From a virus (taxonomy: Duplodnaviria; Caudoviricetes), in the IMG/VR virus record IMGVR_UViG_3300021958_000045, positions 15,990-79,989 of that record: DNA of 64,000 bases; one strand, 5' to 3'. Below are positions 1 to 64,000 of the stretch, in pieces. Positions within the stretch are counted from its first letter, which is position 1; every line of letters starts with the position of its first letter. The notes beneath the pieces were generated by a model. That model was not told where the DNA came from. It saw nothing but the letters and a program-made list of their open reading frames with translations, and searched no databases. A program made the translations under genes and the position numbers.

Positions 1-3000
1 AAGCTCATCCAGTCTCTTCCGTCTTTTTTTCCAGTACTGCTTTGAGACCAAGCTTTAGACATTTTATTATCTTCATAATTTTTGGTATACATAGATCGTA
101 GAGATTGACTCAACTCTTCCCATTGTCTACCGTCTTGTTTGCCTGTATCGCTTTTTGTCCAAGCTTCTGCAAGGTCTACGTCAGGACTATCAAATTTTGT
201 TTTACTTAAAGTTTTACTTAGACTATCAATATTTACGTTTAATTTATTTATTCCAGGTATTGGATTCTTTTCTGCTCTAGAAGACTGACCTCTATTTGGA
301 ACAAATCCTTGTGCAGCGTTTTGAATTTTTTTGTCATATGGATCTATACCAAATTCATCTTGAACATCTTCTGCATATTTTCTAGATACTGAAGAATTTT
401 TTGGAGGAGCTACAAAATCAACCCCTCCATGGCTAAATATTTTTTCTTGAGCATTTACAATTCTTTTTTCGTATCTTCCTGTTCCTGTTCTCAAATTAGC
501 TATACCCACTTGATCGGCGGTAACAGGTTTTTTGTAGCTCGCTAAAACTGATTGTTTCACCTCTGAATATGCTTGATGCAAATTAGCTTTTCCTGGAGAA
601 GAAGCCGCTGTTCTTGAGCTTGCAAAAGGTTTGGATTTTTTAGGCTGAAACCCTAAAGCAGAATTATTAACCTTTGCTTTGCTAGCTTTTGCTTGATTTT
701 GTTTTGCAAAATCTTCAAGCATTTTCTTTCTAGATAATTCTTCTGGACTCAATCTTCCATCTTTATTTAAGTCATAAGCTTCATCATATGAAATTTTACT
801 TTTTTGTTCTCTCACTTTATCAGCCTGTTTTTGCATGGTTCTAATATCTTGAGATGCATTAGCTGCGGCCTGCTGAACAAGATCCAAATCAAAAGTTTCT
901 TCTAAACCTTCCAGTTTATTTGTTTTTGCGATCACGTCAAACGGACCTGTACCCTCAAGGCGAGACATAGTTTTCCTAGATTCTTCTTGAATTATTGGAA
1001 CTCCATTGCTATCGGTTCTAACTAATTTATCTGCAACATCTATATTTAATCTTAAAGCAGCTTTTTTCTCTTCATCACTTAATTCAGAAATGACTGGTCT
1101 GCGAATAATGTTTTCAGATATAGATGCCATTTCTGGATTAGCTCTAAAACCTCTAGGATTAACAGAGTCAAAAAGAATATTGTGTTTTGCTTCTGGATGA
1201 TTGCTAATTATTTTTTTGAAATTGTTAAAATGAGCAATTCTTTTTCTTGCCAAAGATTCTAACTTTCTCTTTCGATCTTTTTCAGTTCTAATATATGAAC
1301 CATTTATTTTTGTTGCGCCTTGACCTTGAATATCTAAATCTTCAAGCTTTTTAATATTGCCGTCGGTTTCGTTCATGAATCTGTATTGCAATACTGCACT
1401 AGATCCTGCAGAAGATATAAATCTTGCTAATGGTTCGCTAGTACCAAGTCTATCCATCATTTGACCTGCAGCTCTAGAAATTCCAGAACTTCTTCTTTTT
1501 TCGCCTACGATTCTCCGAGCGACCATTTCTCTTTTTTTGTATTCTCTTAGTTCATCTCTTTCTCCTCGTGTAAGCGGAGTTCTGCTATCTATTTTTCTCT
1601 TAAGATAGTCAGGTACTCCTTCACCTTTTGCTGTTGCATATAAATCATTTTTATCTACGTTAGATATATAATTATTTAATTGGCTAACTATACTTGGTGG
1701 AACCTTTTGCTCAATCGCTTCTTTATATTTTCTTTTAAAACTTTCTCTACCACTTAAACTCATTCCTTGGTATATTGAGGTAAAGTCTTCTGGCCCTCCG
1801 CCTTTAAAACCATTTTGAGCGCTCTTTGATATAGCCATCATTAATTTCTCATTAGGATCTAATATATTAAATCTGCCAACGACTTCTGGCTGTAAAGCTT
1901 GTTGAGCTTTCAACCCTGCATCTCTTCTTTCTCTAGAAACTACGAAGCCACCACCTTGCTCTGAGGCAGATGAAGTATCTGTTAAATCTCCAGGAGCGCC
2001 CGTAGCATTTAAGACAAACTTTGCAGATTCATTACCAAATAATGATAAAGCTCCTTTAGTGAACTTTCCTCCAAATTTTTCAGACCAAATATTTTGTAAT
2101 CTATCAATTTTTTCTCCCGCTTTATAAACATACTTATTCCCAGGGTGAGTATCTACAAGTAGTTCGTTAATTTTTTCTGGCGTAATTGCGTTATCGCCTA
2201 TTCGTTTTGCATATTCTCCATCTTCAGTCATCCACCCTCTTTGCATCATAACTGCTCGCATTTCATCTCCCCTAGCTTGCAATAGTTTTTTAGCTGCATC
2301 CTGTTTATCGCTAACAGGAATGTCAACACCTTCTCCAGTTTTTAACATAATTTTTTCTCCTGCATAGCTATCATACCAATCTTGATAAGCTGGACCCAAT
2401 TTCCAATCAGTATTTTGAATATCTAAATAATTTTTTCTATTAAGAACATCGTTCATAGTTGAATCAGGATAAGCCATTTGCCTATGAAACAATTCTTCTT
2501 GAATAGCTTCTTTATAGCGTTGCAAAGCTAGAGCTTTTGTTTCTGCATCTGCACCAGTGGCAACCTTTTGGTCGTACGCTCCTTTGGCATTATCTACTTT
2601 ATTCCAGAGAAAACCTTTTCTTTCGTTGTAGTCTTTACTGTATTGCTGTATAAATTTCAACGGGTCTCTTACATCAGTAAAGCTTTCTCTGCTAATTTTC
2701 CTTTCTTTTGCATTAGATACCATTTTTTCGAGACCCTCTTTATGCTTTTCTTGTATGCTAGTTTCTCTTTCTCTCCATGACGCAGCAATTTCTTTTGATT
2801 TTCCAAAAGGATTTGTTAAATTTGTATTATCATCTCCTCCTCGACCAGTGATTCCAGCAACTTTCGCAGAGGCATTGCTTGATAAATTGCCCATTTCATT
2901 TGCCATTACAGACATGGCATTTTGATTTGAGTATTTGTTGATAAATTCTTTTTCCTCTGAGAGTCTTCTCGCAGTATCAACCTCTTTAAATTGAGCTCCA

Positions 3001-6000
3001 AATTGCCTATCAAGAGCTGCCTCATCATAACCTGTTATTTGATTGGTTATATCTTGAGGATCTTTTTCGGTTTCAAAAATTGTATCTGGTTCTCCTGCCC
3101 ATCCTCCTTGCCCCCCTGTTTTAATATTTATACCTAAATCTTTTGCCACTTTTTCAGCGGTAGAAGAATCCATTGCTTGTGCAACACTAGATATTCCTCT
3201 AAAATAACGATCACTATAATTCTGCCAATCATCCCCAATAGCAGCTGGAGCCCAAGGCTCACCAGCTTTTGAGTCCCCTTCGTTTATTAAACCTTGGTTA
3301 ATTAAAAAATTTGGCAAACTAAAAGCTCGGCCAGCAAGCATACCTTCTTTTGTGGACCCTTGATTAAATTCGTTATTTATAAAACTAACTTTATCTCTTC
3401 TTTCTCTATAAGCATTCATGGTTTCTTGCATTTCTCTGTAAGCTGGAAGATGCTCTTTTCCTTTCCATTTATCGGAACCCAATTCAGTTTCTAAATGTCT
3501 GTAATTTTTAATATCTTCTGGACTTAATTGTAAATCCATTTTTTGTTTAAACAAATCTCCATATCTATCCTGAGATCTTTGATCAAGTTTTTGTCCCTTG
3601 CTTATAATAGACCTATGTAAACCTACATTCTGTATTAATTTCATTGCTTCTGACTGAGCTTTTGAAAAGTCTTCTCTGGAAGCTTCTGGAATACTGTTTT
3701 TATCGAGCATTGCAAGCTCTTTCCATATTTCTACAGCCCTAACTCCGCCTTCTGTGCCTCCATAGAAATAAGAATTTAAACCTTCTTTCAAGGATTCTCC
3801 GTATGGAGACACTTGCTTGACATATTTATTTTTTAGAAAATCTCTTACCCTGTCTTGAACTATAGATTTATTTTTATCATTTCCACTGCCATCATTTTGG
3901 AATATTTCTGCTCGAGATAAACCGCCATCAGGCCCATCTCCTAATCCTGAACCATCAAACTTAGTAGTTAAAGCTCTAAATATTTCAGGAGTTAAAGTGC
4001 CTCTTCTTGTGCCAGCTATTTTTCTGGCCGATTCATTATAGCCAATACCTTCTTCTGGGTTAAATTTTGCAGGATCAAATCTATCGTCCAGTAAATTAAT
4101 TTCGTCAGGAGTAATAATTCCATCTTGATTTACATCAAATAACTTAAAGTCTTTTTTAATATTTTGTACAAGCGCATCTGCAGCTCTTTCGTCTGCACTT
4201 TGGATTATGTTTCCATCTTCGTCCAAAACATTTGCAAAATCTTTTTGAGCTCGTACAGTTCCATCTGCTTCATCTATAATTCCTCCTGCAAGCCTTGCTC
4301 CGCCAGATTTTAACAGATCTTCTTTAACAGGCTTTCTAAAGTTTTCAATTAATAATTTATTCCAATCTTCTGTTCTTGTTGAAACGTCTTTATCTCTCCA
4401 CCAGTTCATAGAATAACCAGCGGTCATTAATTGGTTATTTAACTTTTGCTTTGACTTTTGAATCTCTTCGTAAGGTATTGCCCCTAATAAATCATCATTT
4501 TTTGTATCTAAGCCCATACCTTTTCTGTAGGCACTTTCCATTGTGGCGGTATATGGCAACATTTCAGGCAATCCTTTAACAAGCTCCCAGTCTTGCATGG
4601 CTTGTTTTTTCTGGTCAAGCAAACCATTAAAACTTTCTCCCTGATTAGAACCTCTAGTCATTACAGAATCAAAAAGATCTCTAAAATAAGTTCCTCTATA
4701 GCTCTGATTACCTATTTTGCCCTCAAGAATAGCTTGTCCAGCAATAGAATCTTCCTCTCCTGTCCTTAAATAAAGCCCTTTTTTCTTAAGTAATTCAGAA
4801 TATGTTTCTTGATCTCTAATAATACTTGCATAACTAGACTTGGTGTCCCTAGAGCTATGCCATTCGTCAAGATCTTTTTGAAATTGTTTTGACGTTGATT
4901 TTTTTGTAGCAGATGATCGTCCGTCAGCGAATATGTTCATTGTCCTTCTCAGCTCAAATTCATCATCATCATTAAAAGTTTTTTGTTGAATAATCTGAGA
5001 GCCAGGACTAGCTTTTTCAAGTTTTTTCTTTTCCAATCTTAATCTTCTGTTTCTCGCGACCATCATCTGTATAGCTTCTTCTCTAAGCATCCATCTATCT
5101 TTTTGCTCTAATACGTTTTTACTAACGTCACCAGGTGCAGATTTTTTTGAGTCTTCGATATTACTTTTACCAGTATAAAGAGGATTCTTGCTAAAATGAT
5201 TGTATAAACTTCCAACCTTTCGATCTAAAGAAATTTCTTCATCTATACCTAATTGCTTACTTAATCTATTAATAGTTGATTCAAATTGAGTTTGAGAATT
5301 TTTTCTCAATTGCATACCTTGTGCAACTTTATCTGGAGCAGTTAAAAATGGTTTTAAATTTGCTCTTTTTAGTTTTGTTTCGCTTAAAGATTTAACTATT
5401 TCTCCTCTTTCCGCTGTAAGATGATCTCTTTCTTTTTGAGATATATTAGATGTAAGCTTTTTATCAATGACTGACATCTCCGCTTCTCTTTCGCTTACTC
5501 TTTTTCTTAATTTAATATCTTCTTCTCTCTTAGATTCTAAACCTCCTTGGAACCTAGATACATAACCATTAATATCTTCAGGATTCAAAGAACCAAGTTT
5601 AAGAATATTAGCTGAGCCTACCTCAGCACTTTCGAAGTCTTTATTAATTGCATCTACTTGAGTTCCATATCCCAAACCTTTTTGCATAGAATAACCAGCT
5701 TCTGTTATTTGTGTTTTGGATGCTTGAACCCCCATGTTTCGTTCTATCAAAGCTTTATTAAATTGTGCATGCATAACTTCATCTGCTTGAAGATCAGCAA
5801 GAGCTTCATAGTATTCTACATCTTGCCCTTGCATGTCCTTGCTTTGATACTGCGCCTCTTCTCCTCTTTTTAGCAGGGCAGACATAGCACTTAAATATAT
5901 TCTCTGTTCTTTAGGAATTTTTTCATCAAATTCTTCAAAAGTTTTAAATTTGGATTTATTATAATTCTCTTCGCCATATCCAGGTCTTCCATACTCTCTG

Positions 6001-9000
6001 CTAGGATCTGCATCAGATATTCCACGGGTATTCTTTACTCTTTCTGCTTGAGATTGCTCAAACGCCTTTCGAGTTGCTGGAGTCTGCTCGCCTGATGCAA
6101 AATTCTTTTGTGCTTTGTAGTACGATTGCATTGGTTCTTCATATCTACTCTTGGTCAAATCTTGCATATGTTTTTCATACAATCTTTCAAAACTCCTTTC
6201 ATTATTCACGTCACCCATTCCAGGAAAAGAAACAAGACCGTGTTTTTCATGCTTCATAATCGTTGATTTGGTTGCTTCGTCATACTGCACGTTCCAGCCA
6301 TCATCCTGTTTGCCTAGTATAAAATTATTTATTTTGGTTTCTTTGCTATTATCCCCGCCTTGGCTCGCAATACCCATTCCTTGCAAAATTTTATCAACTG
6401 CTTGTGCAGGTTTTTTCTCAATCCTGCCCGTTGTTCGAAAGTTTTGAAATTGCTCTTTTATTCTTGCTTGAACTTTAAGCATTGGAATTCTACGGTTGGT
6501 ATCTCTATGATCAACAGTATCAATACCTAAGACTTGAGCCATTTCATATGGATAAGTTAATTTACCATAATCTAAAGAGCCTCTGTCCATTTCTTTCATC
6601 CATTCGTCGTAGTCAGTTATCTTTTTCCCGTCTTTATAAAAAATTTGTGCCCGTCGATCTTTAATTTTTCCTAGGTTTGAATCAGGATCCCAACTGATTT
6701 TTTCTTTTAAAAATTCCTTTTCAGGCATTTTTCCAATTTCCATAGTTTCCTCTAAAGAACTTGCTCCCGCATAATCTGTACTGGAACGAAGCAAACCTTG
6801 TCTTGCATTAAAATCATGCACTCTTTCTAAGCCTTTTAAATAAGTTCTAGATTTTTGCTGTCTTAAATTAACAAGTTCTTCGGTATTGGGCTGGTAAACA
6901 TATTCCTCACCTTTCTCGTTAATTTTTGTTGACGTAAAATCTTTGGAATTTAATTTTTCTAAAATTTGTTTTTGAGTAAAACCTTCTTTCTCCATTTTAG
7001 TTTGCTCTTTTAAGTCGGTTACTAAATTTGGATCAAACAATGTTACAGTATCTGATAAAATTTTTGAAACAGCATCTGCAGTATAATTATGCTTTACTAA
7101 TTTTTCATTTGGTTTTTCGTTTTTTTGTAGAGTGCCTGCTTGATATAAATCTCTATTTGCTAAAATTCTTGTATCCATTTGTTCTGCGAGTCTATAAGCG
7201 CTTCGCATTATTTCGCCTTGCTCGATGGCTAATTGGTAATAACGATCTCTTTCTGCTTGGTCATAAAATGTATGAAAAGCTTCTTTGCTAGAATAGTCAA
7301 CCCCCAACCTTTTTCCTTTATTAACAAAACTGCCTAAATAATATTTATCTAATAACTGCCTTGCAGATTCAGCCTTGCTCTTTGCAAGATTTATAATTTC
7401 TTTCTGTCGTTCTAGGAGTTCTTCAGAACTCATTGCATATTTAGTATTATTAATTTCATCTGGATCAAAATTTAAATAATCTCCCAAACCTACTCGAGCA
7501 GTATAAGCCGCAGCTCCTAAAGGAGCGCCGACAGCAAATCCAAGCAAAGGATTCTTGCTTTCAAATGCTAATCCTGTACCAAACCCTAATGCATAATTGC
7601 CTCCAGCCCTTAAATGCCCCTCCATGCCAGAATAATCCATACGCGCTTTCTCTCCCCTTGCAACGAAAAATTCTGCCGCAGTCACTCCAGCAAACCTTCT
7701 GGCTGCAGTCTTCAACGCGGCACCTTTAGTCATTGCTGCTGCGGTGGATGTACCCATTCTAGCCCTTGTTCCAACAATAGCTGCGTCGGCTAAATTTGCA
7801 CTAAGTACACCCGCAACTTCTGATCCAGTAAATTGAGAAAGTCCTACAGATTCTGCGAGGTCATTTCCTTCACCAACTTTGCCTTGAGCAAATCCTTTGC
7901 CGTAAGATCTTAAAAAAGCTCTTTCTTCGGAATTATCTCCTAATCCTTTTGCTGAATATCCGCTCAAGTTATTTTCATGCGCATACTGCGTGGCAGCTTC
8001 TCTACTTTCAAAAAACATTGGTTGAGCTCTAGCATCTTCCAGGTTATCCTGGCTTGCCATAGTATATTCAGATAAACCAGGAATACCTTCTTCCCCGCCA
8101 GCTAAACCTTCTAAATTTCTTCTAGCGATTTTTGCAGCAATATTTTTTCTAGCTAGTTCAGTTGCATTTTTATCGCCTTCAACTTTACTCTCGGCCATTT
8201 GCTTCAAGCCAATTTTTGTCAAAGCTTTATCGTGCCAAGATGCTTCTTCTGGCGCATCAAGCAGGCCAGCTTGTTTCTTTTTGTTAAGTAAAGTTTTTTG
8301 TTGTTGTATTAAATCAGTGCCAGCCGTAGATAAATAATTCCCTGTACCTACAGATACATTATCTTTATTCCGAACTTGTTTTTCTAAAACAAAATGTTTT
8401 GGCTCACTTCCAATCATGTTTGCAGCAGAATCTAAAACACTCATTCCAGTTTCTGTTTGAAATGCAAGAATACCTGCAGCAGGAAGTAATGTACCAACAG
8501 TTGCACCCCTTAAAGGTCCACCTCCATAATTCATTGCACTATCAAATGCTTGACCAGCTCTTTGTAGATTTACTGCATTGGCTTGTCTGTTAATTTCTTT
8601 AGCTCTCAACAGACTTCCTTCTTTCGTCAAAGTATATCTTCCAGGGTTTCCATCTATGTCTCCAGGAAGAACCCCTCTCATAAATTTTTCTTGCTCCATT
8701 CTAATTTTTTCGCTAATTGACTCTTTTTTGAAATCGCCTAGTTCAGAAGTCGAAGTCTCGCTTATAGAGCGACTACTTAGCTCTGCTCTTTTTTGGATAT
8801 TACTGAAAGCCTCGCTTCTTTTCTTTTCAAATTCATCTACAGAATAAGTTTTAATACTTCCATCTGGCTCTTGATAATCAACAACTCTTGTTGATTCTCT
8901 TAAACCTTCTGCAACCTTGTCAAGATCTAGCGCTCGATAATCATTACCTTTTCTTGTGATAGTTTTTGAAAATTCTTCAGGAACATTAATGTGTTTACCG

Positions 9001-12000
9001 CTAGTTTCAGATTCAATCAAACGTCTTTGAAACACGTTGGAAGATGTAAGACTTTTTGGAGCAGAAATTTGTTTATCAAGTAAAGCTCCTTTTACTGCGG
9101 TAGTTCCTTGATTAACTTTTTTCATAACTTCTCCTGCTTTAAGAAATTTAATGTTTTCTCCCGCAGTTATTCTCTTCATCATATGATCCTTTGGATTTAA
9201 AGACCTTCTTAAAGCATGAGCTTCTTTAATATCTTTACTGCCAACATATGGAGATAGTTTCGGATCATACGTAATAATATCTTTTCCGTTTTGCTCGACC
9301 CTCATTCTTCCTGTTAATTGGTCTAAAACTTTATCCTCGTATTCAGTCCAACCAGATTGAGATCTGTTAAATTTTTCTGTTTGTTTAAAAGTTTGTGTCA
9401 AAGATTCGCTAGTATCAAAAGCAATTGGCTTACTACCTATATTCATTTCCATTGCTAGTTTTGCTTCGGCTTTACGACTTTGCTCAGCTCTATGATTTTC
9501 TTCTGCCATTTGTTTAGCAATTCCCTCTGGATGCTTTTTGGCTTGTTCGGCTCTCCATGCAGAAATTCGCTCTCTAACTGTCCCCCATTTTTCGGCAGTC
9601 CAGTCTTTTGCAGAGCCAGCAATAGGAACTATTGATGATACTCCATTCCAGATTCCTTTGCCTGCTTGCATTGTATTTTTCCATCCTTTTGTTTCTACTA
9701 AATAATCAATTAATCGTTTATGAGCTTTTCCTTTTTCAAGAAGTCTTTCTGATGTTGCTGCTTTTTCAGGATCTGCTAAATATTCTTCTTTTGATTTTTT
9801 CCAGTTATCGTCTACTTCTTCTACTTCCTCTATTGTTTGCTGGACAATATTATCATCTACGCTTGCAACTTCTCGAACTTTTGCTTCAGTTTCTGCACCC
9901 GTTTCTCTAACAGCTGCAGCTTGTTCGACTGGATCTGCTTTGGCTTCTTCTAACGCGTCAAGTTCTTCAATTGCCTCTTCCGAACGACGAGACCTAACAG
10001 GTGAATCTTCTCTTTTTGTTAATTTCACTCCAACTTCATTTGATGCAGTTCGAACACTTTGCTGATTAAAACTAGCCAGCTGATTATTTGCTCTTGTAAC
10101 ATTTTCTCTGTCAAAATTAGAAGATCTGCCTTGGCTGACTCTGAGATTGTCTATTTGTAATAACTCAGACATTCTTTGCAAATCTTCTTGTGTGGCTGCA
10201 TTACCTAGAGAAGTAAGCCTATCAAACTCAGCTTTTTCAACTAACCTGTCATTTATTAATTGTTGTTGTTTTTCAGCTATTATATTCCTAGATGTTTCTA
10301 TAGTATTTTCTGGGTCAAGAGATTGAGATAAAGTAGATAGTCTTTGATCGGGCGCTTTTTGATCTAAATCTCCATCTAAAGAATCCATTGTAGACTGAAG
10401 GCTTGCAAGCTCTTCGGCAGTCATCCTGGTTTTAGTTAAATCTATTCCATCTTCTCCTACGTCACTAGTAGAAAGCGGCTGCCTTCCAGCTTCTAATTCT
10501 TGAGCGGCAAGCTCTAAAGATGCAGGGTTTACAATTCCATTTCCCTTTGAAGCGGCCAAAGAAGATAATTTACCTTCGTTTTCAAGTATTCTTGAAGCGT
10601 TAACCTGAGATGCCAAATCAGCATTTTTAAGATTATTTAAAACGGCCTCAGGATCTTTTGGAATCATTGGTACTGTTTTACCTCTGATTGCTGTTTGAGA
10701 AAATAGTTCGCCTTTTTGAATCTTTTGAAATATTTTATCTATTCCACCTTTTTTTAAATTCTCTATAGCTTTTCCATCTAACTTATTTCCTGCAGGATCC
10801 ATTAAGTCCATAAAGCTAACTAGTCTTGCAACATTAATATCACTCTTATGAAGGTTTTGAGTTTTTGCTTGTCTTAAAAAGTCTTCTCCCATCCCCATAC
10901 CGACAAACCTATCCAAGTTTATCAAATTTTCTCTCATACGATCTCCTAATCCGAATCCTTTACCTTGAGAATCTAAACCAATAACTCTCAGTTCTCTATC
11001 AACTAAAGATTCTGCTAAATTTTTATCAAAACCTGCAGTATTTTCTGGATCTAAAAATAAAACTTTAGAAATTTCTTCTCTTAATTTTACAAAATCTCCA
11101 TCCAGATCAAATGCAGCTGGACCTAATTTTTTTGCCATTGCTTGGTTAGTGACATCAAGCTTAGAAACTCCTTCAGCTCCTCCTCCCGTAAATACGCTCA
11201 AACCTGCGTCTGCTATAAGTTCCTTGAATTGCCTATTAATAAACAAATCTTGTCTTTCCATAAGCTTTGGATCTAATGCATTCAAGTGTTCATTTTTATT
11301 ACGAGTCAAAATGCGTAAATCTTCTTCAATAATTCCTCGTTTATTAGAAGGAATATTTGGATTATCTATTAATTGTTGTAACCTTTGTTTTTCACTGAGG
11401 AATTTTTTATTCAAATCTGCTTCATTAAAGTTTGCTGGAAGCCTCAATCTTTTTTGTAATTCTAAAGGAGCTTTTTGCCTAATTTCTCTAAGGACAAGTT
11501 GTTTTTGAAGTTCGTTTGCTCTACGATTAATATTTGAATTTGTTTTAACTTTATCTAAAGCAGTTTCGGTAGGAGGCAAAGGAACACTTTTTCTGGAATC
11601 AATATTATCGAACATTCTTTGCAAATGAATAGGATCTCCAGGCATTGTTCTTGTTGCTCGATCTACAAATTCTGGATTATTAATTAATTCATCAATTTGA
11701 TTCTCTGCTTTTGCCGCGCTTGTTACTTTGCTAATTTCAAATTGTTTATCTGTTAATCTAGAAGCCCTTGATTTTACATCTGCATTTTCCAGTAGCAAAG
11801 TTTTATTTTCTTGTCCAGTCTCTATAGAGTTAACTAAATCAGGATTATTATTTGCCCACTGTTGTAAAACATTCATTTCTTCTACGCTTAAATCGCTTCC
11901 AGATTTTAATTTATTAGAAATTTTAGAAACTTGTGCTTGATTAAGAACATCAGCCTGACTTGCGGATACCGCAAGTTCTCCTGTATTTGCTGGAGCTAAT

Positions 12001-15000
12001 TGAAGCTGAGCTTGTGCAGTTTGAACTCCTGCAACTTTTTGAGCACCTACCGCTCTTCCATTTGCATCATATATTACAGGTTTGGTTTCTACCGTTGGAG
12101 GATGAATGATTCCCGTAGAGTCCATAGTTCCAATTAAAGTTCCATCTGAAGCAAGAATATCAAAATCTGACAAGACAGTGCTTGGGCTTTTCGAAGGTAC
12201 AATCCCAGCCTGCCTAAAACTAACGTTACCGTGCTCTGGGAAAAGTTGACTCTTAGCTCTCCTTATTCTTTCCAAAAGAGGGGGATCAATAGTTTCAGCT
12301 CTTAAACTAAATAATCCGTCTACTCCTTCGGGCGAGGTAGAGCCGCCTATCACTTGCCTAAGTATTGATTGTTTTTTACTTTCTTCTGGCGCGTCTTTAA
12401 TTGGTGAAACCGAACCAGAAATATTCATAGCTCTTTGTTCTATTAACTCTTCTGCCATTTCAACGACTGGAGACTTTTGGCTTCTATGAGAAACTACAGA
12501 AGTTGTCCAAGGATTCCTGGGCGTAGATGCTGGCCGTTGAAACAAAGATTCACTAGTGGCGCTTGTAGAAGTGGTTACAGATCTTTCATTAGAAAGCTTT
12601 TGTAATTTTGAAAAAGTTGTTTCTTCGCTAGCAATATTTTCGCCAGATGCAAGATCTTGCATTTGTTGCGTCCGCACTATGTTGTTTTGTCTTTCTACCT
12701 CTTCAATTTCAGACCCTTTGTAACGTCCTACAAATTTTAATGCAGTTTTCTTTATTTTGTCCCATGAAGATAATTCTCGTAATTCAGGGTTATTATATGT
12801 TAACACATCTTTAAATTCTGAACCTTCCCCAATCGCCATGCTTGTTCGAGTTCTACCTAAACCCTTATCAATTTCCGCTTCTTGAATTTTTCTTACTCGC
12901 TCAATTTCTTCTTGTCTCTGCTGAGCTTTTTGTTCTTCAAGAGTCCTACGAGCTTTTTGTTCAAGCTCTTTTTGTCTTTGCCGTTGTTTTTTCTGTCTAT
13001 TTTTTCTAATTCTATTTGCTTGGATAGCTCGTTGAATTTTTTCAGTTACTGAACGTTCCCTTTGAAGATAATTCTCTTTTTGTTTGTGAACTCTATCTGC
13101 ACCAGTGTCAACTTCTCCATCAACTTTTTCGGCTAATATAGACTTAACGTCTTCATTTGTCTCTAAGGGGTTTGTAGGAGTATCTCCACTGTAAGTTCGG
13201 ACTCCTTCATTTTCTATTTGACTAAGAATCTCTTCTTCTTTTACTGGGTTTATTCCCTGTTTTTGTTCCGTGCTTCTGCCTGTTAAAATTCTTAAGGTTT
13301 GTAATTGGCGCTTTAACCAAGTTCCAGCCTGTCTAACAAAACCTCCTTCTGCAGATTTCCCTATTTCTTTTGATGCTTGTTCGGTTGCATTTTCCGCAGC
13401 TCGTGCAGTAATAGCCTCTTGACTTCTAATATCGTCAGCTAGATCTTTAGGTATAATATGGCTCTCGAGCCCTTTCATATTTTGCTTTGCAGCTTCAGTT
13501 AAAGTTCCAACTTTTGGAGCGCTATCTCCCAATGTTTTTGTTGCCCTAACGTTTGGCCCTGCGTCTGATCTAGCTTTCGGACCACCTCTTTCTACTGCTC
13601 TTTGAGTTGCTTTAGCGGCTCTTTGTCTGCGCATTGTTTCTTCTGAATCTGCATCCTGATTTGCCACCGCTTGTCTTATAGCTCTATTTTCTTCTCCAGT
13701 AAAAAGTTCAAGTTCGTCTATATCTGGATTGGTAGAATCAATTTGAGAAATTATATACTTACCACTTTGGAAATCTCTTGGTTTTGCTTTTGTTGCTTCT
13801 TCTACTGGAACAACTTGCCCATCTTTATTTCCTCCCATATATTCAATTACCATAGGTCTAAAAATTTGAGGTTCACCGATTTCTGGATCCATAAACTTCG
13901 CTTGATCAAAATCAAAATTCTCAACTCCGATTTTAGAAAATATCTGTTGATTTTCTTCCTTACGCATTTCCTCTATAAACGCACGTTGAAGTTTACTTAA
14001 GCCTCCTTGAGAATTTCCTTGTAGCCCATGAACTTGTTTTAATAAAGCAGCTCCCGAACTATTCCAATTTGCTACTGCAGAAGGCTTAATTGATTCAGGT
14101 TCTAAATCCCAAATATCCATATCTTCTCCAAGAGCCCTTGCTGTATTAATTATTCTTCTAGCTCCTTTTTGAGGCGCCGCAAAGTTAGGAACGTAAGGAT
14201 TTCTTTCGAGGTAGCCTCGCATAAATTTAGTTTTATCGTCAACGTCTTCATCTAATGTTCCGTGAGATGCAAAGGCTCCTTCTTGTGGGCCGAGTTTATG
14301 AACGCCTCTAATTTTATTAATATAATTTGTTGGGGCTACGCCACCTTCATCAATTTTATTAGTAACAACAGGCCCATCATAAGAACTAAAATATTGAGAT
14401 TTTCCACCTGGAACTGTCAACTGTATATTGCTAATAGGATCCATTACCCCTTTGTTTTCTAGAGCGGTTATTTCTCTAGAGATTGATTCGCTTGCTCCTG
14501 GCCAATATTTAGCAACCCTCAAGGCGGCTCCGCCAGTAAATGTTTTGCCAGCGAGTTTTTGAGCCATTGTTTGTTTTGGGGCGTAAGTGGTTTCTCCCCA
14601 AACACTTTCTGAATATACTTCTTGCTCTTTTGTTTTTTGAGAATCTTTTCTTTTTGAAATAATGTTTTGATGTAAATTATTTCTTAATATTTTTTCGTTC
14701 TTGACTAAGTTTTCAGCTCTTTGTTCCGCGCTAGGACTAATAAATTCTTTTTGTTTTTGTATTCTTAATCCAGTTTTGTGAGTATTTTGAATTTTGGTTA
14801 AATAATTGCTTTCTGCTACAGAGCCATCATCAACTCTATTGGTAATTACGGAATCAATAATACTTTTAGGCCCGATCTCAGATAATTCTTGATCGGGGAC
14901 TGTGAATTGAATTTCATTAATTGGATTTTTAACGCCTCGATCTTTAAGAGTTTTTATTTCTTTTTGTATAGTTTCTTTTGCTTCTGGATAATAATTTGCA

Positions 15001-18000
15001 ACTCTTAAGGCTGCGCCTGCGTTATAAGTATCTCCGATGCTAGATTGAGCCCTTGCAGATTTCCAACTGCTTTTCTGGTTTGCGATGGAATAATTATTAG
15101 CAATCTGGTTTGCAGAAGCATTTTGGCTTGATCGCCTTACGGTTGATATAGCCTGAGTTTGAGATGAAGAATTATCGATCATTCCTGTCATACTAAACTC
15201 TGAATCTCTAGGAGATAAATCATGAACGTTTTCAATTTTATTGAGATAACTTCTAGGAGTAACATTACCTTCATCTACAGTATTAGTAACAACTGCCCCT
15301 TGGTATTGAAAATTTGCCAAAGAATTAGAAGATGCAGGAATAGTGAGTTGAACATTATTTAAGGCATTTGTTATACCCTTCTTTTCTAAAGCTTCAACCT
15401 CTCTATAAATAGAGTCTATTGCTCCTGGATAATAGTTGGCAACCTGCAAAGCTCTGCCTCCTGTAAAAGTTTTTCCAGCAAATTGCTCAAAACCTCTTGA
15501 TTCTTTTAATTTATCTTCATTTAAAGATTCTTTTAAACCCCTTATAGGACTTTTCTTTCGGTCTCTTGTTGAAGAATTTCTTGCAAAATTTGGTACGCCC
15601 CCTCGACTTGGAGCGGGCTGTGGAGGTTCTGTAGAATTAGCTCCTCCATGAATTGTAATGTTGCCACTAGTATTTATTTTTGTACTACCGCCAATATTCA
15701 CATTAGCTCCATCGATTGCAATATTTTGAATTTTTTGTCGAGCTTCGTCTTGTTGCTTAGAAGCTTTTGTTCTTTGTTCTACTTTTTCAGTATCTGCTAC
15801 TTTAATATTTCTAATAGCTTTAACTATTTCTTCTGCAGATATTCCTTGTTCTGGTTGCAAGGTTTTAGATAATGTTTGAATACCTTCATCAATGCTAGAA
15901 AGTAGTCTAATTTCTACCCCATTATCCCCTAATTGATCTGCAATACTTGTCAAGTCGTTGAATCCCATAGTTCTAGGATCAAGGCCTAATTCTTCTAAAT
16001 CGATATTTAAAGCCTCTGCAGTACTTTGAAGAGTTTTTCTGGTTAATTCTGATCGATCCGAGGGAGTAGATGCAAGCGCTCCTTGTTGAGCAGTTAATTG
16101 TTTAATCATATAGCTCACCATTTTTTGAGTGCCATCAGGTAAATCTTGTTCAACTAAAGCTTTTTTCATGCTATTTACTACGTCTCCCATATCAATATTA
16201 GCATCTGCTTTAGCGTCAAAACCTGTTTCTGTTTCGACTCCCAACATCATTAATATTCTATTGACATTACCAATTGCATTTTGCATATTGGCTTGTTGTC
16301 TCATATCATTCAACTCTGGACTTTTCCCAAACAAACCTTCCATCAACCCTACCATATCTTGCGTTGCTCTGGCCTGAACATCTAGATCTAATTGAGTTTC
16401 AGGCTCAAAGCTTTGACCAAAAGCGAACTGTTCCATAATTTCGCCTTCTCTTGCTGTAACATCCAACTGCGTACTTTCTAAATTTTTTCTAGCTTGAAGC
16501 AAGTCCTCTCTCGCAGCAATTTCATTACCTAATTTTAAAAGAGCTATTTGTTGATTTGCTTTTTCATTTAATTGTCGAACAGAATCAATTAATTCTTGTT
16601 CTTCTTGGGTTCTTTCATCAAAATCTATACGTTCTATCGCCGAAACTATATCATCAGCCATAAATCTTCCATCTCCTTGCTCTAGCTCGCTAGACTTTAA
16701 ATACATCTTATTTAAAACATCAGCCAACTTACCAGAAAAAACAGAGCCATCCTCTCCTTCAAAATCCTCCATTTTTGTGTCTTTCATTAATTGATTCACA
16801 AATTTAGAAACTTCAAATTCTGTTCCTGCAGCAGTTTCTGCATTTATTCTGGTAACCGAAAATTCTTCTTGGGCTGACCTAGCTTCATTTGGAGTCATAT
16901 AATTCATGCCAGTCATTATAGACAGCTCTGAATTAAATTGCTTTTCAGCAATATCAAATGCTTTTGTGATATTCGAATTTAATTCTGAAATACTTCTGCT
17001 GACAGCAGTAGAAAGATTAACAATTGTTGATTTTAAATTGCCCAAAGCACTAGAAGTCTTTCCAACTGCTTTGCCAGCTTCAATAGATTCTTTTCTCAAT
17101 TTTAATTGCTCTTTTATACCAACTGTAAAATCTACCATACCTTCATCAGGAATATTATCTACAATTTGGTCAAATAAAGTTCTGGTTTCTTCATCAAGAG
17201 TGCTAGAAAATTCTTTTATAGTTGACCTTATATCTTCTGCAGAAAACTCCTCAAAATTAATTTTGCTTAATTTTTTTGATAAGCTAGTAACCTGCTCTTC
17301 TGCAAGTTCTAGCCCCTGAACAGACTGCATGCCAATATTTCTAATTTCTCCTCGGGCTTCATCTTTTAGCTCTCCCTTTTCTCCTCCAAAAAAAGGAACA
17401 AAATCTGGCAACTGAGTTGGACCGAATCCAAACGGTAAAACTCCTTCCCTGTTTTCATTTGCGGCTTGAGCTTTGATAGTTAACTGTCCTAATTGATTAA
17501 CCTTAAGTGCTGAAGCGGAAAACTTCTCTAAAGCTGTTGACATTTTTTGAACGTCTCCATTTGCAGTAACTAACGCGCTTCTCAAATCATCGATTGCGCT
17601 ACTGCCAGAAGGAAAACTTTCTATTTGTTTCTGCAAAGATTTAATTGCCTTTGTGATATTTTCTGGGTCTCCACCTTCAATTGCAGAATTTAGCCTAGAT
17701 TGCGCGGAGACTACTTGCGTTGCACTTTCAATGGCTTTTCCATTTATTTGTATATTACGTTCAATTTGATCTCCTTGTACTTTCAAACTCTTTGAATACT
17801 GATCTAACACTCCGTTTAAAGCCCCGACTGACGCAGCAAGAGCAACCCACTTTTTCTTGTCTGTGATCATTGATGTAATCGCAGCGATTTGAAGAGCGTC
17901 GCCAGCAGCATCTGCTGCGTAACCTCCAGCAGTACCCGTTTGTCCTTCAATGCCCCCAAACATCATTTGGCCCATGAATATAGTATTCATCATGCCTCCC

Positions 18001-21000
18001 CCGCCACCAAACATACCTCCTCCAGTAGGAGTTGGAATTGCAGCGTCGGCAGCCTTGCTACCTCCTCTTTTAAACATTTTAGGTATAAATCTACCAATAA
18101 AATTTGGTACGCTAAAAGTAGAATGAGGAACGTATCCATTTGCAACTAAACCATGCTTTTGAGGATTAATCCCTTGAGATATTGAGCGCGAAATTCCTTG
18201 ACCCAAACCTCTTGGTTCGTCAATTGTATTATAAACTCCAACGCCTCCAGGATTACTTTCGTTTTTTAGTCTATTACTCTGTCCAATCCTAATCTTGTGC
18301 ATTGGTATTCCAGCTTGGCTCTCTCTTTTAATTGCTGCGCCTAAAGCATCATTTCCGCGCGAAGCTGAATTTACATTTAATGCGAAATTCGGAACGTACC
18401 CATTGGACAAGCGTTCTTTAGAAATTTCTTTTCCTTGAGAATATATAGATTCAATAATTTCAGTTTTGCTATCTTTTTCTTTATTGTCGTTTTTTAAATA
18501 TTTAAATTCTCTATCAGAAGGTTTTTGTTTTTCTGGAGTATAACCTTGAAAGTATTTTTGAATAACTTGTTTATTCTTTCTTTTCTCGATAGATTCTTTT
18601 CTTCTATTTAAAACATTTTCTTTTGTACTAGATTCATTTTCTTGAAAATTGTCTCTTAACCTATACAGAGTTGAGAAATTATCTTCGCGACCAAAAACTC
18701 TATTTTCTTGATTAGTTGAGTTAGAGCTAACTTTATTAGATTCTAAAGAAAATCCTTGAGAGAATACTTCCGAAGAAGCTTGTTGGTTATCCTTAGAGAC
18801 CATGCCTTGAGAGGAACTTTTGGAATCGGTAGACACATCCTTAGAGACCATGCCTTGAGAGGAGCTTTTGGAATCGGTAGACACATCCTTAGAGACCATG
18901 CCCTGAGAGAAGCTTTTGGAATCGGTAGACACATCCTTAGAGACCATGCCTTGAGAGAAGCTTTGAAAACCATTAATAAAGTCTGATTGTTTAGACTTAA
19001 TCGATTCTGCAAACGAGCTATTAGAGCTTGATTCTTTTTCTCCGTAACTAATATAGCTATTATTAATAGTAGACTCAATTTTCTTTTCTTTTGCTTGAGA
19101 AGAGTCTTGTCTTTTAATTACAGACTGAGTATCGGCAGATTTATTGTATGAGTTAACCGATTTAGAATCACTTGCATTATCAATTTTTTGAGAAATCAAA
19201 CCTTGAGACAAAGAAATAAATTCATCTTGCTTTGATAAATCTTTTTCTTGTTCTTGTACAATTTTTGATTCTACATTTTTATCTCTTGTTTGTAAGTTTA
19301 TTTTTTCGCTCTGCTTGCCTAACGCATAACTTTGTTGAGTTACATTTCGATCAACTAATTTTGGTATTTTTTCTTGAGATAAGTTTTTATTAATTATAAA
19401 GTTTGGAACTATACCAGAATAAAAATTTTGATTAGATTTATAATAATTTTCTAATTCTTCTCCTGACCTCATGTAGCCAGGAATTTTTTCATGAGCTTGC
19501 TGACCTTGAGCGGTTTGTTTTCCTTTAATTGCTGCGCCTCTTAAAGCATTTGCAGAAGGCATTGCTCGAAATCTATTCATAGTTGCTTGTTTATTGGTCG
19601 CCGCCTTTTGTTTGTCATACTTTTCGAAATCAGCCTTTTCTTTTGCAACCTGCCCAGATAGCAAACCTTGATAATCTAATTCTTTAAGTATTTTATCTGC
19701 CATGCTTGCTTTAATATCTCCAGACTGAGCATTAGCTTTAAAATCTCCTATAGAACCATGGCTAGAAGGCCAATTAAAAAACTTTCTCAACTGGTCTGTA
19801 GGACCTCTAACATCAAAGTCTCCTCCTCCTGCATTAACTGGAATATTACTAAAAGCAGCATTTGCTGCTGCCTCAAAAGCGTTGCCAGCCATAGCGGTCA
19901 ATGTACCTTCATTAAAATGTTTTTGTACAACTCTATCAATAATCGAAGAATCTTGCATTCTGATTTCTTGTTCGCCAAAAGCTCTAACAAAATTTTCAGA
20001 ATGAGCTTTAACTATAGTCTTAACATCTCTTTCTACAAGATCTCCAATTTTTGCTATCCTATCCGCCTCTTTTGGAATCTTGGGATTTATGCCTTTTGAA
20101 TTCCAGCCGACTAAAAATTGACTTTGGTACTTTTTTGCATAAGGGCCGCTACCTCTAACTGTAGACTGAGGAGCTCCTCCTCCTCTTTGAGGAAACAATA
20201 AAGAATAATCGTAAGTAGTAAATGGCCTCAAATCTATAACATTATCTGGGTCATCTTGATATGGTTTATTTTTTTGCCTACCCGCTTTGCCTGCTGCTGG
20301 CGCAAAATTAGGAATAATTCCATCATTAAAAATTTGCATAACCTCATGTTCGCGAGAGCTAATTTGTGATGTCTTGTTTTGATTCCATCCAATATCAGAC
20401 TGAGGAACAATAGACTGCATAGACCTACCATAAAAATCATATTCTTTTCTGCCATATTCCTTCTTATTAAATTGCATGAGGGCAGGATCATTTCTTCTTC
20501 CGCTAACATTTAAAAACAATCCTCCGACTTGCTCAGCCCATTTTTGTATTTGGCCAGAAGCCATAGCTTGTTTAAATTTTTCTACTTCAGGGTATATACC
20601 CTTCTTTGGATTAGCTCCTCGATTTAACAACTTAAGAATTTTCTTTTTATTAAATACATTTTTCTCTGAAACCTGAGTAGAAAGTATATTATCTTTTGCG
20701 GGTTTATTTAATCCCCCTCCAGCAAATTCTTTAGCTATTGTTTCTGAAGTACTGAATGATGTAGCCCCAGAAGGAGCGACATTGTCTAACTCTCCAATAT
20801 CCCTGCGCCCAGAAAGCGGCCCACTAACATGAGACTTCACAAAATTCTGAATAATATTAATTACATCTTGAGGGGTTTGCGCTCCTTTAAAGCTTGGCAT
20901 ATTTTTACCAATATTAGGTCTGTCTAGAGTTGGATTCTTTTGCCCTCTATACAAAGTTAAATTTGCATAATTTGGTACAGTTCCTGCGCTTACATTTTCC

Positions 21001-24000
21001 AACTGTCTAATTTCAAATGGGTCAACGTTATAACCATAACCTCTAGAAAGATCAGGAAAATCTACTTTTAATTTTTCTTGTATATATTTATTTAACGATC
21101 TAAATTCTCTTGAATTAAAAAACTGTCTAAAATCTTCTTTTTGCGCTTCTGTCTTTGCCCTAAATAATCCATCCGCCCGAGACTCAGATTTTAGCCTTGT
21201 GTTTATTACTCCTCCCCTAGCCCCCATTGACATTAAATTAAACTCAGACAATGCCCTACTTATTTCAGCAAATTCTTCGTTTGAGTAATCTTTAATTTTT
21301 GATTTGCGCAGTGTATTTGGAGAGTACTTTCTGAAAATTGAAAAGTTTGGAACTGCACCGTATGCTAACTGAGGCGGCGAAGGTTCTGCCATTGGCGTTA
21401 TTCCGCTAGCATATGACTTAATTAAAGTTTGAAACTCTCTTGCTCTTTCTTTTCCTACTTTGGTATGAGATGGAGGTAACACCATTCCGCCGCTAGGTTT
21501 AAAAGGTAAGCTAAATGCTTTTTGTACATCTGCTCCTGTCGAATAAAACTTTTCTTTATTATTAACAACTACTCGCTCTTTCTTTCCATTAATCTCTAGT
21601 TTTTTAACTTGAGTATCTTTATATCCAACGTTTTGACCATATAACTGAGAAGCTTGACCAGCTTCTTTCATTCGGTCAGATTCAATACTAAAGTTGGGAA
21701 TAAACCCAGTTGCTAAAGTTTCAGTTTCTTGCGAAGTAACATCTGAAATAGTTCCGCCTGCAAAACTCTTAGAGTCTGCAGAAGAACTGCTAGAACTGAC
21801 ACTTTTAGAAACCATACCTTCTGCAAAAGTCTTGGAACTCGTAGAAGACTCGTCAACAGAAGTAAAACTATTTACATCTTCAGACCTCGAAGAATCCTTA
21901 AAGTTTTCTTTATATAATTGAGTTTGATAATCAGAATCACGAACTCGGTCTTTTTGCCTTGTAAAATTTGGAACAATGCCATGGCTTGCTATTTTAACTG
22001 ATTGAGGGTCATTCTCATATTGTTTCCTGAGAGAAATTAATTCTTTTTCAGAGTAACCTTTTTTGATCAACATTTCAAGATCAGACTTTGGCCCCTTATT
22101 TTTAATATAATTTTCTAAAAATAATTTATCATGCCAGCTTCTAGATGTAATTGTTTTACTCTTAAATCCATGTTTTGCTAGCATGTTTTGAGCGGCAGAT
22201 CTCTCCCCATTAGTTGCACCTCTTTTTGCAAGCTCTCTAATTGCCTTAATGTTAACAAAGTTTGGGACTGTTTCTGGAGCAGTAACAGAGAAATTGGGTA
22301 AAACCAACTCTTCATTTGTATTGGTTCTTTTTTGTTGTTTGGCGAACATGTATTCATTAAACTCTTCTTCAAGAGAATTTAAATCTTGTGTTGATACAGT
22401 TTTTCCAGTTGGAGAAATAATTTTATCTTTTTGGACGGTGAATTTTTCCTGAAATAATCTTTGTATATCTTGATCTTCTTTTCTAATTGCCTCAGATTTA
22501 GCTTTATTAAATTCTGTACTCTTTAATTGCTCTTGCTTCTTGAAAATTTCAGATTCAATTTGTTTAACTTTATCTGGGTTTTTGCCTGGGTTCGATGGTC
22601 GACTTAATTGGAATTTTTCTTTTTGAAGTGTTGTAATTTCTTTTTGTATTTTGTCATACTCAGTTTTATTAAATTTTTGCGCAAATTCCTTTGATTCGTA
22701 TACTATGTCTCTTGAACCCTTACCTGTTGGGCCCATAAGTGGATTTGTAACCTTTGATAATTGAGATGTTAAACGATTTAAAATTTTAACGTCTTGAGGA
22801 ATATTACTACCAACTCCATATGCATTACCAACAGAGAGATTTAATTTAGTTACTTTATCAGAAATGCTTTTATAATTTTTATTATGTATATTGTCTTTAA
22901 TAAATTTATTAAATGCGGGCGAAGCGAAATTAGGTATATGCCCATCTGACATAATAGCTAGACCTTTCATCTCTGCAAACTCTTGATATAATTTACTTAT
23001 TTGTTCTTCTGAAATTGACTCTGAACCACGAGCTTTCTTTACAAATTTTAATATATCTTCAGCACTGTCTACGTTTTTTGTAGTAAATTTTTCTGCGGAT
23101 TTTGCGAGGGCTTTTTGGGTATCTGTAGAAGTAAAAATTGTTTTTGAAACATTATCAAAGCTATCAGGATTGTATAGTCTTTTTAGGTCCGCTCCAGTTT
23201 TACCCATTGGGAAGGACTGATAATCTTCTGCCTTAAGAGATTGCACGTCTTTTATATTTACCTGACTAGGAACCTCTTCCCTCTTATTCTTCCAAGAGGT
23301 TAGTCGATCATAATTTCTATTGCCCGAAGAATTTTGGGCGACCTGAGTAGACTTAACTACGGCACCCATGATTTCAGGATAACCTTTTTGTGCAGCAAAT
23401 TGGGCAAACTCTTGAAGCTTAACATCGGAATCAAAAGAAATCTTATCTTTAGTTAGTTTATTTTGAGGTTTATGCCCAGAGATGAAATGCATTTTAGGGT
23501 TCTTACCCCACTGCTTAAACTTTGCATCAGGAAACTGCATCTTTGCAAGTTCCAAATCTTTTTCCATAACATACTCTTTACCACTCTTGGTTTGTTTAAT
23601 ATTAAACATTGATGGAATTCTTGCAAAATTAGGAATTAATCCTTGAGAATAATTTTCTAACTGAGGAACTTCTCCAGAAGCTCTTCTCCTCAACATCTTA
23701 CCTCTTGGCGTAAATTTATTTATTCTTTTTAAAATATCTTCCCGATGCTTCTTAAAGTATTCAATTCCTTCTTTTTTTGTTTTAAATTCTCCGCTAATTT
23801 GAGCTTCTTCTAAATGCTTTAATACAGAACCCATTTGAGGCCCTGGCTCTACTAATTTTTCTTGTATTAAATCTCGACCTTGTACAATTGGCTTAGGTGG
23901 CTCTTTGTATATTCCGCTTTCTTTTGCAATTGAGCTCATTCTACTAATATTCTTTTCATCGACTTGAGTAAATTTTCTTGCAGTTACATCGTCAGATAAA

Positions 24001-27000
24001 TTTTTGCCCATGTCAGATTCAAGCAATATTTGAAACTTACTTAAGTCTCCTACATCCTTAGTTAACCTATTAATAGATTTCTGCGTCAAATTCTGAGGAA
24101 AATTTGAGTGAAACATATGTCTTTCAACAAAAGGCGTTAAGTCTTTAGATAATTTACTCGCTTCTCCTTGAGACATAATTCTACCCAAGAAACTTTTCAT
24201 TGGCGCGACTCCAGCCTTTTCGTGACCGTAAGAAGTTATCGAGCCATCTTTGTTTATTTGTGTGTTTGTAACTTTGCCAAAATCATGCGTTAAAGCAGAA
24301 AACATCAATTTGCTTCTTTCTTTTTCTGGAAGCATTTGCCAATTTTTATTATTGGCCATTGCATTAGTTACAAGTTTTGTGTGATTAAATACATCTCCTT
24401 CGGGGTGATGCTTGGGAGACTGGGGAACTCCCTGCAATTTATCAATTTCAGGAAAATGCTTTATCCATCCAGACTCTTTTAGAAATTGCAAACCTTTTTC
24501 TGGATTGGTAGATTTAGATGCCCATTTCATCCATTCTTCTCTAACTCTTTCTTTTGGAAGATCTTTAAATTGTCCAACCATTTCTCGAGAATAGTTGATC
24601 AATTCTTTATCTGCAGAAAGATTAAACCTTCCAGCCATCTGCATAGATCTTAATACCCTCAAAGGGTCTTCTTTAAATCTAGGAGACGTAGGCTTCATGA
24701 TGCCGTCTTGTAAATCCTGCCTCCCTCCCAAGGGGTCAATAAATTTCTTTGTGAGAGGGTCGTAAGAAATAGAATTGATTGTTAAATCTCTTCTTTGTGC
24801 AGCTTCTTTGCGCCCCATATTAGGATCTACTTCAACCTCAAAACCTCTATGTCCAGCACCTACTTTCTTTTCTCTTCTTGGCATCGAGAACTCAAAATCT
24901 TGCCCCCCGCTTTTAGCTTTGAATACTCCAAAGTCTTTGCCAACTAAGCCTTCTTTAGTTAAAGATGGAGACAATATTTTTTGCAATTTTTCTTGTTCTA
25001 AACCAAAAACCTCAACATCCCAATCTTTAGGAAATTTGCCCATTAAAAAGTCTCGAGGAGCTCCGCCTACAATCTGAGCACTACCTCCAGCAGCTTGAAT
25101 TTCTTTTGATACTTTTTCAAGATATCTGGGGACGGGCATAGTTTCTGCCGCAAAGTTAGGGACAAGGTCTCTTTGTGTATTTTCTGGTTGAGCAAAGTTG
25201 GGAACCAAACCTTCAGCATTTCCACTACCTCTTCCAGAATGCTGGCCACTAAATTGATAATGAGTTCCAGTTATATTTTCATTTCTAAGGTTACGAATAG
25301 CTTCTATATTTTCAATTGCGTCATCGATCAGATCGTACTTACCCCCTTGCTTTTTCCAAATTCTCTCTAATAGAATCGCTTTCTTTTCTGCAGGCTTTAA
25401 ATTCCTATAACCAGGAACCCTTCCTCCTTTTGCTTTAATTATTTTTCCAGAACCATCGCTAGCAATTTTAATATTATTAAACATATCTGCGGTGGTCATA
25501 ATCTTTTCAGGATTAATTCCCCATTTTTTTAATTTTTCTTCAATAAATGGCACAGACTGTTTTGCTCGAGCAGTTAAGACAGTGACCGCTTGACCCTGAA
25601 GTTCTTTTGCTAACGGGGTAGGTTTAGCCAATCCTGCAGATTCAGCTTGAAACAAATCTTTAGACTTTACATTCTTAGAATAAGTGCCTAGTGTTTCGTC
25701 AAAATCATAAAATTTTCTAAAGCCTGCGTTTCTTTTGAGGGCAAAGTTGGGAACGAGTCCTTCAGATAATTTTGATACAGTTCTCTCTAATGTGCCAGCA
25801 TCTTTTGTAAAATTAGGAACAGCTCCTTCTGAATATTTTTTTAGAGATTTGCCTGGAGCTTGTTTTTTCTGACTCTCTTGAAGCTTGACAATCTTTTGCC
25901 AAATTTGGTTTGCTTCGCCATTTAACTGGCTAATCTTTGGATCTATTTCAGCTCTGGGCCTCCCAGATTGAGACAGTTGCTTTGCTTGTCCTAGTTTGCC
26001 CTGCCACATCTTTAAAAGCCTTGATCGATCTGACTGCATATCAACAGGCTTAATAAAATTAGGCACTGCTTCTTGAGAATTTAAATAACTAGCGTAATTG
26101 GGAACAACTCCTTCTGAATATTTCTTAGCAGACTTGCTAGATATTTGTTTCTTTTGTTTCTCTTGGAGGCCGACAATCCTTTGCCAGATTTGATTTGCTT
26201 CGCCATTTAGTTGACTAATCTTGGGATCTATTTCGGCTCTAGGTTTTCCAGATTGAGACAGTTGCTTTGCTTGTTCCAGTTTACCTTGCCACATCTTTAA
26301 AAGCCTTGGTCGATCAGACTGCATGTCTACAGGTTTAATAAAATTAGGAACTACTCCCTCAGAATAAAAGCCTGCCTTTTCATCTCTATTAAAATTCTTA
26401 TCCCCCTTTTTTAATATTTTTGTATATGCATCCATGGCAAAATATTCGCCAGATGCAGTTCCACTTAAAATGGAATTTTTTGTATTAAACCCTAAATTTG
26501 CTTCTGACCAACTATTAAATGACTCTATACCATTTTCTTTAACCCATTTACTAACTTTAGTTTTTAAAGATTTAATATTTTTAAATTCGATTTCATCATT
26601 TCCAATCTGAAAAGTTCCCGAGGTTGACATTCCTGGCTTGATTCTTTGTTTTAATTGTGGGAATGCATTGATTATGGTTTCCCAAGGAGTTTTGCCTGAA
26701 GAAGCACGAATTTGGTCAAAGGTACTGTGAATCTCTTTATTTTTCCATCTTCTTTTTCCTGTAAAGCCTGCGATTTTATCAAAATTTCTATTAGCTCCCC
26801 CCTTCATAGAAGGATCGTTTACATCTGCTCCTTTAGCTCTTTCTGAATATAAAATGTCAGTCTTGTTTTCGTAATCGTACTCTCCCTTGCCATAAGTAAA
26901 TCTAGTTGTTGTTCCAGTTTTTTTATCAGTTACTTGTATAATGGGTAATTGACCATTCCATTCATTAGTAGTCTTCATACCGTCGAACCCTTTAATATCT

Positions 27001-29786
27001 TTTTGGGCTCTTGCAAGATTTTTCTCTCTAATTTTTTTAAGTAATTCTGGCTTGCCCCAAGTAGACACAAAATTTGGTATACTTTTAGCAGCATCTGGAA
27101 TTATTCCTTGTGCAGCCCTCTTTTTACCACCAGCAGCAATAGCTTTACCTCGTCCAGCTACTGTTCCAGCGGCAGCCTTCTTTTGCTTTTCAAAATCTTT
27201 ATATTGTTTTAATTTTTGATAACCTCCCCTAGAATCAATAATTTTTTTAATTCCACTGCCAATATTTTTCTTGCTTGATGAAACTTTAGCATCTACATTT
27301 TTGCCTTTTCTTGAATCTAAATTAAATGCAGTTGTTAAGTTTTTTTGAAATTCAGGACCAGGAAAATCCCATCCAGCGGTTCCAGGATCGTTTTTTACAA
27401 CTGAATTTTTAATATAATTTAAAGTTGCTTCAAATACCCTTCCTGTGAATTGAGGGCCTGCAGACTTATCCAAGTAATCGCTTAATGGGCCAGAACCTTT
27501 AACCTTTCCTCTTGGCATAATATCTCTAGCTACATCTCCTATGGCAGAAGTCATATGCTTATCAACAATACTATGGAAGCTTGAGCCTTGTGATTGAGCC
27601 AGTCTACCGATAGTGAAGTTTCGTGCTTCAAATTTTGTGCCTTTAAAAGCTGGAGGAACTGCGCCATCAAACACTGAAGATGCTGCTACAGTTTGATTTT
27701 TTCCTGTTTCTGATTTGCCCGCTTCTGCTGTTATAATACCCTGTCCAGCTGCATTTAATTTAATTACCTGATTGTTGGTTGCTTTAAAATTTGGTACATA
27801 ACCAGTAGAGTAAAAGCTTTTGGTTCCATAGTCAGCGGCAGAATAAAATTTTTCAATACCATTGTCATAATTGAATCTTTGCATCATATCTTGATTTAAT
27901 ATTGCAGATGCGCCTGAACCCATAAAGTTTTCAACAATTACTTCATCTGTATTTGCAACGATATCTTGCTTTTGAGTTTTTGTTTTTTGAAAGTTTTTAA
28001 TTAATACAGGGGAAGCAGATTTAGAAGCTCCCCCAACTCTACGATTTATGTCTCTTTGTTCTGCAGCAAAAGAAGGAATAAATTTTGAATCAGTATTTGC
28101 AGGAACATAACCTTTTGACATGCCAAGATCTTTGCGTCCCGCTGCAGCTCTAGGACCTCGGCCATAAGGAACTACAGTGCCTTGATTACTTACTGCAACG
28201 TTGGCTAACGTAGACGACGAAGCGATTTTTTTTAAGAGCGCATCTTGCGCTATTCGTTCGGTCGTTTGTTTTTTTAAGACGCTGAGTATTGCCTGCTCTT
28301 TTGCCACTTGGCTTGTAGAGTCGCTTAGAATTTTCTGTCGAACCCCCTCTTCGCTCATTAAAATTTGAAGAATTGCAGCTTGCAAACCCTCTTGACGTTT
28401 AGTTTCACTGTTGATTGAAAAGATTGACTTCAATGCGCTCGCACCTTGTTGAGCGACGAATGCAAATAATTTAATAAATGCCCCACCAATTAAAACCATG
28501 CCAGGACCACTGATGAAACTACCAATACCTTTTAATAAAGTCTTGCCAATATTAGTGCCACTATCTTCTCCTACTAAATTATTTATTCCGTCAGCCAGAG
28601 TCTTAACTGTTTCTAATACTTTTTCAATGCCAGGACCCAAAGTCATTTCTCCAAAATTGGCAGCCAACTCTTTTATAGATAATCCTGTTTGACTAAGTAG
28701 AGCAGACATAGTTTTATTCAACTCTTCATTTCTTTGGGTGGCTTCATTAGTACTATTGTTTGCAGTTTTAAGAGCTTGATCGTATATACTAAATTCGCTA
28801 TTTAAGTCTTTAATTAAAGCTTTAAGGTTATTAACCTGAAACACTCCAGCAATTAATTCATCAGTTGCGGCTTTTTGAGCATCGCTTAAAGTATCGTAAC
28901 CTTTTGCATAATCTTGAAGCACTGCCATGCCAGAACGAAATGCCCCAGTTGCATCTTGCGTTGCAACACCGATTTCTTCTAAAGCTTCTCTTACGCTAGA
29001 TCTCTGCAATCTTGTAAATATACTTTTAAATGAGTTTCCTATTACTGCTCCACCTCTAGCTGTTTGCTGTTGAACACTAGTAACAGCAGCAAGAAGTTCA
29101 TTAAATTGCACTTTTGCAGATTGTGCAGTTGCTCCAGCTCTTGCTAAACCATCTGCTAAATCTTTAGAAGATACTGCAAAGGCTGCATCAACATTAGCCA
29201 ATCTATTGACAATATCTGAAGAATTTATAGCTGCATCATTAAAACCATTTATGGCTGCCGTAAGAGCATTTACAGCCTCCACAGAATCCATGCCAGACAA
29301 TCTTGTTAACGTCATTGCATCAGCAATACGCTGAAGGGTTTCGTCAGCACTTAAACCTTGTCTAGCAAACTCTGTTGCGGCAGCGGCTATATCTTGAAAA
29401 GATGATGCAGTATCTCTTGCAACATCAAATAAAGCTCCTCCAAAATTTTGTAAAGCAGACTCAGACATATTCATAATAACATTAACGTCTTTTAATGCTT
29501 TTTGAACTTCTATGGCTGATTGAGCCATTGCTTTTAATGCATCAGAAACTCCATTAATAACGGAAACTGCAGCACCAAACGCAAATACACGAGCGACAGC
29601 AGCGTCCATGGATTTTTCAAATTCTCCCATTTGGCCAGTAATTCTACCAAGAGGCTGGACGAGTCCTTTTTCATTCAATTGCAATTTAATGGGCTGAATT
29701 TTCTTTTCGCCCATTTTGGCTTGATTAGCAATATCTTGATCAAGACCTACTGCTTTAACTCTTACTCTAATATTTTCTTGTGCCAT
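1..29786 (-). CDS. Giant tape measure protein / multi-enzyme polyprotein, at least 9,928 aa, 3' end outside the window
   Basis: ATG at 29786 (MAQENIRVRVKAVG...). The frame was spot-translated open at many points down to position 3 (...KKDGRDWMS). No minus-strand ORF of this frame is in the track, consistent with no stop before the edge. It lies directly downstream of the tail tube and chaperone genes. Confidence 0.9.
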   Translation of the reverse strand, partial: MAQENIRVRVKAVGLDQDIANQAKMGEKKIQPIKLQLNEKGLVQPLGRITGQMGEFEKSMDAAVARVFAFGAAVSVINGVSDALKAMAQSAIEVQKALKDVNVIMNMSESALQNFGGALFDVARDTASSFQDIAAAATEFARQGLSADETLQRIADAMTLTRLSGMDSVEAVNALTAAINGFNDAAINSSDIVNRLANVDAAFAVSSKDLADGLARAGATAQSAKVQFNELLAAVTSVQQQTARGGAVIGNSFKSIFTRLQRSSVREALEEIGVATQDATGAFRSGMAVLQDYAKGYDTLSDAQKAATDELIAGVFQVNNLKALIKDLNSEFSIYDQALKTANNSTNEATQRNEELNKTMSALLSQTGLSIKELAANFGEMTLGPGIEKVLETVKTLADGINNLVGEDSGTNIGKTLLKGIGSFISGPGMVLIGGAFIKLFAFVAQQGASALKSIFSINSETKRQEGLQAAILQILMSEEGVRQKILSDSTSQVAKEQAILSVLKKQTTERIAQDALLKKIASSSTLANVAVSNQGTVVPYGRGPRAAAGRKDLGMSKGYVPANTDSKFIPSFAAEQRDINRRVGGASKSASPVLIKNFQKTKTQKQDIVANTDEVIVENFMGSGASAILNQDMMQRFNYDNGIEKFYSAADYGTKSFYSTGYVPNFKATNNQVIKLNAAGQGIITAEAGKSETGKNQTVAASSVFDGAVPPAFKGTKFEARNFTIGRLAQSQGSSFHSIVDKHMTSAIGDVARDIMPRGKVKGSGPLSDYLDKSAGPQFTGRVFEATLNYIKNSVVKNDPGTAGWDFPGPEFQKNLTTAFNLDSRKGKNVDAKVSSSKKNIGSGIKKIIDSRGGYQKLKQYKDFEKQKKAAAGTVAGRGKAIAAGGKKRAAQGIIPDAAKSIPNFVSTWGKPELLKKIREKNLARAQKDIKGFDGMKTTNEWNGQLPIIQVTDKKTGTTTRFTYGKGEYDYENKTDILYSERAKGADVNDPSMKGGANRNFDKIAGFTGKRRWKNKEIHSTFDQIRASSGKTPWETIINAFPQLKQRIKPGMSTSGTFQIGNDEIEFKNIKSLKTKVSKWVKENGIESFNSWSEANLGFNTKNSILSGTASGEYFAMDAYTKILKKGDKNFNRDEKAGFYSEGVVPNFIKPVDMQSDRPRLLKMWQGKLEQAKQLSQSGKPRAEIDPKISQLNGEANQIWQRIVGLQEKQKKQISSKSAKKYSEGVVPNYASYLNSQEAVPNFIKPVDMQSDRSRLLKMWQGKLGQAKQLSQSGRPRAEIDPKISQLNGEANQIWQKIVKLQESQKKQAPGKSLKKYSEGAVPNFTKDAGTLERTVSKLSEGLVPNFALKRNAGFRKFYDFDETLGTYSKNVKSKDLFQAESAGLAKPTPLAKELQGQAVTVLTARAKQSVPFIEEKLKKWGINPEKIMTTADMFNNIKIASDGSGKIIKAKGGRVPGYRNLKPAEKKAILLERIWKKQGGKYDLIDDAIENIEAIRNLRNENITGTHYQFSGQHSGRGSGNAEGLVPNFAQPENTQRDLVPNFAAETMPVPRYLEKVSKEIQAAGGSAQIVGGAPRDFLMGKFPKDWDVEVFGLEQEKLQKILSPSLTKEGLVGKDFGVFKAKSGGQDFEFSMPRREKKVGAGHRGFEVEVDPNMGRKEAAQRRDLTINSISYDPLTKKFIDPLGGRQDLQDGIMKPTSPRFKEDPLRVLRSMQMAGRFNLSADKELINYSREMVGQFKDLPKERVREEWMKWASKSTNPEKGLQFLKESGWIKHFPEIDKLQGVPQSPKHHPEGDVFNHTKLVTNAMANNKNWQMLPEKERSKLMFSALTHDFGKVTNTQINKDGSITSYGHEKAGVAPMKSFLGRIMSQGEASKLSKDLTPFVERHMFHSNFPQNLTQKSINRLTKDVGDLSKFQILLESDMGKNLSDDVTARKFTQVDEKNISRMSSIAKESGIYKEPPKPIVQGRDLIQEKLVEPGPQMGSVLKHLEEAQISGEFKTKKEGIEYFKKHREDILKRINKFTPRGKMLRRRASGEVPQLENYSQGLIPNFARIPSMFNIKQTKSGKEYVMEKDLELAKMQFPDAKFKQWGKNPKMHFISGHKPQNKLTKDKISFDSDVKLQEFAQFAAQKGYPEIMGAVVKSTQVAQNSSGNRNYDRLTSWKNKREEVPSQVNIKDVQSLKAEDYQSFPMGKTGADLKRLYNPDSFDNVSKTIFTSTDTQKALAKSAEKFTTKNVDSAEDILKFVKKARGSESISEEQISKLYQEFAEMKGLAIMSDGHIPNFASPAFNKFIKDNIHNKNYKSISDKVTKLNLSVGNAYGVGSNIPQDVKILNRLTSQLSKVTNPLMGPTGKGSRDIVYESKEFAQKFNKTEYDKIQKEITTLQKEKFQLSRPSNPGKNPDKVKQIESEIFKKQEQLKSTEFNKAKSEAIRKEDQDIQRLFQEKFTVQKDKIISPTGKTVSTQDLNSLEEEFNEYMFAKQQKRTNTNEELVLPNFSVTAPETVPNFVNIKAIRELAKRGATNGERSAAQNMLAKHGFKSKTITSRSWHDKLFLENYIKNKGPKSDLEMLIKKGYSEKELISLRKQYENDPQSVKIASHGIVPNFTRQKDRVRDSDYQTQLYKENFKDSSRSEDVNSFTSVDESSTSSKTFAEGMVSKSVSSSSSSADSKSFAGGTISDVTSQETETLATGFIPNFSIESDRMKEAGQASQLYGQNVGYKDTQVKKLEINGKKERVVVNNKEKFYSTGADVQKAFSLPFKPSGGMVLPPSHTKVGKERAREFQTLIKSYASGITPMAEPSPPQLAYGAVPNFSIFRKYSPNTLRKSKIKDYSNEEFAEISRALSEFNLMSMGARGGVINTRLKSESRADGLFRAKTEAQKEDFRQFFNSREFRSLNKYIQEKLKVDFPDLSRGYGYNVDPFEIRQLENVSAGTVPNYANLTLYRGQKNPTLDRPNIGKNMPSFKGAQTPQDVINIIQNFVKSHVSGPLSGRRDIGELDNVAPSGATSFSTSETIAKEFAGGGLNKPAKDNILSTQVSEKNVFNKKKILKLLNRGANPKKGIYPEVEKFKQAMASGQIQKWAEQVGGLFLNVSGRRNDPALMQFNKKEYGRKEYDFYGRSMQSIVPQSDIGWNQNKTSQISSREHEVMQIFNDGIIPNFAPAAGKAGRQKNKPYQDDPDNVIDLRPFTTYDYSLLFPQRGGGAPQSTVRGSGPYAKKYQSQFLVGWNSKGINPKIPKEADRIAKIGDLVERDVKTIVKAHSENFVRAFGEQEIRMQDSSIIDRVVQKHFNEGTLTAMAGNAFEAAANAAFSNIPVNAGGGDFDVRGPTDQLRKFFNWPSSHGSIGDFKANAQSGDIKASMADKILKELDYQGLLSGQVAKEKADFEKYDKQKAATNKQATMNRFRAMPSANALRGAAIKGKQTAQGQQAHEKIPGYMRSGEELENYYKSNQNFYSGIVPNFIINKNLSQEKIPKLVDRNVTQQSYALGKQSEKINLQTRDKNVESKIVQEQEKDLSKQDEFISLSQGLISQKIDNASDSKSVNSYNKSADTQSVIKRQDSSQAKEKKIESTINNSYISYGEKESSSNSSFAESIKSKQSDFINGFQSFSQGMVSKDVSTDSKSFSQGMVSKDVSTDSKSSSQGMVSKDVSTDSKSSSQGMVSKDNQQASSEVFSQGFSLESNKVSSNSTNQENRVFGREDNFSTLYRLRDNFQENESSTKENVLNRRKESIEKRKNKQVIQKYFQGYTPEKQKPSDREFKYLKNDNKEKDSKTEIIESIYSQGKEISKERLSNGYVPNFALNVNSASRGNDALGAAIKRESQAGIPMHKIRIGQSNRLKNESNPGGVGVYNTIDEPRGLGQGISRSISQGINPQKHGLVANGYVPHSTFSVPNFIGRFIPKMFKRGGSKAADAAIPTPTGGGMFGGGGGMMNTIFMGQMMFGGIEGQTGTAGGYAADAAGDALQIAAITSMITDKKKWVALAASVGALNGVLDQYSKSLKVQGDQIERNIQINGKAIESATQVVSAQSRLNSAIEGGDPENITKAIKSLQKQIESFPSGSSAIDDLRSALVTANGDVQKMSTALEKFSASALKVNQLGQLTIKAQAANENREGVLPFGFGPTQLPDFVPFFGGEKGELKDEARGEIRNIGMQSVQGLELAEEQVTSLSKKLSKINFEEFSAEDIRSTIKEFSSTLDEETRTLFDQIVDNIPDEGMVDFTVGIKEQLKLRKESIEAGKAVGKTSSALGNLKSTIVNLSTAVSRSISELNSNITKAFDIAEKQFNSELSIMTGMNYMTPNEARSAQEEFSVTRINAETAAGTEFEVSKFVNQLMKDTKMEDFEGEDGSVFSGKLADVLNKMYLKSSELEQGDGRFMADDIVSAIERIDFDERTQEEQELIDSVRQLNEKANQQIALLKLGNEIAAREDLLQARKNLESTQLDVTAREGEIMEQFAFGQSFEPETQLDLDVQARATQDMVGLMEGLFGKSPELNDMRQQANMQNAIGNVNRILMMLGVETETGFDAKADANIDMGDVVNSMKKALVEQDLPDGTQKMVSYMIKQLTAQQGALASTPSDRSELTRKTLQSTAEALNIDLEELGLDPRTMGFNDLTSIADQLGDNGVEIRLLSSIDEGIQTLSKTLQPEQGISAEEIVKAIRNIKVADTEKVEQRTKASKQQDEARQKIQNIAIDGANVNIGGSTKINTSGNITIHGGANSTEPPQPAPSRGGVPNFARNSSTRDRKKSPIRGLKESLNEDKLKESRGFEQFAGKTFTGGRALQVANYYPGAIDSIYREVEALEKKGITNALNNVQLTIPASSNSLANFQYQGAVVTNTVDEGNVTPRSYLNKIENVHDLSPRDSEFSMTGMIDNSSSQTQAISTVRRSSQNASANQIANNYSIANQKSSWKSARAQSSIGDTYNAGAALRVANYYPEAKETIQKEIKTLKDRGVKNPINEIQFTVPDQELSEIGPKSIIDSVITNRVDDGSVAESNYLTKIQNTHKTGLRIQKQKEFISPSAEQRAENLVKNEKILRNNLHQNIISKRKDSQKTKEQEVYSESVWGETTYAPKQTMAQKLAGKTFTGGAALRVAKYWPGASESISREITALENKGVMDPISNIQLTVPGGKSQYFSSYDGPVVTNKIDEGGVAPTNYINKIRGVHKLGPQEGAFASHGTLDEDVDDKTKFMRGYLERNPYVPNFAAPQKGARRIINTARALGEDMDIWDLEPESIKPSAVANWNSSGAALLKQVHGLQGNSQGGLSKLQRAFIEEMRKEENQQIFSKIGVENFDFDQAKFMDPEIGEPQIFRPMVIEYMGGNKDGQVVPVEEATKAKPRDFQSGKYIISQIDSTNPDIDELELFTGEENRAIRQAVANQDADSEETMRRQRAAKATQRAVERGGPKARSDAGPNVRATKTLGDSAPKVGTLTEAAKQNMKGLESHIIPKDLADDIRSQEAITARAAENATEQASKEIGKSAEGGFVRQAGTWLKRQLQTLRILTGRSTEQKQGINPVKEEEILSQIENEGVRTYSGDTPTNPLETNEDVKSILAEKVDGEVDTGADRVHKQKENYLQRERSVTEKIQRAIQANRIRKNRQKKQRQRQKELEQKARRTLEEQKAQQRQEEIERVRKIQEAEIDKGLGRTRTSMAIGEGSEFKDVLTYNNPELRELSSWDKIKKTALKFVGRYKGSEIEEVERQNNIVRTQQMQDLASGENIASEETTFSKLQKLSNERSVTTSTSATSESLFQRPASTPRNPWTTSVVSHRSQKSPVVEMAEELIEQRAMNISGSVSPIKDAPEESKKQSILRQVIGGSTSPEGVDGLFSLRAETIDPPLLERIRRAKSQLFPEHGNVSFRQAGIVPSKSPSTVLSDFDILASDGTLIGTMDSTGIIHPPTVETKPVIYDANGRAVGAQKVAGVQTAQAQLQLAPANTGELAVSASQADVLNQAQVSKISNKLKSGSDLSVEEMNVLQQWANNNPDLVNSIETGQENKTLLLENADVKSRASRLTDKQFEISKVTSAAKAENQIDELINNPEFVDRATRTMPGDPIHLQRMFDNIDSRKSVPLPPTETALDKVKTNSNINRRANELQKQLVLREIRQKAPLELQKRLRLPANFNEADLNKKFLSEKQRLQQLIDNPNIPSNKRGIIEEDLRILTRNKNEHLNALDPKLMERQDLFINRQFKELIADAGLSVFTGGGAEGVSKLDVTNQAMAKKLGPAAFDLDGDFVKLREEISKVLFLDPENTAGFDKNLAESLVDRELRVIGLDSQGKGFGLGDRMRENLINLDRFVGMGMGEDFLRQAKTQNLHKSDINVARLVSFMDLMDPAGNKLDGKAIENLKKGGIDKIFQKIQKGELFSQTAIRGKTVPMIPKDPEAVLNNLKNADLASQVNASRILENEGKLSSLAASKGNGIVNPASLELAAQELEAGRQPLSTSDVGEDGIDLTKTRMTAEELASLQSTMDSLDGDLDQKAPDQRLSTLSQSLDPENTIETSRNIIAEKQQQLINDRLVEKAEFDRLTSLGNAATQEDLQRMSELLQIDNLRVSQGRSSNFDRENVTRANNQLASFNQQSVRTASNEVGVKLTKREDSPVRSRRSEEAIEELDALEEAKADPVEQAAAVRETGAETEAKVREVASVDDNIVQQTIEEVEEVDDNWKKSKEEYLADPEKAATSERLLEKGKAHKRLIDYLVETKGWKNTMQAGKGIWNGVSSIVPIAGSAKDWTAEKWGTVRERISAWRAEQAKKHPEGIAKQMAEENHRAEQSRKAEAKLAMEMNIGSKPIAFDTSESLTQTFKQTEKFNRSQSGWTEYEDKVLDQLTGRMRVEQNGKDIITYDPKLSPYVGSKDIKEAHALRRSLNPKDHMMKRITAGENIKFLKAGEVMKKVNQGTTAVKGALLDKQISAPKSLTSSNVFQRRLIESETSGKHINVPEEFSKTITRKGNDYRALDLDKVAEGLRESTRVVDYQEPDGSIKTYSVDEFEKKRSEAFSNIQKRAELSSRSISETSTSELGDFKKESISEKIRMEQEKFMRGVLPGDIDGNPGRYTLTKEGSLLRAKEINRQANAVNLQRAGQAFDSAMNYGGGPLRGATVGTLLPAAGILAFQTETGMSVLDSAANMIGSEPKHFVLEKQVRNKDNVSVGTGNYLSTAGTDLIQQQKTLLNKKKQAGLLDAPEEASWHDKALTKIGLKQMAESKVEGDKNATELARKNIAAKIARRNLEGLAGGEEGIPGLSEYTMASQDNLEDARAQPMFFESREAATQYAHENNLSGYSAKGLGDNSEERAFLRSYGKGFAQGKVGEGNDLAESVGLSQFTGSEVAGVLSANLADAAIVGTRARMGTSTAAAMTKGAALKTAARRFAGVTAAEFFVARGEKARMDYSGMEGHLRAGGNYALGFGTGLAFESKNPLLGFAVGAPLGAAAYTARVGLGDYLNFDPDEINNTKYAMSSEELLERQKEIINLAKSKAESARQLLDKYYLGSFVNKGKRLGVDYSSKEAFHTFYDQAERDRYYQLAIEQGEIMRSAYRLAEQMDTRILANRDLYQAGTLQKNEKPNEKLVKHNYTADAVSKILSDTVTLFDPNLVTDLKEQTKMEKEGFTQKQILEKLNSKDFTSTKINEKGEEYVYQPNTEELVNLRQQKSRTYLKGLERVHDFNARQGLLRSSTDYAGASSLEETMEIGKMPEKEFLKEKISWDPDSNLGKIKDRRAQIFYKDGKKITDYDEWMKEMDRGSLDYGKLTYPYEMAQVLGIDTVDHRDTNRRIPMLKVQARIKEQFQNFRTTGRIEKKPAQAVDKILQGMGIASQGGDNSKETKINNFILGKQDDGWNVQYDEATKSTIMKHEKHGLVSFPGMGDVNNERSFERLYEKHMQDLTKSRYEEPMQSYYKAQKNFASGEQTPATRKAFEQSQAERVKNTRGISDADPSREYGRPGYGEENYNKSKFKTFEEFDEKIPKEQRIYLSAMSALLKRGEEAQYQSKDMQGQDVEYYEALADLQADEVMHAQFNKALIERNMGVQASKTQITEAGYSMQKGLGYGTQVDAINKDFESAEVGSANILKLGSLNPEDINGYVSRFQGGLESKREEDIKLRKRVSEREAEMSVIDKKLTSNISQKERDHLTAERGEIVKSLSETKLKRANLKPFLTAPDKVAQGMQLRKNSQTQFESTINRLSKQLGIDEEISLDRKVGSLYNHFSKNPLYTGKSNIEDSKKSAPGDVSKNVLEQKDRWMLREEAIQMMVARNRRLRLEKKKLEKASPGSQIIQQKTFNDDDEFELRRTMNIFADGRSSATKKSTSKQFQKDLDEWHSSRDTKSSYASIIRDQETYSELLKKKGLYLRTGEEDSIAGQAILEGKIGNQSYRGTYFRDLFDSVMTRGSNQGESFNGLLDQKKQAMQDWELVKGLPEMLPYTATMESAYRKGMGLDTKNDDLLGAIPYEEIQKSKQKLNNQLMTAGYSMNWWRDKDVSTRTEDWNKLLIENFRKPVKEDLLKSGGARLAGGIIDEADGTVRAQKDFANVLDEDGNIIQSADERAADALVQNIKKDFKLFDVNQDGIITPDEINLLDDRFDPAKFNPEEGIGYNESARKIAGTRRGTLTPEIFRALTTKFDGSGLGDGPDGGLSRAEIFQNDGSGNDKNKSIVQDRVRDFLKNKYVKQVSPYGESLKEGLNSYFYGGTEGGVRAVEIWKELAMLDKNSIPEASREDFSKAQSEAMKLIQNVGLHRSIISKGQKLDQRSQDRYGDLFKQKMDLQLSPEDIKNYRHLETELGSDKWKGKEHLPAYREMQETMNAYRERRDKVSFINNEFNQGSTKEGMLAGRAFSLPNFLINQGLINEGDSKAGEPWAPAAIGDDWQNYSDRYFRGISSVAQAMDSSTAEKVAKDLGINIKTGGQGGWAGEPDTIFETEKDPQDITNQITGYDEAALDRQFGAQFKEVDTARRLSEEKEFINKYSNQNAMSVMANEMGNLSSNASAKVAGITGRGGDDNTNLTNPFGKSKEIAASWRERETSIQEKHKEGLEKMVSNAKERKISRESFTDVRDPLKFIQQYSKDYNERKGFLWNKVDNAKGAYDQKVATGADAETKALALQRYKEAIQEELFHRQMAYPDSTMNDVLNRKNYLDIQNTDWKLGPAYQDWYDSYAGEKIMLKTGEGVDIPVSDKQDAAKKLLQARGDEMRAVMMQRGWMTEDGEYAKRIGDNAITPEKINELLVDTHPGNKYVYKAGEKIDRLQNIWSEKFGGKFTKGALSLFGNESAKFVLNATGAPGDLTDTSSASEQGGGFVVSRERRDAGLKAQQALQPEVVGRFNILDPNEKLMMAISKSAQNGFKGGGPEDFTSIYQGMSLSGRESFKRKYKEAIEQKVPPSIVSQLNNYISNVDKNDLYATAKGEGVPDYLKRKIDSRTPLTRGERDELREYKKREMVARRIVGEKRRSSGISRAAGQMMDRLGTSEPLARFISSAGSSAVLQYRFMNETDGNIKKLEDLDIQGQGATKINGSYIRTEKDRKRKLESLARKRIAHFNNFKKIISNHPEAKHNILFDSVNPRGFRANPEMASISENIIRRPVISELSDEEKKAALRLNIDVADKLVRTDSNGVPIIQEESRKTMSRLEGTGPFDVIAKTNKLEGLEETFDLDLVQQAAANASQDIRTMQKQADKVREQKSKISYDEAYDLNKDGRLSPEELSRKKMLEDFAKQNQAKASKAKVNNSALGFQPKKSKPFASSRTAASSPGKANLHQAYSEVKQSVLASYKKPVTADQVGIANLRTGTGRYEKRIVNAQEKIFSHGGVDFVAPPKNSSVSRKYAEDVQDEFGIDPYDKKIQNAAQGFVPNRGQSSRAEKNPIPGINKLNVNIDSLSKTLSKTKFDSPDVDLAEAWTKSDTGKQDGRQWEELSQSLRSMYTKNYEDNKMSKAWSQSSTGKKDGRDWMS
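738..779 (-). other. EF-hand loop in the giant ORF
   Basis: AYDLNKDGRLSPEE, canonical D-x-N-x-D-G-x-x-x-x-x-E. Confidence 0.6.
3903..4148 (-). other. EF-hand pair in the giant ORF
   Basis: FKLFDVNQDGIITPDE (canonical 12-residue loop, 4101-4136) and a degenerate partner DGPDGGLSRAE (3906-3938). Confidence 0.6.
14290..15480 (-). repeat. Three diverged copies of a ~90-aa domain in the giant ORF
   Basis: GxALxVAxY[YW]PxA..I.[RK]E[IV]..L...G...I...Q[LF]T[IV]P...V[VI]TN.[IV]D[ED]G at ~15210-15475, ~14780-15040 and ~14290-14550. Confidence 0.85.
18789..18965. repeat. 48-bp tandem repeat, ~3.7 copies, encoding a 16-aa Ser-rich unit (xSQGMVSKDVSTDSKS)
   Basis: Unit atccttagagaccatgccttgagaggaacttttggaatcggtagacac starts at 18789, 18837, 18885 and 18933. 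Confidence 0.97.
19560..20303 (-). other. PD-(D/E)xK nuclease-like cassette 2 in the giant ORF
   Basis: AGNAFEAA...GDFDV...GDFKAN, same order and spacing as cassette 1. Confidence 0.5.
20322..20963 (-). other. ADP-ribosyltransferase (R-S-E clade) cassette in the giant ORF
   Basis: LTLYRGQ (R 20946-48), TSFSTSETIAKEFA (STS 20745-53), SREHEV (E-x-E 20343-51). Confidence 0.8.
21981..22256 (-). other. DUF2786-like helical hairpin cassette in the giant ORF
   Basis: IKAIRELAKRGATNGERSAAQNMLAKHG resembles the DUF2786 pattern. Confidence 0.35.
23733..25139 (-). other. cca: Class II tRNA nucleotidyltransferase (CCA-adding enzyme) with HD domain, in frame inside the giant ORF
   Basis: IVGGAPRDFLMGKFPKDWDV, RREKKVGAGHRGF, RRDLTINS, EDPLRVLR, ERVREEW; HD part PQSPKHHPEGDVFNHT...THDFGK...GHE...ERH...ESD; C-terminal GRDLI..PGPQMG. 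Confidence 0.93.
25263..25727 (-). other. HAD-superfamily phosphatase cassette in the giant ORF
   Basis: Motif I FYDFDETL, motif II VLTAR, candidate motif III K (EKKAILL), motif IV LIDDAIEN. Confidence 0.75.
25810..26350 (-). repeat. Direct duplication of a ~250 bp linker-bounded cassette (offset 285 bp)
   Basis: Two near-identical copies of PNFIKPVDMQSDRxRLLKMWQGKLxQAKQLSQSGxPRAEIDPKISQLNGEANQIWQ...KKYSEGxVPN. Confidence 0.95.
27100..27785 (-). other. PD-(D/E)xK nuclease-like cassette 1 in the giant ORF
   Basis: GRVFEA...WDFP...VDAKVS. Confidence 0.5.
28300..29786 (-). other. Tape measure core domain (TP901/PhageMin_Tail-like) of the giant ORF
   Basis: Ala/Gln/Leu-rich helical sequence with typical motifs: EFARQGLS, LTRLSGMD, LANVDAAFAVSSKDLADGLARAG, TARGGAVIGNSFKSIFTRL. 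Confidence 0.85.
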
Positions 29787-29792
29787 GTGAAC

Positions 29793-29805
29793 TATTAATT
29801 ACACT
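29793..29805 (-). promoter_or_regulatory. Candidate late promoter (GTGTA motif) of the giant ORF
   Basis: AGTGTAATTAATA, 6 nt before the ATG. Confidence 0.55.
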
Positions 29806-29821
29806 AAAGTCGAGAATTTAT

Positions 29822-30907
29822 CTAAGATTCATCTAAGAAATCCATGATTGATAACGTACCTTTTTTCTTTCCTTGTTTGTCTTTTGCCAAATTGAATATG
29901 TCCTTACCTTGTCTTTCAACTCCCATTTTTTGATAATCCTCTTTATCCGCACCGACCATTGAGAATGATTTTTCTGAATTATTTCCTTTTTCCATAAGCT
30001 TTCTTGCTTTTTCTCCTTTTTCTGCCCACTCAAGGAGTTTGTCAGGATCTCTATGAAAATGCTTTGGTGGGGAAGTATGTTTAATAATCGATCTTAAAAC
30101 TCTCGCATAGCTTAATAAATTAAGTTGATAAAAACTAAGTTCATGAACAGCTTTACCAAAAAATTCCACTGGAGATTCTTCAATTAAAGAGAAATACGAA
30201 GTAAAAAATGGAGAAACAGATAAGTCCTTAATGGCTTCGATATCTAATTCTGCCATTGAAGTATTATAACATTTAATAATTAGAGCAATATCTTCGTGAG
30301 AAAGATAATCTTGATCCTCTGAAGCAAATAAAGGAGAAGAACATAAATCATCTTCATATAAAGAATAAATCATAGTATAACTATTCATTTGAACATTTGC
30401 GTAGGCTTCGCAAGTAGTACCAATATGTTTTTGTCTTTTCGCTTCTTTTTCTTTTAATTTTTTTTCAACTTGATCTATACTTTTTTGAACAGTTGCGACT
30501 TGACGATCTAAAGTAAGTTTTAATTTTGTTTGCTCTAAATTTTTAATATACTCTTTTTGGGATGCAACCCATTTTTCATCTTCTTCTGTCCACAATCCAC
30601 TATCATACATTCTTTCTAAAGCTTCTTTTTTTGTGGGAATTCCCCCTGACTTAGCTTTATCAAAATACTCTTCATATTTTTCATCTAGATGAATTTGATC
30701 TTGCAAAGAAAAGTGCTTTGCATAACCTTTGATTATTTTTCTAGAAGAATTATACAATACACTACTCTTTGGAGGTTCAATTTCAACTATCGAAGAACCT
30801 TTAATTAAAGAATTTAAAACTTTCCTGAGCCTAATTTCTTTAAGCTCTTGAATTTCATCTATGCGTTTATCTTCTTGCTCTTTATCTTTTAAAGCAGTTT
30901 TTGCCAT
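29822..30907 (-). CDS. Putative tail assembly chaperone (pre-tape-measure gene)
   Basis: 361 aa, charged coiled-coil, immediately upstream of the tape measure gene; call is positional. Confidence 0.5.
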   Translation of the reverse strand: MAKTALKDKEQEDKRIDEIQELKEIRLRKVLNSLIKGSSIVEIEPPKSSVLYNSSRKIIKGYAKHFSLQDQIHLDEKYEEYFDKAKSGGIPTKKEALERMYDSGLWTEEDEKWVASQKEYIKNLEQTKLKLTLDRQVATVQKSIDQVEKKLKEKEAKRQKHIGTTCEAYANVQMNSYTMIYSLYEDDLCSSPLFASEDQDYLSHEDIALIIKCYNTSMAELDIEAIKDLSVSPFFTSYFSLIEESPVEFFGKAVHELSFYQLNLLSYARVLRSIIKHTSPPKHFHRDPDKLLEWAEKGEKARKLMEKGNNSEKSFSMVGADKEDYQKMGVERQGKDIFNLAKDKQGKKKGTLSIMDFLDES

Positions 30908-30923
30908 GCATTATGGCCCTAAA

Positions 30924-31790
30924 TTAAGAATCAATTTCTTCTAGCAAGCGATCAAAATCTTCTTGATTTGAAACTCCGCTCATATACCAAATGGTAGTAA
31001 GAGAACTAAGCTTATCAATTGATCGAAGGTAAACTTGATCGTTTTGTTCATCGAGCTCTAAATAAGACTGGTACTTATCATCATAAGTTTCTCCAGGAAA
31101 TAAAGGAATCGTTTCTGCATCATCTTGATCTCCATAAGAAACATGAGTTAGGTTTAGCAAATACCATGTGATGGTTTTATTTCTAGCTTTAATGTCTGCA
31201 GTATGATCAAACATACTAGCTTGAACTGCTTCAAAATCTGTAAGTTCTTTTCTGATAATACCAAGCTCCTCTACAGCAACTCTTAACCTTTCATTTTCGT
31301 CATTACTTCTTTCATCTTCAGTTTTAAGGCTAAATCTTTGCACTGCTTGTTGCTTTTCATAAAGCCTTACATATAATTGAGAATAGCGCTGTTTTTCTTC
31401 TTCGGTTAAAGATCCGCCGACATCAAGATGTTGTTTTGCTAACATAGCTCTTGTAAGCAATCCCATTTTAATGTATTTGTTGAGCCAAATACTATAAAAC
31501 ATATCTCCATCCTCTAATTGGGTTCGAGTAGGCTTTCGCAAGACAACCCTAACTGGCTGCTCCTCAACTACGTCGCGCATTTCGGTAGCAATTTTTTTCT
31601 CCTTAACCTTGCGCTTTTCGGTAACGAGAACTTTTTCCATTTTCCCCGTTTTTTTATTCTTTCTTCTTTTTTCTACTTCAACTTCTTTTTCAACCTCGAC
31701 TTCCTTCTCAACTTCAACTTCTTTTTGAGAATTTACATCAAGAGAAATTGAGAACGAATATAATTCTTTGTTAATTGCAGTGACAGCCAT
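30924..31790 (-). CDS. Putative tail assembly chaperone
   Basis: 288 aa between the tube paralogues and the tape measure gene; KEVEVE x3 repeat; call is positional. Confidence 0.5.
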   Translation of the reverse strand: MAVTAINKELYSFSISLDVNSQKEVEVEKEVEVEKEVEVEKRRKNKKTGKMEKVLVTEKRKVKEKKIATEMRDVVEEQPVRVVLRKPTRTQLEDGDMFYSIWLNKYIKMGLLTRAMLAKQHLDVGGSLTEEEKQRYSQLYVRLYEKQQAVQRFSLKTEDERSNDENERLRVAVEELGIIRKELTDFEAVQASMFDHTADIKARNKTITWYLLNLTHVSYGDQDDAETIPLFPGETYDDKYQSYLELDEQNDQVYLRSIDKLSSLTTIWYMSGVSNQEDFDRLLEEIDS

Positions 31791-31847
31791 GATAAATAGT
31801 TAAACTAGAATATTATATCTAGTTTATAAAAAAATTACAATTTTTTT

Positions 31848-32621
31848 TTAAGTGAAATCTGTCACCGTCATGGTTCCAGTCAAAACGCCTCCCTCACTTA
31901 CGGTAACGCCTTGCGAAGTAATATATCCATTTACTTGACGTTTCCAGTTTCCTCCACAAAGACCCCCTAATTGTAATACTAGAGATTGCATTTCAGAACA
32001 TCTAACTCCGCAGTCCCCAAGAGAACCGCTTAAATTGTCTCCCTCCATAGTTAATTCCTCTGTGCCGTCTGTACGATATTTAAAAATTGGACAAAAATCT
32101 CCGAGCCCATAAATACTATCAAAACCTTGAGACAAACTATAAGACGCTCGAAAAGAATCTAGCCCCACGCTTGTTCCATTTCCAGCTCCATGCAAAAGAT
32201 CTCCTCCAACCGCTCCTTTATCAGACACCTCCTGCCCACCTCCTTTTGGCGTACTATTTGGATCTAATGTTGGCGGAGCAAAAAACTGAAAACTGGCAGA
32301 AGATGTTACAATTTGGTTTGGCTCAACGTCTACAGATAAATCAGTGAGCAATCCATCCTGACCAGCACTACCACCAATTTGTATATTTTCTCCTTGAGAC
32401 TCGGGATTTAATAGTTCAAAATATTCAGGATCTAGGGCTGAACCAACAAATTCAAAGTTTGCATCTCCACCAGCTGGTCCAGATGGAACAATACCAATCG
32501 AGCCTCTATAACCTATACTACGAATTCCTTCGTACCCTTTCTGAGCATTCATGCTTGCGCTTGAAGCAAAGAAATCGTGCTCGCCAATCTTAACTAAAAC
32601 ATCTGAATAAAATATCGCCAT
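31848..32621 (-). CDS. Tail tube-like paralogue (likely start MAIFY at 32621; track gives 32645)
   Basis: FRASYSLSQGFDSIYGLGDFCP aligns by eye with tube IQSFTLDVPMSRTPLNRIGSVFP. Confidence 0.5.
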   Translation of the reverse strand: MAIFYSDVLVKIGEHDFFASSASMNAQKGYEGIRSIGYRGSIGIVPSGPAGGDANFEFVGSALDPEYFELLNPESQGENIQIGGSAGQDGLLTDLSVDVEPNQIVTSSASFQFFAPPTLDPNSTPKGGGQEVSDKGAVGGDLLHGAGNGTSVGLDSFRASYSLSQGFDSIYGLGDFCPIFKYRTDGTEELTMEGDNLSGSLGDCGVRCSEMQSLVLQLGGLCGGNWKRQVNGYITSQGVTVSEGGVLTGTMTVTDFT

Positions 32622-32623
32622 AC

Positions 32624-32636
32624 ATATTAATACACT
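32624..32636 (-). promoter_or_regulatory. Candidate late promoter (GTGTA motif)
   Basis: AGTGTATTAATATGT-ATG. Confidence 0.5.
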
Positions 32637-32641
32637 AAAAA

Positions 32642-33493
32642 TCAATAAGAAAGACCATTTAATATTTTTTCTAAATGATTTATATTTGTAATATAAGATT
32701 TATAAGAAAACGTTGCTTCAAGAAATTCATGTATCGAACCGCTTTGACTATAGTCCATAAGTTTTGCATCTTTCATAAAAAAACTTCGAATAGCATCCCC
32801 ACTTTCACAATCTTGAAAAATTAAAGATAAATCTTGTATTTCTGGCGCGCAAATAAAATCAAATAAATTTTTAGACTCATAATCGTCTACATGAAGAACG
32901 AATTGACAATCCACCTGTATTGGAAATTCAGTTCTAAAATCTATAGGCTCTAATGATCCTAATTTAAAAATAGGTTCTCTATCAACGTTAATTTGAAAAT
33001 TAAAAGATTGAATTCTATTTGTTGAGTGACCAGCAACATTCAACAATATACTTCTTGGAGAAGCAATCATAATAGATGAATCTCTTTCTGGGGTTTGGCT
33101 TAAAAATATATCTGTATCTCCTCCAGAATTACCATAACATAATAAAGAAAAATTTAAACTAGGAATACCTCCTATAGCACATTCGCAGCTATAATTTGTA
33201 ATTTGTGCTCGAGAAAAAATAAAATTTTTTCCATTTGTATATAGATTTTCTCCATAGATATCTGTACTTTTAAATAATTCAACCAATGGATCTGTCGAAG
33301 AAACCATGAATCTCTCTATATCACAAGTAGCAGTCATTGGTTGTTCTACCACGCCTCCCAAAAAACCTCCATCTCTGCCTACTGCATTTACATAAGTTTC
33401 TTCTGCGGACCATGCCACTTGGCAGCTTTGAACCCCTCTTATTCTTTCTTTATTTATATATAAATCTTGAGTATCATGCTTATGCCCTCTCAT
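32642..33493 (-). CDS. Tail tube-like paralogue (likely start MRGHK at 33493; track gives 33508)
   Basis: RIRGVQSCQV...INAVG-like and RIQSFNFQINVDREPIFKLGSLEP match both halves of the tube protein. Confidence 0.65.
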   Translation of the reverse strand: MRGHKHDTQDLYINKERIRGVQSCQVAWSAEETYVNAVGRDGGFLGGVVEQPMTATCDIERFMVSSTDPLVELFKSTDIYGENLYTNGKNFIFSRAQITNYSCECAIGGIPSLNFSLLCYGNSGGDTDIFLSQTPERDSSIMIASPRSILLNVAGHSTNRIQSFNFQINVDREPIFKLGSLEPIDFRTEFPIQVDCQFVLHVDDYESKNLFDFICAPEIQDLSLIFQDCESGDAIRSFFMKDAKLMDYSQSGSIHEFLEATFSYKSYITNINHLEKILNGLSY

Positions 33494-33497
33494 AAAC

Positions 33498-33509
33498 AAT
33501 ATATACACA
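33498..33509 (-). promoter_or_regulatory. Candidate late promoter (GTGTA motif)
   Basis: TGTGTATATATTGTTT-ATG, directly after the terminator U-tract. Confidence 0.5.
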
Positions 33510-33538
33510 AAAAAACCCCTGCCTTTCGGCAGGGGCTT
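33510..33538 (-). terminator. Rho-independent terminator after the tail tube gene
   Basis: AAGCCCCTGCC-GAAA-GGCAGGGG-TTTTTT on the minus strand. Confidence 0.9.
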
Positions 33539-33578
33539 ATGTTTGTTAGATTTTCTTAACTTAAATCAATTACACGAA

Positions 33579-34895
33579 TTAACCAAGGGATGAACCTGGA
33601 GCGTAAGTTGCAGGAGCGTCAGCGTCTTGACCGTATACAATTGGATCACTTCCGATTGCATAGTCAGCAGTGTCAGTCTTCCACATGTAGAGACCGTTAC
33701 CAGTACCGTTAGCACCACCTTGTTGTGTGCTGAATACCAAATCAACAGTCTTGTTATCTCCAATTGAAGAAGAGAAGTTTTGACTGTCTAAGGACAATCC
33801 TTTGACCAAGTATTCTTGAACGATTTCTGCATTGTCTCCAGAATCATCATCAGCAGAACATGGTTGGCGAAGAGTGATACGAACATTACGTTGCTCAGCG
33901 TCGTTACAAAGAAGATTTGCAAGAGCGCCATCAGCCAAGTCAGACATCAATGCGCTAACACTAAGAGTGATAGTCATTGGGGTGTCAAGCTCACGACCAT
34001 ATGGAAATACGCTTCCGATACGATTAAGAGGAGTACGTGACATTGGAACGTCCAAAGTAAAGCTTTGGATGTGACAAGCACTATTTGTTTCCATGAATGC
34101 ACCACCCATGGATACAGATTGACCGCTTATGTCAGAAGAATCTTTAGCACCTGCAAGACCAGCGTCATTGAAGTTGATGATGATATCGCCAGGACGTACA
34201 CAAGCTACATCATAATCACCAGCTTTTTGTCCAGCAAGTGAACCAGCAGGGAAATTTGGAAGATTACCAGCGCCTGTAACCAAGCTACCTGCACCATCAG
34301 TTTGAGGATATAATGTTGCACCAGTTCCAGAATTAAGGGCTGGGTTAGCAATGTTTGTACCAGAAGATTGGAATACAATATTGCTAGCTTCAACGCTTAC
34401 GGAACAAGTAGCGATATCTCCAACTGCAGCTTCAATGCTGTAGCTGGTAAGAGAACCGTTTCCGATTCCGATAACACCTTCTTGAGCACCATCTGCAAGC
34501 TCATTGTTGTCGTCACCATAAGAAGCTACACTGATATAATAATTTTTATCATCAGAAGCAGCAGTCATGAAGCCAGACAGAGCTTGCTTAAGTTGCTCGT
34601 GCCCAGTTGCGTCGTCAGTTGAACGATCTGTAGTAAATTGAAATCCAAGATTTTTTTCGTTATGTCCACCGTGAGCATAGTAGCTGAAGTCAAGATTGAC
34701 TGTGGGTGGCTCAATCACTTTTCTCTCGATTGCAGTCAATTGACCGAATTCATTGATATCGGTACGGTTAATTTCTACACCGTGAGATATGTCTTGTACA
34801 CGAAGAAGCTGATTGGCGGAGGAAAGATTATGATGTTGATCTTTTTCCGTTGCGAATAAAGCTTCTGATTGATAGATTACTCTGTTTCTAGCCAT
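33579..34895 (-). CDS. Major tail tube protein
   Basis: 438 aa, beta-rich (RVQDISHGVEINRTDINEFG; IQSFTLDVPMSRTPL; SSIGDNKTVDLVF), followed by a strong terminator, between neck and chaperone genes. Confidence 0.75.
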   Translation of the reverse strand: MARNRVIYQSEALFATEKDQHHNLSSANQLLRVQDISHGVEINRTDINEFGQLTAIERKVIEPPTVNLDFSYYAHGGHNEKNLGFQFTTDRSTDDATGHEQLKQALSGFMTAASDDKNYYISVASYGDDNNELADGAQEGVIGIGNGSLTSYSIEAAVGDIATCSVSVEASNIVFQSSGTNIANPALNSGTGATLYPQTDGAGSLVTGAGNLPNFPAGSLAGQKAGDYDVACVRPGDIIINFNDAGLAGAKDSSDISGQSVSMGGAFMETNSACHIQSFTLDVPMSRTPLNRIGSVFPYGRELDTPMTITLSVSALMSDLADGALANLLCNDAEQRNVRITLRQPCSADDDSGDNAEIVQEYLVKGLSLDSQNFSSSIGDNKTVDLVFSTQQGGANGTGNGLYMWKTDTADYAIGSDPIVYGQDADAPATYAPGSSLG

Positions 34896-34980
34896 AATTT
34901 TTAATTTTTGATTGTAAGATTAAGGGTTACTGTATATTACATAGTTAAAACCTAAATGAGAACTTTTTTTTAAAAAAAAA

Positions 34981-35892
34981 TTAATAAGTATCGCTTCTGG
35001 GTCTCCGAATACTAGAAATTTCAAAATCCATAAACCCAATCCTCAATCCTTGAGGTATTTGCGTACCTGATCTGTCAAATAACTTTGAAACTAAAACTCT
35101 TTCAATAAAAGCAGGAAAACGATTTTTGATCTTATTTTTTACAAAATCTGGATAGCTATAAGGAAACTCTTTAACTCTAAAAAATTCCCCAAACGGAAAG
35201 TCTTCAAATTCTACAAGTTCAAATTTAGTTTTTTGAGCGTCTCTAAAGAGTGACAATACAGCATCCAAGCTATAATTACTATCTGTAATTACTACTACCC
35301 TAATGACAGTTCGAGTATCATCTACTCCACCCATAGCCCATGGTTCATTTGATGAAGAGTTTAAACTTATAAAAGCTGCAGGCAAAGAATATTTTTTATC
35401 TCCTAATTCTGCCTGTTGTTGCAAATATGTAGGCTCTCCTGCAATATCACTCAATATAAAATCATTTTGAAGCAACAACTGCTCTTCGGTTTCATTTGTT
35501 ATATAAACATTAATTTCTTTTCTTTTGAAATGTCCACTAATAGTTTTTGTTGATAAATCTTGCCCTCCTTGAGAAACTGCTGGAGCCAGAATTCTGCCTT
35601 CATTATGATCAATAATTAAATTATAAGGGCTAGTAGCTTGTTCTTGAAAAACAGAATCAACATAAACTCCGCTTGGTTCAGATATGCCATTTGCAACGAA
35701 TTGTCGGTCAGCACAATAATAAGCGTCATAATTTACTGGTAGATCCAAACCTCCACCATCTTCGCCTCTAACAACCACATCAAAAGATTGCCCATCTGCA
35801 GGCTGAGTATAAGCTTGAGCTGTTCTAGTTAGTCTATCGTCAAACCACAGATAAAAACTTGATTGTAAAAGATGATCAAATTGCTCTTTCAT
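34981..35892 (-). CDS. Putative tail terminator/completion protein
   Basis: 303 aa with LPAAFIS...PWAMGG...IRVVV pattern, just upstream of the tube gene; mostly positional. Confidence 0.5.
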   Translation of the reverse strand: MKEQFDHLLQSSFYLWFDDRLTRTAQAYTQPADGQSFDVVVRGEDGGGLDLPVNYDAYYCADRQFVANGISEPSGVYVDSVFQEQATSPYNLIIDHNEGRILAPAVSQGGQDLSTKTISGHFKRKEINVYITNETEEQLLLQNDFILSDIAGEPTYLQQQAELGDKKYSLPAAFISLNSSSNEPWAMGGVDDTRTVIRVVVITDSNYSLDAVLSLFRDAQKTKFELVEFEDFPFGEFFRVKEFPYSYPDFVKNKIKNRFPAFIERVLVSKLFDRSGTQIPQGLRIGFMDFEISSIRRPRSDTY

Positions 35893-36473
35893 TTGGAAAT
35901 TGTTTTAGTTAAGTCTGCGATAAATGTGGATAATATTTTAGTCATGTAAGACTTTGCGCCGAACTGACCACTACGAATTACACTTTTTACTTGAATAGCC
36001 TTGCCAGATCTACTAGCAGAAGAATCCGTGACTAAATATTGCCCCAATCCAGGAATGCCCATTTCAATTTCTCTAGCCCAACTTCTACCAGGAGCCCAAG
36101 GCATAGGAGTCAATTCTTCAATTTCTTCTTTGGTAGGAATATCAATTTGAAAAGTTGCTTCAATATCGTTTTTTAAAGAACTAATAAATTGAACTTTAAT
36201 TCCTCTAGTTAATAATGCCCTTAAAGCATTTGTTGGTCGATCTCCAGACTCAAAACCGATAAAAGAAAATAAGTCTCCGCCCCCAGGTAAAGATGAACCT
36301 GAAGGTCCTCGATCAAGATCTCTTGTGACATCATGCGATTCAAAAGCAAGTACCATTTTTGTTTGAGCTTGTTTAATATCTTGTCTAATTTTTCGCTCCA
36401 TTTGTTTTCTAAAGCCCATCGAATACTGCTTAGAAATTTCTTTTTGCAAGCCCTTCATGTTAATCCAAGCCAT
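35889..36473 (-). CDS. Putative neck/tail completion protein
   Basis: 194 aa, position in the head-tail joining cluster. Confidence 0.45.
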   Translation of the reverse strand: MAWINMKGLQKEISKQYSMGFRKQMERKIRQDIKQAQTKMVLAFESHDVTRDLDRGPSGSSLPGGGDLFSFIGFESGDRPTNALRALLTRGIKVQFISSLKNDIEATFQIDIPTKEEIEELTPMPWAPGRSWAREIEMGIPGLGQYLVTDSSASRSGKAIQVKSVIRSGQFGAKSYMTKILSTFIADLTKTISK

Positions 36474-36475
36474 GA

Positions 36476-36928
36476 TTAATCCTTTCTTTTGAAATATAAA
36501 ACGTGATATTTTGTTACAAAAGGTCCTGTAAAACCAGAGTCACTAACTAGTTCATATAGCTTGCCATCAATTTCTACTTTTGAAGCTCTTTTAATTTGAG
36601 CGTAACCTGTTTCATCAATTTTTAATCTCACTGATCCATCAGGTAAAGTTAAGTTTGTTTGAGCGCTAGTTCCAGATAACCTAGAATCTTCAGTAGTGTT
36701 AACATATTCGATTCTTGCTTTTGCAGTAATTTCAGTGACTTTGCCTAATGTTTTTTGTTCGTTTTTTAATCTATTATATAAAGCATTATATGTACTGGTA
36801 GAAGTTGAAACAAACGTTTCTGTTTTTCTTTGAAAAATTTTTATTTCTTGGGCAAAAGTTTCATGAACGTCGTCTAGAGCTGCCTCAATTTGACTACGCA
36901 TGTTTGCATCTATTAAATTTTTCGCCAT
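36476..36928 (-). CDS. Putative head closure (stopper) protein
   Basis: 150 aa, beta-rich C-terminus (KVEIDGKLYELVSD...YHVLYFKR); position. Confidence 0.55.
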   Translation of the reverse strand: MAKNLIDANMRSQIEAALDDVHETFAQEIKIFQRKTETFVSTSTSTYNALYNRLKNEQKTLGKVTEITAKARIEYVNTTEDSRLSGTSAQTNLTLPDGSVRLKIDETGYAQIKRASKVEIDGKLYELVSDSGFTGPFVTKYHVLYFKRKD

Positions 36929-37506
36929 TAGGTTTGCCTTGGTTTTGCACCATGCATGTTATAGGCAATAATTAATTGCTCCATATGACTTTTTGCATCA
37001 TTCATAAGCTCTCTATATTCTTTTGCCATTGCATCTATATCTACAGTAGAAGAAGCTGAAGTAACTGTGGCTCCAGACGAAGTTGTATACAAAGGTTGCC
37101 TTTCTATTGTTGTATCCCCTTCAGATATTTTCGTCCAATCACTCATTCCCAAATATACTTGAGAAGTTGAGCTTTGATTGCTTCCAGTTGTCCCCGTGGG
37201 AATTGTGATTGTTTGGCCTAATAGAGTTTTTCTTGAAGATTTTTGATAGTAGTTGGCCATATGCATTTGCGTAAAAATAGCAGCTTCTTCATAGCCAAAC
37301 GTATAAGCTAAAGTTTCTGGAGCAGCAAAATAACCGCTAACTTCAGCAAATTCAGTATAAATTCTATTATTTAACTTACCTATATTTGCGCACAACCAAC
37401 CAGAAATTCTAGTTGTGCTTGATAGGGTTGAATCCCCATCAAATTCATTATCAAATATTTCTTGGGCTAACTCCCCAACTTTATAGGTTCCATCTATGTT
37501 GTACAT
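36928..37506 (-). CDS. Putative head-tail adaptor
   Basis: 192 aa, helical, two genes downstream of the capsid gene; positional. Confidence 0.45.
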   Translation of the reverse strand: MYNIDGTYKVGELAQEIFDNEFDGDSTLSSTTRISGWLCANIGKLNNRIYTEFAEVSGYFAAPETLAYTFGYEEAAIFTQMHMANYYQKSSRKTLLGQTITIPTGTTGSNQSSTSQVYLGMSDWTKISEGDTTIERQPLYTTSSGATVTSASSTVDIDAMAKEYRELMNDAKSHMEQLIIAYNMHGAKPRQT

Positions 37507-37518
37507 TATTTTTAAGCA

Positions 37519-37908
37519 TTACTTTTTTGACCAAATTTCATCAATCTCTTTTTGCAGCGCAGAATTAGGAGCTCGCGTAGAATTATTTATTGGGATTTGT
37601 TTAATGCTTTCTGCTCCTCCTCGCATATACTCACTAAACCCCTTTTCTATTTTTTTCTTTAAAACCGTCCTGTTTCCATTTGGAAAAATTCCTGCAGCTA
37701 CAGCCATTTCCCTCATATCTGAAAGATTCATAGATGATAAAGTTTCTTCTAGTTCTCTAGCGGAATTCACTTTATATGGGTTATTTTTCTTTATACCCAT
37801 AATTTCATTAATATCTTTTTGAAGTTGAACCTTTGCTTGTAACTCGTCTGTTACAGATTCGTCTTTTCCGTGAATTGTGTCAGTGATTTTTTTCTTTGAT
37901 TTAGCCAT
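37519..37908 (-). CDS. Hypothetical protein with possible Rho-N/SAP-like helical motif
   Basis: LSSMNLSDMREMAVAAGI...RTVLKKKI; SD-like GAAAGGG upstream. Confidence 0.45.
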   Translation of the reverse strand: MAKSKKKITDTIHGKDESVTDELQAKVQLQKDINEIMGIKKNNPYKVNSARELEETLSSMNLSDMREMAVAAGIFPNGNRTVLKKKIEKGFSEYMRGGAESIKQIPINNSTRAPNSALQKEIDEIWSKK

Positions 37909-37932
37909 AGTTACCCTTTCTTATATTATACA

Positions 37933-37944
37933 ATATCATACACA
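37933..37944 (-). promoter_or_regulatory. Candidate late promoter (GTGTA motif)
   Basis: TGTGTATGATAT, just after the capsid terminator. Confidence 0.45.
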
Positions 37945-37966
37945 AAAGTCTATTTCTTGTGAAAAA

Positions 37967-38000
37967 CAAAAGGGCCTGCGCACGAGGCACAGACCCTTTT
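37967..38000 (-). terminator. Rho-independent terminator after the major capsid gene
   Basis: AAAAGGGTCTGTGC-CTCG-TGCGCAGGCCCTTTTGTTTTT imperfect hairpin plus U-tract. Confidence 0.8.
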
Positions 38001-38022
38001 GAGGAGTGGGGGGAACAAAGAA

Positions 38023-39156
38023 TTAGATCTTGATACCGTAGAGTGCCCGATTGTCAAGAATAACTCGACCTTCTTCCAGGCTTCCATAATATCCGATCTT
38101 GCCTTGGCGTACGCTGTATTGATCGTCCACAGCCAACGAGAATTCAGAACCAGTGTCTGAATCAGTTGCAACAGCTCTCCAAAGAGAACTAACTGAAGAA
38201 TCAAGACCAATAACAATTTCTTCGGTTGAATCATTAAAGCTACTAACAGCACTTTTGCTGCCAGCGGCGGCAACCATTTTTCCGAATACTTCATTGAAGC
38301 GTTCGCCCTTACCAAGTTCAGAGAACTCTTGAAGACGAATTCCAAAGAATTCAGGAATACCAGCGTTACGCCAGAGACCTTCACGCATAGAGTCAGTAGC
38401 AGCGATTGTAGAATCAGCTACGCCATCTCCATTACCCTTTTCAACTTTAACACCAGCAGAGGTATTAACAGGATTGTAAGCGAGCGAGCGAAGGTTTTCG
38501 ACAACCTCAGGGGATACCAACAAGTCAGTGACTCCACGACGAGCGCTGCTGTCGGGAGTTCCGCCATACCAGGACTTATGAATTCTCTTGGAGAGAGTAA
38601 TAAGCTTATTGAAATCTTCCAACATGAGCTTGCCATGAGGAGATGCGTGGATGTGAGAGATATTATTGGTTTTAGCTTCCGAAAGAGCGCCGAGAAGAAG
38701 ATTAGCAGAAGTAGTTTCTTGCTTGATCATGATTTCTTGAGCGATACGGGTCATGCTTTTTCCGATAACGTCCATGCGGGACTTTGCAGCATAGCGTTTT
38801 TCGAAGCTGATAGCACTATCAAGACGATAAGTGGTGAACTTCATTTCGCTATGAGTGGGTTGTACCTGATTGGTTGGTAAACCACCAGCAAGAGATTGAC
38901 TCCAGGTGTAAATGTAATCTTCGTCAGTTACATCGTAGTAGAGGTCAAGAGGAAAGCTGGGGTTATCTTCAGAATTAAAGGTAAAACTTTGAAATTTGTT
39001 GGCAAGCGTAGGAGCTTGATTAACAACTTCTGCGAGTACGGGAGCGATGAACTTTGCCAAAGCGGCTTGTGCTTCATATGCAATATCACGATTGCTGGAA
39101 GCCATTGCTTTTACAAGTTCTACTTGCTCGTCAGTGCGTTTGAGTGTAATTTCCAT
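38023..39156 (-). CDS. Major capsid protein
   Basis: 377 aa after protease-scaffold and decoration genes, followed by a terminator; HK97-like C-terminal pattern (GYYGSLEEGRVILDNRAL). Confidence 0.8.
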   Translation of the reverse strand: MEITLKRTDEQVELVKAMASSNRDIAYEAQAALAKFIAPVLAEVVNQAPTLANKFQSFTFNSEDNPSFPLDLYYDVTDEDYIYTWSQSLAGGLPTNQVQPTHSEMKFTTYRLDSAISFEKRYAAKSRMDVIGKSMTRIAQEIMIKQETTSANLLLGALSEAKTNNISHIHASPHGKLMLEDFNKLITLSKRIHKSWYGGTPDSSARRGVTDLLVSPEVVENLRSLAYNPVNTSAGVKVEKGNGDGVADSTIAATDSMREGLWRNAGIPEFFGIRLQEFSELGKGERFNEVFGKMVAAAGSKSAVSSFNDSTEEIVIGLDSSVSSLWRAVATDSDTGSEFSLAVDDQYSVRQGKIGYYGSLEEGRVILDNRALYGIKI

Positions 39157-39177
39157 AATTATTTTTCTCCTATATTA

Positions 39178-39792
39178 TTAAAGGTCTAATTTAACTACTG
39201 CGTATGTACCCTCAAATTGGTCAGCATTTCCGTTCTGAGAGGTGCGAGTACCTACTCCAAGAATTGTGCCAATAGCGCCTGAAGAGCTTGTACCAGGAAC
39301 AAGTTTACCTGCATCACCTCCTGAACCTGCGGTGACATAAGTGTCGGACACTTGAGGGGCGGTACTAAATGCAGTCTCGGCCAAAGTAAAGATTCCTTTG
39401 GTAGCAACAGGAACAGCTTCTCCAGAAGTTACTGCATACAACTCAGCCTTCTTTTGAGGATAACGCAGAAGATTTTCATCGTTTTCGTCATGAGTAAGAG
39501 TCTGAGCAAGAGTAATTCCCAAAGGAACTCCGCCGTCACATTTTGTGATCTTAAGGGGAACGGATGGGTAGTAGTTACGAGCAACGTAAGGATAATTTCT
39601 CTCACCGAGCAATCCGCCGTCAGCGGCGTTAAGCTCGACAGGATCTTTATCCATGTCTTTCGCACTCACGGAAACGAGCAATCCAGCGTCTGCATTTGTA
39701 TCCGATGGTTTGGTGTTAACCGCATCCATCGAAAACAAATTAACAACGTCGTTCTCGTCGTACTGTCGGAATGGTAATATTCGAATAGCCAT
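39178..39792 (-). CDS. Putative capsid decoration/cement protein
   Basis: 204 aa, Gly/Val-rich, between the scaffold and capsid genes (PLGITL, VTSGEAVPVATKGIFTL). Confidence 0.65.
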   Translation of the reverse strand: MAIRILPFRQYDENDVVNLFSMDAVNTKPSDTNADAGLLVSVSAKDMDKDPVELNAADGGLLGERNYPYVARNYYPSVPLKITKCDGGVPLGITLAQTLTHDENDENLLRYPQKKAELYAVTSGEAVPVATKGIFTLAETAFSTAPQVSDTYVTAGSGGDAGKLVPGTSSSGAIGTILGVGTRTSQNGNADQFEGTYAVVKLDL

Positions 39793-39813
39793 GTTATTTC
39801 TTTGTTTTAAAAA

Positions 39814-41361
39814 TTAATATTTGATTGAAATGTTTTCTTTTTGAAATGCTTTTTCAAAACGATCTGTCAAAGATTCTTCTTCGAGAGATTCAGAATTGTT
39901 ATTAGGAATCGACTCTTCAGCTTCTTCCACATTTTCGAGAGCTGCATCAACAACTTCTGCTGGCTCTTCTTGTTTTTCTCCAGATACTCTGCGCTCAACT
40001 TCTTCAGCGATTTTAGCTTCAAGCTCTTCAGTCTTAGCTTTAATTGCTTCTTTATTTTTGTGAGCCCAAATGCGAGCGAATTTTTCTTTATAAGAAGAGA
40101 AAGCTTCTTCGGAAGATTCTAAACCTTTAACTTCTGAAGCAATAATCTCTAAATCTTCATCCGATAATTCGAATTCAGTAGAGAGCGATTCCATACGTAG
40201 GTTAAAAGCTTCTTGAGCGTCTCTGGCTTCATTATCGCTTTGTAGTTTTTGTAGATTTTCGTTAGCATTCTTGAACTCGACTTGAAGCGCATCATATTTT
40301 TCTGCCATCTCAGCCTGGGCCTTCTCGAGTTGCGCAGCTTTTGATTCAGCTTCTTCAACTTGAGATTTCCACTCCGAAGACTTTTCTATAATTACGTCAT
40401 TAACGAGTTTAGAAATGCTAGCCACGGCTTCTTCGGAGAAATCGTTTTCACGACGCTTCTCGTTAAGAAGTGCTTCTAAGCTATTGATTAGTTTTTCTGT
40501 TTCCATAGTATTATCTAAATGTGATTCCTTTGGTTGAATTACAGAAGTTTTTTCTGTATGTGAACTTTTTTCTTGAATTTTATTTAAAAACTGATTATTT
40601 GCCTGTGTAGATTCTTTACGATCTTCTTTTGATTCTGCCACCAAAACTCCTTTAACGTCCGCAGCAGGTTTCGTTGTAAATGCAACTCCAAGAGGATAAA
40701 CTTCTCCAGTTACAAGTCTACGAACAGAACGTCCATCTTCTAGTTTTCCACTTCCTCCAAAAGCAACTAAATGTTCTTTATATTGCTCCATCTCTTCACC
40801 GCTAACAATTTCATTATCTTCTAAATTTTCAGAACCTATAGCAATTGAGAATTCATTGAAACCAAGTTCCCAACTGGTAGATATAATAGTAGAATAATCT
40901 CCATGTTCGTCTGCCGAAGATTCTAGCAGGTCAGAAAATTGAGGGCTTGCGTTTTTATAAACTACTGCAGCGAGAGAAATATTAAAAGGTTCTTTTTTTG
41001 CTTTTACCTCTTCGTCTGAAAGTATATTACTATCCTCATAAGACGAGAATCCAGATGAAACAATGTGACCAACAACTTGATCTCTATTGTGTTCAATGTT
41101 TGTTGGTTTATGCACAAAATAATCTTTTATAGATAGGGCAATATCAGAATCTATACCATCTCCATTTTTATTAAATTTATTTACTACTGCTGCATTAAAA
41201 GCTACGCCAAGCAAATCAATATTTCTTTGCAGATTAATATCCTTTGGAATTAAAGCTTCTAAATTTCTAATTGAAGCTTCGGATATTTCTGTATTAGATA
41301 TTGGTGAGGCAGAGGCTTCTACTTCAAATTCAAACGACGTTGAGTACTTACAATTTTTCAT
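39814..41361 (-). CDS. Prohead protease-scaffold fusion
   Basis: N-terminal protease-like region (NIEH...TSWELGF...GVAFTTKPAA) plus a ~230 aa acidic coiled-coil C-terminus; between portal and capsid genes. Confidence 0.7.
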   Translation of the reverse strand: MKNCKYSTSFEFEVEASASPISNTEISEASIRNLEALIPKDINLQRNIDLLGVAFNAAVVNKFNKNGDGIDSDIALSIKDYFVHKPTNIEHNRDQVVGHIVSSGFSSYEDSNILSDEEVKAKKEPFNISLAAVVYKNASPQFSDLLESSADEHGDYSTIISTSWELGFNEFSIAIGSENLEDNEIVSGEEMEQYKEHLVAFGGSGKLEDGRSVRRLVTGEVYPLGVAFTTKPAADVKGVLVAESKEDRKESTQANNQFLNKIQEKSSHTEKTSVIQPKESHLDNTMETEKLINSLEALLNEKRRENDFSEEAVASISKLVNDVIIEKSSEWKSQVEEAESKAAQLEKAQAEMAEKYDALQVEFKNANENLQKLQSDNEARDAQEAFNLRMESLSTEFELSDEDLEIIASEVKGLESSEEAFSSYKEKFARIWAHKNKEAIKAKTEELEAKIAEEVERRVSGEKQEEPAEVVDAALENVEEAEESIPNNNSESLEEESLTDRFEKAFQKENISIKY

Positions 41362-41368
41362 TTACAAA

Positions 41369-41380
41369 AAGGTATACACA
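41369..41380 (-). promoter_or_regulatory. Candidate late promoter (GTGTA motif)
   Basis: TGTGTATACCTTTTTGTAA-ATG. Confidence 0.45.
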
Positions 41381-41384
41381 GGTT

Positions 41385-43463
41385 TTAGTCTTTTTTCTTG
41401 CTGTGGAACAGGATAGCAGATGGATACTCGCTCAATTCATGCTCGGAGGATATCTCTGAAATCTCCTGAATAATGCCTAATTCTGATATTTTACTGAAAT
41501 CTTGTATGCATGCCATTCCTATATTATTCCAATCTTGTTTATCTGAAGATAATACAATAGATTGAACAAGTTGATCAATAGATTCGCTTTGAACTTCTGT
41601 AAGCTTTCGTTTTTTCATTTTCTTTTTCATGCTTTTATTTAATTCAACCCTCAGATCTTCAATAGCATAAACAGTTTCTTGTATAGCTTTTTGGCTATAA
41701 CTTGCGGTTGCACCAGTAGGTCTTCCAACTTCTTTTGGGGTTTTGTTTTTAGGTTGAGCGTTGGGCTGTGCTGGTTGCCCAGGTTGCCCCACTTGTCCCT
41801 GTTTAATCATTTCATTTTTGTTTTTTGCGTCCTGTTTAATTTTTTCCTTCGACAATTTTTCATCAACCTTTCTTTGTTCTTCGGCTCCTGGAGCTTCTAT
41901 AGAAGGTACTCCTCCAACCAAAGGATTATACATACCTTGTTCTCTCTGTTTGACATATTCTTCTTGATTTTTTTCTAATTGTTCGATAGATGGATACACT
42001 CCTGTCTGTATAGTTCTTAATCCATCTTCTGGAGTTAATATTCCTAACTCAATTAATCGAGTAGCAATTCTTTGTAGTTGAACTTCATCTTTAATATCAA
42101 TATCTTCAAATTTTGCTTCAGGAAACTGTCTAAATCCCATATTTCGGCAGACCATCTTTATTTGAGGCTGCAAGAAATCTTGAATAAATGCGTTCCTAGC
42201 TTCCTTTAATCTTTCTAAAAATATTTGAGCCTTGACTTGAGTATTTGAGAATTTTTCCTGGCCAACAATAACATTCTGCAAAGCATCACGGATATCAGCA
42301 TTTACAATTTCATATTTTTCTGGCCCAAGAATTTTATTAATCTCAGGAATAACAAAATTTGCTTTAGTAGTATAGTCACTCACCAAAACCCTACCAACAC
42401 TTTCATTCATAAATAAAGACTGCATCGCATTTAAATTTGTTGGATTTATACCTCCTTTGTCTGGCTCAGCCCCCATAGTTATTAATAGAATCACATTCTC
42501 TACAGTTCTACTAATTGCTTGGTCAACTTTTTTTAATTCAATTTTCCAGTTTAAATCATCCAGTACAGGAAAACCAAAAGGAATAGCAAACGGCTCGTAA
42601 TCTTGTTTTTTGTAAAAGCTATAATTTAATTTTGTTGGATCAAGCTGTACATAAATACCATCTCTAGAAAATCTTTTTTCTTTGATTTCTTTTTTAGTTT
42701 TTTCGGGTAATGCGTCATAAAACTCTTTATCTTCTTGAGTTTTTGGATTTCTCAATCTATCTAATTCATATTCAGATAAAATCTTCTTATAGTCTCCTTC
42801 TTCAAATGCAGTCGTCTTCGTAACAACAATATCATAAGGGTTTAAAAGTATATATCTTGTAGGAACTTGACCCAAAGGCAAAGATGAAGCACCTGTAGAT
42901 TCTGCATAAATTGTAGAAATCTTTTTTAAATCTTCTTTATCAAATTTTCCATCAACCCTATATAGAAATACATTGCCAGATCTATAATACTCCCTAAAGT
43001 ATTGATCCTTTAAGTTCCAAACTTTAATTTTATTTAACCAACGATCTATAAACTGTCGGGCAGGTTCAGTACCTCCTTCTAGGTGAATGCTAGAGTTAGC
43101 AAACTCAGCCATAATATCTATCGCATTTCTAAAAATTGCAATATTTGCATATGCTTTTTGACACAGTTCAATAGCATCCTGTATAGATACTCCTCCTGAA
43201 CCAGCTTCAAAAGGCAGAATTCCTTCTCGAATATTTGAGTACTTACTTGCCTTAGTTTTCTTAAAAGTTGTATTACTTTTTCTTACTCCATCTTTTCCCG
43301 ATGCGGGTTGACTTCTAGAGAATGTCGAAGATTGAGAATAATAAGCTGAACCGCAAAGCTTTGGCTCAATAGGGTCTTGATTAGCAATCAATTCCGAAAG
43401 GTTATTGTTTGGTTGATCAAATTTTTTCCAGTAATCTGAACGTTTTGTATATTGTCTGGCCAT
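41385..43463 (-). CDS. Portal protein
   Basis: 692 aa directly downstream of the terminase large subunit; AIFRNAIDIMAEF, YYRSGNVF, FAIPFGFPVLDD. Confidence 0.8.
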   Translation of the reverse strand: MARQYTKRSDYWKKFDQPNNNLSELIANQDPIEPKLCGSAYYSQSSTFSRSQPASGKDGVRKSNTTFKKTKASKYSNIREGILPFEAGSGGVSIQDAIELCQKAYANIAIFRNAIDIMAEFANSSIHLEGGTEPARQFIDRWLNKIKVWNLKDQYFREYYRSGNVFLYRVDGKFDKEDLKKISTIYAESTGASSLPLGQVPTRYILLNPYDIVVTKTTAFEEGDYKKILSEYELDRLRNPKTQEDKEFYDALPEKTKKEIKEKRFSRDGIYVQLDPTKLNYSFYKKQDYEPFAIPFGFPVLDDLNWKIELKKVDQAISRTVENVILLITMGAEPDKGGINPTNLNAMQSLFMNESVGRVLVSDYTTKANFVIPEINKILGPEKYEIVNADIRDALQNVIVGQEKFSNTQVKAQIFLERLKEARNAFIQDFLQPQIKMVCRNMGFRQFPEAKFEDIDIKDEVQLQRIATRLIELGILTPEDGLRTIQTGVYPSIEQLEKNQEEYVKQREQGMYNPLVGGVPSIEAPGAEEQRKVDEKLSKEKIKQDAKNKNEMIKQGQVGQPGQPAQPNAQPKNKTPKEVGRPTGATASYSQKAIQETVYAIEDLRVELNKSMKKKMKKRKLTEVQSESIDQLVQSIVLSSDKQDWNNIGMACIQDFSKISELGIIQEISEISSEHELSEYPSAILFHSKKKD

Positions 43464-43466
43464 AGA

Positions 43467-43478
43467 TTATGATACACA
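43467..43478 (-). promoter_or_regulatory. Candidate late promoter (GTGTA motif)
   Basis: TGTGTATCATAATCT-ATG. Confidence 0.5.
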
Positions 43479-43516
43479 TAAAAGTATAAAAGTAAAGTTA
43501 AAGTTAACTTTTAACT

Positions 43517-45382
43517 TTAGCGTATAAACATTGGAGCAAAGGTATATATCGTATTATCTTTAGAATCTATAAAGTCATAATAAGTCTTTATCATCCAATT
43601 CCCCAAGACCAAAGCAGAGTAACTATCCTTTCTTGCCTTCTCTGGTCCCGTTTGCCTTTTTAAAGATGGGGGCAGGTCAAATGTTTGCGTTCCTTGCGGA
43701 GAAGTTGTGATTTGAATAAGGGAGCACTCTCCTCTTGTTGCATGAATCATAGCTTCTTGATGCTCAACAAAATCAATCATTTTTGCAGCAGAGGACTGAT
43801 TATCTTTATCAATTATGTTAGAGAATTTTAAATCATTAATAGGTATTTTCTTTTTTCTTTGTTCTTCATAAAAATCATCAATCGCAGGAGATGCAAAATA
43901 TATCCTTTTGTGGTCAAAGTTAGATTGCAACAATTCGTTTGCCCTACGAATCCATGCGCTTGTAGGCTTTCGCAAGATACATATTTTTTTGCTTTTTAAA
44001 TCATATTGAGATTTTGCGTCTAATAAAGCTTTTTGATATTCTTCTATATTGTCAAAATCTGCATCAAGCATTTTTATATTTAGATTACTATTTTTGAAAA
44101 TAGAGCTTTCGTTTGCTGCGCTCAAAAACTGAACCCCTCCATTATAGTCTCCAACGATTGCTACAATATTAAAATGGGTCAATAAGTAATGCATGTATAA
44201 TATATGTGATTTCATAGGGGCTCCAGCCAGAGCGTAACTATGCACAAGAGTGCCTAATTTTTTTTGATCGCTGAGCTTAAAAACTTGAATTGCGAAATTA
44301 TCACTGCTTTCGCTCTCTGCCCAACTAGGGTCAAAAGCCATTATATATTTTGCGCCAACTTCTCCAGAAACTTCTACGCTTGGAGACATACCTTCTGGCA
44401 ATACGCATTCAGCCATTTTGGAGGTTTTAAAGTATCCAGAGCTATCGTCTGTAAAGACTGCCCCAAACTCCCTATCAAATTGAGATTGACTCATAGAACT
44501 TTTAGCTTGGTTAATAAGGTTTTGATCGTATAACTGCAAAGGGGCGCAATCATAACTAAAGTGCATGATAACACGATTAGCTTCTGAAGGTTTTTTATTT
44601 CCAGTTTTAATTAATTCTTCAAACTGGCTATATACTTTATACATATATTCAAACTTGTAGCTCGCAGAAGACAGCATAATGAGCTTATTATTTGGCCAGA
44701 CATACCTATCCCCCTCTTTCATCTTGCCTTGCTTTATAAGCTCTGTTTCGAGCTTATAGAGGTCATCTCGCTGAGTTGGATTCTCAACAACACTCAAGAA
44801 AGGTATAATAACCTCATTATAAATTCTTTCAGGCATAAGCAAAAACTCATCAATAATAATTCTATGAAACCTAAATCCCCGAAGCTTTTCACCATCACCC
44901 AAAGGAAGAGCATGAATTTGACTTTCGCCAATGTGCATGCTCCATTGATCATTAGTTTTTGAGGTTTTAGTTATGCATTGGGCAAGCAAAGCTGCTTCAG
45001 GTTTATTTGCAATATCTTCTATTTTTTTAAAAATCATTTTAGACTGTCTAAAAGATTTTGAAATTATTCCAATTTGAACTCCTTGATTTAATATAGCATC
45101 TAAAAATGCAAAAACTCCCGTTGTCCAGGATTTAGACATTCCTCGACTCCATACTCCTAGAAAGTAATCTGTTTGGAACATAGACTTAATTCCCATGTGT
45201 TGAAATGGAAAAAGCTTTACTCCTGCAAGTAGATCTGCGGCAAACGTAATATTATTTCTTAAAAATTTGTACAACAATAGTTTTGCTTCTCTTTCCTCCA
45301 GATATCCCTTTTTATCAAGAATAAGATTATTAATATCCTTAAAAGAGTCTCTAGGTAATTGTTTGCCTGTGTCCCAAGTCAT
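43517..45382 (-). CDS. terL: Terminase large subunit
   Basis: PFQ, Walker A-like SRGMSKS, LRGFRFHRIIIDE (Walker B), LSSAS, nuclease AFDPSW and KDSYSAL. Confidence 0.92.
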   Translation of the reverse strand: MTWDTGKQLPRDSFKDINNLILDKKGYLEEREAKLLLYKFLRNNITFAADLLAGVKLFPFQHMGIKSMFQTDYFLGVWSRGMSKSWTTGVFAFLDAILNQGVQIGIISKSFRQSKMIFKKIEDIANKPEAALLAQCITKTSKTNDQWSMHIGESQIHALPLGDGEKLRGFRFHRIIIDEFLLMPERIYNEVIIPFLSVVENPTQRDDLYKLETELIKQGKMKEGDRYVWPNNKLIMLSSASYKFEYMYKVYSQFEELIKTGNKKPSEANRVIMHFSYDCAPLQLYDQNLINQAKSSMSQSQFDREFGAVFTDDSSGYFKTSKMAECVLPEGMSPSVEVSGEVGAKYIMAFDPSWAESESSDNFAIQVFKLSDQKKLGTLVHSYALAGAPMKSHILYMHYLLTHFNIVAIVGDYNGGVQFLSAANESSIFKNSNLNIKMLDADFDNIEEYQKALLDAKSQYDLKSKKICILRKPTSAWIRRANELLQSNFDHKRIYFASPAIDDFYEEQRKKKIPINDLKFSNIIDKDNQSSAAKMIDFVEHQEAMIHATRGECSLIQITTSPQGTQTFDLPPSLKRQTGPEKARKDSYSALVLGNWMIKTYYDFIDSKDNTIYTFAPMFIR

Positions 45383-46359
45383 TTTTTCTTTTCTCTAATC
45401 CTTTTATCTATATGAAATTGCATGTCGCAGTTCCACAATTTTTTACCATGAATTAATAATCTTGGAATTAAAAACTCAGAAGCTGCCCGACCACCTGAAA
45501 ATATAAATTGGCAATTTTTTGGATATTGATTAATAATTTCTCTTGTATTGTGCCAAATATAAGCTAAATTTGATTTGTGGGCAGAGAAGCTATTATTTTG
45601 CTTTATTGTATTAATGCTAGAATCAACTACAATATATAAAAAGCTATCAAATTCGATAGCCCTTTCAATTTCTTTTTTAAAGCGTTGGAACCCTACCGAC
45701 AATGTGGATTTGAAGTCTGCTTCGCTTTTACGGTCTACATAGGTATAAGAGTACTCCTTACCTCCTGTAGTATAATCTCCGAAATCTAATTTTAGAGTTC
45801 TTGATTTATGAAAGCTTAAGGGTTGCTGTTCTCTCGTATCAATTAATATTTCTACATTCTTGTATAGAGAGTTATTCTCAAAAAAATTATCTATAATATT
45901 TGCGCCGTACAAAGGAGAGATATTTTTCAGGTTTAATTTTTCTAATTTTTGACAGGCTTGACTATAACTACCAAATATTTTTTTATAAAACTCTATGGGC
46001 GGCAACTCGCATAATTGAAGCTCAATATGGCATGGTGCATGATTTAATTGTTTTTGTTTAATTCTGGAATATAATTTTTTCAAAACATATGCTTGGGCCT
46101 TAACATCGTCAGCAGACTGTAAACTTAGCCATTTTATTAGTCGATTACGAGAAAGAAAATCTCTCGCAAAGTAATCTTTTTTATTTTTAAACGGAAGGGC
46201 TTCGCCAGTTAATAAGTCTTTTTTTGGGTAATGTTGGGTATAATATTCCGCAACAGTTAAATTATGTTTTTTTAAATGAGCATGAAGACTTCTTTCTGAA
46301 GTAAAACTTTCTTCACATACTTTACATTTATTAGATGGCTTCATCTTGAGATATTCCAA
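45379..46359 (-). CDS. ERCC4-domain nuclease with N-terminal C2H2 zinc finger
   Basis: CKVC...HAHLKKH; IDTREQ...GDY...DRKS..DF. Confidence 0.8.
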   Translation of the reverse strand: MEYLKMKPSNKCKVCEESFTSERSLHAHLKKHNLTVAEYYTQHYPKKDLLTGEALPFKNKKDYFARDFLSRNRLIKWLSLQSADDVKAQAYVLKKLYSRIKQKQLNHAPCHIELQLCELPPIEFYKKIFGSYSQACQKLEKLNLKNISPLYGANIIDNFFENNSLYKNVEILIDTREQQPLSFHKSRTLKLDFGDYTTGGKEYSYTYVDRKSEADFKSTLSVGFQRFKKEIERAIEFDSFLYIVVDSSINTIKQNNSFSAHKSNLAYIWHNTREIINQYPKNCQFIFSGGRAASEFLIPRLLIHGKKLWNCDMQFHIDKRIREKKK

Positions 46360-47386
46360 GTACTCGAGCTTTCCATTCTGGCATGCCTTCCATTCTTTTT
46401 GCTTCGTCGAGAATAATTTCTTTTTGCATTTCTGCCATTTTAATCATGATATTTCTCTCTTCTTCCTCTTGGAATAATTTCACCAAAGAAAGCATGCTTG
46501 CAGTATTCTGTTGTTTGGATTGTAGCCTTTTTGAGCGGTCTCCCTGGAGCTTGGTGATAGCTCTATCTATTCTGGTAACACATTGATTATATTCTTCACT
46601 TTTTGTTTTTAAAATTTCAGTCAAGCGCATAGTTAAATCTGTTTCCTCTTCTGCAGCATTAAACATATCGTTAAGTTTTAGCTTCTGACCCTCAATTTGT
46701 TTTAAATTAATATAATCCATACATACATTTATATACATATTTATTTCGTCAGGAGTTAAGTCGGGCTTATCCCAGCAAGCTCTAGTAAATTCAGCCTCAA
46801 ACAATAACCTTTCTTCATTGCTTGTATAATTATTTATCTGAGAGGTAAACCTTGGAGAAGATAATAACTGTATTAAATTTTCTGCACACAATTTGTCTTG
46901 CCGAGTGAGCTTTTCATGATTTAAAGATTTTCCTGCAACTTTATTAATTTTTTTAATTCCTGATAGTATAGTGCAAGGAGGATTATACTTAATTCCCCGT
47001 GCAGAATCTTCCTCCGCAACTCCTTCTGGAACTTGGTCTCTAATAAATTCCGTAATTACTATAGTTTCTTTGCTTAATGGGGTAATATTTGAATCTGGAA
47101 AAATTATTTTTGTAATCTGAAATGCATTCATACCGTCTCTTGCATAACCTTCAATAAAACTTTTTTGATCTTCGGTAAGAATAACTTCCTTAGCGGGTAC
47201 AGCCTTAGTAGTGTCAAAGCTTTGTCCGATTTCTATAAGATACTCTCTTACCAATCTGCCCTCTATCGTTCTGCCATCTAAACTTTCATCCATAAAGACT
47301 GACCGAGTTATTTCTCCAAGGTCAGATATTTTATCTTTATTATTTCTGATAAATTCCTTTTGCTGATCTGTTAGTTCTTTTTTCAT
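46331..47386 (-). CDS. Hypothetical protein (terminase small subunit candidate by position)
   Basis: 351 aa with internal repeat (ELTDQQKEFI / ILTEDQKSFI) and C-terminal coiled coil. Confidence 0.5.
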   Translation of the reverse strand: MKKELTDQQKEFIRNNKDKISDLGEITRSVFMDESLDGRTIEGRLVREYLIEIGQSFDTTKAVPAKEVILTEDQKSFIEGYARDGMNAFQITKIIFPDSNITPLSKETIVITEFIRDQVPEGVAEEDSARGIKYNPPCTILSGIKKINKVAGKSLNHEKLTRQDKLCAENLIQLLSSPRFTSQINNYTSNEERLLFEAEFTRACWDKPDLTPDEINMYINVCMDYINLKQIEGQKLKLNDMFNAAEEETDLTMRLTEILKTKSEEYNQCVTRIDRAITKLQGDRSKRLQSKQQNTASMLSLVKLFQEEEERNIMIKMAEMQKEIILDEAKRMEGMPEWKARVLGISQDEAI

Positions 47387-48096
47387 TAACGTAAGAATAT
47401 ATCTTTTGTAGATATTACTTGTTTCGCTTTTTCCTTAAATTGTTTTTTTAAATTTTTAATCTGTTTGTAACCAGCCTTTCTTCCAGTTTCTGAGGTTTTG
47501 TAGCCCATCTTTTTTGCAACCTCTTCTTCAGATTTGTGTTCTATGAATAGCATTTTATATATCAGATACTGACGTTCGGGTAATATATTTTTCATTTCAA
47601 TATGAAGCCTTTTCTCTGGGCCTTTAATTTCTGTATGAATATCTTCAATCTCTCTGTAAGCAGCGTCGTCCGAATTAATTGACAAGGGTAATTTGATATC
47701 ATAAGCGCTTTTTTTGGTTTTTTCCCATTTTGCAAATAATGGACAGCTTGAATCTTGACCTCCAGATTGGGTAAAAGAGCAGGCGGCTCCATTTTCTCCA
47801 GATCCTGACAAATTAAACGGACAGCTCATACAAGGCCTAACAAAATTAGAATAGTTATTTCTTAAAATATTTTTTAATTGATTGGATATCGTTTTATTCA
47901 ACCAAGGCTTTAGAGGTTTGGTTTGGTCATATTTTTCCCATTTTACATAAATATGTGAAGATATTATTTGAATAACGTCATCAAAGTCCATCCACGACAC
48001 AGAAGTTAAAAACCATTTGTGTCGACGCTTAGAAATTTCCTCAATAATTTCTGGGTGACACTCTTCGTATGTTAGTTTCTTTTTTTTATTCGTCAA
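47386..48096 (-). CDS. Phage RNA polymerase sigma factor (sigma70/ECF-like) with a Cys4 insertion
   Basis: Region 2-like DFDDVIQ...YDQTKPLKPWLNKTISNQLKNILR; region 4-like LPERQYLIYKMLFIEHKSEEEVAKKMG. Confidence 0.8.
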   Translation of the reverse strand: MTNKKKKLTYEECHPEIIEEISKRRHKWFLTSVSWMDFDDVIQIISSHIYVKWEKYDQTKPLKPWLNKTISNQLKNILRNNYSNFVRPCMSCPFNLSGSGENGAACSFTQSGGQDSSCPLFAKWEKTKKSAYDIKLPLSINSDDAAYREIEDIHTEIKGPEKRLHIEMKNILPERQYLIYKMLFIEHKSEEEVAKKMGYKTSETGRKAGYKQIKNLKKQFKEKAKQVISTKDIFLR

Positions 48097-48448
48097 TATT
48101 TATCGTTCCCCTTACAGGCTTGCATTCTTCAACGCAGTCTTTTATTGCGTCGCCAGTTAAGCTTTTGCGCCTTTTCCTAGGGATTGATATTCCTAATTTT
48201 TCTTCTTTGACTACAGACCCTAAAGTCGTTTCAACGTAATCATTATTAATTATTTCATAATCCAATTTTTGCAAGTGAGAAAAAGATGTTTTAGGTTGTT
48301 GGGTTTGGTTTTTTTCTGTTTCTTCTTTTGGTTGAGGTACTGAGACTTGGACTCCAGCAAAAGATGTTCCGCAATTTGTACAAAAATTGGGTCTCGCCGA
48401 AGAGTATTCGTGTTTGGTTCCGCAGTGCTGACAAAAAGTAAAGGCCAT
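48086..48448 (-). CDS. Double zinc-ribbon protein
   Basis: FCQHCG...FCTNCG. Confidence 0.75.
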   Translation of the reverse strand: MAFTFCQHCGTKHEYSSARPNFCTNCGTSFAGVQVSVPQPKEETEKNQTQQPKTSFSHLQKLDYEIINNDYVETTLGSVVKEEKLGISIPRKRRKSLTGDAIKDCVEECKPVRGTINIDE

Positions 48449-48478
48449 TGTCTATAATAATTATTATTACAAATTTTT

Positions 48479-49123
48479 CTACCTTTTTATATTACAAATA
48501 TCATCTAACTTAAGATAGCCTGCGAGTTTTTTTGTCTGTGAGGCCGCGTCACTGATTTGGTCTTGCGTAAGTTTTTTTGTATTTTTTACGAAATCTATGC
48601 CTACAAAACCAATTACTCTATTATGAATATCTTGAATTGGAAAATTATACATACTTCTTACCCCTTTTTTGTTCAAAAGTTCTCTTAGTAGTGTTTTTTT
48701 ACATTGTGTAACGTCTTCTAATTCATAGGTCTTTCCTTCAACAAGTTCTTTAATATATTCATTGAAATTAGACACTCTGTATTCTCCAGGATTATGACAC
48801 TCACTTGTTATTCCTTCCGAAACTGTTTCATAAGTGCATGTAAATTTAGTTACGGGCAATCCAGAGGAGAAATAATTCCCATTACTAAATTCAAAAATAT
48901 ACGCCCTATCCGCATTAAAATTCAATCTCATTTTTTTAATGAAAGTATATATTTCTTCATTCGTTTGCGTTAAAACTTCCATTTGTTTTTGAGCTTTTTG
49001 TTCGGGACTTAAAGTTGGCTGTGCGGGTTTTGTTTGAAATTTATTCTTAAGCCAGAAACCAAGCAGGGTACTAATCAGAGTTATAACCGAAACGATTAAA
49101 CTTTCATATTGTAAAATATTCAT
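48479..49123 (-). CDS. Single-TM GAF-domain protein, T4 T-type holin candidate
   Basis: N-terminal TM (LIVSVITLISTLLGFWL) then GAF-like ADRAYIFEF...YNFPI...IGFVGIDF. Confidence 0.55.
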   Translation of the reverse strand: MNILQYESLIVSVITLISTLLGFWLKNKFQTKPAQPTLSPEQKAQKQMEVLTQTNEEIYTFIKKMRLNFNADRAYIFEFSNGNYFSSGLPVTKFTCTYETVSEGITSECHNPGEYRVSNFNEYIKELVEGKTYELEDVTQCKKTLLRELLNKKGVRSMYNFPIQDIHNRVIGFVGIDFVKNTKKLTQDQISDAASQTKKLAGYLKLDDICNIKR

Positions 49124-49404
49124 TTTTTAAACGAGCCACTAATTATGCACGACAACAATGTAATCGCACAGATAATAAGCGTGATAACGATAGGTTCCTT
49201 GTATGCATAGATTTTATTATTTAAAGGTTGTTCACATTTTTCAAATTCTTTTTGTGATATTTTTCCGTCTAAATTAATATCAAATTCTTGAAACTGGGCA
49301 TTCACGACTGAATCTTTTGGCTTTGGCGTAAAAGAATTCTTTTTTATTAATGCTGTAGAACAACCTATTAAAAATAAGCTAAATATTATAAATGTAATTT
49401 TCAT
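49120..49404 (-). CDS. Lipoprotein with EF-hand and C-terminal TM (u-spanin-like topology)
   Basis: Lipobox-like LIGC at residues 12-15, FDINLDGKISQKE, hydrophobic IVITLIICAITLLSCII. Confidence 0.5.
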   Translation of the reverse strand: MKITFIIFSLFLIGCSTALIKKNSFTPKPKDSVVNAQFQEFDINLDGKISQKEFEKCEQPLNNKIYAYKEPIVITLIICAITLLSCIISGSFKK

Positions 49405-49832
49405 CTTGCTCGGCTAGGTATCGCATAAAAACCAATAACCATAAAACATAAATCCATGAATGAAGTCAAAAGTAAACCTCCTGTTAGTTGAACTTTTTCC
49501 CAAGATTTATTTCCCCCAAATAAAAAAGAGAAAAAACCTCCGCTAGTGGGTTTATCAACAATAACATCATATTGTATGTTTGGATTCATTGCGTAATATA
49601 TCATTAAAAAACACATAGTAAATGTAATCGCTAAAAACAGCATCCTACGAGTTACCTTTACGAATGGGTCTGAAGCTTGTTTATTTTGATTGTCAATTAG
49701 GGCATTAAGCATTTGGCTATCTCTTGCAGCAAGAATCATCTGGTCTTGTCTTTTTTGCTCAATCCAGTAATTTAAAAGATTTGCGCCTACTTTAATGCCT
49801 GCTCCTATAATTGTATTCAAGATGGGTCCCAT
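49401..49832 (-). CDS. Membrane protein with 2-3 hydrophobic segments (holin-like candidate; likely start MGPIL at 49832)
   Basis: RRMLFLAITFTMCFLMIYYA and LLLTSFMDLCFMVIGFY. Confidence 0.55.
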   Translation of the reverse strand: MGPILNTIIGAGIKVGANLLNYWIEQKRQDQMILAARDSQMLNALIDNQNKQASDPFVKVTRRMLFLAITFTMCFLMIYYAMNPNIQYDVIVDKPTSGGFFSFLFGGNKSWEKVQLTGGLLLTSFMDLCFMVIGFYAIPSRAR

Positions 49833-49836
49833 ATAA

Positions 49837-49848
49837 AATATATACACA
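49837..49848 (-). promoter_or_regulatory. Candidate late promoter (GTGTA motif)
   Basis: TGTGTATATATTTTAT-ATG. Confidence 0.5.
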
Positions 49849-49883
49849 TTTAAATAGCTTTTTTACGGTCTTGCTATATTATA

Positions 49884-50108
49884 TTGATAATGAAGTTTAA
49901 AATTGACGGCGCACATATTAAAATTATGGAAATGCTCGCACAAAATATGAATTCTTACGAATCAGTAACTTGGCTGGGTACACCTAGAAAAGAATTGGAT
50001 AATAAAAGTCCTTACGAAATGATGAAGAGGACAAACGTGGCGAGAGTAAGTGCTCTTTTATATGATGACATTAAATTATTAAAAGCCAAAAAGAAAAAAA
50101 GGAGCTGA
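49884..50108 (+). CDS. Stand-alone Xre/MbcA/ParS antitoxin C-terminal-like domain protein
   Basis: SVTWLGTPRKELDNKSPYEMMK...VSALL matches the W-L-x-x-P-x-x-x-L-x-x-x-x-P signature. Confidence 0.7.
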   Translation: MIMKFKIDGAHIKIMEMLAQNMNSYESVTWLGTPRKELDNKSPYEMMKRTNVARVSALLYDDIKLLKAKKKKRS

Positions 50109-50131
50109 CAAACAGCTCCTTATGTTACTTT

Positions 50132-50314
50132 ATGAACTCAGAACCTATTCAAAATAAAATTATACTAAGTTGTGGAAGGGGCAGGTGTTGCCCCGAAATT
50201 ATTAAAAATAATAAACAAGAATATATTATTAAAGACGATTACAATGGAGAGGTAAAATTAAATAATAAACAAATTATTTTATTAGAAAAAGCAATTCAAA
50301 AACTAAAAGAATAA
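50132..50314 (+). CDS. Small Cys-motif hypothetical protein
   Basis: SCGRGRCCPEI; 60 aa ORF co-oriented with the upstream gene. Confidence 0.55.
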   Translation: MNSEPIQNKIILSCGRGRCCPEIIKNNKQEYIIKDDYNGEVKLNNKQIILLEKAIQKLKE

Positions 50315-50316
50315 AA

Positions 50317-51177
50317 TTATAATAACTCTATTTCTCCCTTTTCCACCCAATAATCAAAAACTAAAGCTTCTTCATCGTAATAAATTCTTTCATGAAGGGG
50401 AGCCTTTTTATCTTCAGTTAAAGAAGTACAAATATGCTTGTCTTCAAAATCACAACCAATTACAGAAACATTATAATTTAAAACTTCTTTAAAATAAAAG
50501 ATTGTTGACATACCCAACGATGGGTATGCAACTGTTTTGTCCGCGATTTCTATTGATATGTAGTTCGGAACCAATGTCCAGTCTTGTTTTGTATCATATA
50601 AATCATAACTTGATAAACTTTTCCATATTTTTTGATCATTTATATCTTCTATACCTAAACGCTCAATAATTAACATTTTAATTAATCTTGCAGAATCATA
50701 TAACGATCCATTTTTTTGTGAAAAGTAATATAGCCAAGCAAGCATGCTTTTATATTGATCTGATTGAAGCAATATAATTTTATTTTCTACATCCTCAAAT
50801 AGTCTACCTTTTGACCAATCTTGAGCTAAAGGGTCTGCGTCATATGTGACATGAGTTGTTTTTGAACCTAAGATTTCCTGATTGTTTTCATTGGGAATTA
50901 CGCAATCACTAAATCTACAAACACAATCAAAAGAATCAATTATAGATCCACTTTTTCTACCAAGCAATGAATGTCCGTTGCCTACTATACAAATATTCTT
51001 TTTTTCCGTAAATTTCTCATGATTTTCCTCTATCCACGATAGTTCATAACCAGCTTGCTTAAAATAAGCAAAATATTTTCCATATTTAAGTTTTGCTTGA
51101 GATAAAATCTCTCTTTGTTTTTCGTCTTCTTCAAACATGTTTTTAATCATACATGAATAAAATGCAAAAGTCAACAA
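50317..51177 (-). CDS. GT29 (sialyltransferase-like) glycosyltransferase
   Basis: ICIVGNGHSL...GSIIDSFDCVCRFS (sialylmotif L-like), YPSLGM (motif S-like); true start may be 30-40 nt downstream. Confidence 0.7.
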   Translation of the reverse strand: MLTFAFYSCMIKNMFEEDEKQREILSQAKLKYGKYFAYFKQAGYELSWIEENHEKFTEKKNICIVGNGHSLLGRKSGSIIDSFDCVCRFSDCVIPNENNQEILGSKTTHVTYDADPLAQDWSKGRLFEDVENKIILLQSDQYKSMLAWLYYFSQKNGSLYDSARLIKMLIIERLGIEDINDQKIWKSLSSYDLYDTKQDWTLVPNYISIEIADKTVAYPSLGMSTIFYFKEVLNYNVSVIGCDFEDKHICTSLTEDKKAPLHERIYYDEEALVFDYWVEKGEIELL

Positions 51178-51184
51178 CTATAAT

Positions 51185-51196
51185 TGTGTAATTCAT
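51185..51196 (+). promoter_or_regulatory. Candidate late promoter (GTGTA motif)
   Basis: TGTGTAATTCATATT-ATG (51200). Confidence 0.5.
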
Positions 51197-51199
51197 ATT

Positions 51200-51487
51200 A
51201 TGAGGATTTTATTAATTGTATTATTTTTTTGTAATTGCTCATTAAAACAACCTCAATTAAAACCAGAAGATACTAAATTTTCTGAAGAAGAAAAGAATTG
51301 GGAGCAGATTTACACCCTCGAGCTTGCTGCAGCCCTAAAAAACCAAGATGATTTAGCTTTTCACTTTTTCTGGCCTTACTATATGTGGGAAAGATATAAA
51401 AATAAATGCAAGAAATATAACGAGCGCCATAATGACTCATGCGTGTGCCAACAAAAAACTCCCTTTGAGCCAGTTAGTCGCAACTAA
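51200..51487 (+). CDS. Putative exported/lipoprotein, hypothetical
   Basis: MRILLIVLFFCNCS hydrophobic N-terminus with Cys. Confidence 0.55.
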   Translation: MRILLIVLFFCNCSLKQPQLKPEDTKFSEEEKNWEQIYTLELAAALKNQDDLAFHFFWPYYMWERYKNKCKKYNERHNDSCVCQQKTPFEPVSRN

Positions 51488-51520
51488 CTAGAATTTACCG
51501 CGATTTTACGCCATTTTTAG

Positions 51521-51537
51521 TTGGCATGGCTTATGCA
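51521..51537 (+). promoter_or_regulatory. Sigma54 (-24/-12)-type promoter upstream of hsp20
   Basis: TTGGCATGGCTTATGCA: GG-N10-GC, close to YTGGCACGRNNNTTGCW; ATG 12 nt downstream. Confidence 0.6.
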
Positions 51538-51548
51538 ATATATATTGT

Positions 51549-51929
51549 ATGAAGTATTCACTTATAAATTCTGGTTTTGACACCTCTTGGTTGTCAGATT
51601 TTTTTAATGTTAACGAATCTGCTCTTAATAATAGAGTCTGCAGTTTTAGTTCTGGTACAGATATTGAAGAACTAGATGATGGATATGTTATTAGGGTAGC
51701 GGTTCCTGGGATGTCTAAAGAGGATTTAAAAATATCTTTAGATGATGGTTTGGTTAAGGTTTCGGGAGAAAAGAAAATTAGTAAGGGTATGACCTCAAAA
51801 GTTAACCGCGAATTCTCTACGAAGATCAAAATTGACGCAAAAAACTCAAAAGCAACTGTAAACAACGGAATTCTCGAAATTCAATTAAAACAAGAGAAAG
51901 GCGCGCGAAATACCATAGAGATAACCTAA
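51549..51929 (+). CDS. hsp20: Small heat shock protein (Hsp20/alpha-crystallin)
   Basis: DIEELDDGYVIRVAVPGMSKEDLKISL...ATVNNGILEI. Confidence 0.93.
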   Translation: MKYSLINSGFDTSWLSDFFNVNESALNNRVCSFSSGTDIEELDDGYVIRVAVPGMSKEDLKISLDDGLVKVSGEKKISKGMTSKVNREFSTKIKIDAKNSKATVNNGILEIQLKQEKGARNTIEIT

Positions 51930-52079
51930 TGTATTCGAATAAGGCCCGATTATTTTTTTGGTCGAGCGTTTTTTCCAAATAACGGGATTCTGTTTCTATA
52001 CTGAAAACTACCACCCCCGCCCATTCCTCAGAGAATCGCTTTTGCGAAATTCCAAAAAATGGGGGGGGTTTTTTGTAGC

Positions 52080-52382
52080 CTAAAAACTTTCTTCAGGCTC
52101 AAACCTGACTGCGTACCAATCATGAGGGTTGACGACTTCATTGTTCATCAGGGGTTCTCCGCCTTTAATGTTACAATCTGCGTCAGCGATGTTTCTTAAT
52201 CGCTCTCTGGTTGTGGCTGTTGGCCAACCCGCCCAACTAGCTTGAATTAAACCGTCAGGAGTACGCTTAATAATCTTGTATCCATAAAGCCAAACATTGT
52301 TTCCGTCTGTCATCGTGTTGCTAACCTTTTTTGCTTTACCTGCAAGAAATGCTTCTTTAATCTGTTGTGAAATTTTAGTCAT
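52080..52382 (-). CDS. Hypothetical phage protein
   Basis: 100 aa ORF (SNT..GNNVWLYG...GWPTATTRERL). Confidence 0.7.
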   Translation of the reverse strand: MTKISQQIKEAFLAGKAKKVSNTMTDGNNVWLYGYKIIKRTPDGLIQASWAGWPTATTRERLRNIADADCNIKGGEPLMNNEVVNPHDWYAVRFEPEESF

Positions 52383-52383
52383 T

Positions 52384-52566
52384 TTAGTTGTTTTCTTCTA
52401 CATTGTTAACAATAGAAACTCTATCACCATTTTCTCTCAATTCTTGTTGAATATTCTTAGCAATCTTAAGAGCCTGAACTTCACACTTAGCATTATCAAT
52501 TAGCTTTCCGAATAATGAAATGTTGAGCCACTCGGAAAGGTTTGGGTTTACTTCAATTTTAATCAT
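52384..52566 (-). CDS. Hypothetical protein, paralogue of 52836..53027
   Basis: MIKIEVNPNLSEWLNI; own TTGACT-N17-TAGATT promoter. Confidence 0.7.
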   Translation of the reverse strand: MIKIEVNPNLSEWLNISLFGKLIDNAKCEVQALKIAKNIQQELRENGDRVSIVNNVEENN

Positions 52567-52630
52567 ATAAAGAATCTAATGCTTTTAACTGATAAAGTCA
52601 AGCCCATAGAGCATTTTTTCGCATTTTTTT

Positions 52631-52652
52631 TCGCCCCGCGATTTTCGTGCCA
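52631..52652 (-). repeat. Dispersed palindromic/sigma54-like element, copy 1
   Basis: TGGCACGAAAATCGCGGGGCGA on the minus strand. Confidence 0.85.
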
Positions 52653-52654
52653 GT

Positions 52655-52846
52655 TTAACTCTTTAACTCGAAAATGCCTTCTTCGATCTCTACCAGCCTG
52701 TCGGAATTCGCAAGTACACAATCAACCGATAAAATTCTATCATTCAGCTTGGGCTTATAATAAGGACTATCTTTCCTTAAAATAATAACTCTTCTATCTA
52801 TGGCAGTCAGTACAAATGGATTTTTTTCTTGAAGTTCAGCGAGCAT
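52655..52846 (-). CDS. Hypothetical protein
   Basis: 63 aa ORF overlapping the upstream gene end. Confidence 0.55.
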   Translation of the reverse strand: MLAELQEKNPFVLTAIDRRVIILRKDSPYYKPKLNDRILSVDCVLANSDRLVEIEEGIFELKS

Positions 52847-53027
52847 CTTCTACCACTATAACACGCTTTACGCCATTGTCAAAATAAAATTGTTGCTCGT
52901 TGTTTCGGGCGAGTTCGTTGGCTTTTCTTAAAGCCTCTGACCTTGTATGCACTTGCTCAACTAATTTGTTGAAAGCAAAAATGTTGAACCAATTACCGAA
53001 GTTAGGGTGTGTTTTTATCTTAATCAT
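52836..53027 (-). CDS. Hypothetical protein, paralogue of 52384..52566
   Basis: MIKIKTHPNFGNWFNI...EALRKA. Confidence 0.7.
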   Translation of the reverse strand: MIKIKTHPNFGNWFNIFAFNKLVEQVHTRSEALRKANELARNNEQQFYFDNGVKRVIVVEDAR

Positions 53028-53131
53028 GATGGGTTTATGAGGTTAGCAATGAAAGCACATCCAAATATAATGATTGTGCCAATAACAAACGGGACGAACG
53101 CAATAGTAAACATATCAAATAATTTTCGCAT
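53024..53131 (-). CDS. 35-aa membrane peptide (below the track cut-off)
   Basis: MRKLFDMFTIAFVPFVIGTIIIFGCAFIANLINPS; TTGACT...TAGATT promoter 6 nt before ATG; ATGA overlap with the next gene. Confidence 0.65.
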   Translation of the reverse strand: MRKLFDMFTIAFVPFVIGTIIIFGCAFIANLINPS

Positions 53132-53162
53132 AATAATAATCTATAAGGGTTTAAGAAAAAAG

Positions 53163-53348
53163 TCAAGCAGAAACTTTTAAGCTTTGCTCTCTTTTTCCTG
53201 TAAGTTCAAGCAATTTTGCCTCAATATCCATCTGAACAGAAGCTAAAGCATTTGCGGAGGCATGGTTGCCCGCACGAATTTCTTTAACCTTTTGTTCGTT
53301 TAACTTTTTAAGCATTTCTGTGAGGTTTTGTATCTTTGTTGTAATCAT
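53163..53348 (-). CDS. Hypothetical coiled-coil protein
   Basis: 61 aa with own TTGACT promoter. Confidence 0.6.
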   Translation of the reverse strand: MITTKIQNLTEMLKKLNEQKVKEIRAGNHASANALASVQMDIEAKLLELTGKREQSLKVSA

Positions 53349-53379
53349 AAGTTTTATAATATAGTTAAGTTAAAAAAAG

Positions 53380-54012
53380 TCAAGCCACAAGTGCAGTATA
53401 GTCAGAAAAATTCATGTACGCTTGCAAGTTTCTTTGTCTGCCTAATGCACGAAGTCCGATAACGCCTGTTCTGCTTCGGTTAACTTCACCCGTTTCTGTT
53501 TCAAATTCTTCTCTTGAGTAATCATCTCTTGATACGCCTTTAGGATCAATTCGGGCAATTACTTCTTTTGTGATGTTGCCCCAATATCCTTCATCGGGCG
53601 GAACAATCTCAATTGAAAAGTGTTCAAGAATCTTGTCGCCACCAACTTTAGAATAAAGTCCTGAGACTTGAACAAGACCTTCTTTTGTCCATGCGTCATG
53701 CTGAAGTCGGGCAGTACCTAAGCCAATAGGAGTTCCCATTTTTACCGATTTGATTGACCATGCGAGCTTGTATGCTTCGGGCAAAATTGGATTGCGTTGG
53801 GCAACTTCTTTAGGAATGTCGAAAGGTTGCCGATGATTTTTTGTGCCTCCTTGTTTTCTGTCCCGATAAGGTGTGCCATCCTCTTCGGTAAAACCTAGAG
53901 CAAGAGTAACAAAATCCTCAAAGCTATAGCCATGATGAGTTGAGCCATAGGTCGTGGCATTGTTTAATGAATTACTCAGCAAGTTTTGGTCTAATTTTTG
54001 TGCAAGATTCAT
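53380..54012 (-). CDS. Restriction endonuclease-like (PD-(D/E)xK) protein
   Basis: HGYSFEDF...PFDIP...WSIKS. Confidence 0.45.
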   Translation of the reverse strand: MNLAQKLDQNLLSNSLNNATTYGSTHHGYSFEDFVTLALGFTEEDGTPYRDRKQGGTKNHRQPFDIPKEVAQRNPILPEAYKLAWSIKSVKMGTPIGLGTARLQHDAWTKEGLVQVSGLYSKVGGDKILEHFSIEIVPPDEGYWGNITKEVIARIDPKGVSRDDYSREEFETETGEVNRSRTGVIGLRALGRQRNLQAYMNFSDYTALVA

Positions 54013-54043
54013 AATAGCAAGTATGTTGAGTTTAAATGTTTTG

Positions 54044-54109
54044 TCAACTATAAATAACTTCTCGACAAATCATCCCTAAAAATATTGTAAGCATAATAAT
54101 AATTTCCAT
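54044..54109 (-). CDS. 21-aa hydrophobic micropeptide
   Basis: MEIIIMLTIFLGMICREVIYS; TTGACA-N17-TAGTGT 6 nt before ATG; its TGA lies inside the next TTGACA. Confidence 0.45.
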   Translation of the reverse strand: MEIIIMLTIFLGMICREVIYS

Positions 54110-54164
54110 AACAACACACTAAAGGCAAACCTTTTAAATGTCAAGGTTTTTTTTAAAAAAAAAT

Positions 54165-54187
54165 TGGCATGAAATCGGCAGGCGATT
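54165..54187 (+). repeat. Dispersed palindromic/sigma54-like element, copy 2
   Basis: TGGCATGAAATCGGCAGGCGATT. Confidence 0.85.
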
Positions 54188-54269
54188 CAGTAGGATTGTG
54201 CAATAAAATAGTTGCAAGATAATTGAAAAAAAATTTGACTTTTGTTAATTTGTATGTCATATTGTATAT

Positions 54270-54518
54270 ATGATTAAGAATAAAACATTCACAGCAAATA
54301 TTCACGCTCACTCTATTGGTGGAGAAAAGATCCCTTTCTTTAATACCAATACAAATACAAAAATTGAAATGGAAAGTACAAATCATGTTTTGACTTTTCA
54401 AGCCAAAGATAAGCATGAGGTAAGAAGGCAAGTCGGCAAACGTGTTCGTGAGTTGCAATCTCACTTGACTTTCGGGGAAGATTACACCTTTTACATCAAT
54501 CAAATATGGGAAAAATAA
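54270..54518 (+). CDS. Hypothetical protein
   Basis: 82 aa; TTGACT-N17-CATATT 6 nt before ATG. Confidence 0.65.
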   Translation: MIKNKTFTANIHAHSIGGEKIPFFNTNTNTKIEMESTNHVLTFQAKDKHEVRRQVGKRVRELQSHLTFGEDYTFYINQIWEK

Positions 54519-54577
54519 TTGAAAATAAATTTGACTTCGGTTAATAAATAGATTACCTTGTATATATAGAAAGATAA

Positions 54578-55051
54578 ATGATTATGATAAAAGACTTGAA
54601 AACAGAATTCACTAACGACTTAAAATTTCACGATTGGTTTTACGACTACGCAGACGATCATTCAGTATGGACAAAAGGTCGCGAAGCAAGAAAAACTCTT
54701 GAAAATGTTGCTCACACTCTCGTTAAAACTAAACAAGCAACTGCACCAGAAGTTGCCACGCTTTGGAATTTTTATGCTCCTGAAAGATACAAAATCACCG
54801 AAGATGCTTTTGTTCCAAAAGAAACCAAAGCTAAGGTATTCAAAAATAAATTGACTCGCCCAACTATGGGACAAGTAGTCAAACTCAAAAGAGAGCTTGG
54901 AATTTCTAGCTCCGAAGCAAACTTTCGCCTTACCTATGGCGTTGAGCCTTCCGAGTTTGAAATCAAAACCGCCCAACAAAATCAAGGTAGATTCTTTTTT
55001 CACTACGCATCACATCCCGAATTGTGGGAATACAAAACCGAAATCAAATAA
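54578..55051 (+). CDS. Hypothetical phage protein
   Basis: 157 aa (HDWFYDYADDHSVWTKG); TTGACT upstream. Confidence 0.7.
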   Translation: MIMIKDLKTEFTNDLKFHDWFYDYADDHSVWTKGREARKTLENVAHTLVKTKQATAPEVATLWNFYAPERYKITEDAFVPKETKAKVFKNKLTRPTMGQVVKLKRELGISSSEANFRLTYGVEPSEFEIKTAQQNQGRFFFHYASHPELWEYKTEIK

Positions 55052-55054
55052 ATT

Positions 55055-55285
55055 ATGAAAAATTCAATAGAAGATACATTCAAAAGATATCCAACCTTGC
55101 AATGTGCTTTAGGGTTGTCCAAGGTTGAAGAGAATCTCAAATTTCTTGCTCAAGCTCATCTTGCTTTTGTCGAGGGTTCTGCCGTACTCGATGCCCTTCA
55201 TGCAGTACAACAAGCAAGAAAAGAATACAATAAGGTTTTGCAAGAACTTAATCTCTTAAGAGATGGCTTAGTCGAAGAGAGCTGA
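55055..55285 (+). CDS. Hypothetical protein
   Basis: 76 aa ORF coupled to the upstream gene. Confidence 0.6.
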   Translation: MKNSIEDTFKRYPTLQCALGLSKVEENLKFLAQAHLAFVEGSAVLDALHAVQQARKEYNKVLQELNLLRDGLVEES

Positions 55286-55286
55286 T

Positions 55287-55310
55287 TGGCACGAAATCGG
55301 CTGCCGATTT
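55287..55310 (+). repeat. Dispersed palindromic/sigma54-like element, copy 3
   Basis: TGGCACGAAATCGGCTGCCGATTT. Confidence 0.85.
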
Positions 55311-55373
55311 TTTTTGCAAAAAAAACGAATATGCTTGCTATTAGCTATTAAATACCTTACCTTATACTTAGAT

Positions 55374-55607
55374 ATGATTAGTAAATACTCACACTTCGAC
55401 CGCAACGATAACGCCCTTGCAAACGAGCAAGCTCGCCAAATGGCAGAGATCAACAGGGAGATCGCCCGCGCAAATCAAGCTATCGCAGAAGAGCGTTACC
55501 TTGAGGAGCAGGCTTTAATGCAAGAGGTACATCGCAACCATGAAGAGCCTATGCATGACCCCTACGCAGATTATGACTATGGCTACCACGACCAATTCGA
55601 GATGTAA
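55374..55607 (+). CDS. Hypothetical acidic protein (likely start MISKY at 55374)
   Basis: TATACT 5 nt before ATG. Confidence 0.6.
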   Translation: MISKYSHFDRNDNALANEQARQMAEINREIARANQAIAEERYLEEQALMQEVHRNHEEPMHDPYADYDYGYHDQFEM

Positions 55608-55616
55608 ATCTCGGAT

Positions 55617-55638
55617 TCGCCCCGCGATTTTCGTGCCA
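55617..55638 (-). repeat. Dispersed palindromic/sigma54-like element, copy 4
   Basis: 22-mer identical to 52631-52652. Confidence 0.85.
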
Positions 55639-55712
55639 AATAAAATAAAATAAAAATGCTAAAAAAAGACGATTTTGTTTGCAATTTGAGATAATTTTGT
55701 TTAGATTTAGGT

Positions 55713-55907
55713 ATGATTAAAGTTAAGAATGATAAAGTAAATGGGTTCATTGCAAAGGTGAACATTATAGACCGCAAAAGCGGTAAGGTTGTAGAAAGCA
55801 ATGTAATTATGAAATGCGAACATCACGCATCAATCGAAGACTTGAACGCTGACTTGCTAAAGTTTGGCTTGCCTCGCAAGTTTGAGCTTGTCGAGTGGGT
55901 TAGCTAA
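55713..55907 (+). CDS. Hypothetical protein
   Basis: 64 aa; TAGATT 5 nt before ATG. Confidence 0.6.
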   Translation: MIKVKNDKVNGFIAKVNIIDRKSGKVVESNVIMKCEHHASIEDLNADLLKFGLPRKFELVEWVS

Positions 55908-55958
55908 ATTAATTCACTTTTTTCTTGCGTAAAACTAAAAATAAGATTAGATTAAGAT

Positions 55959-56126
55959 ATGATTAACAAAAACGATGTTGTAATAGATTACCAAAAACGC
56001 ATCCTTCATGTAGAGGGAATTCAACAAGATGGAGCAGAAACTTTTGTTTTAGCTCGCATATATAACACAAACAAAAGGGTTGCAGTACCTATGTCATCTG
56101 TAAAAAAACATCCTCTTTGGGCTTGA
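55959..56126 (+). CDS. 55-aa hypothetical protein (below the track cut-off)
   Basis: MINKNDVVIDYQKR...HPLWA; TTGCGT-N17-TAGATT 5 nt before ATG; its TGA lies inside the next TTGACT. Confidence 0.6.
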   Translation: MINKNDVVIDYQKRILHVEGIQQDGAETFVLARIYNTNKRVAVPMSSVKKHPLWA

Positions 56127-56161
56127 CTTTAACACCTTTAACCATTAGATTGTATATAAAT

Positions 56162-56434
56162 ATGAATAACATTGACCTAATAAAACAAGCAGTAGATAAC
56201 GCAGAAAGTAACAAAGTTACCTCTAAATTCAAAAATCTTTTAGACGAACTGAAGGCAGAGCAATTAGCAGAAAAGCTAGTTGTAGAGCATGGCTTAATCG
56301 AAGCAAAGAAAGAAGACATTGAAGAAGAATTCGAGGCTTTACCTGTTGAAGACGAAGACGAAGACTTTGACGCTGACGAGAACCTTGTTGACATGAACGC
56401 AGTAAGTTCTTTTTGGCACGAACTAGAATCCTAA
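56162..56434 (+). CDS. Highly acidic small protein (start MNNID at 56162)
   Basis: About 27 of 90 residues are D/E; TTGACT-N17-TAGATT promoter at 56123-56151. Confidence 0.7.
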   Translation: MNNIDLIKQAVDNAESNKVTSKFKNLLDELKAEQLAEKLVVEHGLIEAKKEDIEEEFEALPVEDEDEDFDADENLVDMNAVSSFWHELES

Positions 56435-56447
56435 ACGAAAGGCATAT

Positions 56448-56606
56448 ATGTTTATACTACAATCAATTCCCTTAATGCAAAAAACAGGATGGACAAATGA
56501 GTCCATTCCTATGTATAAAAAGCAAGCAAATGCTTTGCTCAAGGTAAGGGTCGCTAATAACTCGGGCAAGCACCGCTTTAGGTACAGATTGATTCCTGCC
56601 AAGTAA
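56448..56606 (+). CDS. 52-aa basic hypothetical protein (below the track cut-off)
   Basis: MFILQSIPLMQKTGW...RYRLIPAK, SD-like GAAAGG upstream. Confidence 0.5.
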   Translation: MFILQSIPLMQKTGWTNESIPMYKKQANALLKVRVANNSGKHRFRYRLIPAK

Positions 56607-56607
56607 T

Positions 56608-56631
56608 TGGCACGGAATCGGCAGGCGATTT
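56608..56631 (+). repeat. Dispersed palindromic/sigma54-like element, copy 5
   Basis: TGGCACGGAATCGGCAGGCGATTT at a convergent gene junction. Confidence 0.85.
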
Positions 56632-56637
56632 AGACCC

Positions 56638-56871
56638 CTACTCTTCTTCGGGGTCTTCTAGGCTATCGGCTAACTCGTCCCAATTTACCTCGTCCAGATT
56701 TAGCATATCTGCAAGGACACGATCCGACATACTGTCAGAATTGGCTAGATCAGCCACCCTGTTTTCTAACTCGTCCTTGATCCAGTCAAGGTCAGCAGTT
56801 GTTGGGCTGTACCATACATTGATAAGCCATGTTGCACGATTAGTCCACCCGTTATATGTGTTGTTAGTCAT
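56638..56871 (-). CDS. Acidic hypothetical phage protein
   Basis: YNGWTNRATWLINVW N-terminus, D/E-rich C-terminus. Confidence 0.7.
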   Translation of the reverse strand: MTNNTYNGWTNRATWLINVWYSPTTADLDWIKDELENRVADLANSDSMSDRVLADMLNLDEVNWDELADSLEDPEEE

Positions 56872-56876
56872 TTTGA

Positions 56877-57062
56877 TTATATGATTTGTAGGTTAATAGC
56901 GATTTGGTCGATTGCGTCAGAAACTTGCTCTTTTTCTAACTCTGCATTGATTATGCGTTGCTGAGATATGATACTGCCCGCTTCAGCGGCCTCGGTCTCA
57001 GCATCAATAAGAAGCTGAAGGGCGTTGATTTTGTTGGTGAGGTTCTTTAGTGTTTCGTTCAT
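56877..57062 (-). CDS. Hypothetical coiled-coil protein
   Basis: 61 aa; TTGACA-N17-TAGTTT 6 nt before ATG. Confidence 0.6.
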   Translation of the reverse strand: MNETLKNLTNKINALQLLIDAETEAAEAGSIISQQRIINAELEKEQVSDAIDQIAINLQII

Positions 57063-57186
57063 ATATACAAACTAAGCTAAAAAAGAAATTATGTCAAATA
57101 AAATCGCATTTAAATCGAAAAAAATCGCTAGGCGATTGCCCAAGGCAATCAAAAAATTGACTATTTCTATTTGCTCTATTTAGCCC

Positions 57187-57390
57187 CTAGTATCCAAGCC
57201 ACTCCAGGACGGCTTGTGCTGAGTAACAATCTTTGTCGCCCATATCGTCAAAAAATTTACAAATATCTTCACTTGCTGTAATTCCGTGTGAAGCTAACTC
57301 TTGCAACGCCCTATCCTGTGAAATGTCCATTGCATAAGCTGAGTCATAATAAGTGTCGCCCGATTCGAATAATAAGTTGTAATCTGTCAT
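57187..57390 (-). CDS. Acidic hypothetical protein (likely start MTDYN at 57390)
   Basis: TTGACA-N17-CATATT 6 nt before ATG. Confidence 0.65.
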   Translation of the reverse strand: MTDYNLLFESGDTYYDSAYAMDISQDRALQELASHGITASEDICKFFDDMGDKDCYSAQAVLEWLGY

Positions 57391-57421
57391 AATACTAATA
57401 TGTATGAATAAATGTTTTTTG

Positions 57422-58150
57422 TCAAGAGTCGATACCTTCTTGAACAAATCCCGTTGCGTCCTTCTTTGCCATACCTTTCTCGATAAGTCCGACAACAACG
57501 CCCTTCTTGTCTAGGAAACGCAAATCGTTTTCGTCACCATTGACAACCTCGTATCCGTGCCATGTTTTGGGAAGTTGGTTACGAAACACGACCGCAACAT
57601 TCCCGCCCATTTCAAGCACCATTTCGCATAACTTGTCGTTAGTTTCCGAACGACTAAAAGTCAAATGATAGTTGCTTGGAAACTCTTTGCCTTTACCAAG
57701 AAAGTGTGCCATGCGTTTGAACGACTTTGTGTAATCATAAAATTGCGTATCCTTAAACTTGTCAAATAAAGAGACTGGACTTGTTTCGCCAAGAAATACA
57801 GATTCCCAAGCTATGTCGCTTGTAAGGTTAAGGCGGAATACGGCTTGCATACCTTTCTTGCTTGCGGTCTTAATCGAACTTGAAATTTCTTTCGATAATT
57901 TTGCGAGAAAGTCTAATTGCTTGTCAAAGAATAACTTTGTCTTGGCAATGCGAGAATCTTGCGTTCTTTGCATTTGCCCACGACCTGCTGTGTTAAGACA
58001 AGACATTGTGCAACCTTTTGACCGCCATTGGCAAACCTCAAATCCTGAAAGATTTGCGGGGGCAAAATGAATTCCCTTTGTTATGTATCCTAGTTTCTCT
58101 CCTTTTACAATTTTGGAGTTTCCTTGAGTAAGCAATGTTTTTGTAATCAT
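57422..58150 (-). CDS. GP88-family phage protein
   Basis: C..RSKGC...CLNTAGRG, RLNLTSDI, FYDYTK, NYHLTFSRSE, GGNVAVVF, GDENDLRFLD. Confidence 0.85.
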   Translation of the reverse strand: MITKTLLTQGNSKIVKGEKLGYITKGIHFAPANLSGFEVCQWRSKGCTMSCLNTAGRGQMQRTQDSRIAKTKLFFDKQLDFLAKLSKEISSSIKTASKKGMQAVFRLNLTSDIAWESVFLGETSPVSLFDKFKDTQFYDYTKSFKRMAHFLGKGKEFPSNYHLTFSRSETNDKLCEMVLEMGGNVAVVFRNQLPKTWHGYEVVNGDENDLRFLDKKGVVVGLIEKGMAKKDATGFVQEGIDS

Positions 58151-58177
58151 ATAAAGAATATAGTCTAGTTAAGTTGT

Positions 58178-58378
58178 TTATGCAAGCCTAAAAAGCAAAT
58201 CTTCGAAAAAATCTGGCTCTAATCCGAACTCGGACATAAAGTTGTCTTCCCATTCAGAGGGTCGACCGCCCGTTGCAAGGTCTTCGGACATTTCACGAAA
58301 AAATGTAGCCGTTTGGTGAATAGCCTCCTCTTTAGTCAATCCGTCTCTTTCAATTAGTATTTTTACAATTCTTTTCAT
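58178..58378 (-). CDS. Acidic hypothetical protein (likely start MKRIV at 58378)
   Basis: ILIERDGLTKEEA...EFGLEPDFFEDL; SD-like AAAGGA. Confidence 0.65.
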   Translation of the reverse strand: MKRIVKILIERDGLTKEEAIHQTATFFREMSEDLATGGRPSEWEDNFMSEFGLEPDFFEDLLFRLA

Positions 58379-58556
58379 AGCAATCCTTTCTTTAGTGTTA
58401 TGTATACAATATAGCAAAGGTAGCAAGCCAAGTCAACACCTTTTTTTATCAAATAATCTTTTTTGCTTTTTATATCATGCAAAATAAATGTTGATCTATA
58501 AAATAACCATTTATCAATCATCAAACCTATGATTCTGCATCTTTTATCATGCAGAT

Positions 58557-58580
58557 TGGCACGAAATCGGCAGGCGATTT
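58557..58580 (+). repeat. Dispersed palindromic/sigma54-like element, copy 6
   Basis: TGGCACGAAATCGGCAGGCGATTT. Confidence 0.85.
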
Positions 58581-58591
58581 TGTAAACAATT

Positions 58592-58620
58592 AAGCCCCAA
58601 GGGCTTACGCCCTTGGGACT
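58592..58620 (-). terminator. GC hairpin terminator
   Basis: CCCAAGGGC-GTAA-GCCCTTGGG on the minus strand after ORF 58649. Confidence 0.7.
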
Positions 58621-58648
58621 ATTTGACTACAACCCTATTTGCTTTGAC

Positions 58649-58891
58649 CTAAAGAGCTTTGGTTCTCCGAAAGGTATTTTTTCCGCTTTTAAGAGCGAGA
58701 ATAGATTTGCGATTTATCTTGCGATAATTGCGTCCTTTTGCCTCGTTAGTATCTACAAAAGTAACGCTTGAGGGCGAATGCCCTACTACCTTTGCAGAAT
58801 AGGCTTGACGAGTTTGCCCATTTTTGACAAGGACAGAAACGAATCGTCCTTGGAGGTTATTGATTACGGATGAGAGATTATGATGTTTCAT
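58649..58891 (-). CDS. Hypothetical protein, possibly SH3-like (likely start MKHHN at 58891)
   Basis: Short beta-rich basic protein; SD-like GAAAGGA. Confidence 0.6.
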   Translation of the reverse strand: MKHHNLSSVINNLQGRFVSVLVKNGQTRQAYSAKVVGHSPSSVTFVDTNEAKGRNYRKINRKSILALKSGKNTFRRTKAL

Positions 58892-58910
58892 ATTGATTTC
58901 CTTTCTAAGA

Positions 58911-59663
58911 TTAAGATTTTGTTGCAAGAGTTAAGCCGACTTCTCCATCAAGAACAGAGTGCAAGGCATCCGAACGCTTTGGAAGTTGCATGACCCCACC
59001 TCTAAGAATTGCGGTAAACCCATTGTACAATGAATTCATGTTGCGATCCTTAAATTCGGGATGTTCGGGGGTTTGCCATTGCTCAACAACATCGGCAATT
59101 TTTGCCTTGCTGATTGCTCCCGACTGATAAGCACGAATGATCAAATCATTTGCTTGAGAATCTGTAACCTCAAAATTCTTGTACGCTTCAATGCGTTCAT
59201 CTTGAGAGTGCCACATTCCTGTCAACTTGCCAATCGTGCGAGCGATAACCTGTGGAAGGTCAGTCATGATGTTTTTTGTATGTCTGCGAGCAAGCACAAT
59301 TTCATTGTGAAAAACGAGATTGTCACAAACAAATGGTGCATCACCTGCACACAAACCTGCAGGAAAGCATTTGTCGTGAGCATTACGCAAACCAAGAATA
59401 GTTCCCCTTTCGGTTTCTTCGCGATCCTTATGTGCGACTTGAAACAAGCCGAAGTAACGCTGACCATAACGAGCGAGATTGTGATTTTCTGCTACAACTT
59501 CGTAGCCATTGTCATTAAGATGTCCACGAACTCTGTCGATAAGATAGCTATGGCTAATTGGTCTCCATGATTCAGTTGCTTGCGGAGTTTCTACCGCACA
59601 AACTTCATCGAAGCCCACTTTAGTATGTTCGCCACCGCAGATGTTTAGGTTTAGTCTATTCAT
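58911..59663 (-). CDS. DUF932-family protein
   Basis: ETPQATESWRPISH, LGLRNAHDK, FVCDNLVF, RRHT. Confidence 0.85.
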   Translation of the reverse strand: MNRLNLNICGGEHTKVGFDEVCAVETPQATESWRPISHSYLIDRVRGHLNDNGYEVVAENHNLARYGQRYFGLFQVAHKDREETERGTILGLRNAHDKCFPAGLCAGDAPFVCDNLVFHNEIVLARRHTKNIMTDLPQVIARTIGKLTGMWHSQDERIEAYKNFEVTDSQANDLIIRAYQSGAISKAKIADVVEQWQTPEHPEFKDRNMNSLYNGFTAILRGGVMQLPKRSDALHSVLDGEVGLTLATKS

Positions 59664-59729
59664 AATTTTCCTTTCGTTTGATTAACTTATGTTTGTAATT
59701 ATCTTAAAATTTCGTGCAATTGTCAAGCC

Positions 59730-59960
59730 CTAATTTTTATAATACTCGTTTCCGTGTGCTCTTAACTTAGTATAAGCATCAGCTTGTTTTGCAATGATTT
59801 TGAGGGCAATGCCAACTTCAGCAAGAAGGTTGACTTGCTCAATAGTAAGGTCTTTTTCTACGGGCTTAATGGCTATTGCAAATACTGCGTCCATTGCCAT
59901 AGTGGTAATCTCAACTGCTGAGGGTTGGTTTTGTTCTTCGTAATTTGGATTTATGTTCAT
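59730..59960 (-). CDS. Hypothetical protein
   Basis: 76 aa, ATGA-coupled to the upstream peptide. Confidence 0.6.
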   Translation of the reverse strand: MNINPNYEEQNQPSAVEITTMAMDAVFAIAIKPVEKDLTIEQVNLLAEVGIALKIIAKQADAYTKLRAHGNEYYKN

Positions 59961-60067
59961 GCTAGTATCTCCTTGTGTTTTAGTTTTCGGTGCAATGTCT
60001 TAGCCTTAACTTTGTGTGGTCGAGACTTGGTAAATAAGATTGGTTTTCTGACTTTGATTTTCTTCAT
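59957..60067 (-). CDS. 36-aa basic peptide, ArfA-like
   Basis: MKKIKVRKPILFTKSRPHKVKAKTLHRKLKHKEILA; TTGCGT promoter upstream. Confidence 0.55.
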   Translation of the reverse strand: MKKIKVRKPILFTKSRPHKVKAKTLHRKLKHKEILA

Positions 60068-60157
60068 TCTATACTTATAATAATAGAGTTTTTTGAGTTA
60101 AACGCAAGCAAAAAAAGCTTAATTCGACATTTTTTTTCGTTTTTTTGGCTTTTAAAG

Positions 60158-60189
60158 TGGCACGAAATCGGCAGGCGATTTTCATGCCA
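60158..60189. repeat. Dispersed element, copy 7: complete two-armed palindrome
   Basis: TGGCACGAAATCG-GCAGG-CGATTTTCATGCCA. Confidence 0.9.
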
Positions 60190-60229
60190 ATCCTATATCT
60201 ATTTGATGAGGTCTATTTATGCAGACATA

Positions 60230-60260
60230 AAAAAACGGGGCCCGCTACGCAGACCCCGTT
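60230..60260 (-). terminator. Rho-independent terminator
   Basis: AACGGGG...CCCCGTTTTTT on the minus strand. Confidence 0.75.
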
Positions 60261-60282
60261 ATAACACCGCACTACCAACTTG

Positions 60283-60573
60283 CTAGACTACCGAACCGTC
60301 TACCTTAAAATTGCTGATCTTGTCAAGACGAAAAGCCTTAATGTAACCTGCAGGATCATTGTTTACCCTTGCAGACAAATAGGCTTTACCCTTGTGTTCA
60401 ACTATTGCTCTGTTGCTCATAGCACCCCACACACGCTCTCCTTGAGAGGATGCGTTAGCACCAATAACAACATTCCTAGTTGTTCCGTTATAGTCAAAGC
60501 TCGCAATAGCAGTTCCACGCCCAAGCAAGTTAGTGATAGTGTTTTTGAGTTTATTCATTTTCATTTTCTTCAT
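60283..60573 (-). CDS. WYL-like domain protein (likely start MKKMK at 60573)
   Basis: FDYNGTTRNV...IKAFRLDKISNF. Confidence 0.55.
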   Translation of the reverse strand: MKKMKMNKLKNTITNLLGRGTAIASFDYNGTTRNVVIGANASSQGERVWGAMSNRAIVEHKGKAYLSARVNNDPAGYIKAFRLDKISNFKVDGSVV

Positions 60574-60607
60574 TATGTTAACATTATCGCATATACGATG
60601 TATAAAG

Positions 60608-60856
60608 TCAAGCACTTTTTCTTTGTTCTTGAAAAAACCTTGATTCGTTGATTTCTTGTATCGCTTCATCAGCATCCTCCTTAGTTTCGAAGTGAACAGG
60701 AATTATATCTTCTTCTCCTGTAAATTCATTCTTAAATTCAAACCATAAATTCCACAAATCAGAACCTTCATCATATTCTGCTTTGTCACTAACAGGTGGC
60801 TTAATACCCAATTCATCATGGTCACATACGGCGTTAATGTAGTCTTGTCTTTTCAT
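60608..60856 (-). CDS. Acidic hypothetical protein
   Basis: 82 aa, D/E- and aromatic-rich. Confidence 0.65.
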   Translation of the reverse strand: MKRQDYINAVCDHDELGIKPPVSDKAEYDEGSDLWNLWFEFKNEFTGEEDIIPVHFETKEDADEAIQEINESRFFQEQRKSA

Positions 60857-60859
60857 ACC

Positions 60860-61003
60860 TTAATTATTGTACATTTGGTTAATCATGTCAACATCAATAT
60901 CATCATCATTTTCTTCTAAAGAAAAGGTTGTCTTGGTGATAACCATTCGTTCTCCAAGTTTAAGTTCAGATTGAATAAATTCTATTGCTTCTTCTAAGTT
61001 CAT
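60860..61003 (-). CDS. Small acidic hypothetical protein (likely start MNLEE at 61003)
   Basis: Start overlaps the upstream stop codon. Confidence 0.5.
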   Translation of the reverse strand: MNLEEAIEFIQSELKLGERMVITKTTFSLEENDDDIDVDMINQMYNN

Positions 61004-61254
61004 TATGCAACCCGAAATACTTCTTTCAACATATTGTATTCTTGAGAACATATAAAGCATTGCCTTACATAATCAATGTCATTATCCTCTACATACTTAA
61101 TTCTTTTTGCAACCTCAAAAGCAGACACTCGTTCACGAGGCATTCCACCCCATTGAATAACGATTCTAGTATGAGGAAAATGTTCTGCAAGTTCATCGCA
61201 TTGTAGAGAGTTTACGAAGCCCATTTGGGAAATTATATCTTTTAGTGTTTTCAT
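61003..61254 (-). CDS. Hypothetical protein (likely start MKTLK at 61254)
   Basis: ORF between coupled neighbours. Confidence 0.6.
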   Translation of the reverse strand: MKTLKDIISQMGFVNSLQCDELAEHFPHTRIVIQWGGMPRERVSAFEVAKRIKYVEDNDIDYVRQCFICSQEYNMLKEVFRVA

Positions 61255-61262
61255 AGTTTTTA

Positions 61263-61673
61263 TCAATACCAACAACTATAATAAATACGATAACCTTTGT
61301 CAAGCATCTTTCTTGCCTCTTCTATAAAATTAAGGTCATGTTGTTTGTACCAATACTCATTCTCAGGGAATGGTTCGTCATTCTCATCATGCCAAAAGTA
61401 TGAGTCAGTACCCCAAAAAAATCCACTTGCTTCGGGTAGCTCAAAGTTCTCAACGGCATCTTCTAAGTTAATCAAATCCGATTCTGTAAGTTGAAGTTCT
61501 ACGCAATTGAATTCTCCATCATCCTCTTTGGCATTAGGGCAACCCTTATCGTTCCAAAGCTGCTCCATCCATCCTTGCAAACGATTATGCTTTCGCCAAT
61601 CACAAATATGTTCGTCATCATCTCCATTGCGTTTGCGTGGAGGGCGAGCGTATGCGTGTTGATCTAAACCCAT
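61263..61673 (-). CDS. Conserved-looking acidic phage hypothetical protein
   Basis: MGLDQHAY...WRKHNRLQGWM...FNCVEL...GFFWG...YYSCWY. Confidence 0.75.
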   Translation of the reverse strand: MGLDQHAYARPPRKRNGDDDEHICDWRKHNRLQGWMEQLWNDKGCPNAKEDDGEFNCVELQLTESDLINLEDAVENFELPEASGFFWGTDSYFWHDENDEPFPENEYWYKQHDLNFIEEARKMLDKGYRIYYSCWY

Positions 61674-61900
61674 TATAAAGAAGCCCCTTCTCTAGAGTCT
61701 TCTAAGAGGCACTCATAGTGATAATCTTTCACATCGTCAATAGCGTCTGCAAGTGCTTCTTCAAATGATTGGATAGTAAAGCCTGGAATGCCCAACTCTT
61801 TGGCTCGTTCCAAATTGATTGGATCGTTTGGGTCTGAATAACGCAAGTTGCCCAAAAAACATTGTTTAGCTTGTGCGATTTGTTCTGCAATAGTTCTCAT
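61673..61900 (-). CDS. Hypothetical protein
   Basis: 75 aa; TTGACA...TAGATT 6 nt before ATG. Confidence 0.6.
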   Translation of the reverse strand: MRTIAEQIAQAKQCFLGNLRYSDPNDPINLERAKELGIPGFTIQSFEEALADAIDDVKDYHYECLLEDSREGASL

Positions 61901-61909
61901 AATAGTAAT

Positions 61910-62059
61910 CTAGTCTTGTTTGTTGCTTTTGTCAACATCTAATTTGAAAATATCTTCGCTTTTATCTTCTGCAAAGAATGTCTCATATGTCATGTGTAAA
62001 ATAAAACCAAAAACTGCAATAGCTGATGGTAAAAGAATAATGTGGTCGATGAGTGTCAT
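61910..62059 (-). CDS. 49-aa single-TM peptide (below the track cut-off)
   Basis: MTLIDHIILLPSAIAVFGFILHMTYETFFAEDK...; ATGA overlap with the upstream gene. Confidence 0.55.
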   Translation of the reverse strand: MTLIDHIILLPSAIAVFGFILHMTYETFFAEDKSEDIFKLDVDKSNKQD

Positions 62060-62457
62060 AATAGTGCTAATACTTGGTTTCCTTCTAGTTTAACTGCGAT
62101 AGAGTAATCTACCATTTGTTCTGTATCTTTGTCAACAAAATTTTTATATCTATATGGATTATATGTAACAGGACGAGCGGTAGGATGATTCTTTTCCCAA
62201 TCTAAATCAATCCATTTTTCTATGTAACCAAGTACTCCCGCATGAACATTCTTGCGATGTTCTGTCAATACTTTTTCTCTGCCGTTTTGATTAACCTTGA
62301 ATGTGCAACTATGCAATGTAAGATTGTTTGTGTGGGCCTTAACTAATCCATCTTGCCTAACGCTCCAACAATCTTTATGTAAGTTTTTGTAAACAAATAC
62401 AGGTCTTTTGAGGTTCAATTTGTATCTTGTTTGTAGTTTCTTAGCTATTGGTATCAT
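62056..62457 (-). CDS. Conserved-looking phage hypothetical protein
   Basis: VFVYKNLHKDCWSV...RKNVHA...VTYNPY. Confidence 0.75.
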   Translation of the reverse strand: MIPIAKKLQTRYKLNLKRPVFVYKNLHKDCWSVRQDGLVKAHTNNLTLHSCTFKVNQNGREKVLTEHRKNVHAGVLGYIEKWIDLDWEKNHPTARPVTYNPYRYKNFVDKDTEQMVDYSIAVKLEGNQVLALL

Positions 62458-62576
62458 ACATGTTAGTTTGACAGTTTTTTGTATAAAGTCAACCCTTTTT
62501 TTCTTTGTAAGTCATTTTTACAACTTATAATTAACAACTTGATTTCTCCATCATTGTGATACACAAATGAAAATAT

Positions 62577-62601
62577 TGGCAGGAAAATCGCCAGGCGATT
62601 T
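62577..62601 (+). repeat. Dispersed palindromic/sigma54-like element, copy 8
   Basis: TGGCAGGAAAATCGCCAGGCGATTT. Confidence 0.85.
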
Positions 62602-62613
62602 CATAAGCAGTTG

Positions 62614-62644
62614 GGCCTCAGGGGCTTACGCTTCCCCTGAGGCC
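62614..62644 (-). terminator. GC hairpin terminator
   Basis: GGCCTCAGGGG...CCCCTGAGGCC with the same GCGTAAGC loop sequence as the 58592 hairpin. Confidence 0.7.
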
Positions 62645-62672
62645 TATTACTACCATGCTATTTGAACTAAAC

Positions 62673-62849
62673 CTAATTCCTTTCTATAATTGCCATAAAA
62701 AAACCCTGAGCAGTTAAGAGCATTGTGGCCTCTGGCCAGAACTCATACATTTGCTTTACCGTAGCGCTTGCCGCCGCGCCAGACTGTTCGAATTTCGCTT
62801 CAAAATATTTTATTGCATCAAAATATGATTCTATTTGAGAGCGATTCAT
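62673..62849 (-). CDS. 58-aa hypothetical ORF (or structured RNA)
   Basis: MNRSQIESYFDAIKY...IIERN; locally GC-rich. Confidence 0.35.
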   Translation of the reverse strand: MNRSQIESYFDAIKYFEAKFEQSGAAASATVKQMYEFWPEATMLLTAQGFFMAIIERN

Positions 62850-62905
62850 TTTAGTCTAAGGTAAAAAAAGATTGATGCGACACATATAAATATCATAAAC
62901 TCCAC

Positions 62906-63151
62906 TTAGTAAACTTCAACAAAGATTGGAGTCATGTCTCCAAAATGTGCCCCTTCAGTATTGAACCAAAAATATTCAGTTGCTTCTTCGTAATCCATGC
63001 CGTCTCGTTTTACTAGGATTTCAATACATTTGTTGATGTCGTATGTTGCTCGTCCTTTTGAATCAATTCCAATAAGTGCTTCATCATATTCGTTATAGAT
63101 AATAGCTTCGTCATCTAAGCTACTTGTAATTCGTTCTTGTTTGGTTTCCAT
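62906..63151 (-). CDS. Conserved-looking phage hypothetical protein
   Basis: DEALIG...YDINKCIEILV.RDGMDYEEA.EYFWFN..GA..G..TPIFV. Confidence 0.75.
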   Translation of the reverse strand: METKQERITSSLDDEAIIYNEYDEALIGIDSKGRATYDINKCIEILVKRDGMDYEEATEYFWFNTEGAHFGDMTPIFVEVY

Positions 63152-63993
63152 GATGTAATTTTATGTTTGAGTTTTTGAGTAAATAAAGACAAATCGAATC
63201 GTTTCTGACCTTCAAGGACATATGACCAATAACGAGTGTCATTGTAGCCCTTCATGTCATCCCAATAATAATGTCTGACCATTGCGGGATCATAACCTCT
63301 TTTTCTGCACTCGTCAATCCAATAGTTCTCTCGGATACGATAAGTTTTTTTGTTCAAAGAACCATTTTCTTGTTCTTTACCAAGATAACGCAAGATATGT
63401 ACATCTAGACAACAGATATCTGCATTAGGATATGCCATCTCAATCACAAACGATGTTTTCGCAAGTCCAATACCATAGACATTATCGGTCAAGCGATCTC
63501 TGTAGTCTTGCCAAGTTTCATCTGTTTTCTTGTAAAATTGGCTAGAGTCTTCCATCCATTGATTGCGAAATCTCCACAACCTATCAGTTCTCATGTTGTA
63601 CAAACCTGCTCTGCATTCAACAAGTTTTTCTCTCAAGAGTTTTTTGTCGTTCATCCACTTGAGGTCTTTGAGTGCCTCGTAGCCTCGCACATTACTTTCC
63701 CATGTAGTATGTATACTCATAAAAGCGAATAACCATACTCTGATAAAGTCAGCTTCTGTTTTGGGGCGAAGTGAATCCCAATAGTTCTGATAAGATTTGA
63801 TTCTGTTTTCATCTATGGAATCAAGCCAATTAGTGAAATAACTTGTGTCGATCCCTAAAGGATAAACATCTTCCATAAAACCAAGGACGGATTGTTTAGC
63901 AACTTTCATAATAGTAATATATCTTTTGTGGTTTATCTTGTCAAGCGTTTCCGTAGGAATACTTCGTCCATACTTCCAAGTCAAAGTCTGCAA
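63115..63993 (-). CDS. HhH-GPD DNA glycosylase/lyase-like protein (start uncertain, possibly 63909)
   Basis: HhH motif VYGIGLAKTSF and catalytic Asp in CLDVHILR. Confidence 0.7.
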   Translation of the reverse strand: MQTLTWKYGRSIPTETLDKINHKRYITIMKVAKQSVLGFMEDVYPLGIDTSYFTNWLDSIDENRIKSYQNYWDSLRPKTEADFIRVWLFAFMSIHTTWESNVRGYEALKDLKWMNDKKLLREKLVECRAGLYNMRTDRLWRFRNQWMEDSSQFYKKTDETWQDYRDRLTDNVYGIGLAKTSFVIEMAYPNADICCLDVHILRYLGKEQENGSLNKKTYRIRENYWIDECRKRGYDPAMVRHYYWDDMKGYNDTRYWSYVLEGQKRFDLSLFTQKLKHKITSWKPNKNELQVA

Positions 63994-64000
63994 CGCTTTT

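Follow-up and report, generated by a model that had tools for sequence, protein, structure and literature searches.

A predicted CCA-adding enzyme with an HD domain carried as an internal cassette of a giant phage tape measure protein

The tape measure protein (TMP) of the uncultivated phage analysed here contains what appears to be a complete CCA-adding enzyme with an HD domain as an internal cassette (residues 1550–2018; positions 23733..25139, minus strand, of the window, the whole 64,000-nucleotide stretch that was analysed). From profile (HMM) searches, alignment and a predicted structure, the cassette is confirmed as a full-length class II tRNA nucleotidyltransferase with an HD domain of the Escherichia coli Cca type, and it is apparently complete and catalytically competent. 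Directly upstream of it in the TMP lies a second cassette, a predicted HAD-fold phosphatase resembling Pnkp. The best reading, to which we give an even chance, is that a working CCA/HD enzyme and a Pnkp-like HAD phosphatase are borne on the TMP as a virion-delivered kit for tRNA 3'-end repair.

The cassette translates into 469 amino acids free of stop codons, and its first methionine lines up with the start methionine of stand-alone homologues. To these enzymes of about 468 residues it is 40–46% identical over the full length. An earlier note on this DNA had proposed the same coordinates, motifs and residue range, all of which proved correct on translation and alignment. The nucleotidyltransferase head domain PF01743 (24696..25073, minus strand, by Pfam and alignment), which includes motifs A–C and the flexible loop, was matched at 6.8e-20 (72 bits, cut-off 23), alongside PF12627 (1.2e-04) and the C-terminal tail domain PF13735 (tRNA_NucTran2_2; 23760..23894, minus strand; 9.2e-08), to the end of which the structural model is confident. 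The HD phosphohydrolase domain (23970..24422, minus strand) was placed by alignment with the HD domain of E. coli Cca, the Pfam HD model alone being sub-threshold (17.3 bits versus 22). The top NCBIfam match was PRK10885, 'multifunctional CCA addition/repair protein' (1e-52); as its 179 bits compare with an equivalog cut-off of 451, the cassette is a member of the family and not an equivalog of the E. coli enzyme. That the score falls well under the NCBIfam equivalog cut-offs was counted against the best reading.

The class II motifs and the full HD metal site, described as intact in the earlier note, are invariant in an alignment of the cassette with E. coli Cca and seven homologues. Motif A contributes G25, G26, R29, D30 and D41 (D39, the first DxD carboxylate, is at least 90% conserved), motif B RRD.T.N at 116–122 (R116, R117, D118), motif C D135/G139/D142, motif D EDPLRVLR at 157–164 (E157, D158, R161) and motif E ER...E at 197–202 (E197, R198, E202); the HD ligands are H245, H253, H285-D286, H306, H341 and a C-terminal Asp, E. 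coli Cca included. The flexible loop between motifs A and B, which class II CCA-adding enzymes need for the switch to A addition, spans residues 86–110 and equals that of E. coli Cca in length. The AlphaFold model of the cassette (pLDDT 94.2, pTM 0.91), together with the PF12627 and PF13735 matches, displays the seahorse fold, whose neck, body and tail serve tRNA binding in this class; in the PDB its closest matches (6qxn, 9kma, 3wfp, 1miv and 5hc9; E 1e-15 to 1e-12) are class II CCA-adding enzymes without exception.

The HAD cassette (residues 1349–1525; 25212..25742, minus strand) was recognised by its motifs DFDET, TAR, KK and DD and by its predicted fold. Motifs I–IV are invariant in 12 sequences (D13-x-D15, T57, K120/K121, D140-D141), and the model (pLDDT 88.9) has the capless DxDxT HAD fold of Pnkp-type phosphatases. 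The structural ranking is headed by T4 Pnkp (Z 11.9 with 3.0 Å rmsd over 128 residues) and Pnkp1 (Z 11.8), with the next unrelated HAD family at Z 9.7, a lead of about 2 Z units over generic HAD enzymes; Foldseek returned E 7e-4 with TM 0.46–0.56. The modelled preference for Pnkp 3'-phosphatases is moderate. The HAD-then-CCA order is seen again in a third lineage (P0195, 46% identity). No kinase, ligase, methyltransferase or P-loop was found in the TMP; the absence of kinase, ligase and P-loop points to 3'-end repair and not to repair of anticodon breaks.

The TMP gene (window 1..29786, minus strand) starts with the ATG at 29786, has a collinear homologue in a second phage contig and leaves the left edge of the window to continue for a further 1,902 nucleotides. 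Translated from the full 79,989-bp record, it encodes 10,562 amino acids with no stop codon and no cysteine and is twice as long as the longest TMPs known to us. By its sequence the carrier is a genuine TMP: the signature domain PF10145 (PhageMin_Tail) occupies residues 122–307 (28866..29423, minus strand; Pfam 1.4e-28, 100.6 bits versus a cut-off of 33.2), and the N-terminus shares about 27% identity with TMPs annotated in cultured Bacillus siphoviruses, a kinship that bears out the earlier placement of the enzyme within a TMP. The gene also takes the expected place after the tail tube gene in the structural module, with a weak tail tube match at 32642–33508 and TerL at 43517–45382 upstream. 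Like a polyvalent protein, it unites several disparate activities in one polypeptide (TMP domain, HAD phosphatase and CCA-HD); most of the other cassettes have no recognisable family. The MuF, zincin-like metallopeptidase, ART-PolyVal and LPD hallmark domains gave no Pfam match in the whole TMP. No protease was recognised in it and the HExxH motif is absent, an observation counted against delivery.

Linkers of the consensus G-x-[VI]-P-N-F were found on both sides of the CCA cassette, where the earlier note had reported PNF linkers. The HAD–CCA junction is a double linker (EGLVPNF, a 7-residue spacer and RDLVPNF; residues 1525–1545, 25152..25214, minus strand) with V-P-N-F sites at residues 1528–1531 and 1542–1545, and the downstream linker QGLIPNF (residues 2048–2054, the site itself at 2051–2054; 23625..23645, minus strand) follows a 29-residue basic spacer. 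The motif occurs 22–26 times in the TMP versus 0.8 expected by composition; nearly all copies lie within residues 570–5200, after which about 3,600 residues are linker-free. Because synonymous codons differ between linkers, selection appears to act on the linker peptide, and this conserved peptide may be a candidate processing or handling signal.

The homologue in the second phage contig is a collinear TMP of 10,437 amino acids, 59% identical overall and with the same cassette junctions. Between the two phages the CCA cassette is 96–98% identical, compared with a TMP average of 59–72%, and no other part of the protein is as well conserved; with dN/dS 0.042 in the two-phage comparison, it is under strong purifying selection. 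Three metagenomic proteins from other samples (P0123, P0124 and P0195) carry the CCA domain between the same linkers. As the source is a metagenomic contig, an assembly artefact linking a TMP gene with a cca gene of cellular or phage origin was considered, but its probability is negligible: beyond the distinct phage and the linker-flanked domains from other samples, composition runs without a break, and the cassette is free of cysteine like its carrier and unlike every cellular homologue. Chimerism at the cassette borders themselves is effectively refuted by the identical junctions of the second phage and by the three metagenomic proteins.

The tree implies at least five independent fusions of CCA-HD to other large proteins of phages. 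The carriers include MuF proteins (P0129 and L039, the latter combining MuF, a 2H phosphoesterase and CCA-HD), ART-PolyVal proteins (P0127 and P0130) and an Acb1/2H + PBECR protein (P0147); since all three kinds of carrier are already regarded as injected, the fusions favour delivery. That CCA-HD recurs on MuF, ART-PolyVal and TMP carriers suggests that selection on the 3' ends of tRNA is strong and widespread at an early stage of infection. The number of cysteines per CCA-HD domain is zero in the TMP clade and averages 1.3 in the other long proteins; the median for cellular copies is 5.5, and all 78 of them contain cysteine. Stand-alone tRNA nucleotidyltransferases are present in 467 GenBank phage records, and the closest stand-alone relatives (P0003, L037 and L044) lie on phage-like contigs. 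At a further locus, L003, related cassettes stand as individual ORFs and have retained a short V-P-N-F leader.

In the delivery reading, a phage would have captured a whole cca-type gene and inserted it between linkers in the cargo region of the TMP, directly after the HAD cassette. The TMP would exit the tail before the DNA and reach the cell envelope or cytoplasm, where the cargo cassettes would refold, probably once freed at the linkers. The HAD and HD domains would then strip 3'-phosphate or 2',3'-cyclic phosphate, perhaps also 3'-pyrophosphate, from damaged tRNA acceptor ends and the transferase would restore C-C-A, so that translation could withstand trimming or blocking of tRNA 3' tails by the host ahead of any phage gene expression. 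Pyrophosphorylation of tRNA CCA ends is carried out by toxSAS enzymes (10.1101/2024.07.05.602228, PMC11782079), and tRNA tails are cleaved by Cas12a3 (PMC12851939). The case for an injected, pre-emptive counter-defence, as the earlier note had proposed, is circumstantial and is made by the adjoining Pnkp-like HAD cassette, the repeated MuF and ART-PolyVal fusions and the purge of cysteines. A folded 52-kDa domain, and still more three copies, should not fit the lumen of a siphovirus tail tube of about 4 nm; the cassettes would need to pass through it unfolded, occupy another place in the virion or be taken off ahead of assembly. Moreover, host cells normally own a Cca, which makes the benefit from a few injected molecules doubtful.

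A polyprotein that is never delivered is an unlikely account, though one to be taken seriously. The TMP frame would be a means of making many accessory enzymes, and the cassettes would be cut at the linkers in the producing cell late in infection, when CCA and HAD would sustain tRNAs (for example against abortive-infection toxins triggered by late proteins), and only the helical C-terminal half would be built into the tail. It would agree with the near-confinement of the linkers to residues 570–5200 and with a folded cargo too large for the tail tube; the separate ORFs of L003 imply that attachment to the TMP is dispensable, and phages commonly carry CCA as a gene of its own, acting after expression. 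Against this, the cargo sits between the conserved N-terminal domain and the C-terminal body of the TMP, so that excision would split the ruler, and the independent MuF and ART-PolyVal fusions point to delivery. The lack of any cysteine in 10,562 residues and the loss of cysteines from fused copies only are also explained more easily by transit outside the cytoplasm.

It is distinctly improbable that the substrate is a different one, with the transferase tailing or marking host mRNA or rRNA for decay, acting on phage transcripts or tRNA-like structures, or maturing phage tRNAs, while the HD domain may degrade signalling nucleotides. Enzymes that add CCA, A or poly(A) are not reliably separable by sequence: class II poly(A) polymerases share the motifs, PcnB models match the cassette at 3e-28 and E. 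coli PAP structures are among its fold matches. To this can be added the score under the CCA equivalog cut-offs and the proposal, in the polyvalent-protein literature, of nucleotide-signal degradation for several phosphoesterase domains. The NCBIfam CCA models nevertheless score 179 and 135 bits versus 99 for PcnB, and the HD domain and C-terminal tail fit the Cca architecture end to end. In five cellular genomes the family member is the sole PF01743 gene, which fits a housekeeping CCA enzyme and not a poly(A) polymerase or a split CC/A pair; exact C-C-A specificity is predicted from these scores and from the sole-gene pattern. Neither 80-kb phage record (each about 60% complete) contains a tRNA gene, and the partner HAD resembles RNA-end phosphatases. 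Very improbable is a decayed or co-opted domain serving as mere bulk or spacer in a very long tail ruler. TMP length sets tail length, any insert lengthens the protein and most other cassettes lack a recognisable family, but here all catalytic residues are kept, the segment is the best conserved of the TMP (dN/dS 0.04) and a globular enzyme is ill suited to act as part of a ruler.

Compared with known systems, the cassette shares with E. coli-type multifunctional Cca the order of head, neck, HD body and tail, motifs A–E, the HD ligands and 30% identity over its length; it differs in lying inside a 10,562-residue TMP, in being Cys-free and below equivalog cut-offs, and in that its activity is predicted. 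Stand-alone phage tRNA nucleotidyltransferases (Vibrio, Sinorhizobium, Erwinia and jumbo phages), interpreted as RNA repair (PMC7824862), are likewise CCA enzymes borne by phages, but they are separate genes active only after expression, whereas the cassette is part of a structural protein and at most 46% identical to any of them. The pairing of a capless DxDxT HAD 3'-phosphatase with an RNA-end-rebuilding enzyme recalls T4 Pnkp and bacterial Pnkp1/Rnl/Hen1 repair; unlike in those systems, kinase, ligase and methyltransferase are all absent from the TMP, and rebuilding would be template-independent CCA addition, so that the acceptor 3' end, rather than a broken anticodon loop, is predicted to be the substrate.

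Polyvalent proteins, described from phages and conjugative elements (Iyer et al. 2017, PMC5512222), similarly place many unrelated enzymatic domains in a giant virion-linked polypeptide presumed to be injected with the DNA. The present protein departs from them in its TMP chassis, its V-P-N-F-separated domains, the lack of a visible zincin peptidase and a length about five times the typical one; CCA-adding domains are absent from the main text of PMC5512222, as are tape measure proteins as carriers. We rate the finding as a variation on the polyvalent-protein theme. Mycobacteriophage and staphylococcal TMPs embed peptidoglycan hydrolase motifs, which also place an enzymatic domain inside a TMP for use at entry, as proposed here; their targets are in the cell wall, whereas the cargo described here would act on cytoplasmic RNA. 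No description of a CCA–TMP fusion was found in the literature or GenBank phage records searched, and to that extent the earlier claim of novelty stands; it is less singular than it seemed, as stand-alone phage CCA enzymes are common and CCA-HD occurs in other large phage proteins of public metagenomes.

Returning to virion-delivered repair, antiphage immunity is increasingly recognised to target tRNA, and phage answers have so far been encoded tRNAs or repair enzymes, both of which need expression first. A repair enzyme arriving ready-made with the genome would, if true, be a different kind of counter-defence, for which the cassette gives a concrete candidate, and it would bring tape measure proteins into the polyvalent-protein concept. 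More tentatively, and somewhat short of an even chance, V-P-N-F giant TMPs may be an unrecognised delivery chassis for dozens of enzymes, with HAD and CCA/HD as the first protein-delivered RNA repair, pre-empting toxSAS/CapRel, Cas12a3 and HEPN-type RNases that trim, phosphorylate or block acceptor ends, a tactic that would have arisen on various injected carriers, five times or more. A CCA-adding enzyme free of cysteine may also find use as a reagent.

The earlier note had placed a class II CCA-adding enzyme with an HD domain (hereafter, CCA-HD) inside the giant tape measure protein (TMP), at window positions 23733–25139, and profile searches, motif alignment and structure prediction bear this out in all details; the cassette lies on the minus strand and spans TMP residues 1550–2018. 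The cassette matches PF01743 (6.8e-20), PF12627 and PF13735, with a weak match to the HD model, and NCBIfam places it closest to the E. coli-type multifunctional CCA addition/repair protein (1e-52, under the equivalog cut-off). Stand-alone enzymes of approximately 468 amino acids align with it from end to end (95–100% coverage, 40–46% identity), and in an alignment with E. coli Cca and seven homologues, motifs A–E and the ligands of the HD site show little or no variation. The first methionine of the cassette (ATG at window position 25139) lines up with the start methionine of the homologues (MPVP... versus MPLP..., MRLP... and MNLP...), a trace of the capture of a whole gene. For the AlphaFold2 model, calculated from 69 sequences (pLDDT 94.2, pTM 0.91), all top PDB matches were class II CCA-adding or A-adding enzymes, in agreement with a PDB sequence search. 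The family is the sole PF01743 gene in five cellular genomes examined, as expected of a housekeeping CCA enzyme more than of a poly(A) polymerase or of one half of a split pair.

The window is drawn from a 79,989-bp IMG/VR virus record, 57% complete as estimated by CheckV. The TMP ORF starts at window position 29786 on the minus strand and continues beyond the edge of the window; the full record shows an open frame of 10,562 amino acids without a stop or a cysteine. PF10145, the phage tape measure family, is recognised in residues 122–307 (1.4e-28), and annotated TMPs of cultured Bacillus siphoviruses are approximately 27% identical to the first 660 residues. When nine structural ORFs upstream of the gene were compared with PHROGs and Pfam, the only matches were to TerL (window 43517–45382) and a weak tail tube/minor tail match, the putative tail tube gene lying at window 32642–33508. 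Searches of the remainder of the TMP against Pfam and PHROGs, chunkwise and per cassette, returned only the TMP and CCA domains above threshold; a pattern search found no kinase, ligase, P-loop or HExxH motif, and no protease was recognised.

The cassettes are separated by a linker peptide of the form G-x-[VI]-P-N-[FY], with 22–26 occurrences versus 0.8 expected, located at TMP residues ~570–5200. The codons vary at synonymous sites from one linker to another, so that the conserved entity is the peptide, and a role of the linker DNA as a recombination repeat is ruled out. On an ENA contig (ERZ26869290:ctg356049, positions 1345–10409), related cargo is encoded as separate ORFs of 1,368 and 1,608 amino acids. 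The second of these begins with 27 leader residues, the last six of which are GIVPNF, and just upstream of the first lies an in-frame stop followed by SWIPNF. From this placement, the motif may be a handling or leader signal, beyond acting as a domain separator alone.

A second IMG/VR contig (3300023109_000014, 82,461 bp), from a sister phage, encodes a collinear TMP of 10,437 amino acids with 23 linkers and two cysteines, 59% identical overall. A block-by-block comparison of the first 5,600 residues (100 residues per block) shows conservation to peak in the CCA cassette (96–98% identity), for which dN is 0.021, dS 0.51 and dN/dS 0.042. The CCA domain is also found between the same linkers in three metagenomic proteins, namely P0123 (a Tara Oceans fragment, 60% identical), P0124 (58%) and P0195 (46%). 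The earlier note had reckoned with assembly chimerism at the cassette borders; on the evidence of the collinear sister contig and these three proteins we reject a chimeric ORF, to which we give practically no credence. The dS of the CCA cassette, and that of the cassette at residues 905–1147 (0.41; window 26358–27068), falls well below that of the flanking cassettes (1.2–2.4, about 1.6), and this sequence comparison suggests recent cassette-wise exchange between the two lineages. The fastest-evolving segment relative to the sister phage (dN/dS 0.15), at window 25749–26342 (TMP residues 1148–1346), comprises a ~90-residue unit in two near-copies (IKPVDMQSDR.RLLKMWQGKL...).

Directly upstream of the CCA cassette, TMP residues 1349–1525 (window 25212–25742) form a HAD phosphatase cassette, which has no match in Pfam and in alignment keeps all four HAD motifs. 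Structural comparison of its model (pLDDT 88.9) ranked the T4 Pnkp 3'-phosphatase first, followed by Pnkp1 of the Pnkp1/Rnl/Hen1 repair complex (Foldseek E 7e-4; VIA-align Z 11.9 and 11.8, versus 9.7 for the next family). An exhaustive search returned 13 representatives, mostly V-P-N-F-linked proteins of 900–3,800 amino acids; six open with a TMP N-terminus like that of the window, and cysteine is absent from 12, the exception being P0192, a short fragment with one. The order of HAD followed by CCA recurs in P0195, whose gene is truncated where its contig stops and encodes 3,779 amino acids or more. Given the pairing of a Pnkp-like HAD with the CCA enzyme, in a TMP that lacks kinase, ligase and P-loop motifs, the two cassettes appear suited to healing and rebuilding 3' ends rather than broken anticodon loops.

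In a FastTree phylogeny of 152 CCA-HD domains, those borne by TMPs form one fully supported clade, with sequences on phage-like contigs as sisters and Verrucomicrobiota next out. Most of the cellular relatives that carry a name belong to Verrucomicrobiota (Opitutales). Since all of them stand at 36–40% identity and the nearest neighbours in the tree are phage-like, no donor emerges from the phylogeny by which the earlier note had hoped to trace one. Phages often carry stand-alone relatives: 185 viral contigs in IMG/VR have one, as do 467 GenBank phage records, and the best-matching of these records annotate it as a tRNA nucleotidyltransferase gene of its own rather than as a TMP. One phage CCA-HD gene (contig L071, 4441–7245) has an intein in its transferase head domain, and this intein contains a LAGLIDADG homing endonuclease.

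At least five independent CCA-HD fusions are required by the tree. In large phage proteins the domain accompanies MuF (P0129), MuF and a 2H phosphoesterase (contig L039), an Acb1-like 2H domain and PBECR2 (P0147), ART-PolyVal (P0130), or DUF4314, ART-PolyVal, WGR and a ligase (P0127). Contigs L048 (1–9741) and L049 encode a giant protein of at least 3,247 amino acids, combining an HU-like DNA-binding domain, DUF1653 and CCA-HD; it belongs to a separate fusion lineage and, with 41 cysteines, is not depleted in this residue. Per CCA-HD domain, the cysteine count is zero in the TMP clade, versus a mean of 1.3 in other long proteins and a cellular median of 5.5 (0 of 78 cysteine-free). Such loss would be expected for crossing an oxidising compartment or refolding after transit, and is rated as suggestive only because the counts share ancestry and are phylogenetically non-independent.

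No description of CCA domains in polyvalent proteins or TMPs was found in the literature searched, which leaves most subscription journals outside it, and to that extent the earlier statement that no such fusion had been described holds. The main text of the polyvalent-protein paper of Iyer et al. 2017 (PMC5512222) mentions neither CCA-adding domains nor tape measure carriers, and the CCA enzymes listed as RNA repair in a jumbo-phage review (PMC7824862) are stand-alone only. The finding is one of the polyvalent, injected-effector theme, with chassis, linker and cargo each new.

Among the systems that attack tRNA ends, toxSAS enzymes add pyrophosphate to the CCA end (10.1101/2024.07.05.602228, PMC11782079) and Cas12a3 cleaves tRNA tails (PMC12851939). 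We consider it an even chance that the virion delivers a repair activity for tRNA 3' ends. The TMP would be expelled first, with the DNA behind it, and its cargo cassettes would arrive in the cytoplasm and refold, probably once freed at the linkers; the HAD and HD domains would clear blocked 3' ends, the transferase would then restore CCA, and the tRNA pool would be shielded from attack at acceptor ends. The weak points of virion delivery are physical and experimental: the lumen of the tail tube should be too narrow for a folded 52-kDa domain, no protease was recognised, and packaging and activity are predictions.

The main rival, which we hold to be improbable though worth serious weight, takes the ORF for an expression polyprotein with cassettes active in the producing cell. 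The other alternatives are less likely than the polyprotein. Action of the CCA-HD cassette on a different RNA substrate is a distinctly minor prospect, to be read with the NCBIfam score under its cut-off on one side and the housekeeping character of the family on the other; with respect to the maturation of phage tRNAs, neither 80-kb record (each ~60% complete) contains a tRNA gene. A dead spacer is very improbable beside the intact motifs and low dN/dS, and the chimera ranks lowest. Two further observations concern the TMP itself. Window positions 3–14198 (TMP residues 5,200–8,820 and beyond) hold ~3,600 residues free of linkers and Pfam matches, which may be the true length-determining body; this stretch alone would, if helical, predict a tail of ~0.5 micrometre. 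Near the C-terminus, W-x-x-S-x-T-G-K-Q-D-G-R-x-W repeats (residues 9,880–10,140; positions ~14,700–16,200 of the full record, in part outside the window, to its left) match EF-hand-like models weakly (PF13202, 7.6e-4) and may be calcium-binding loops.
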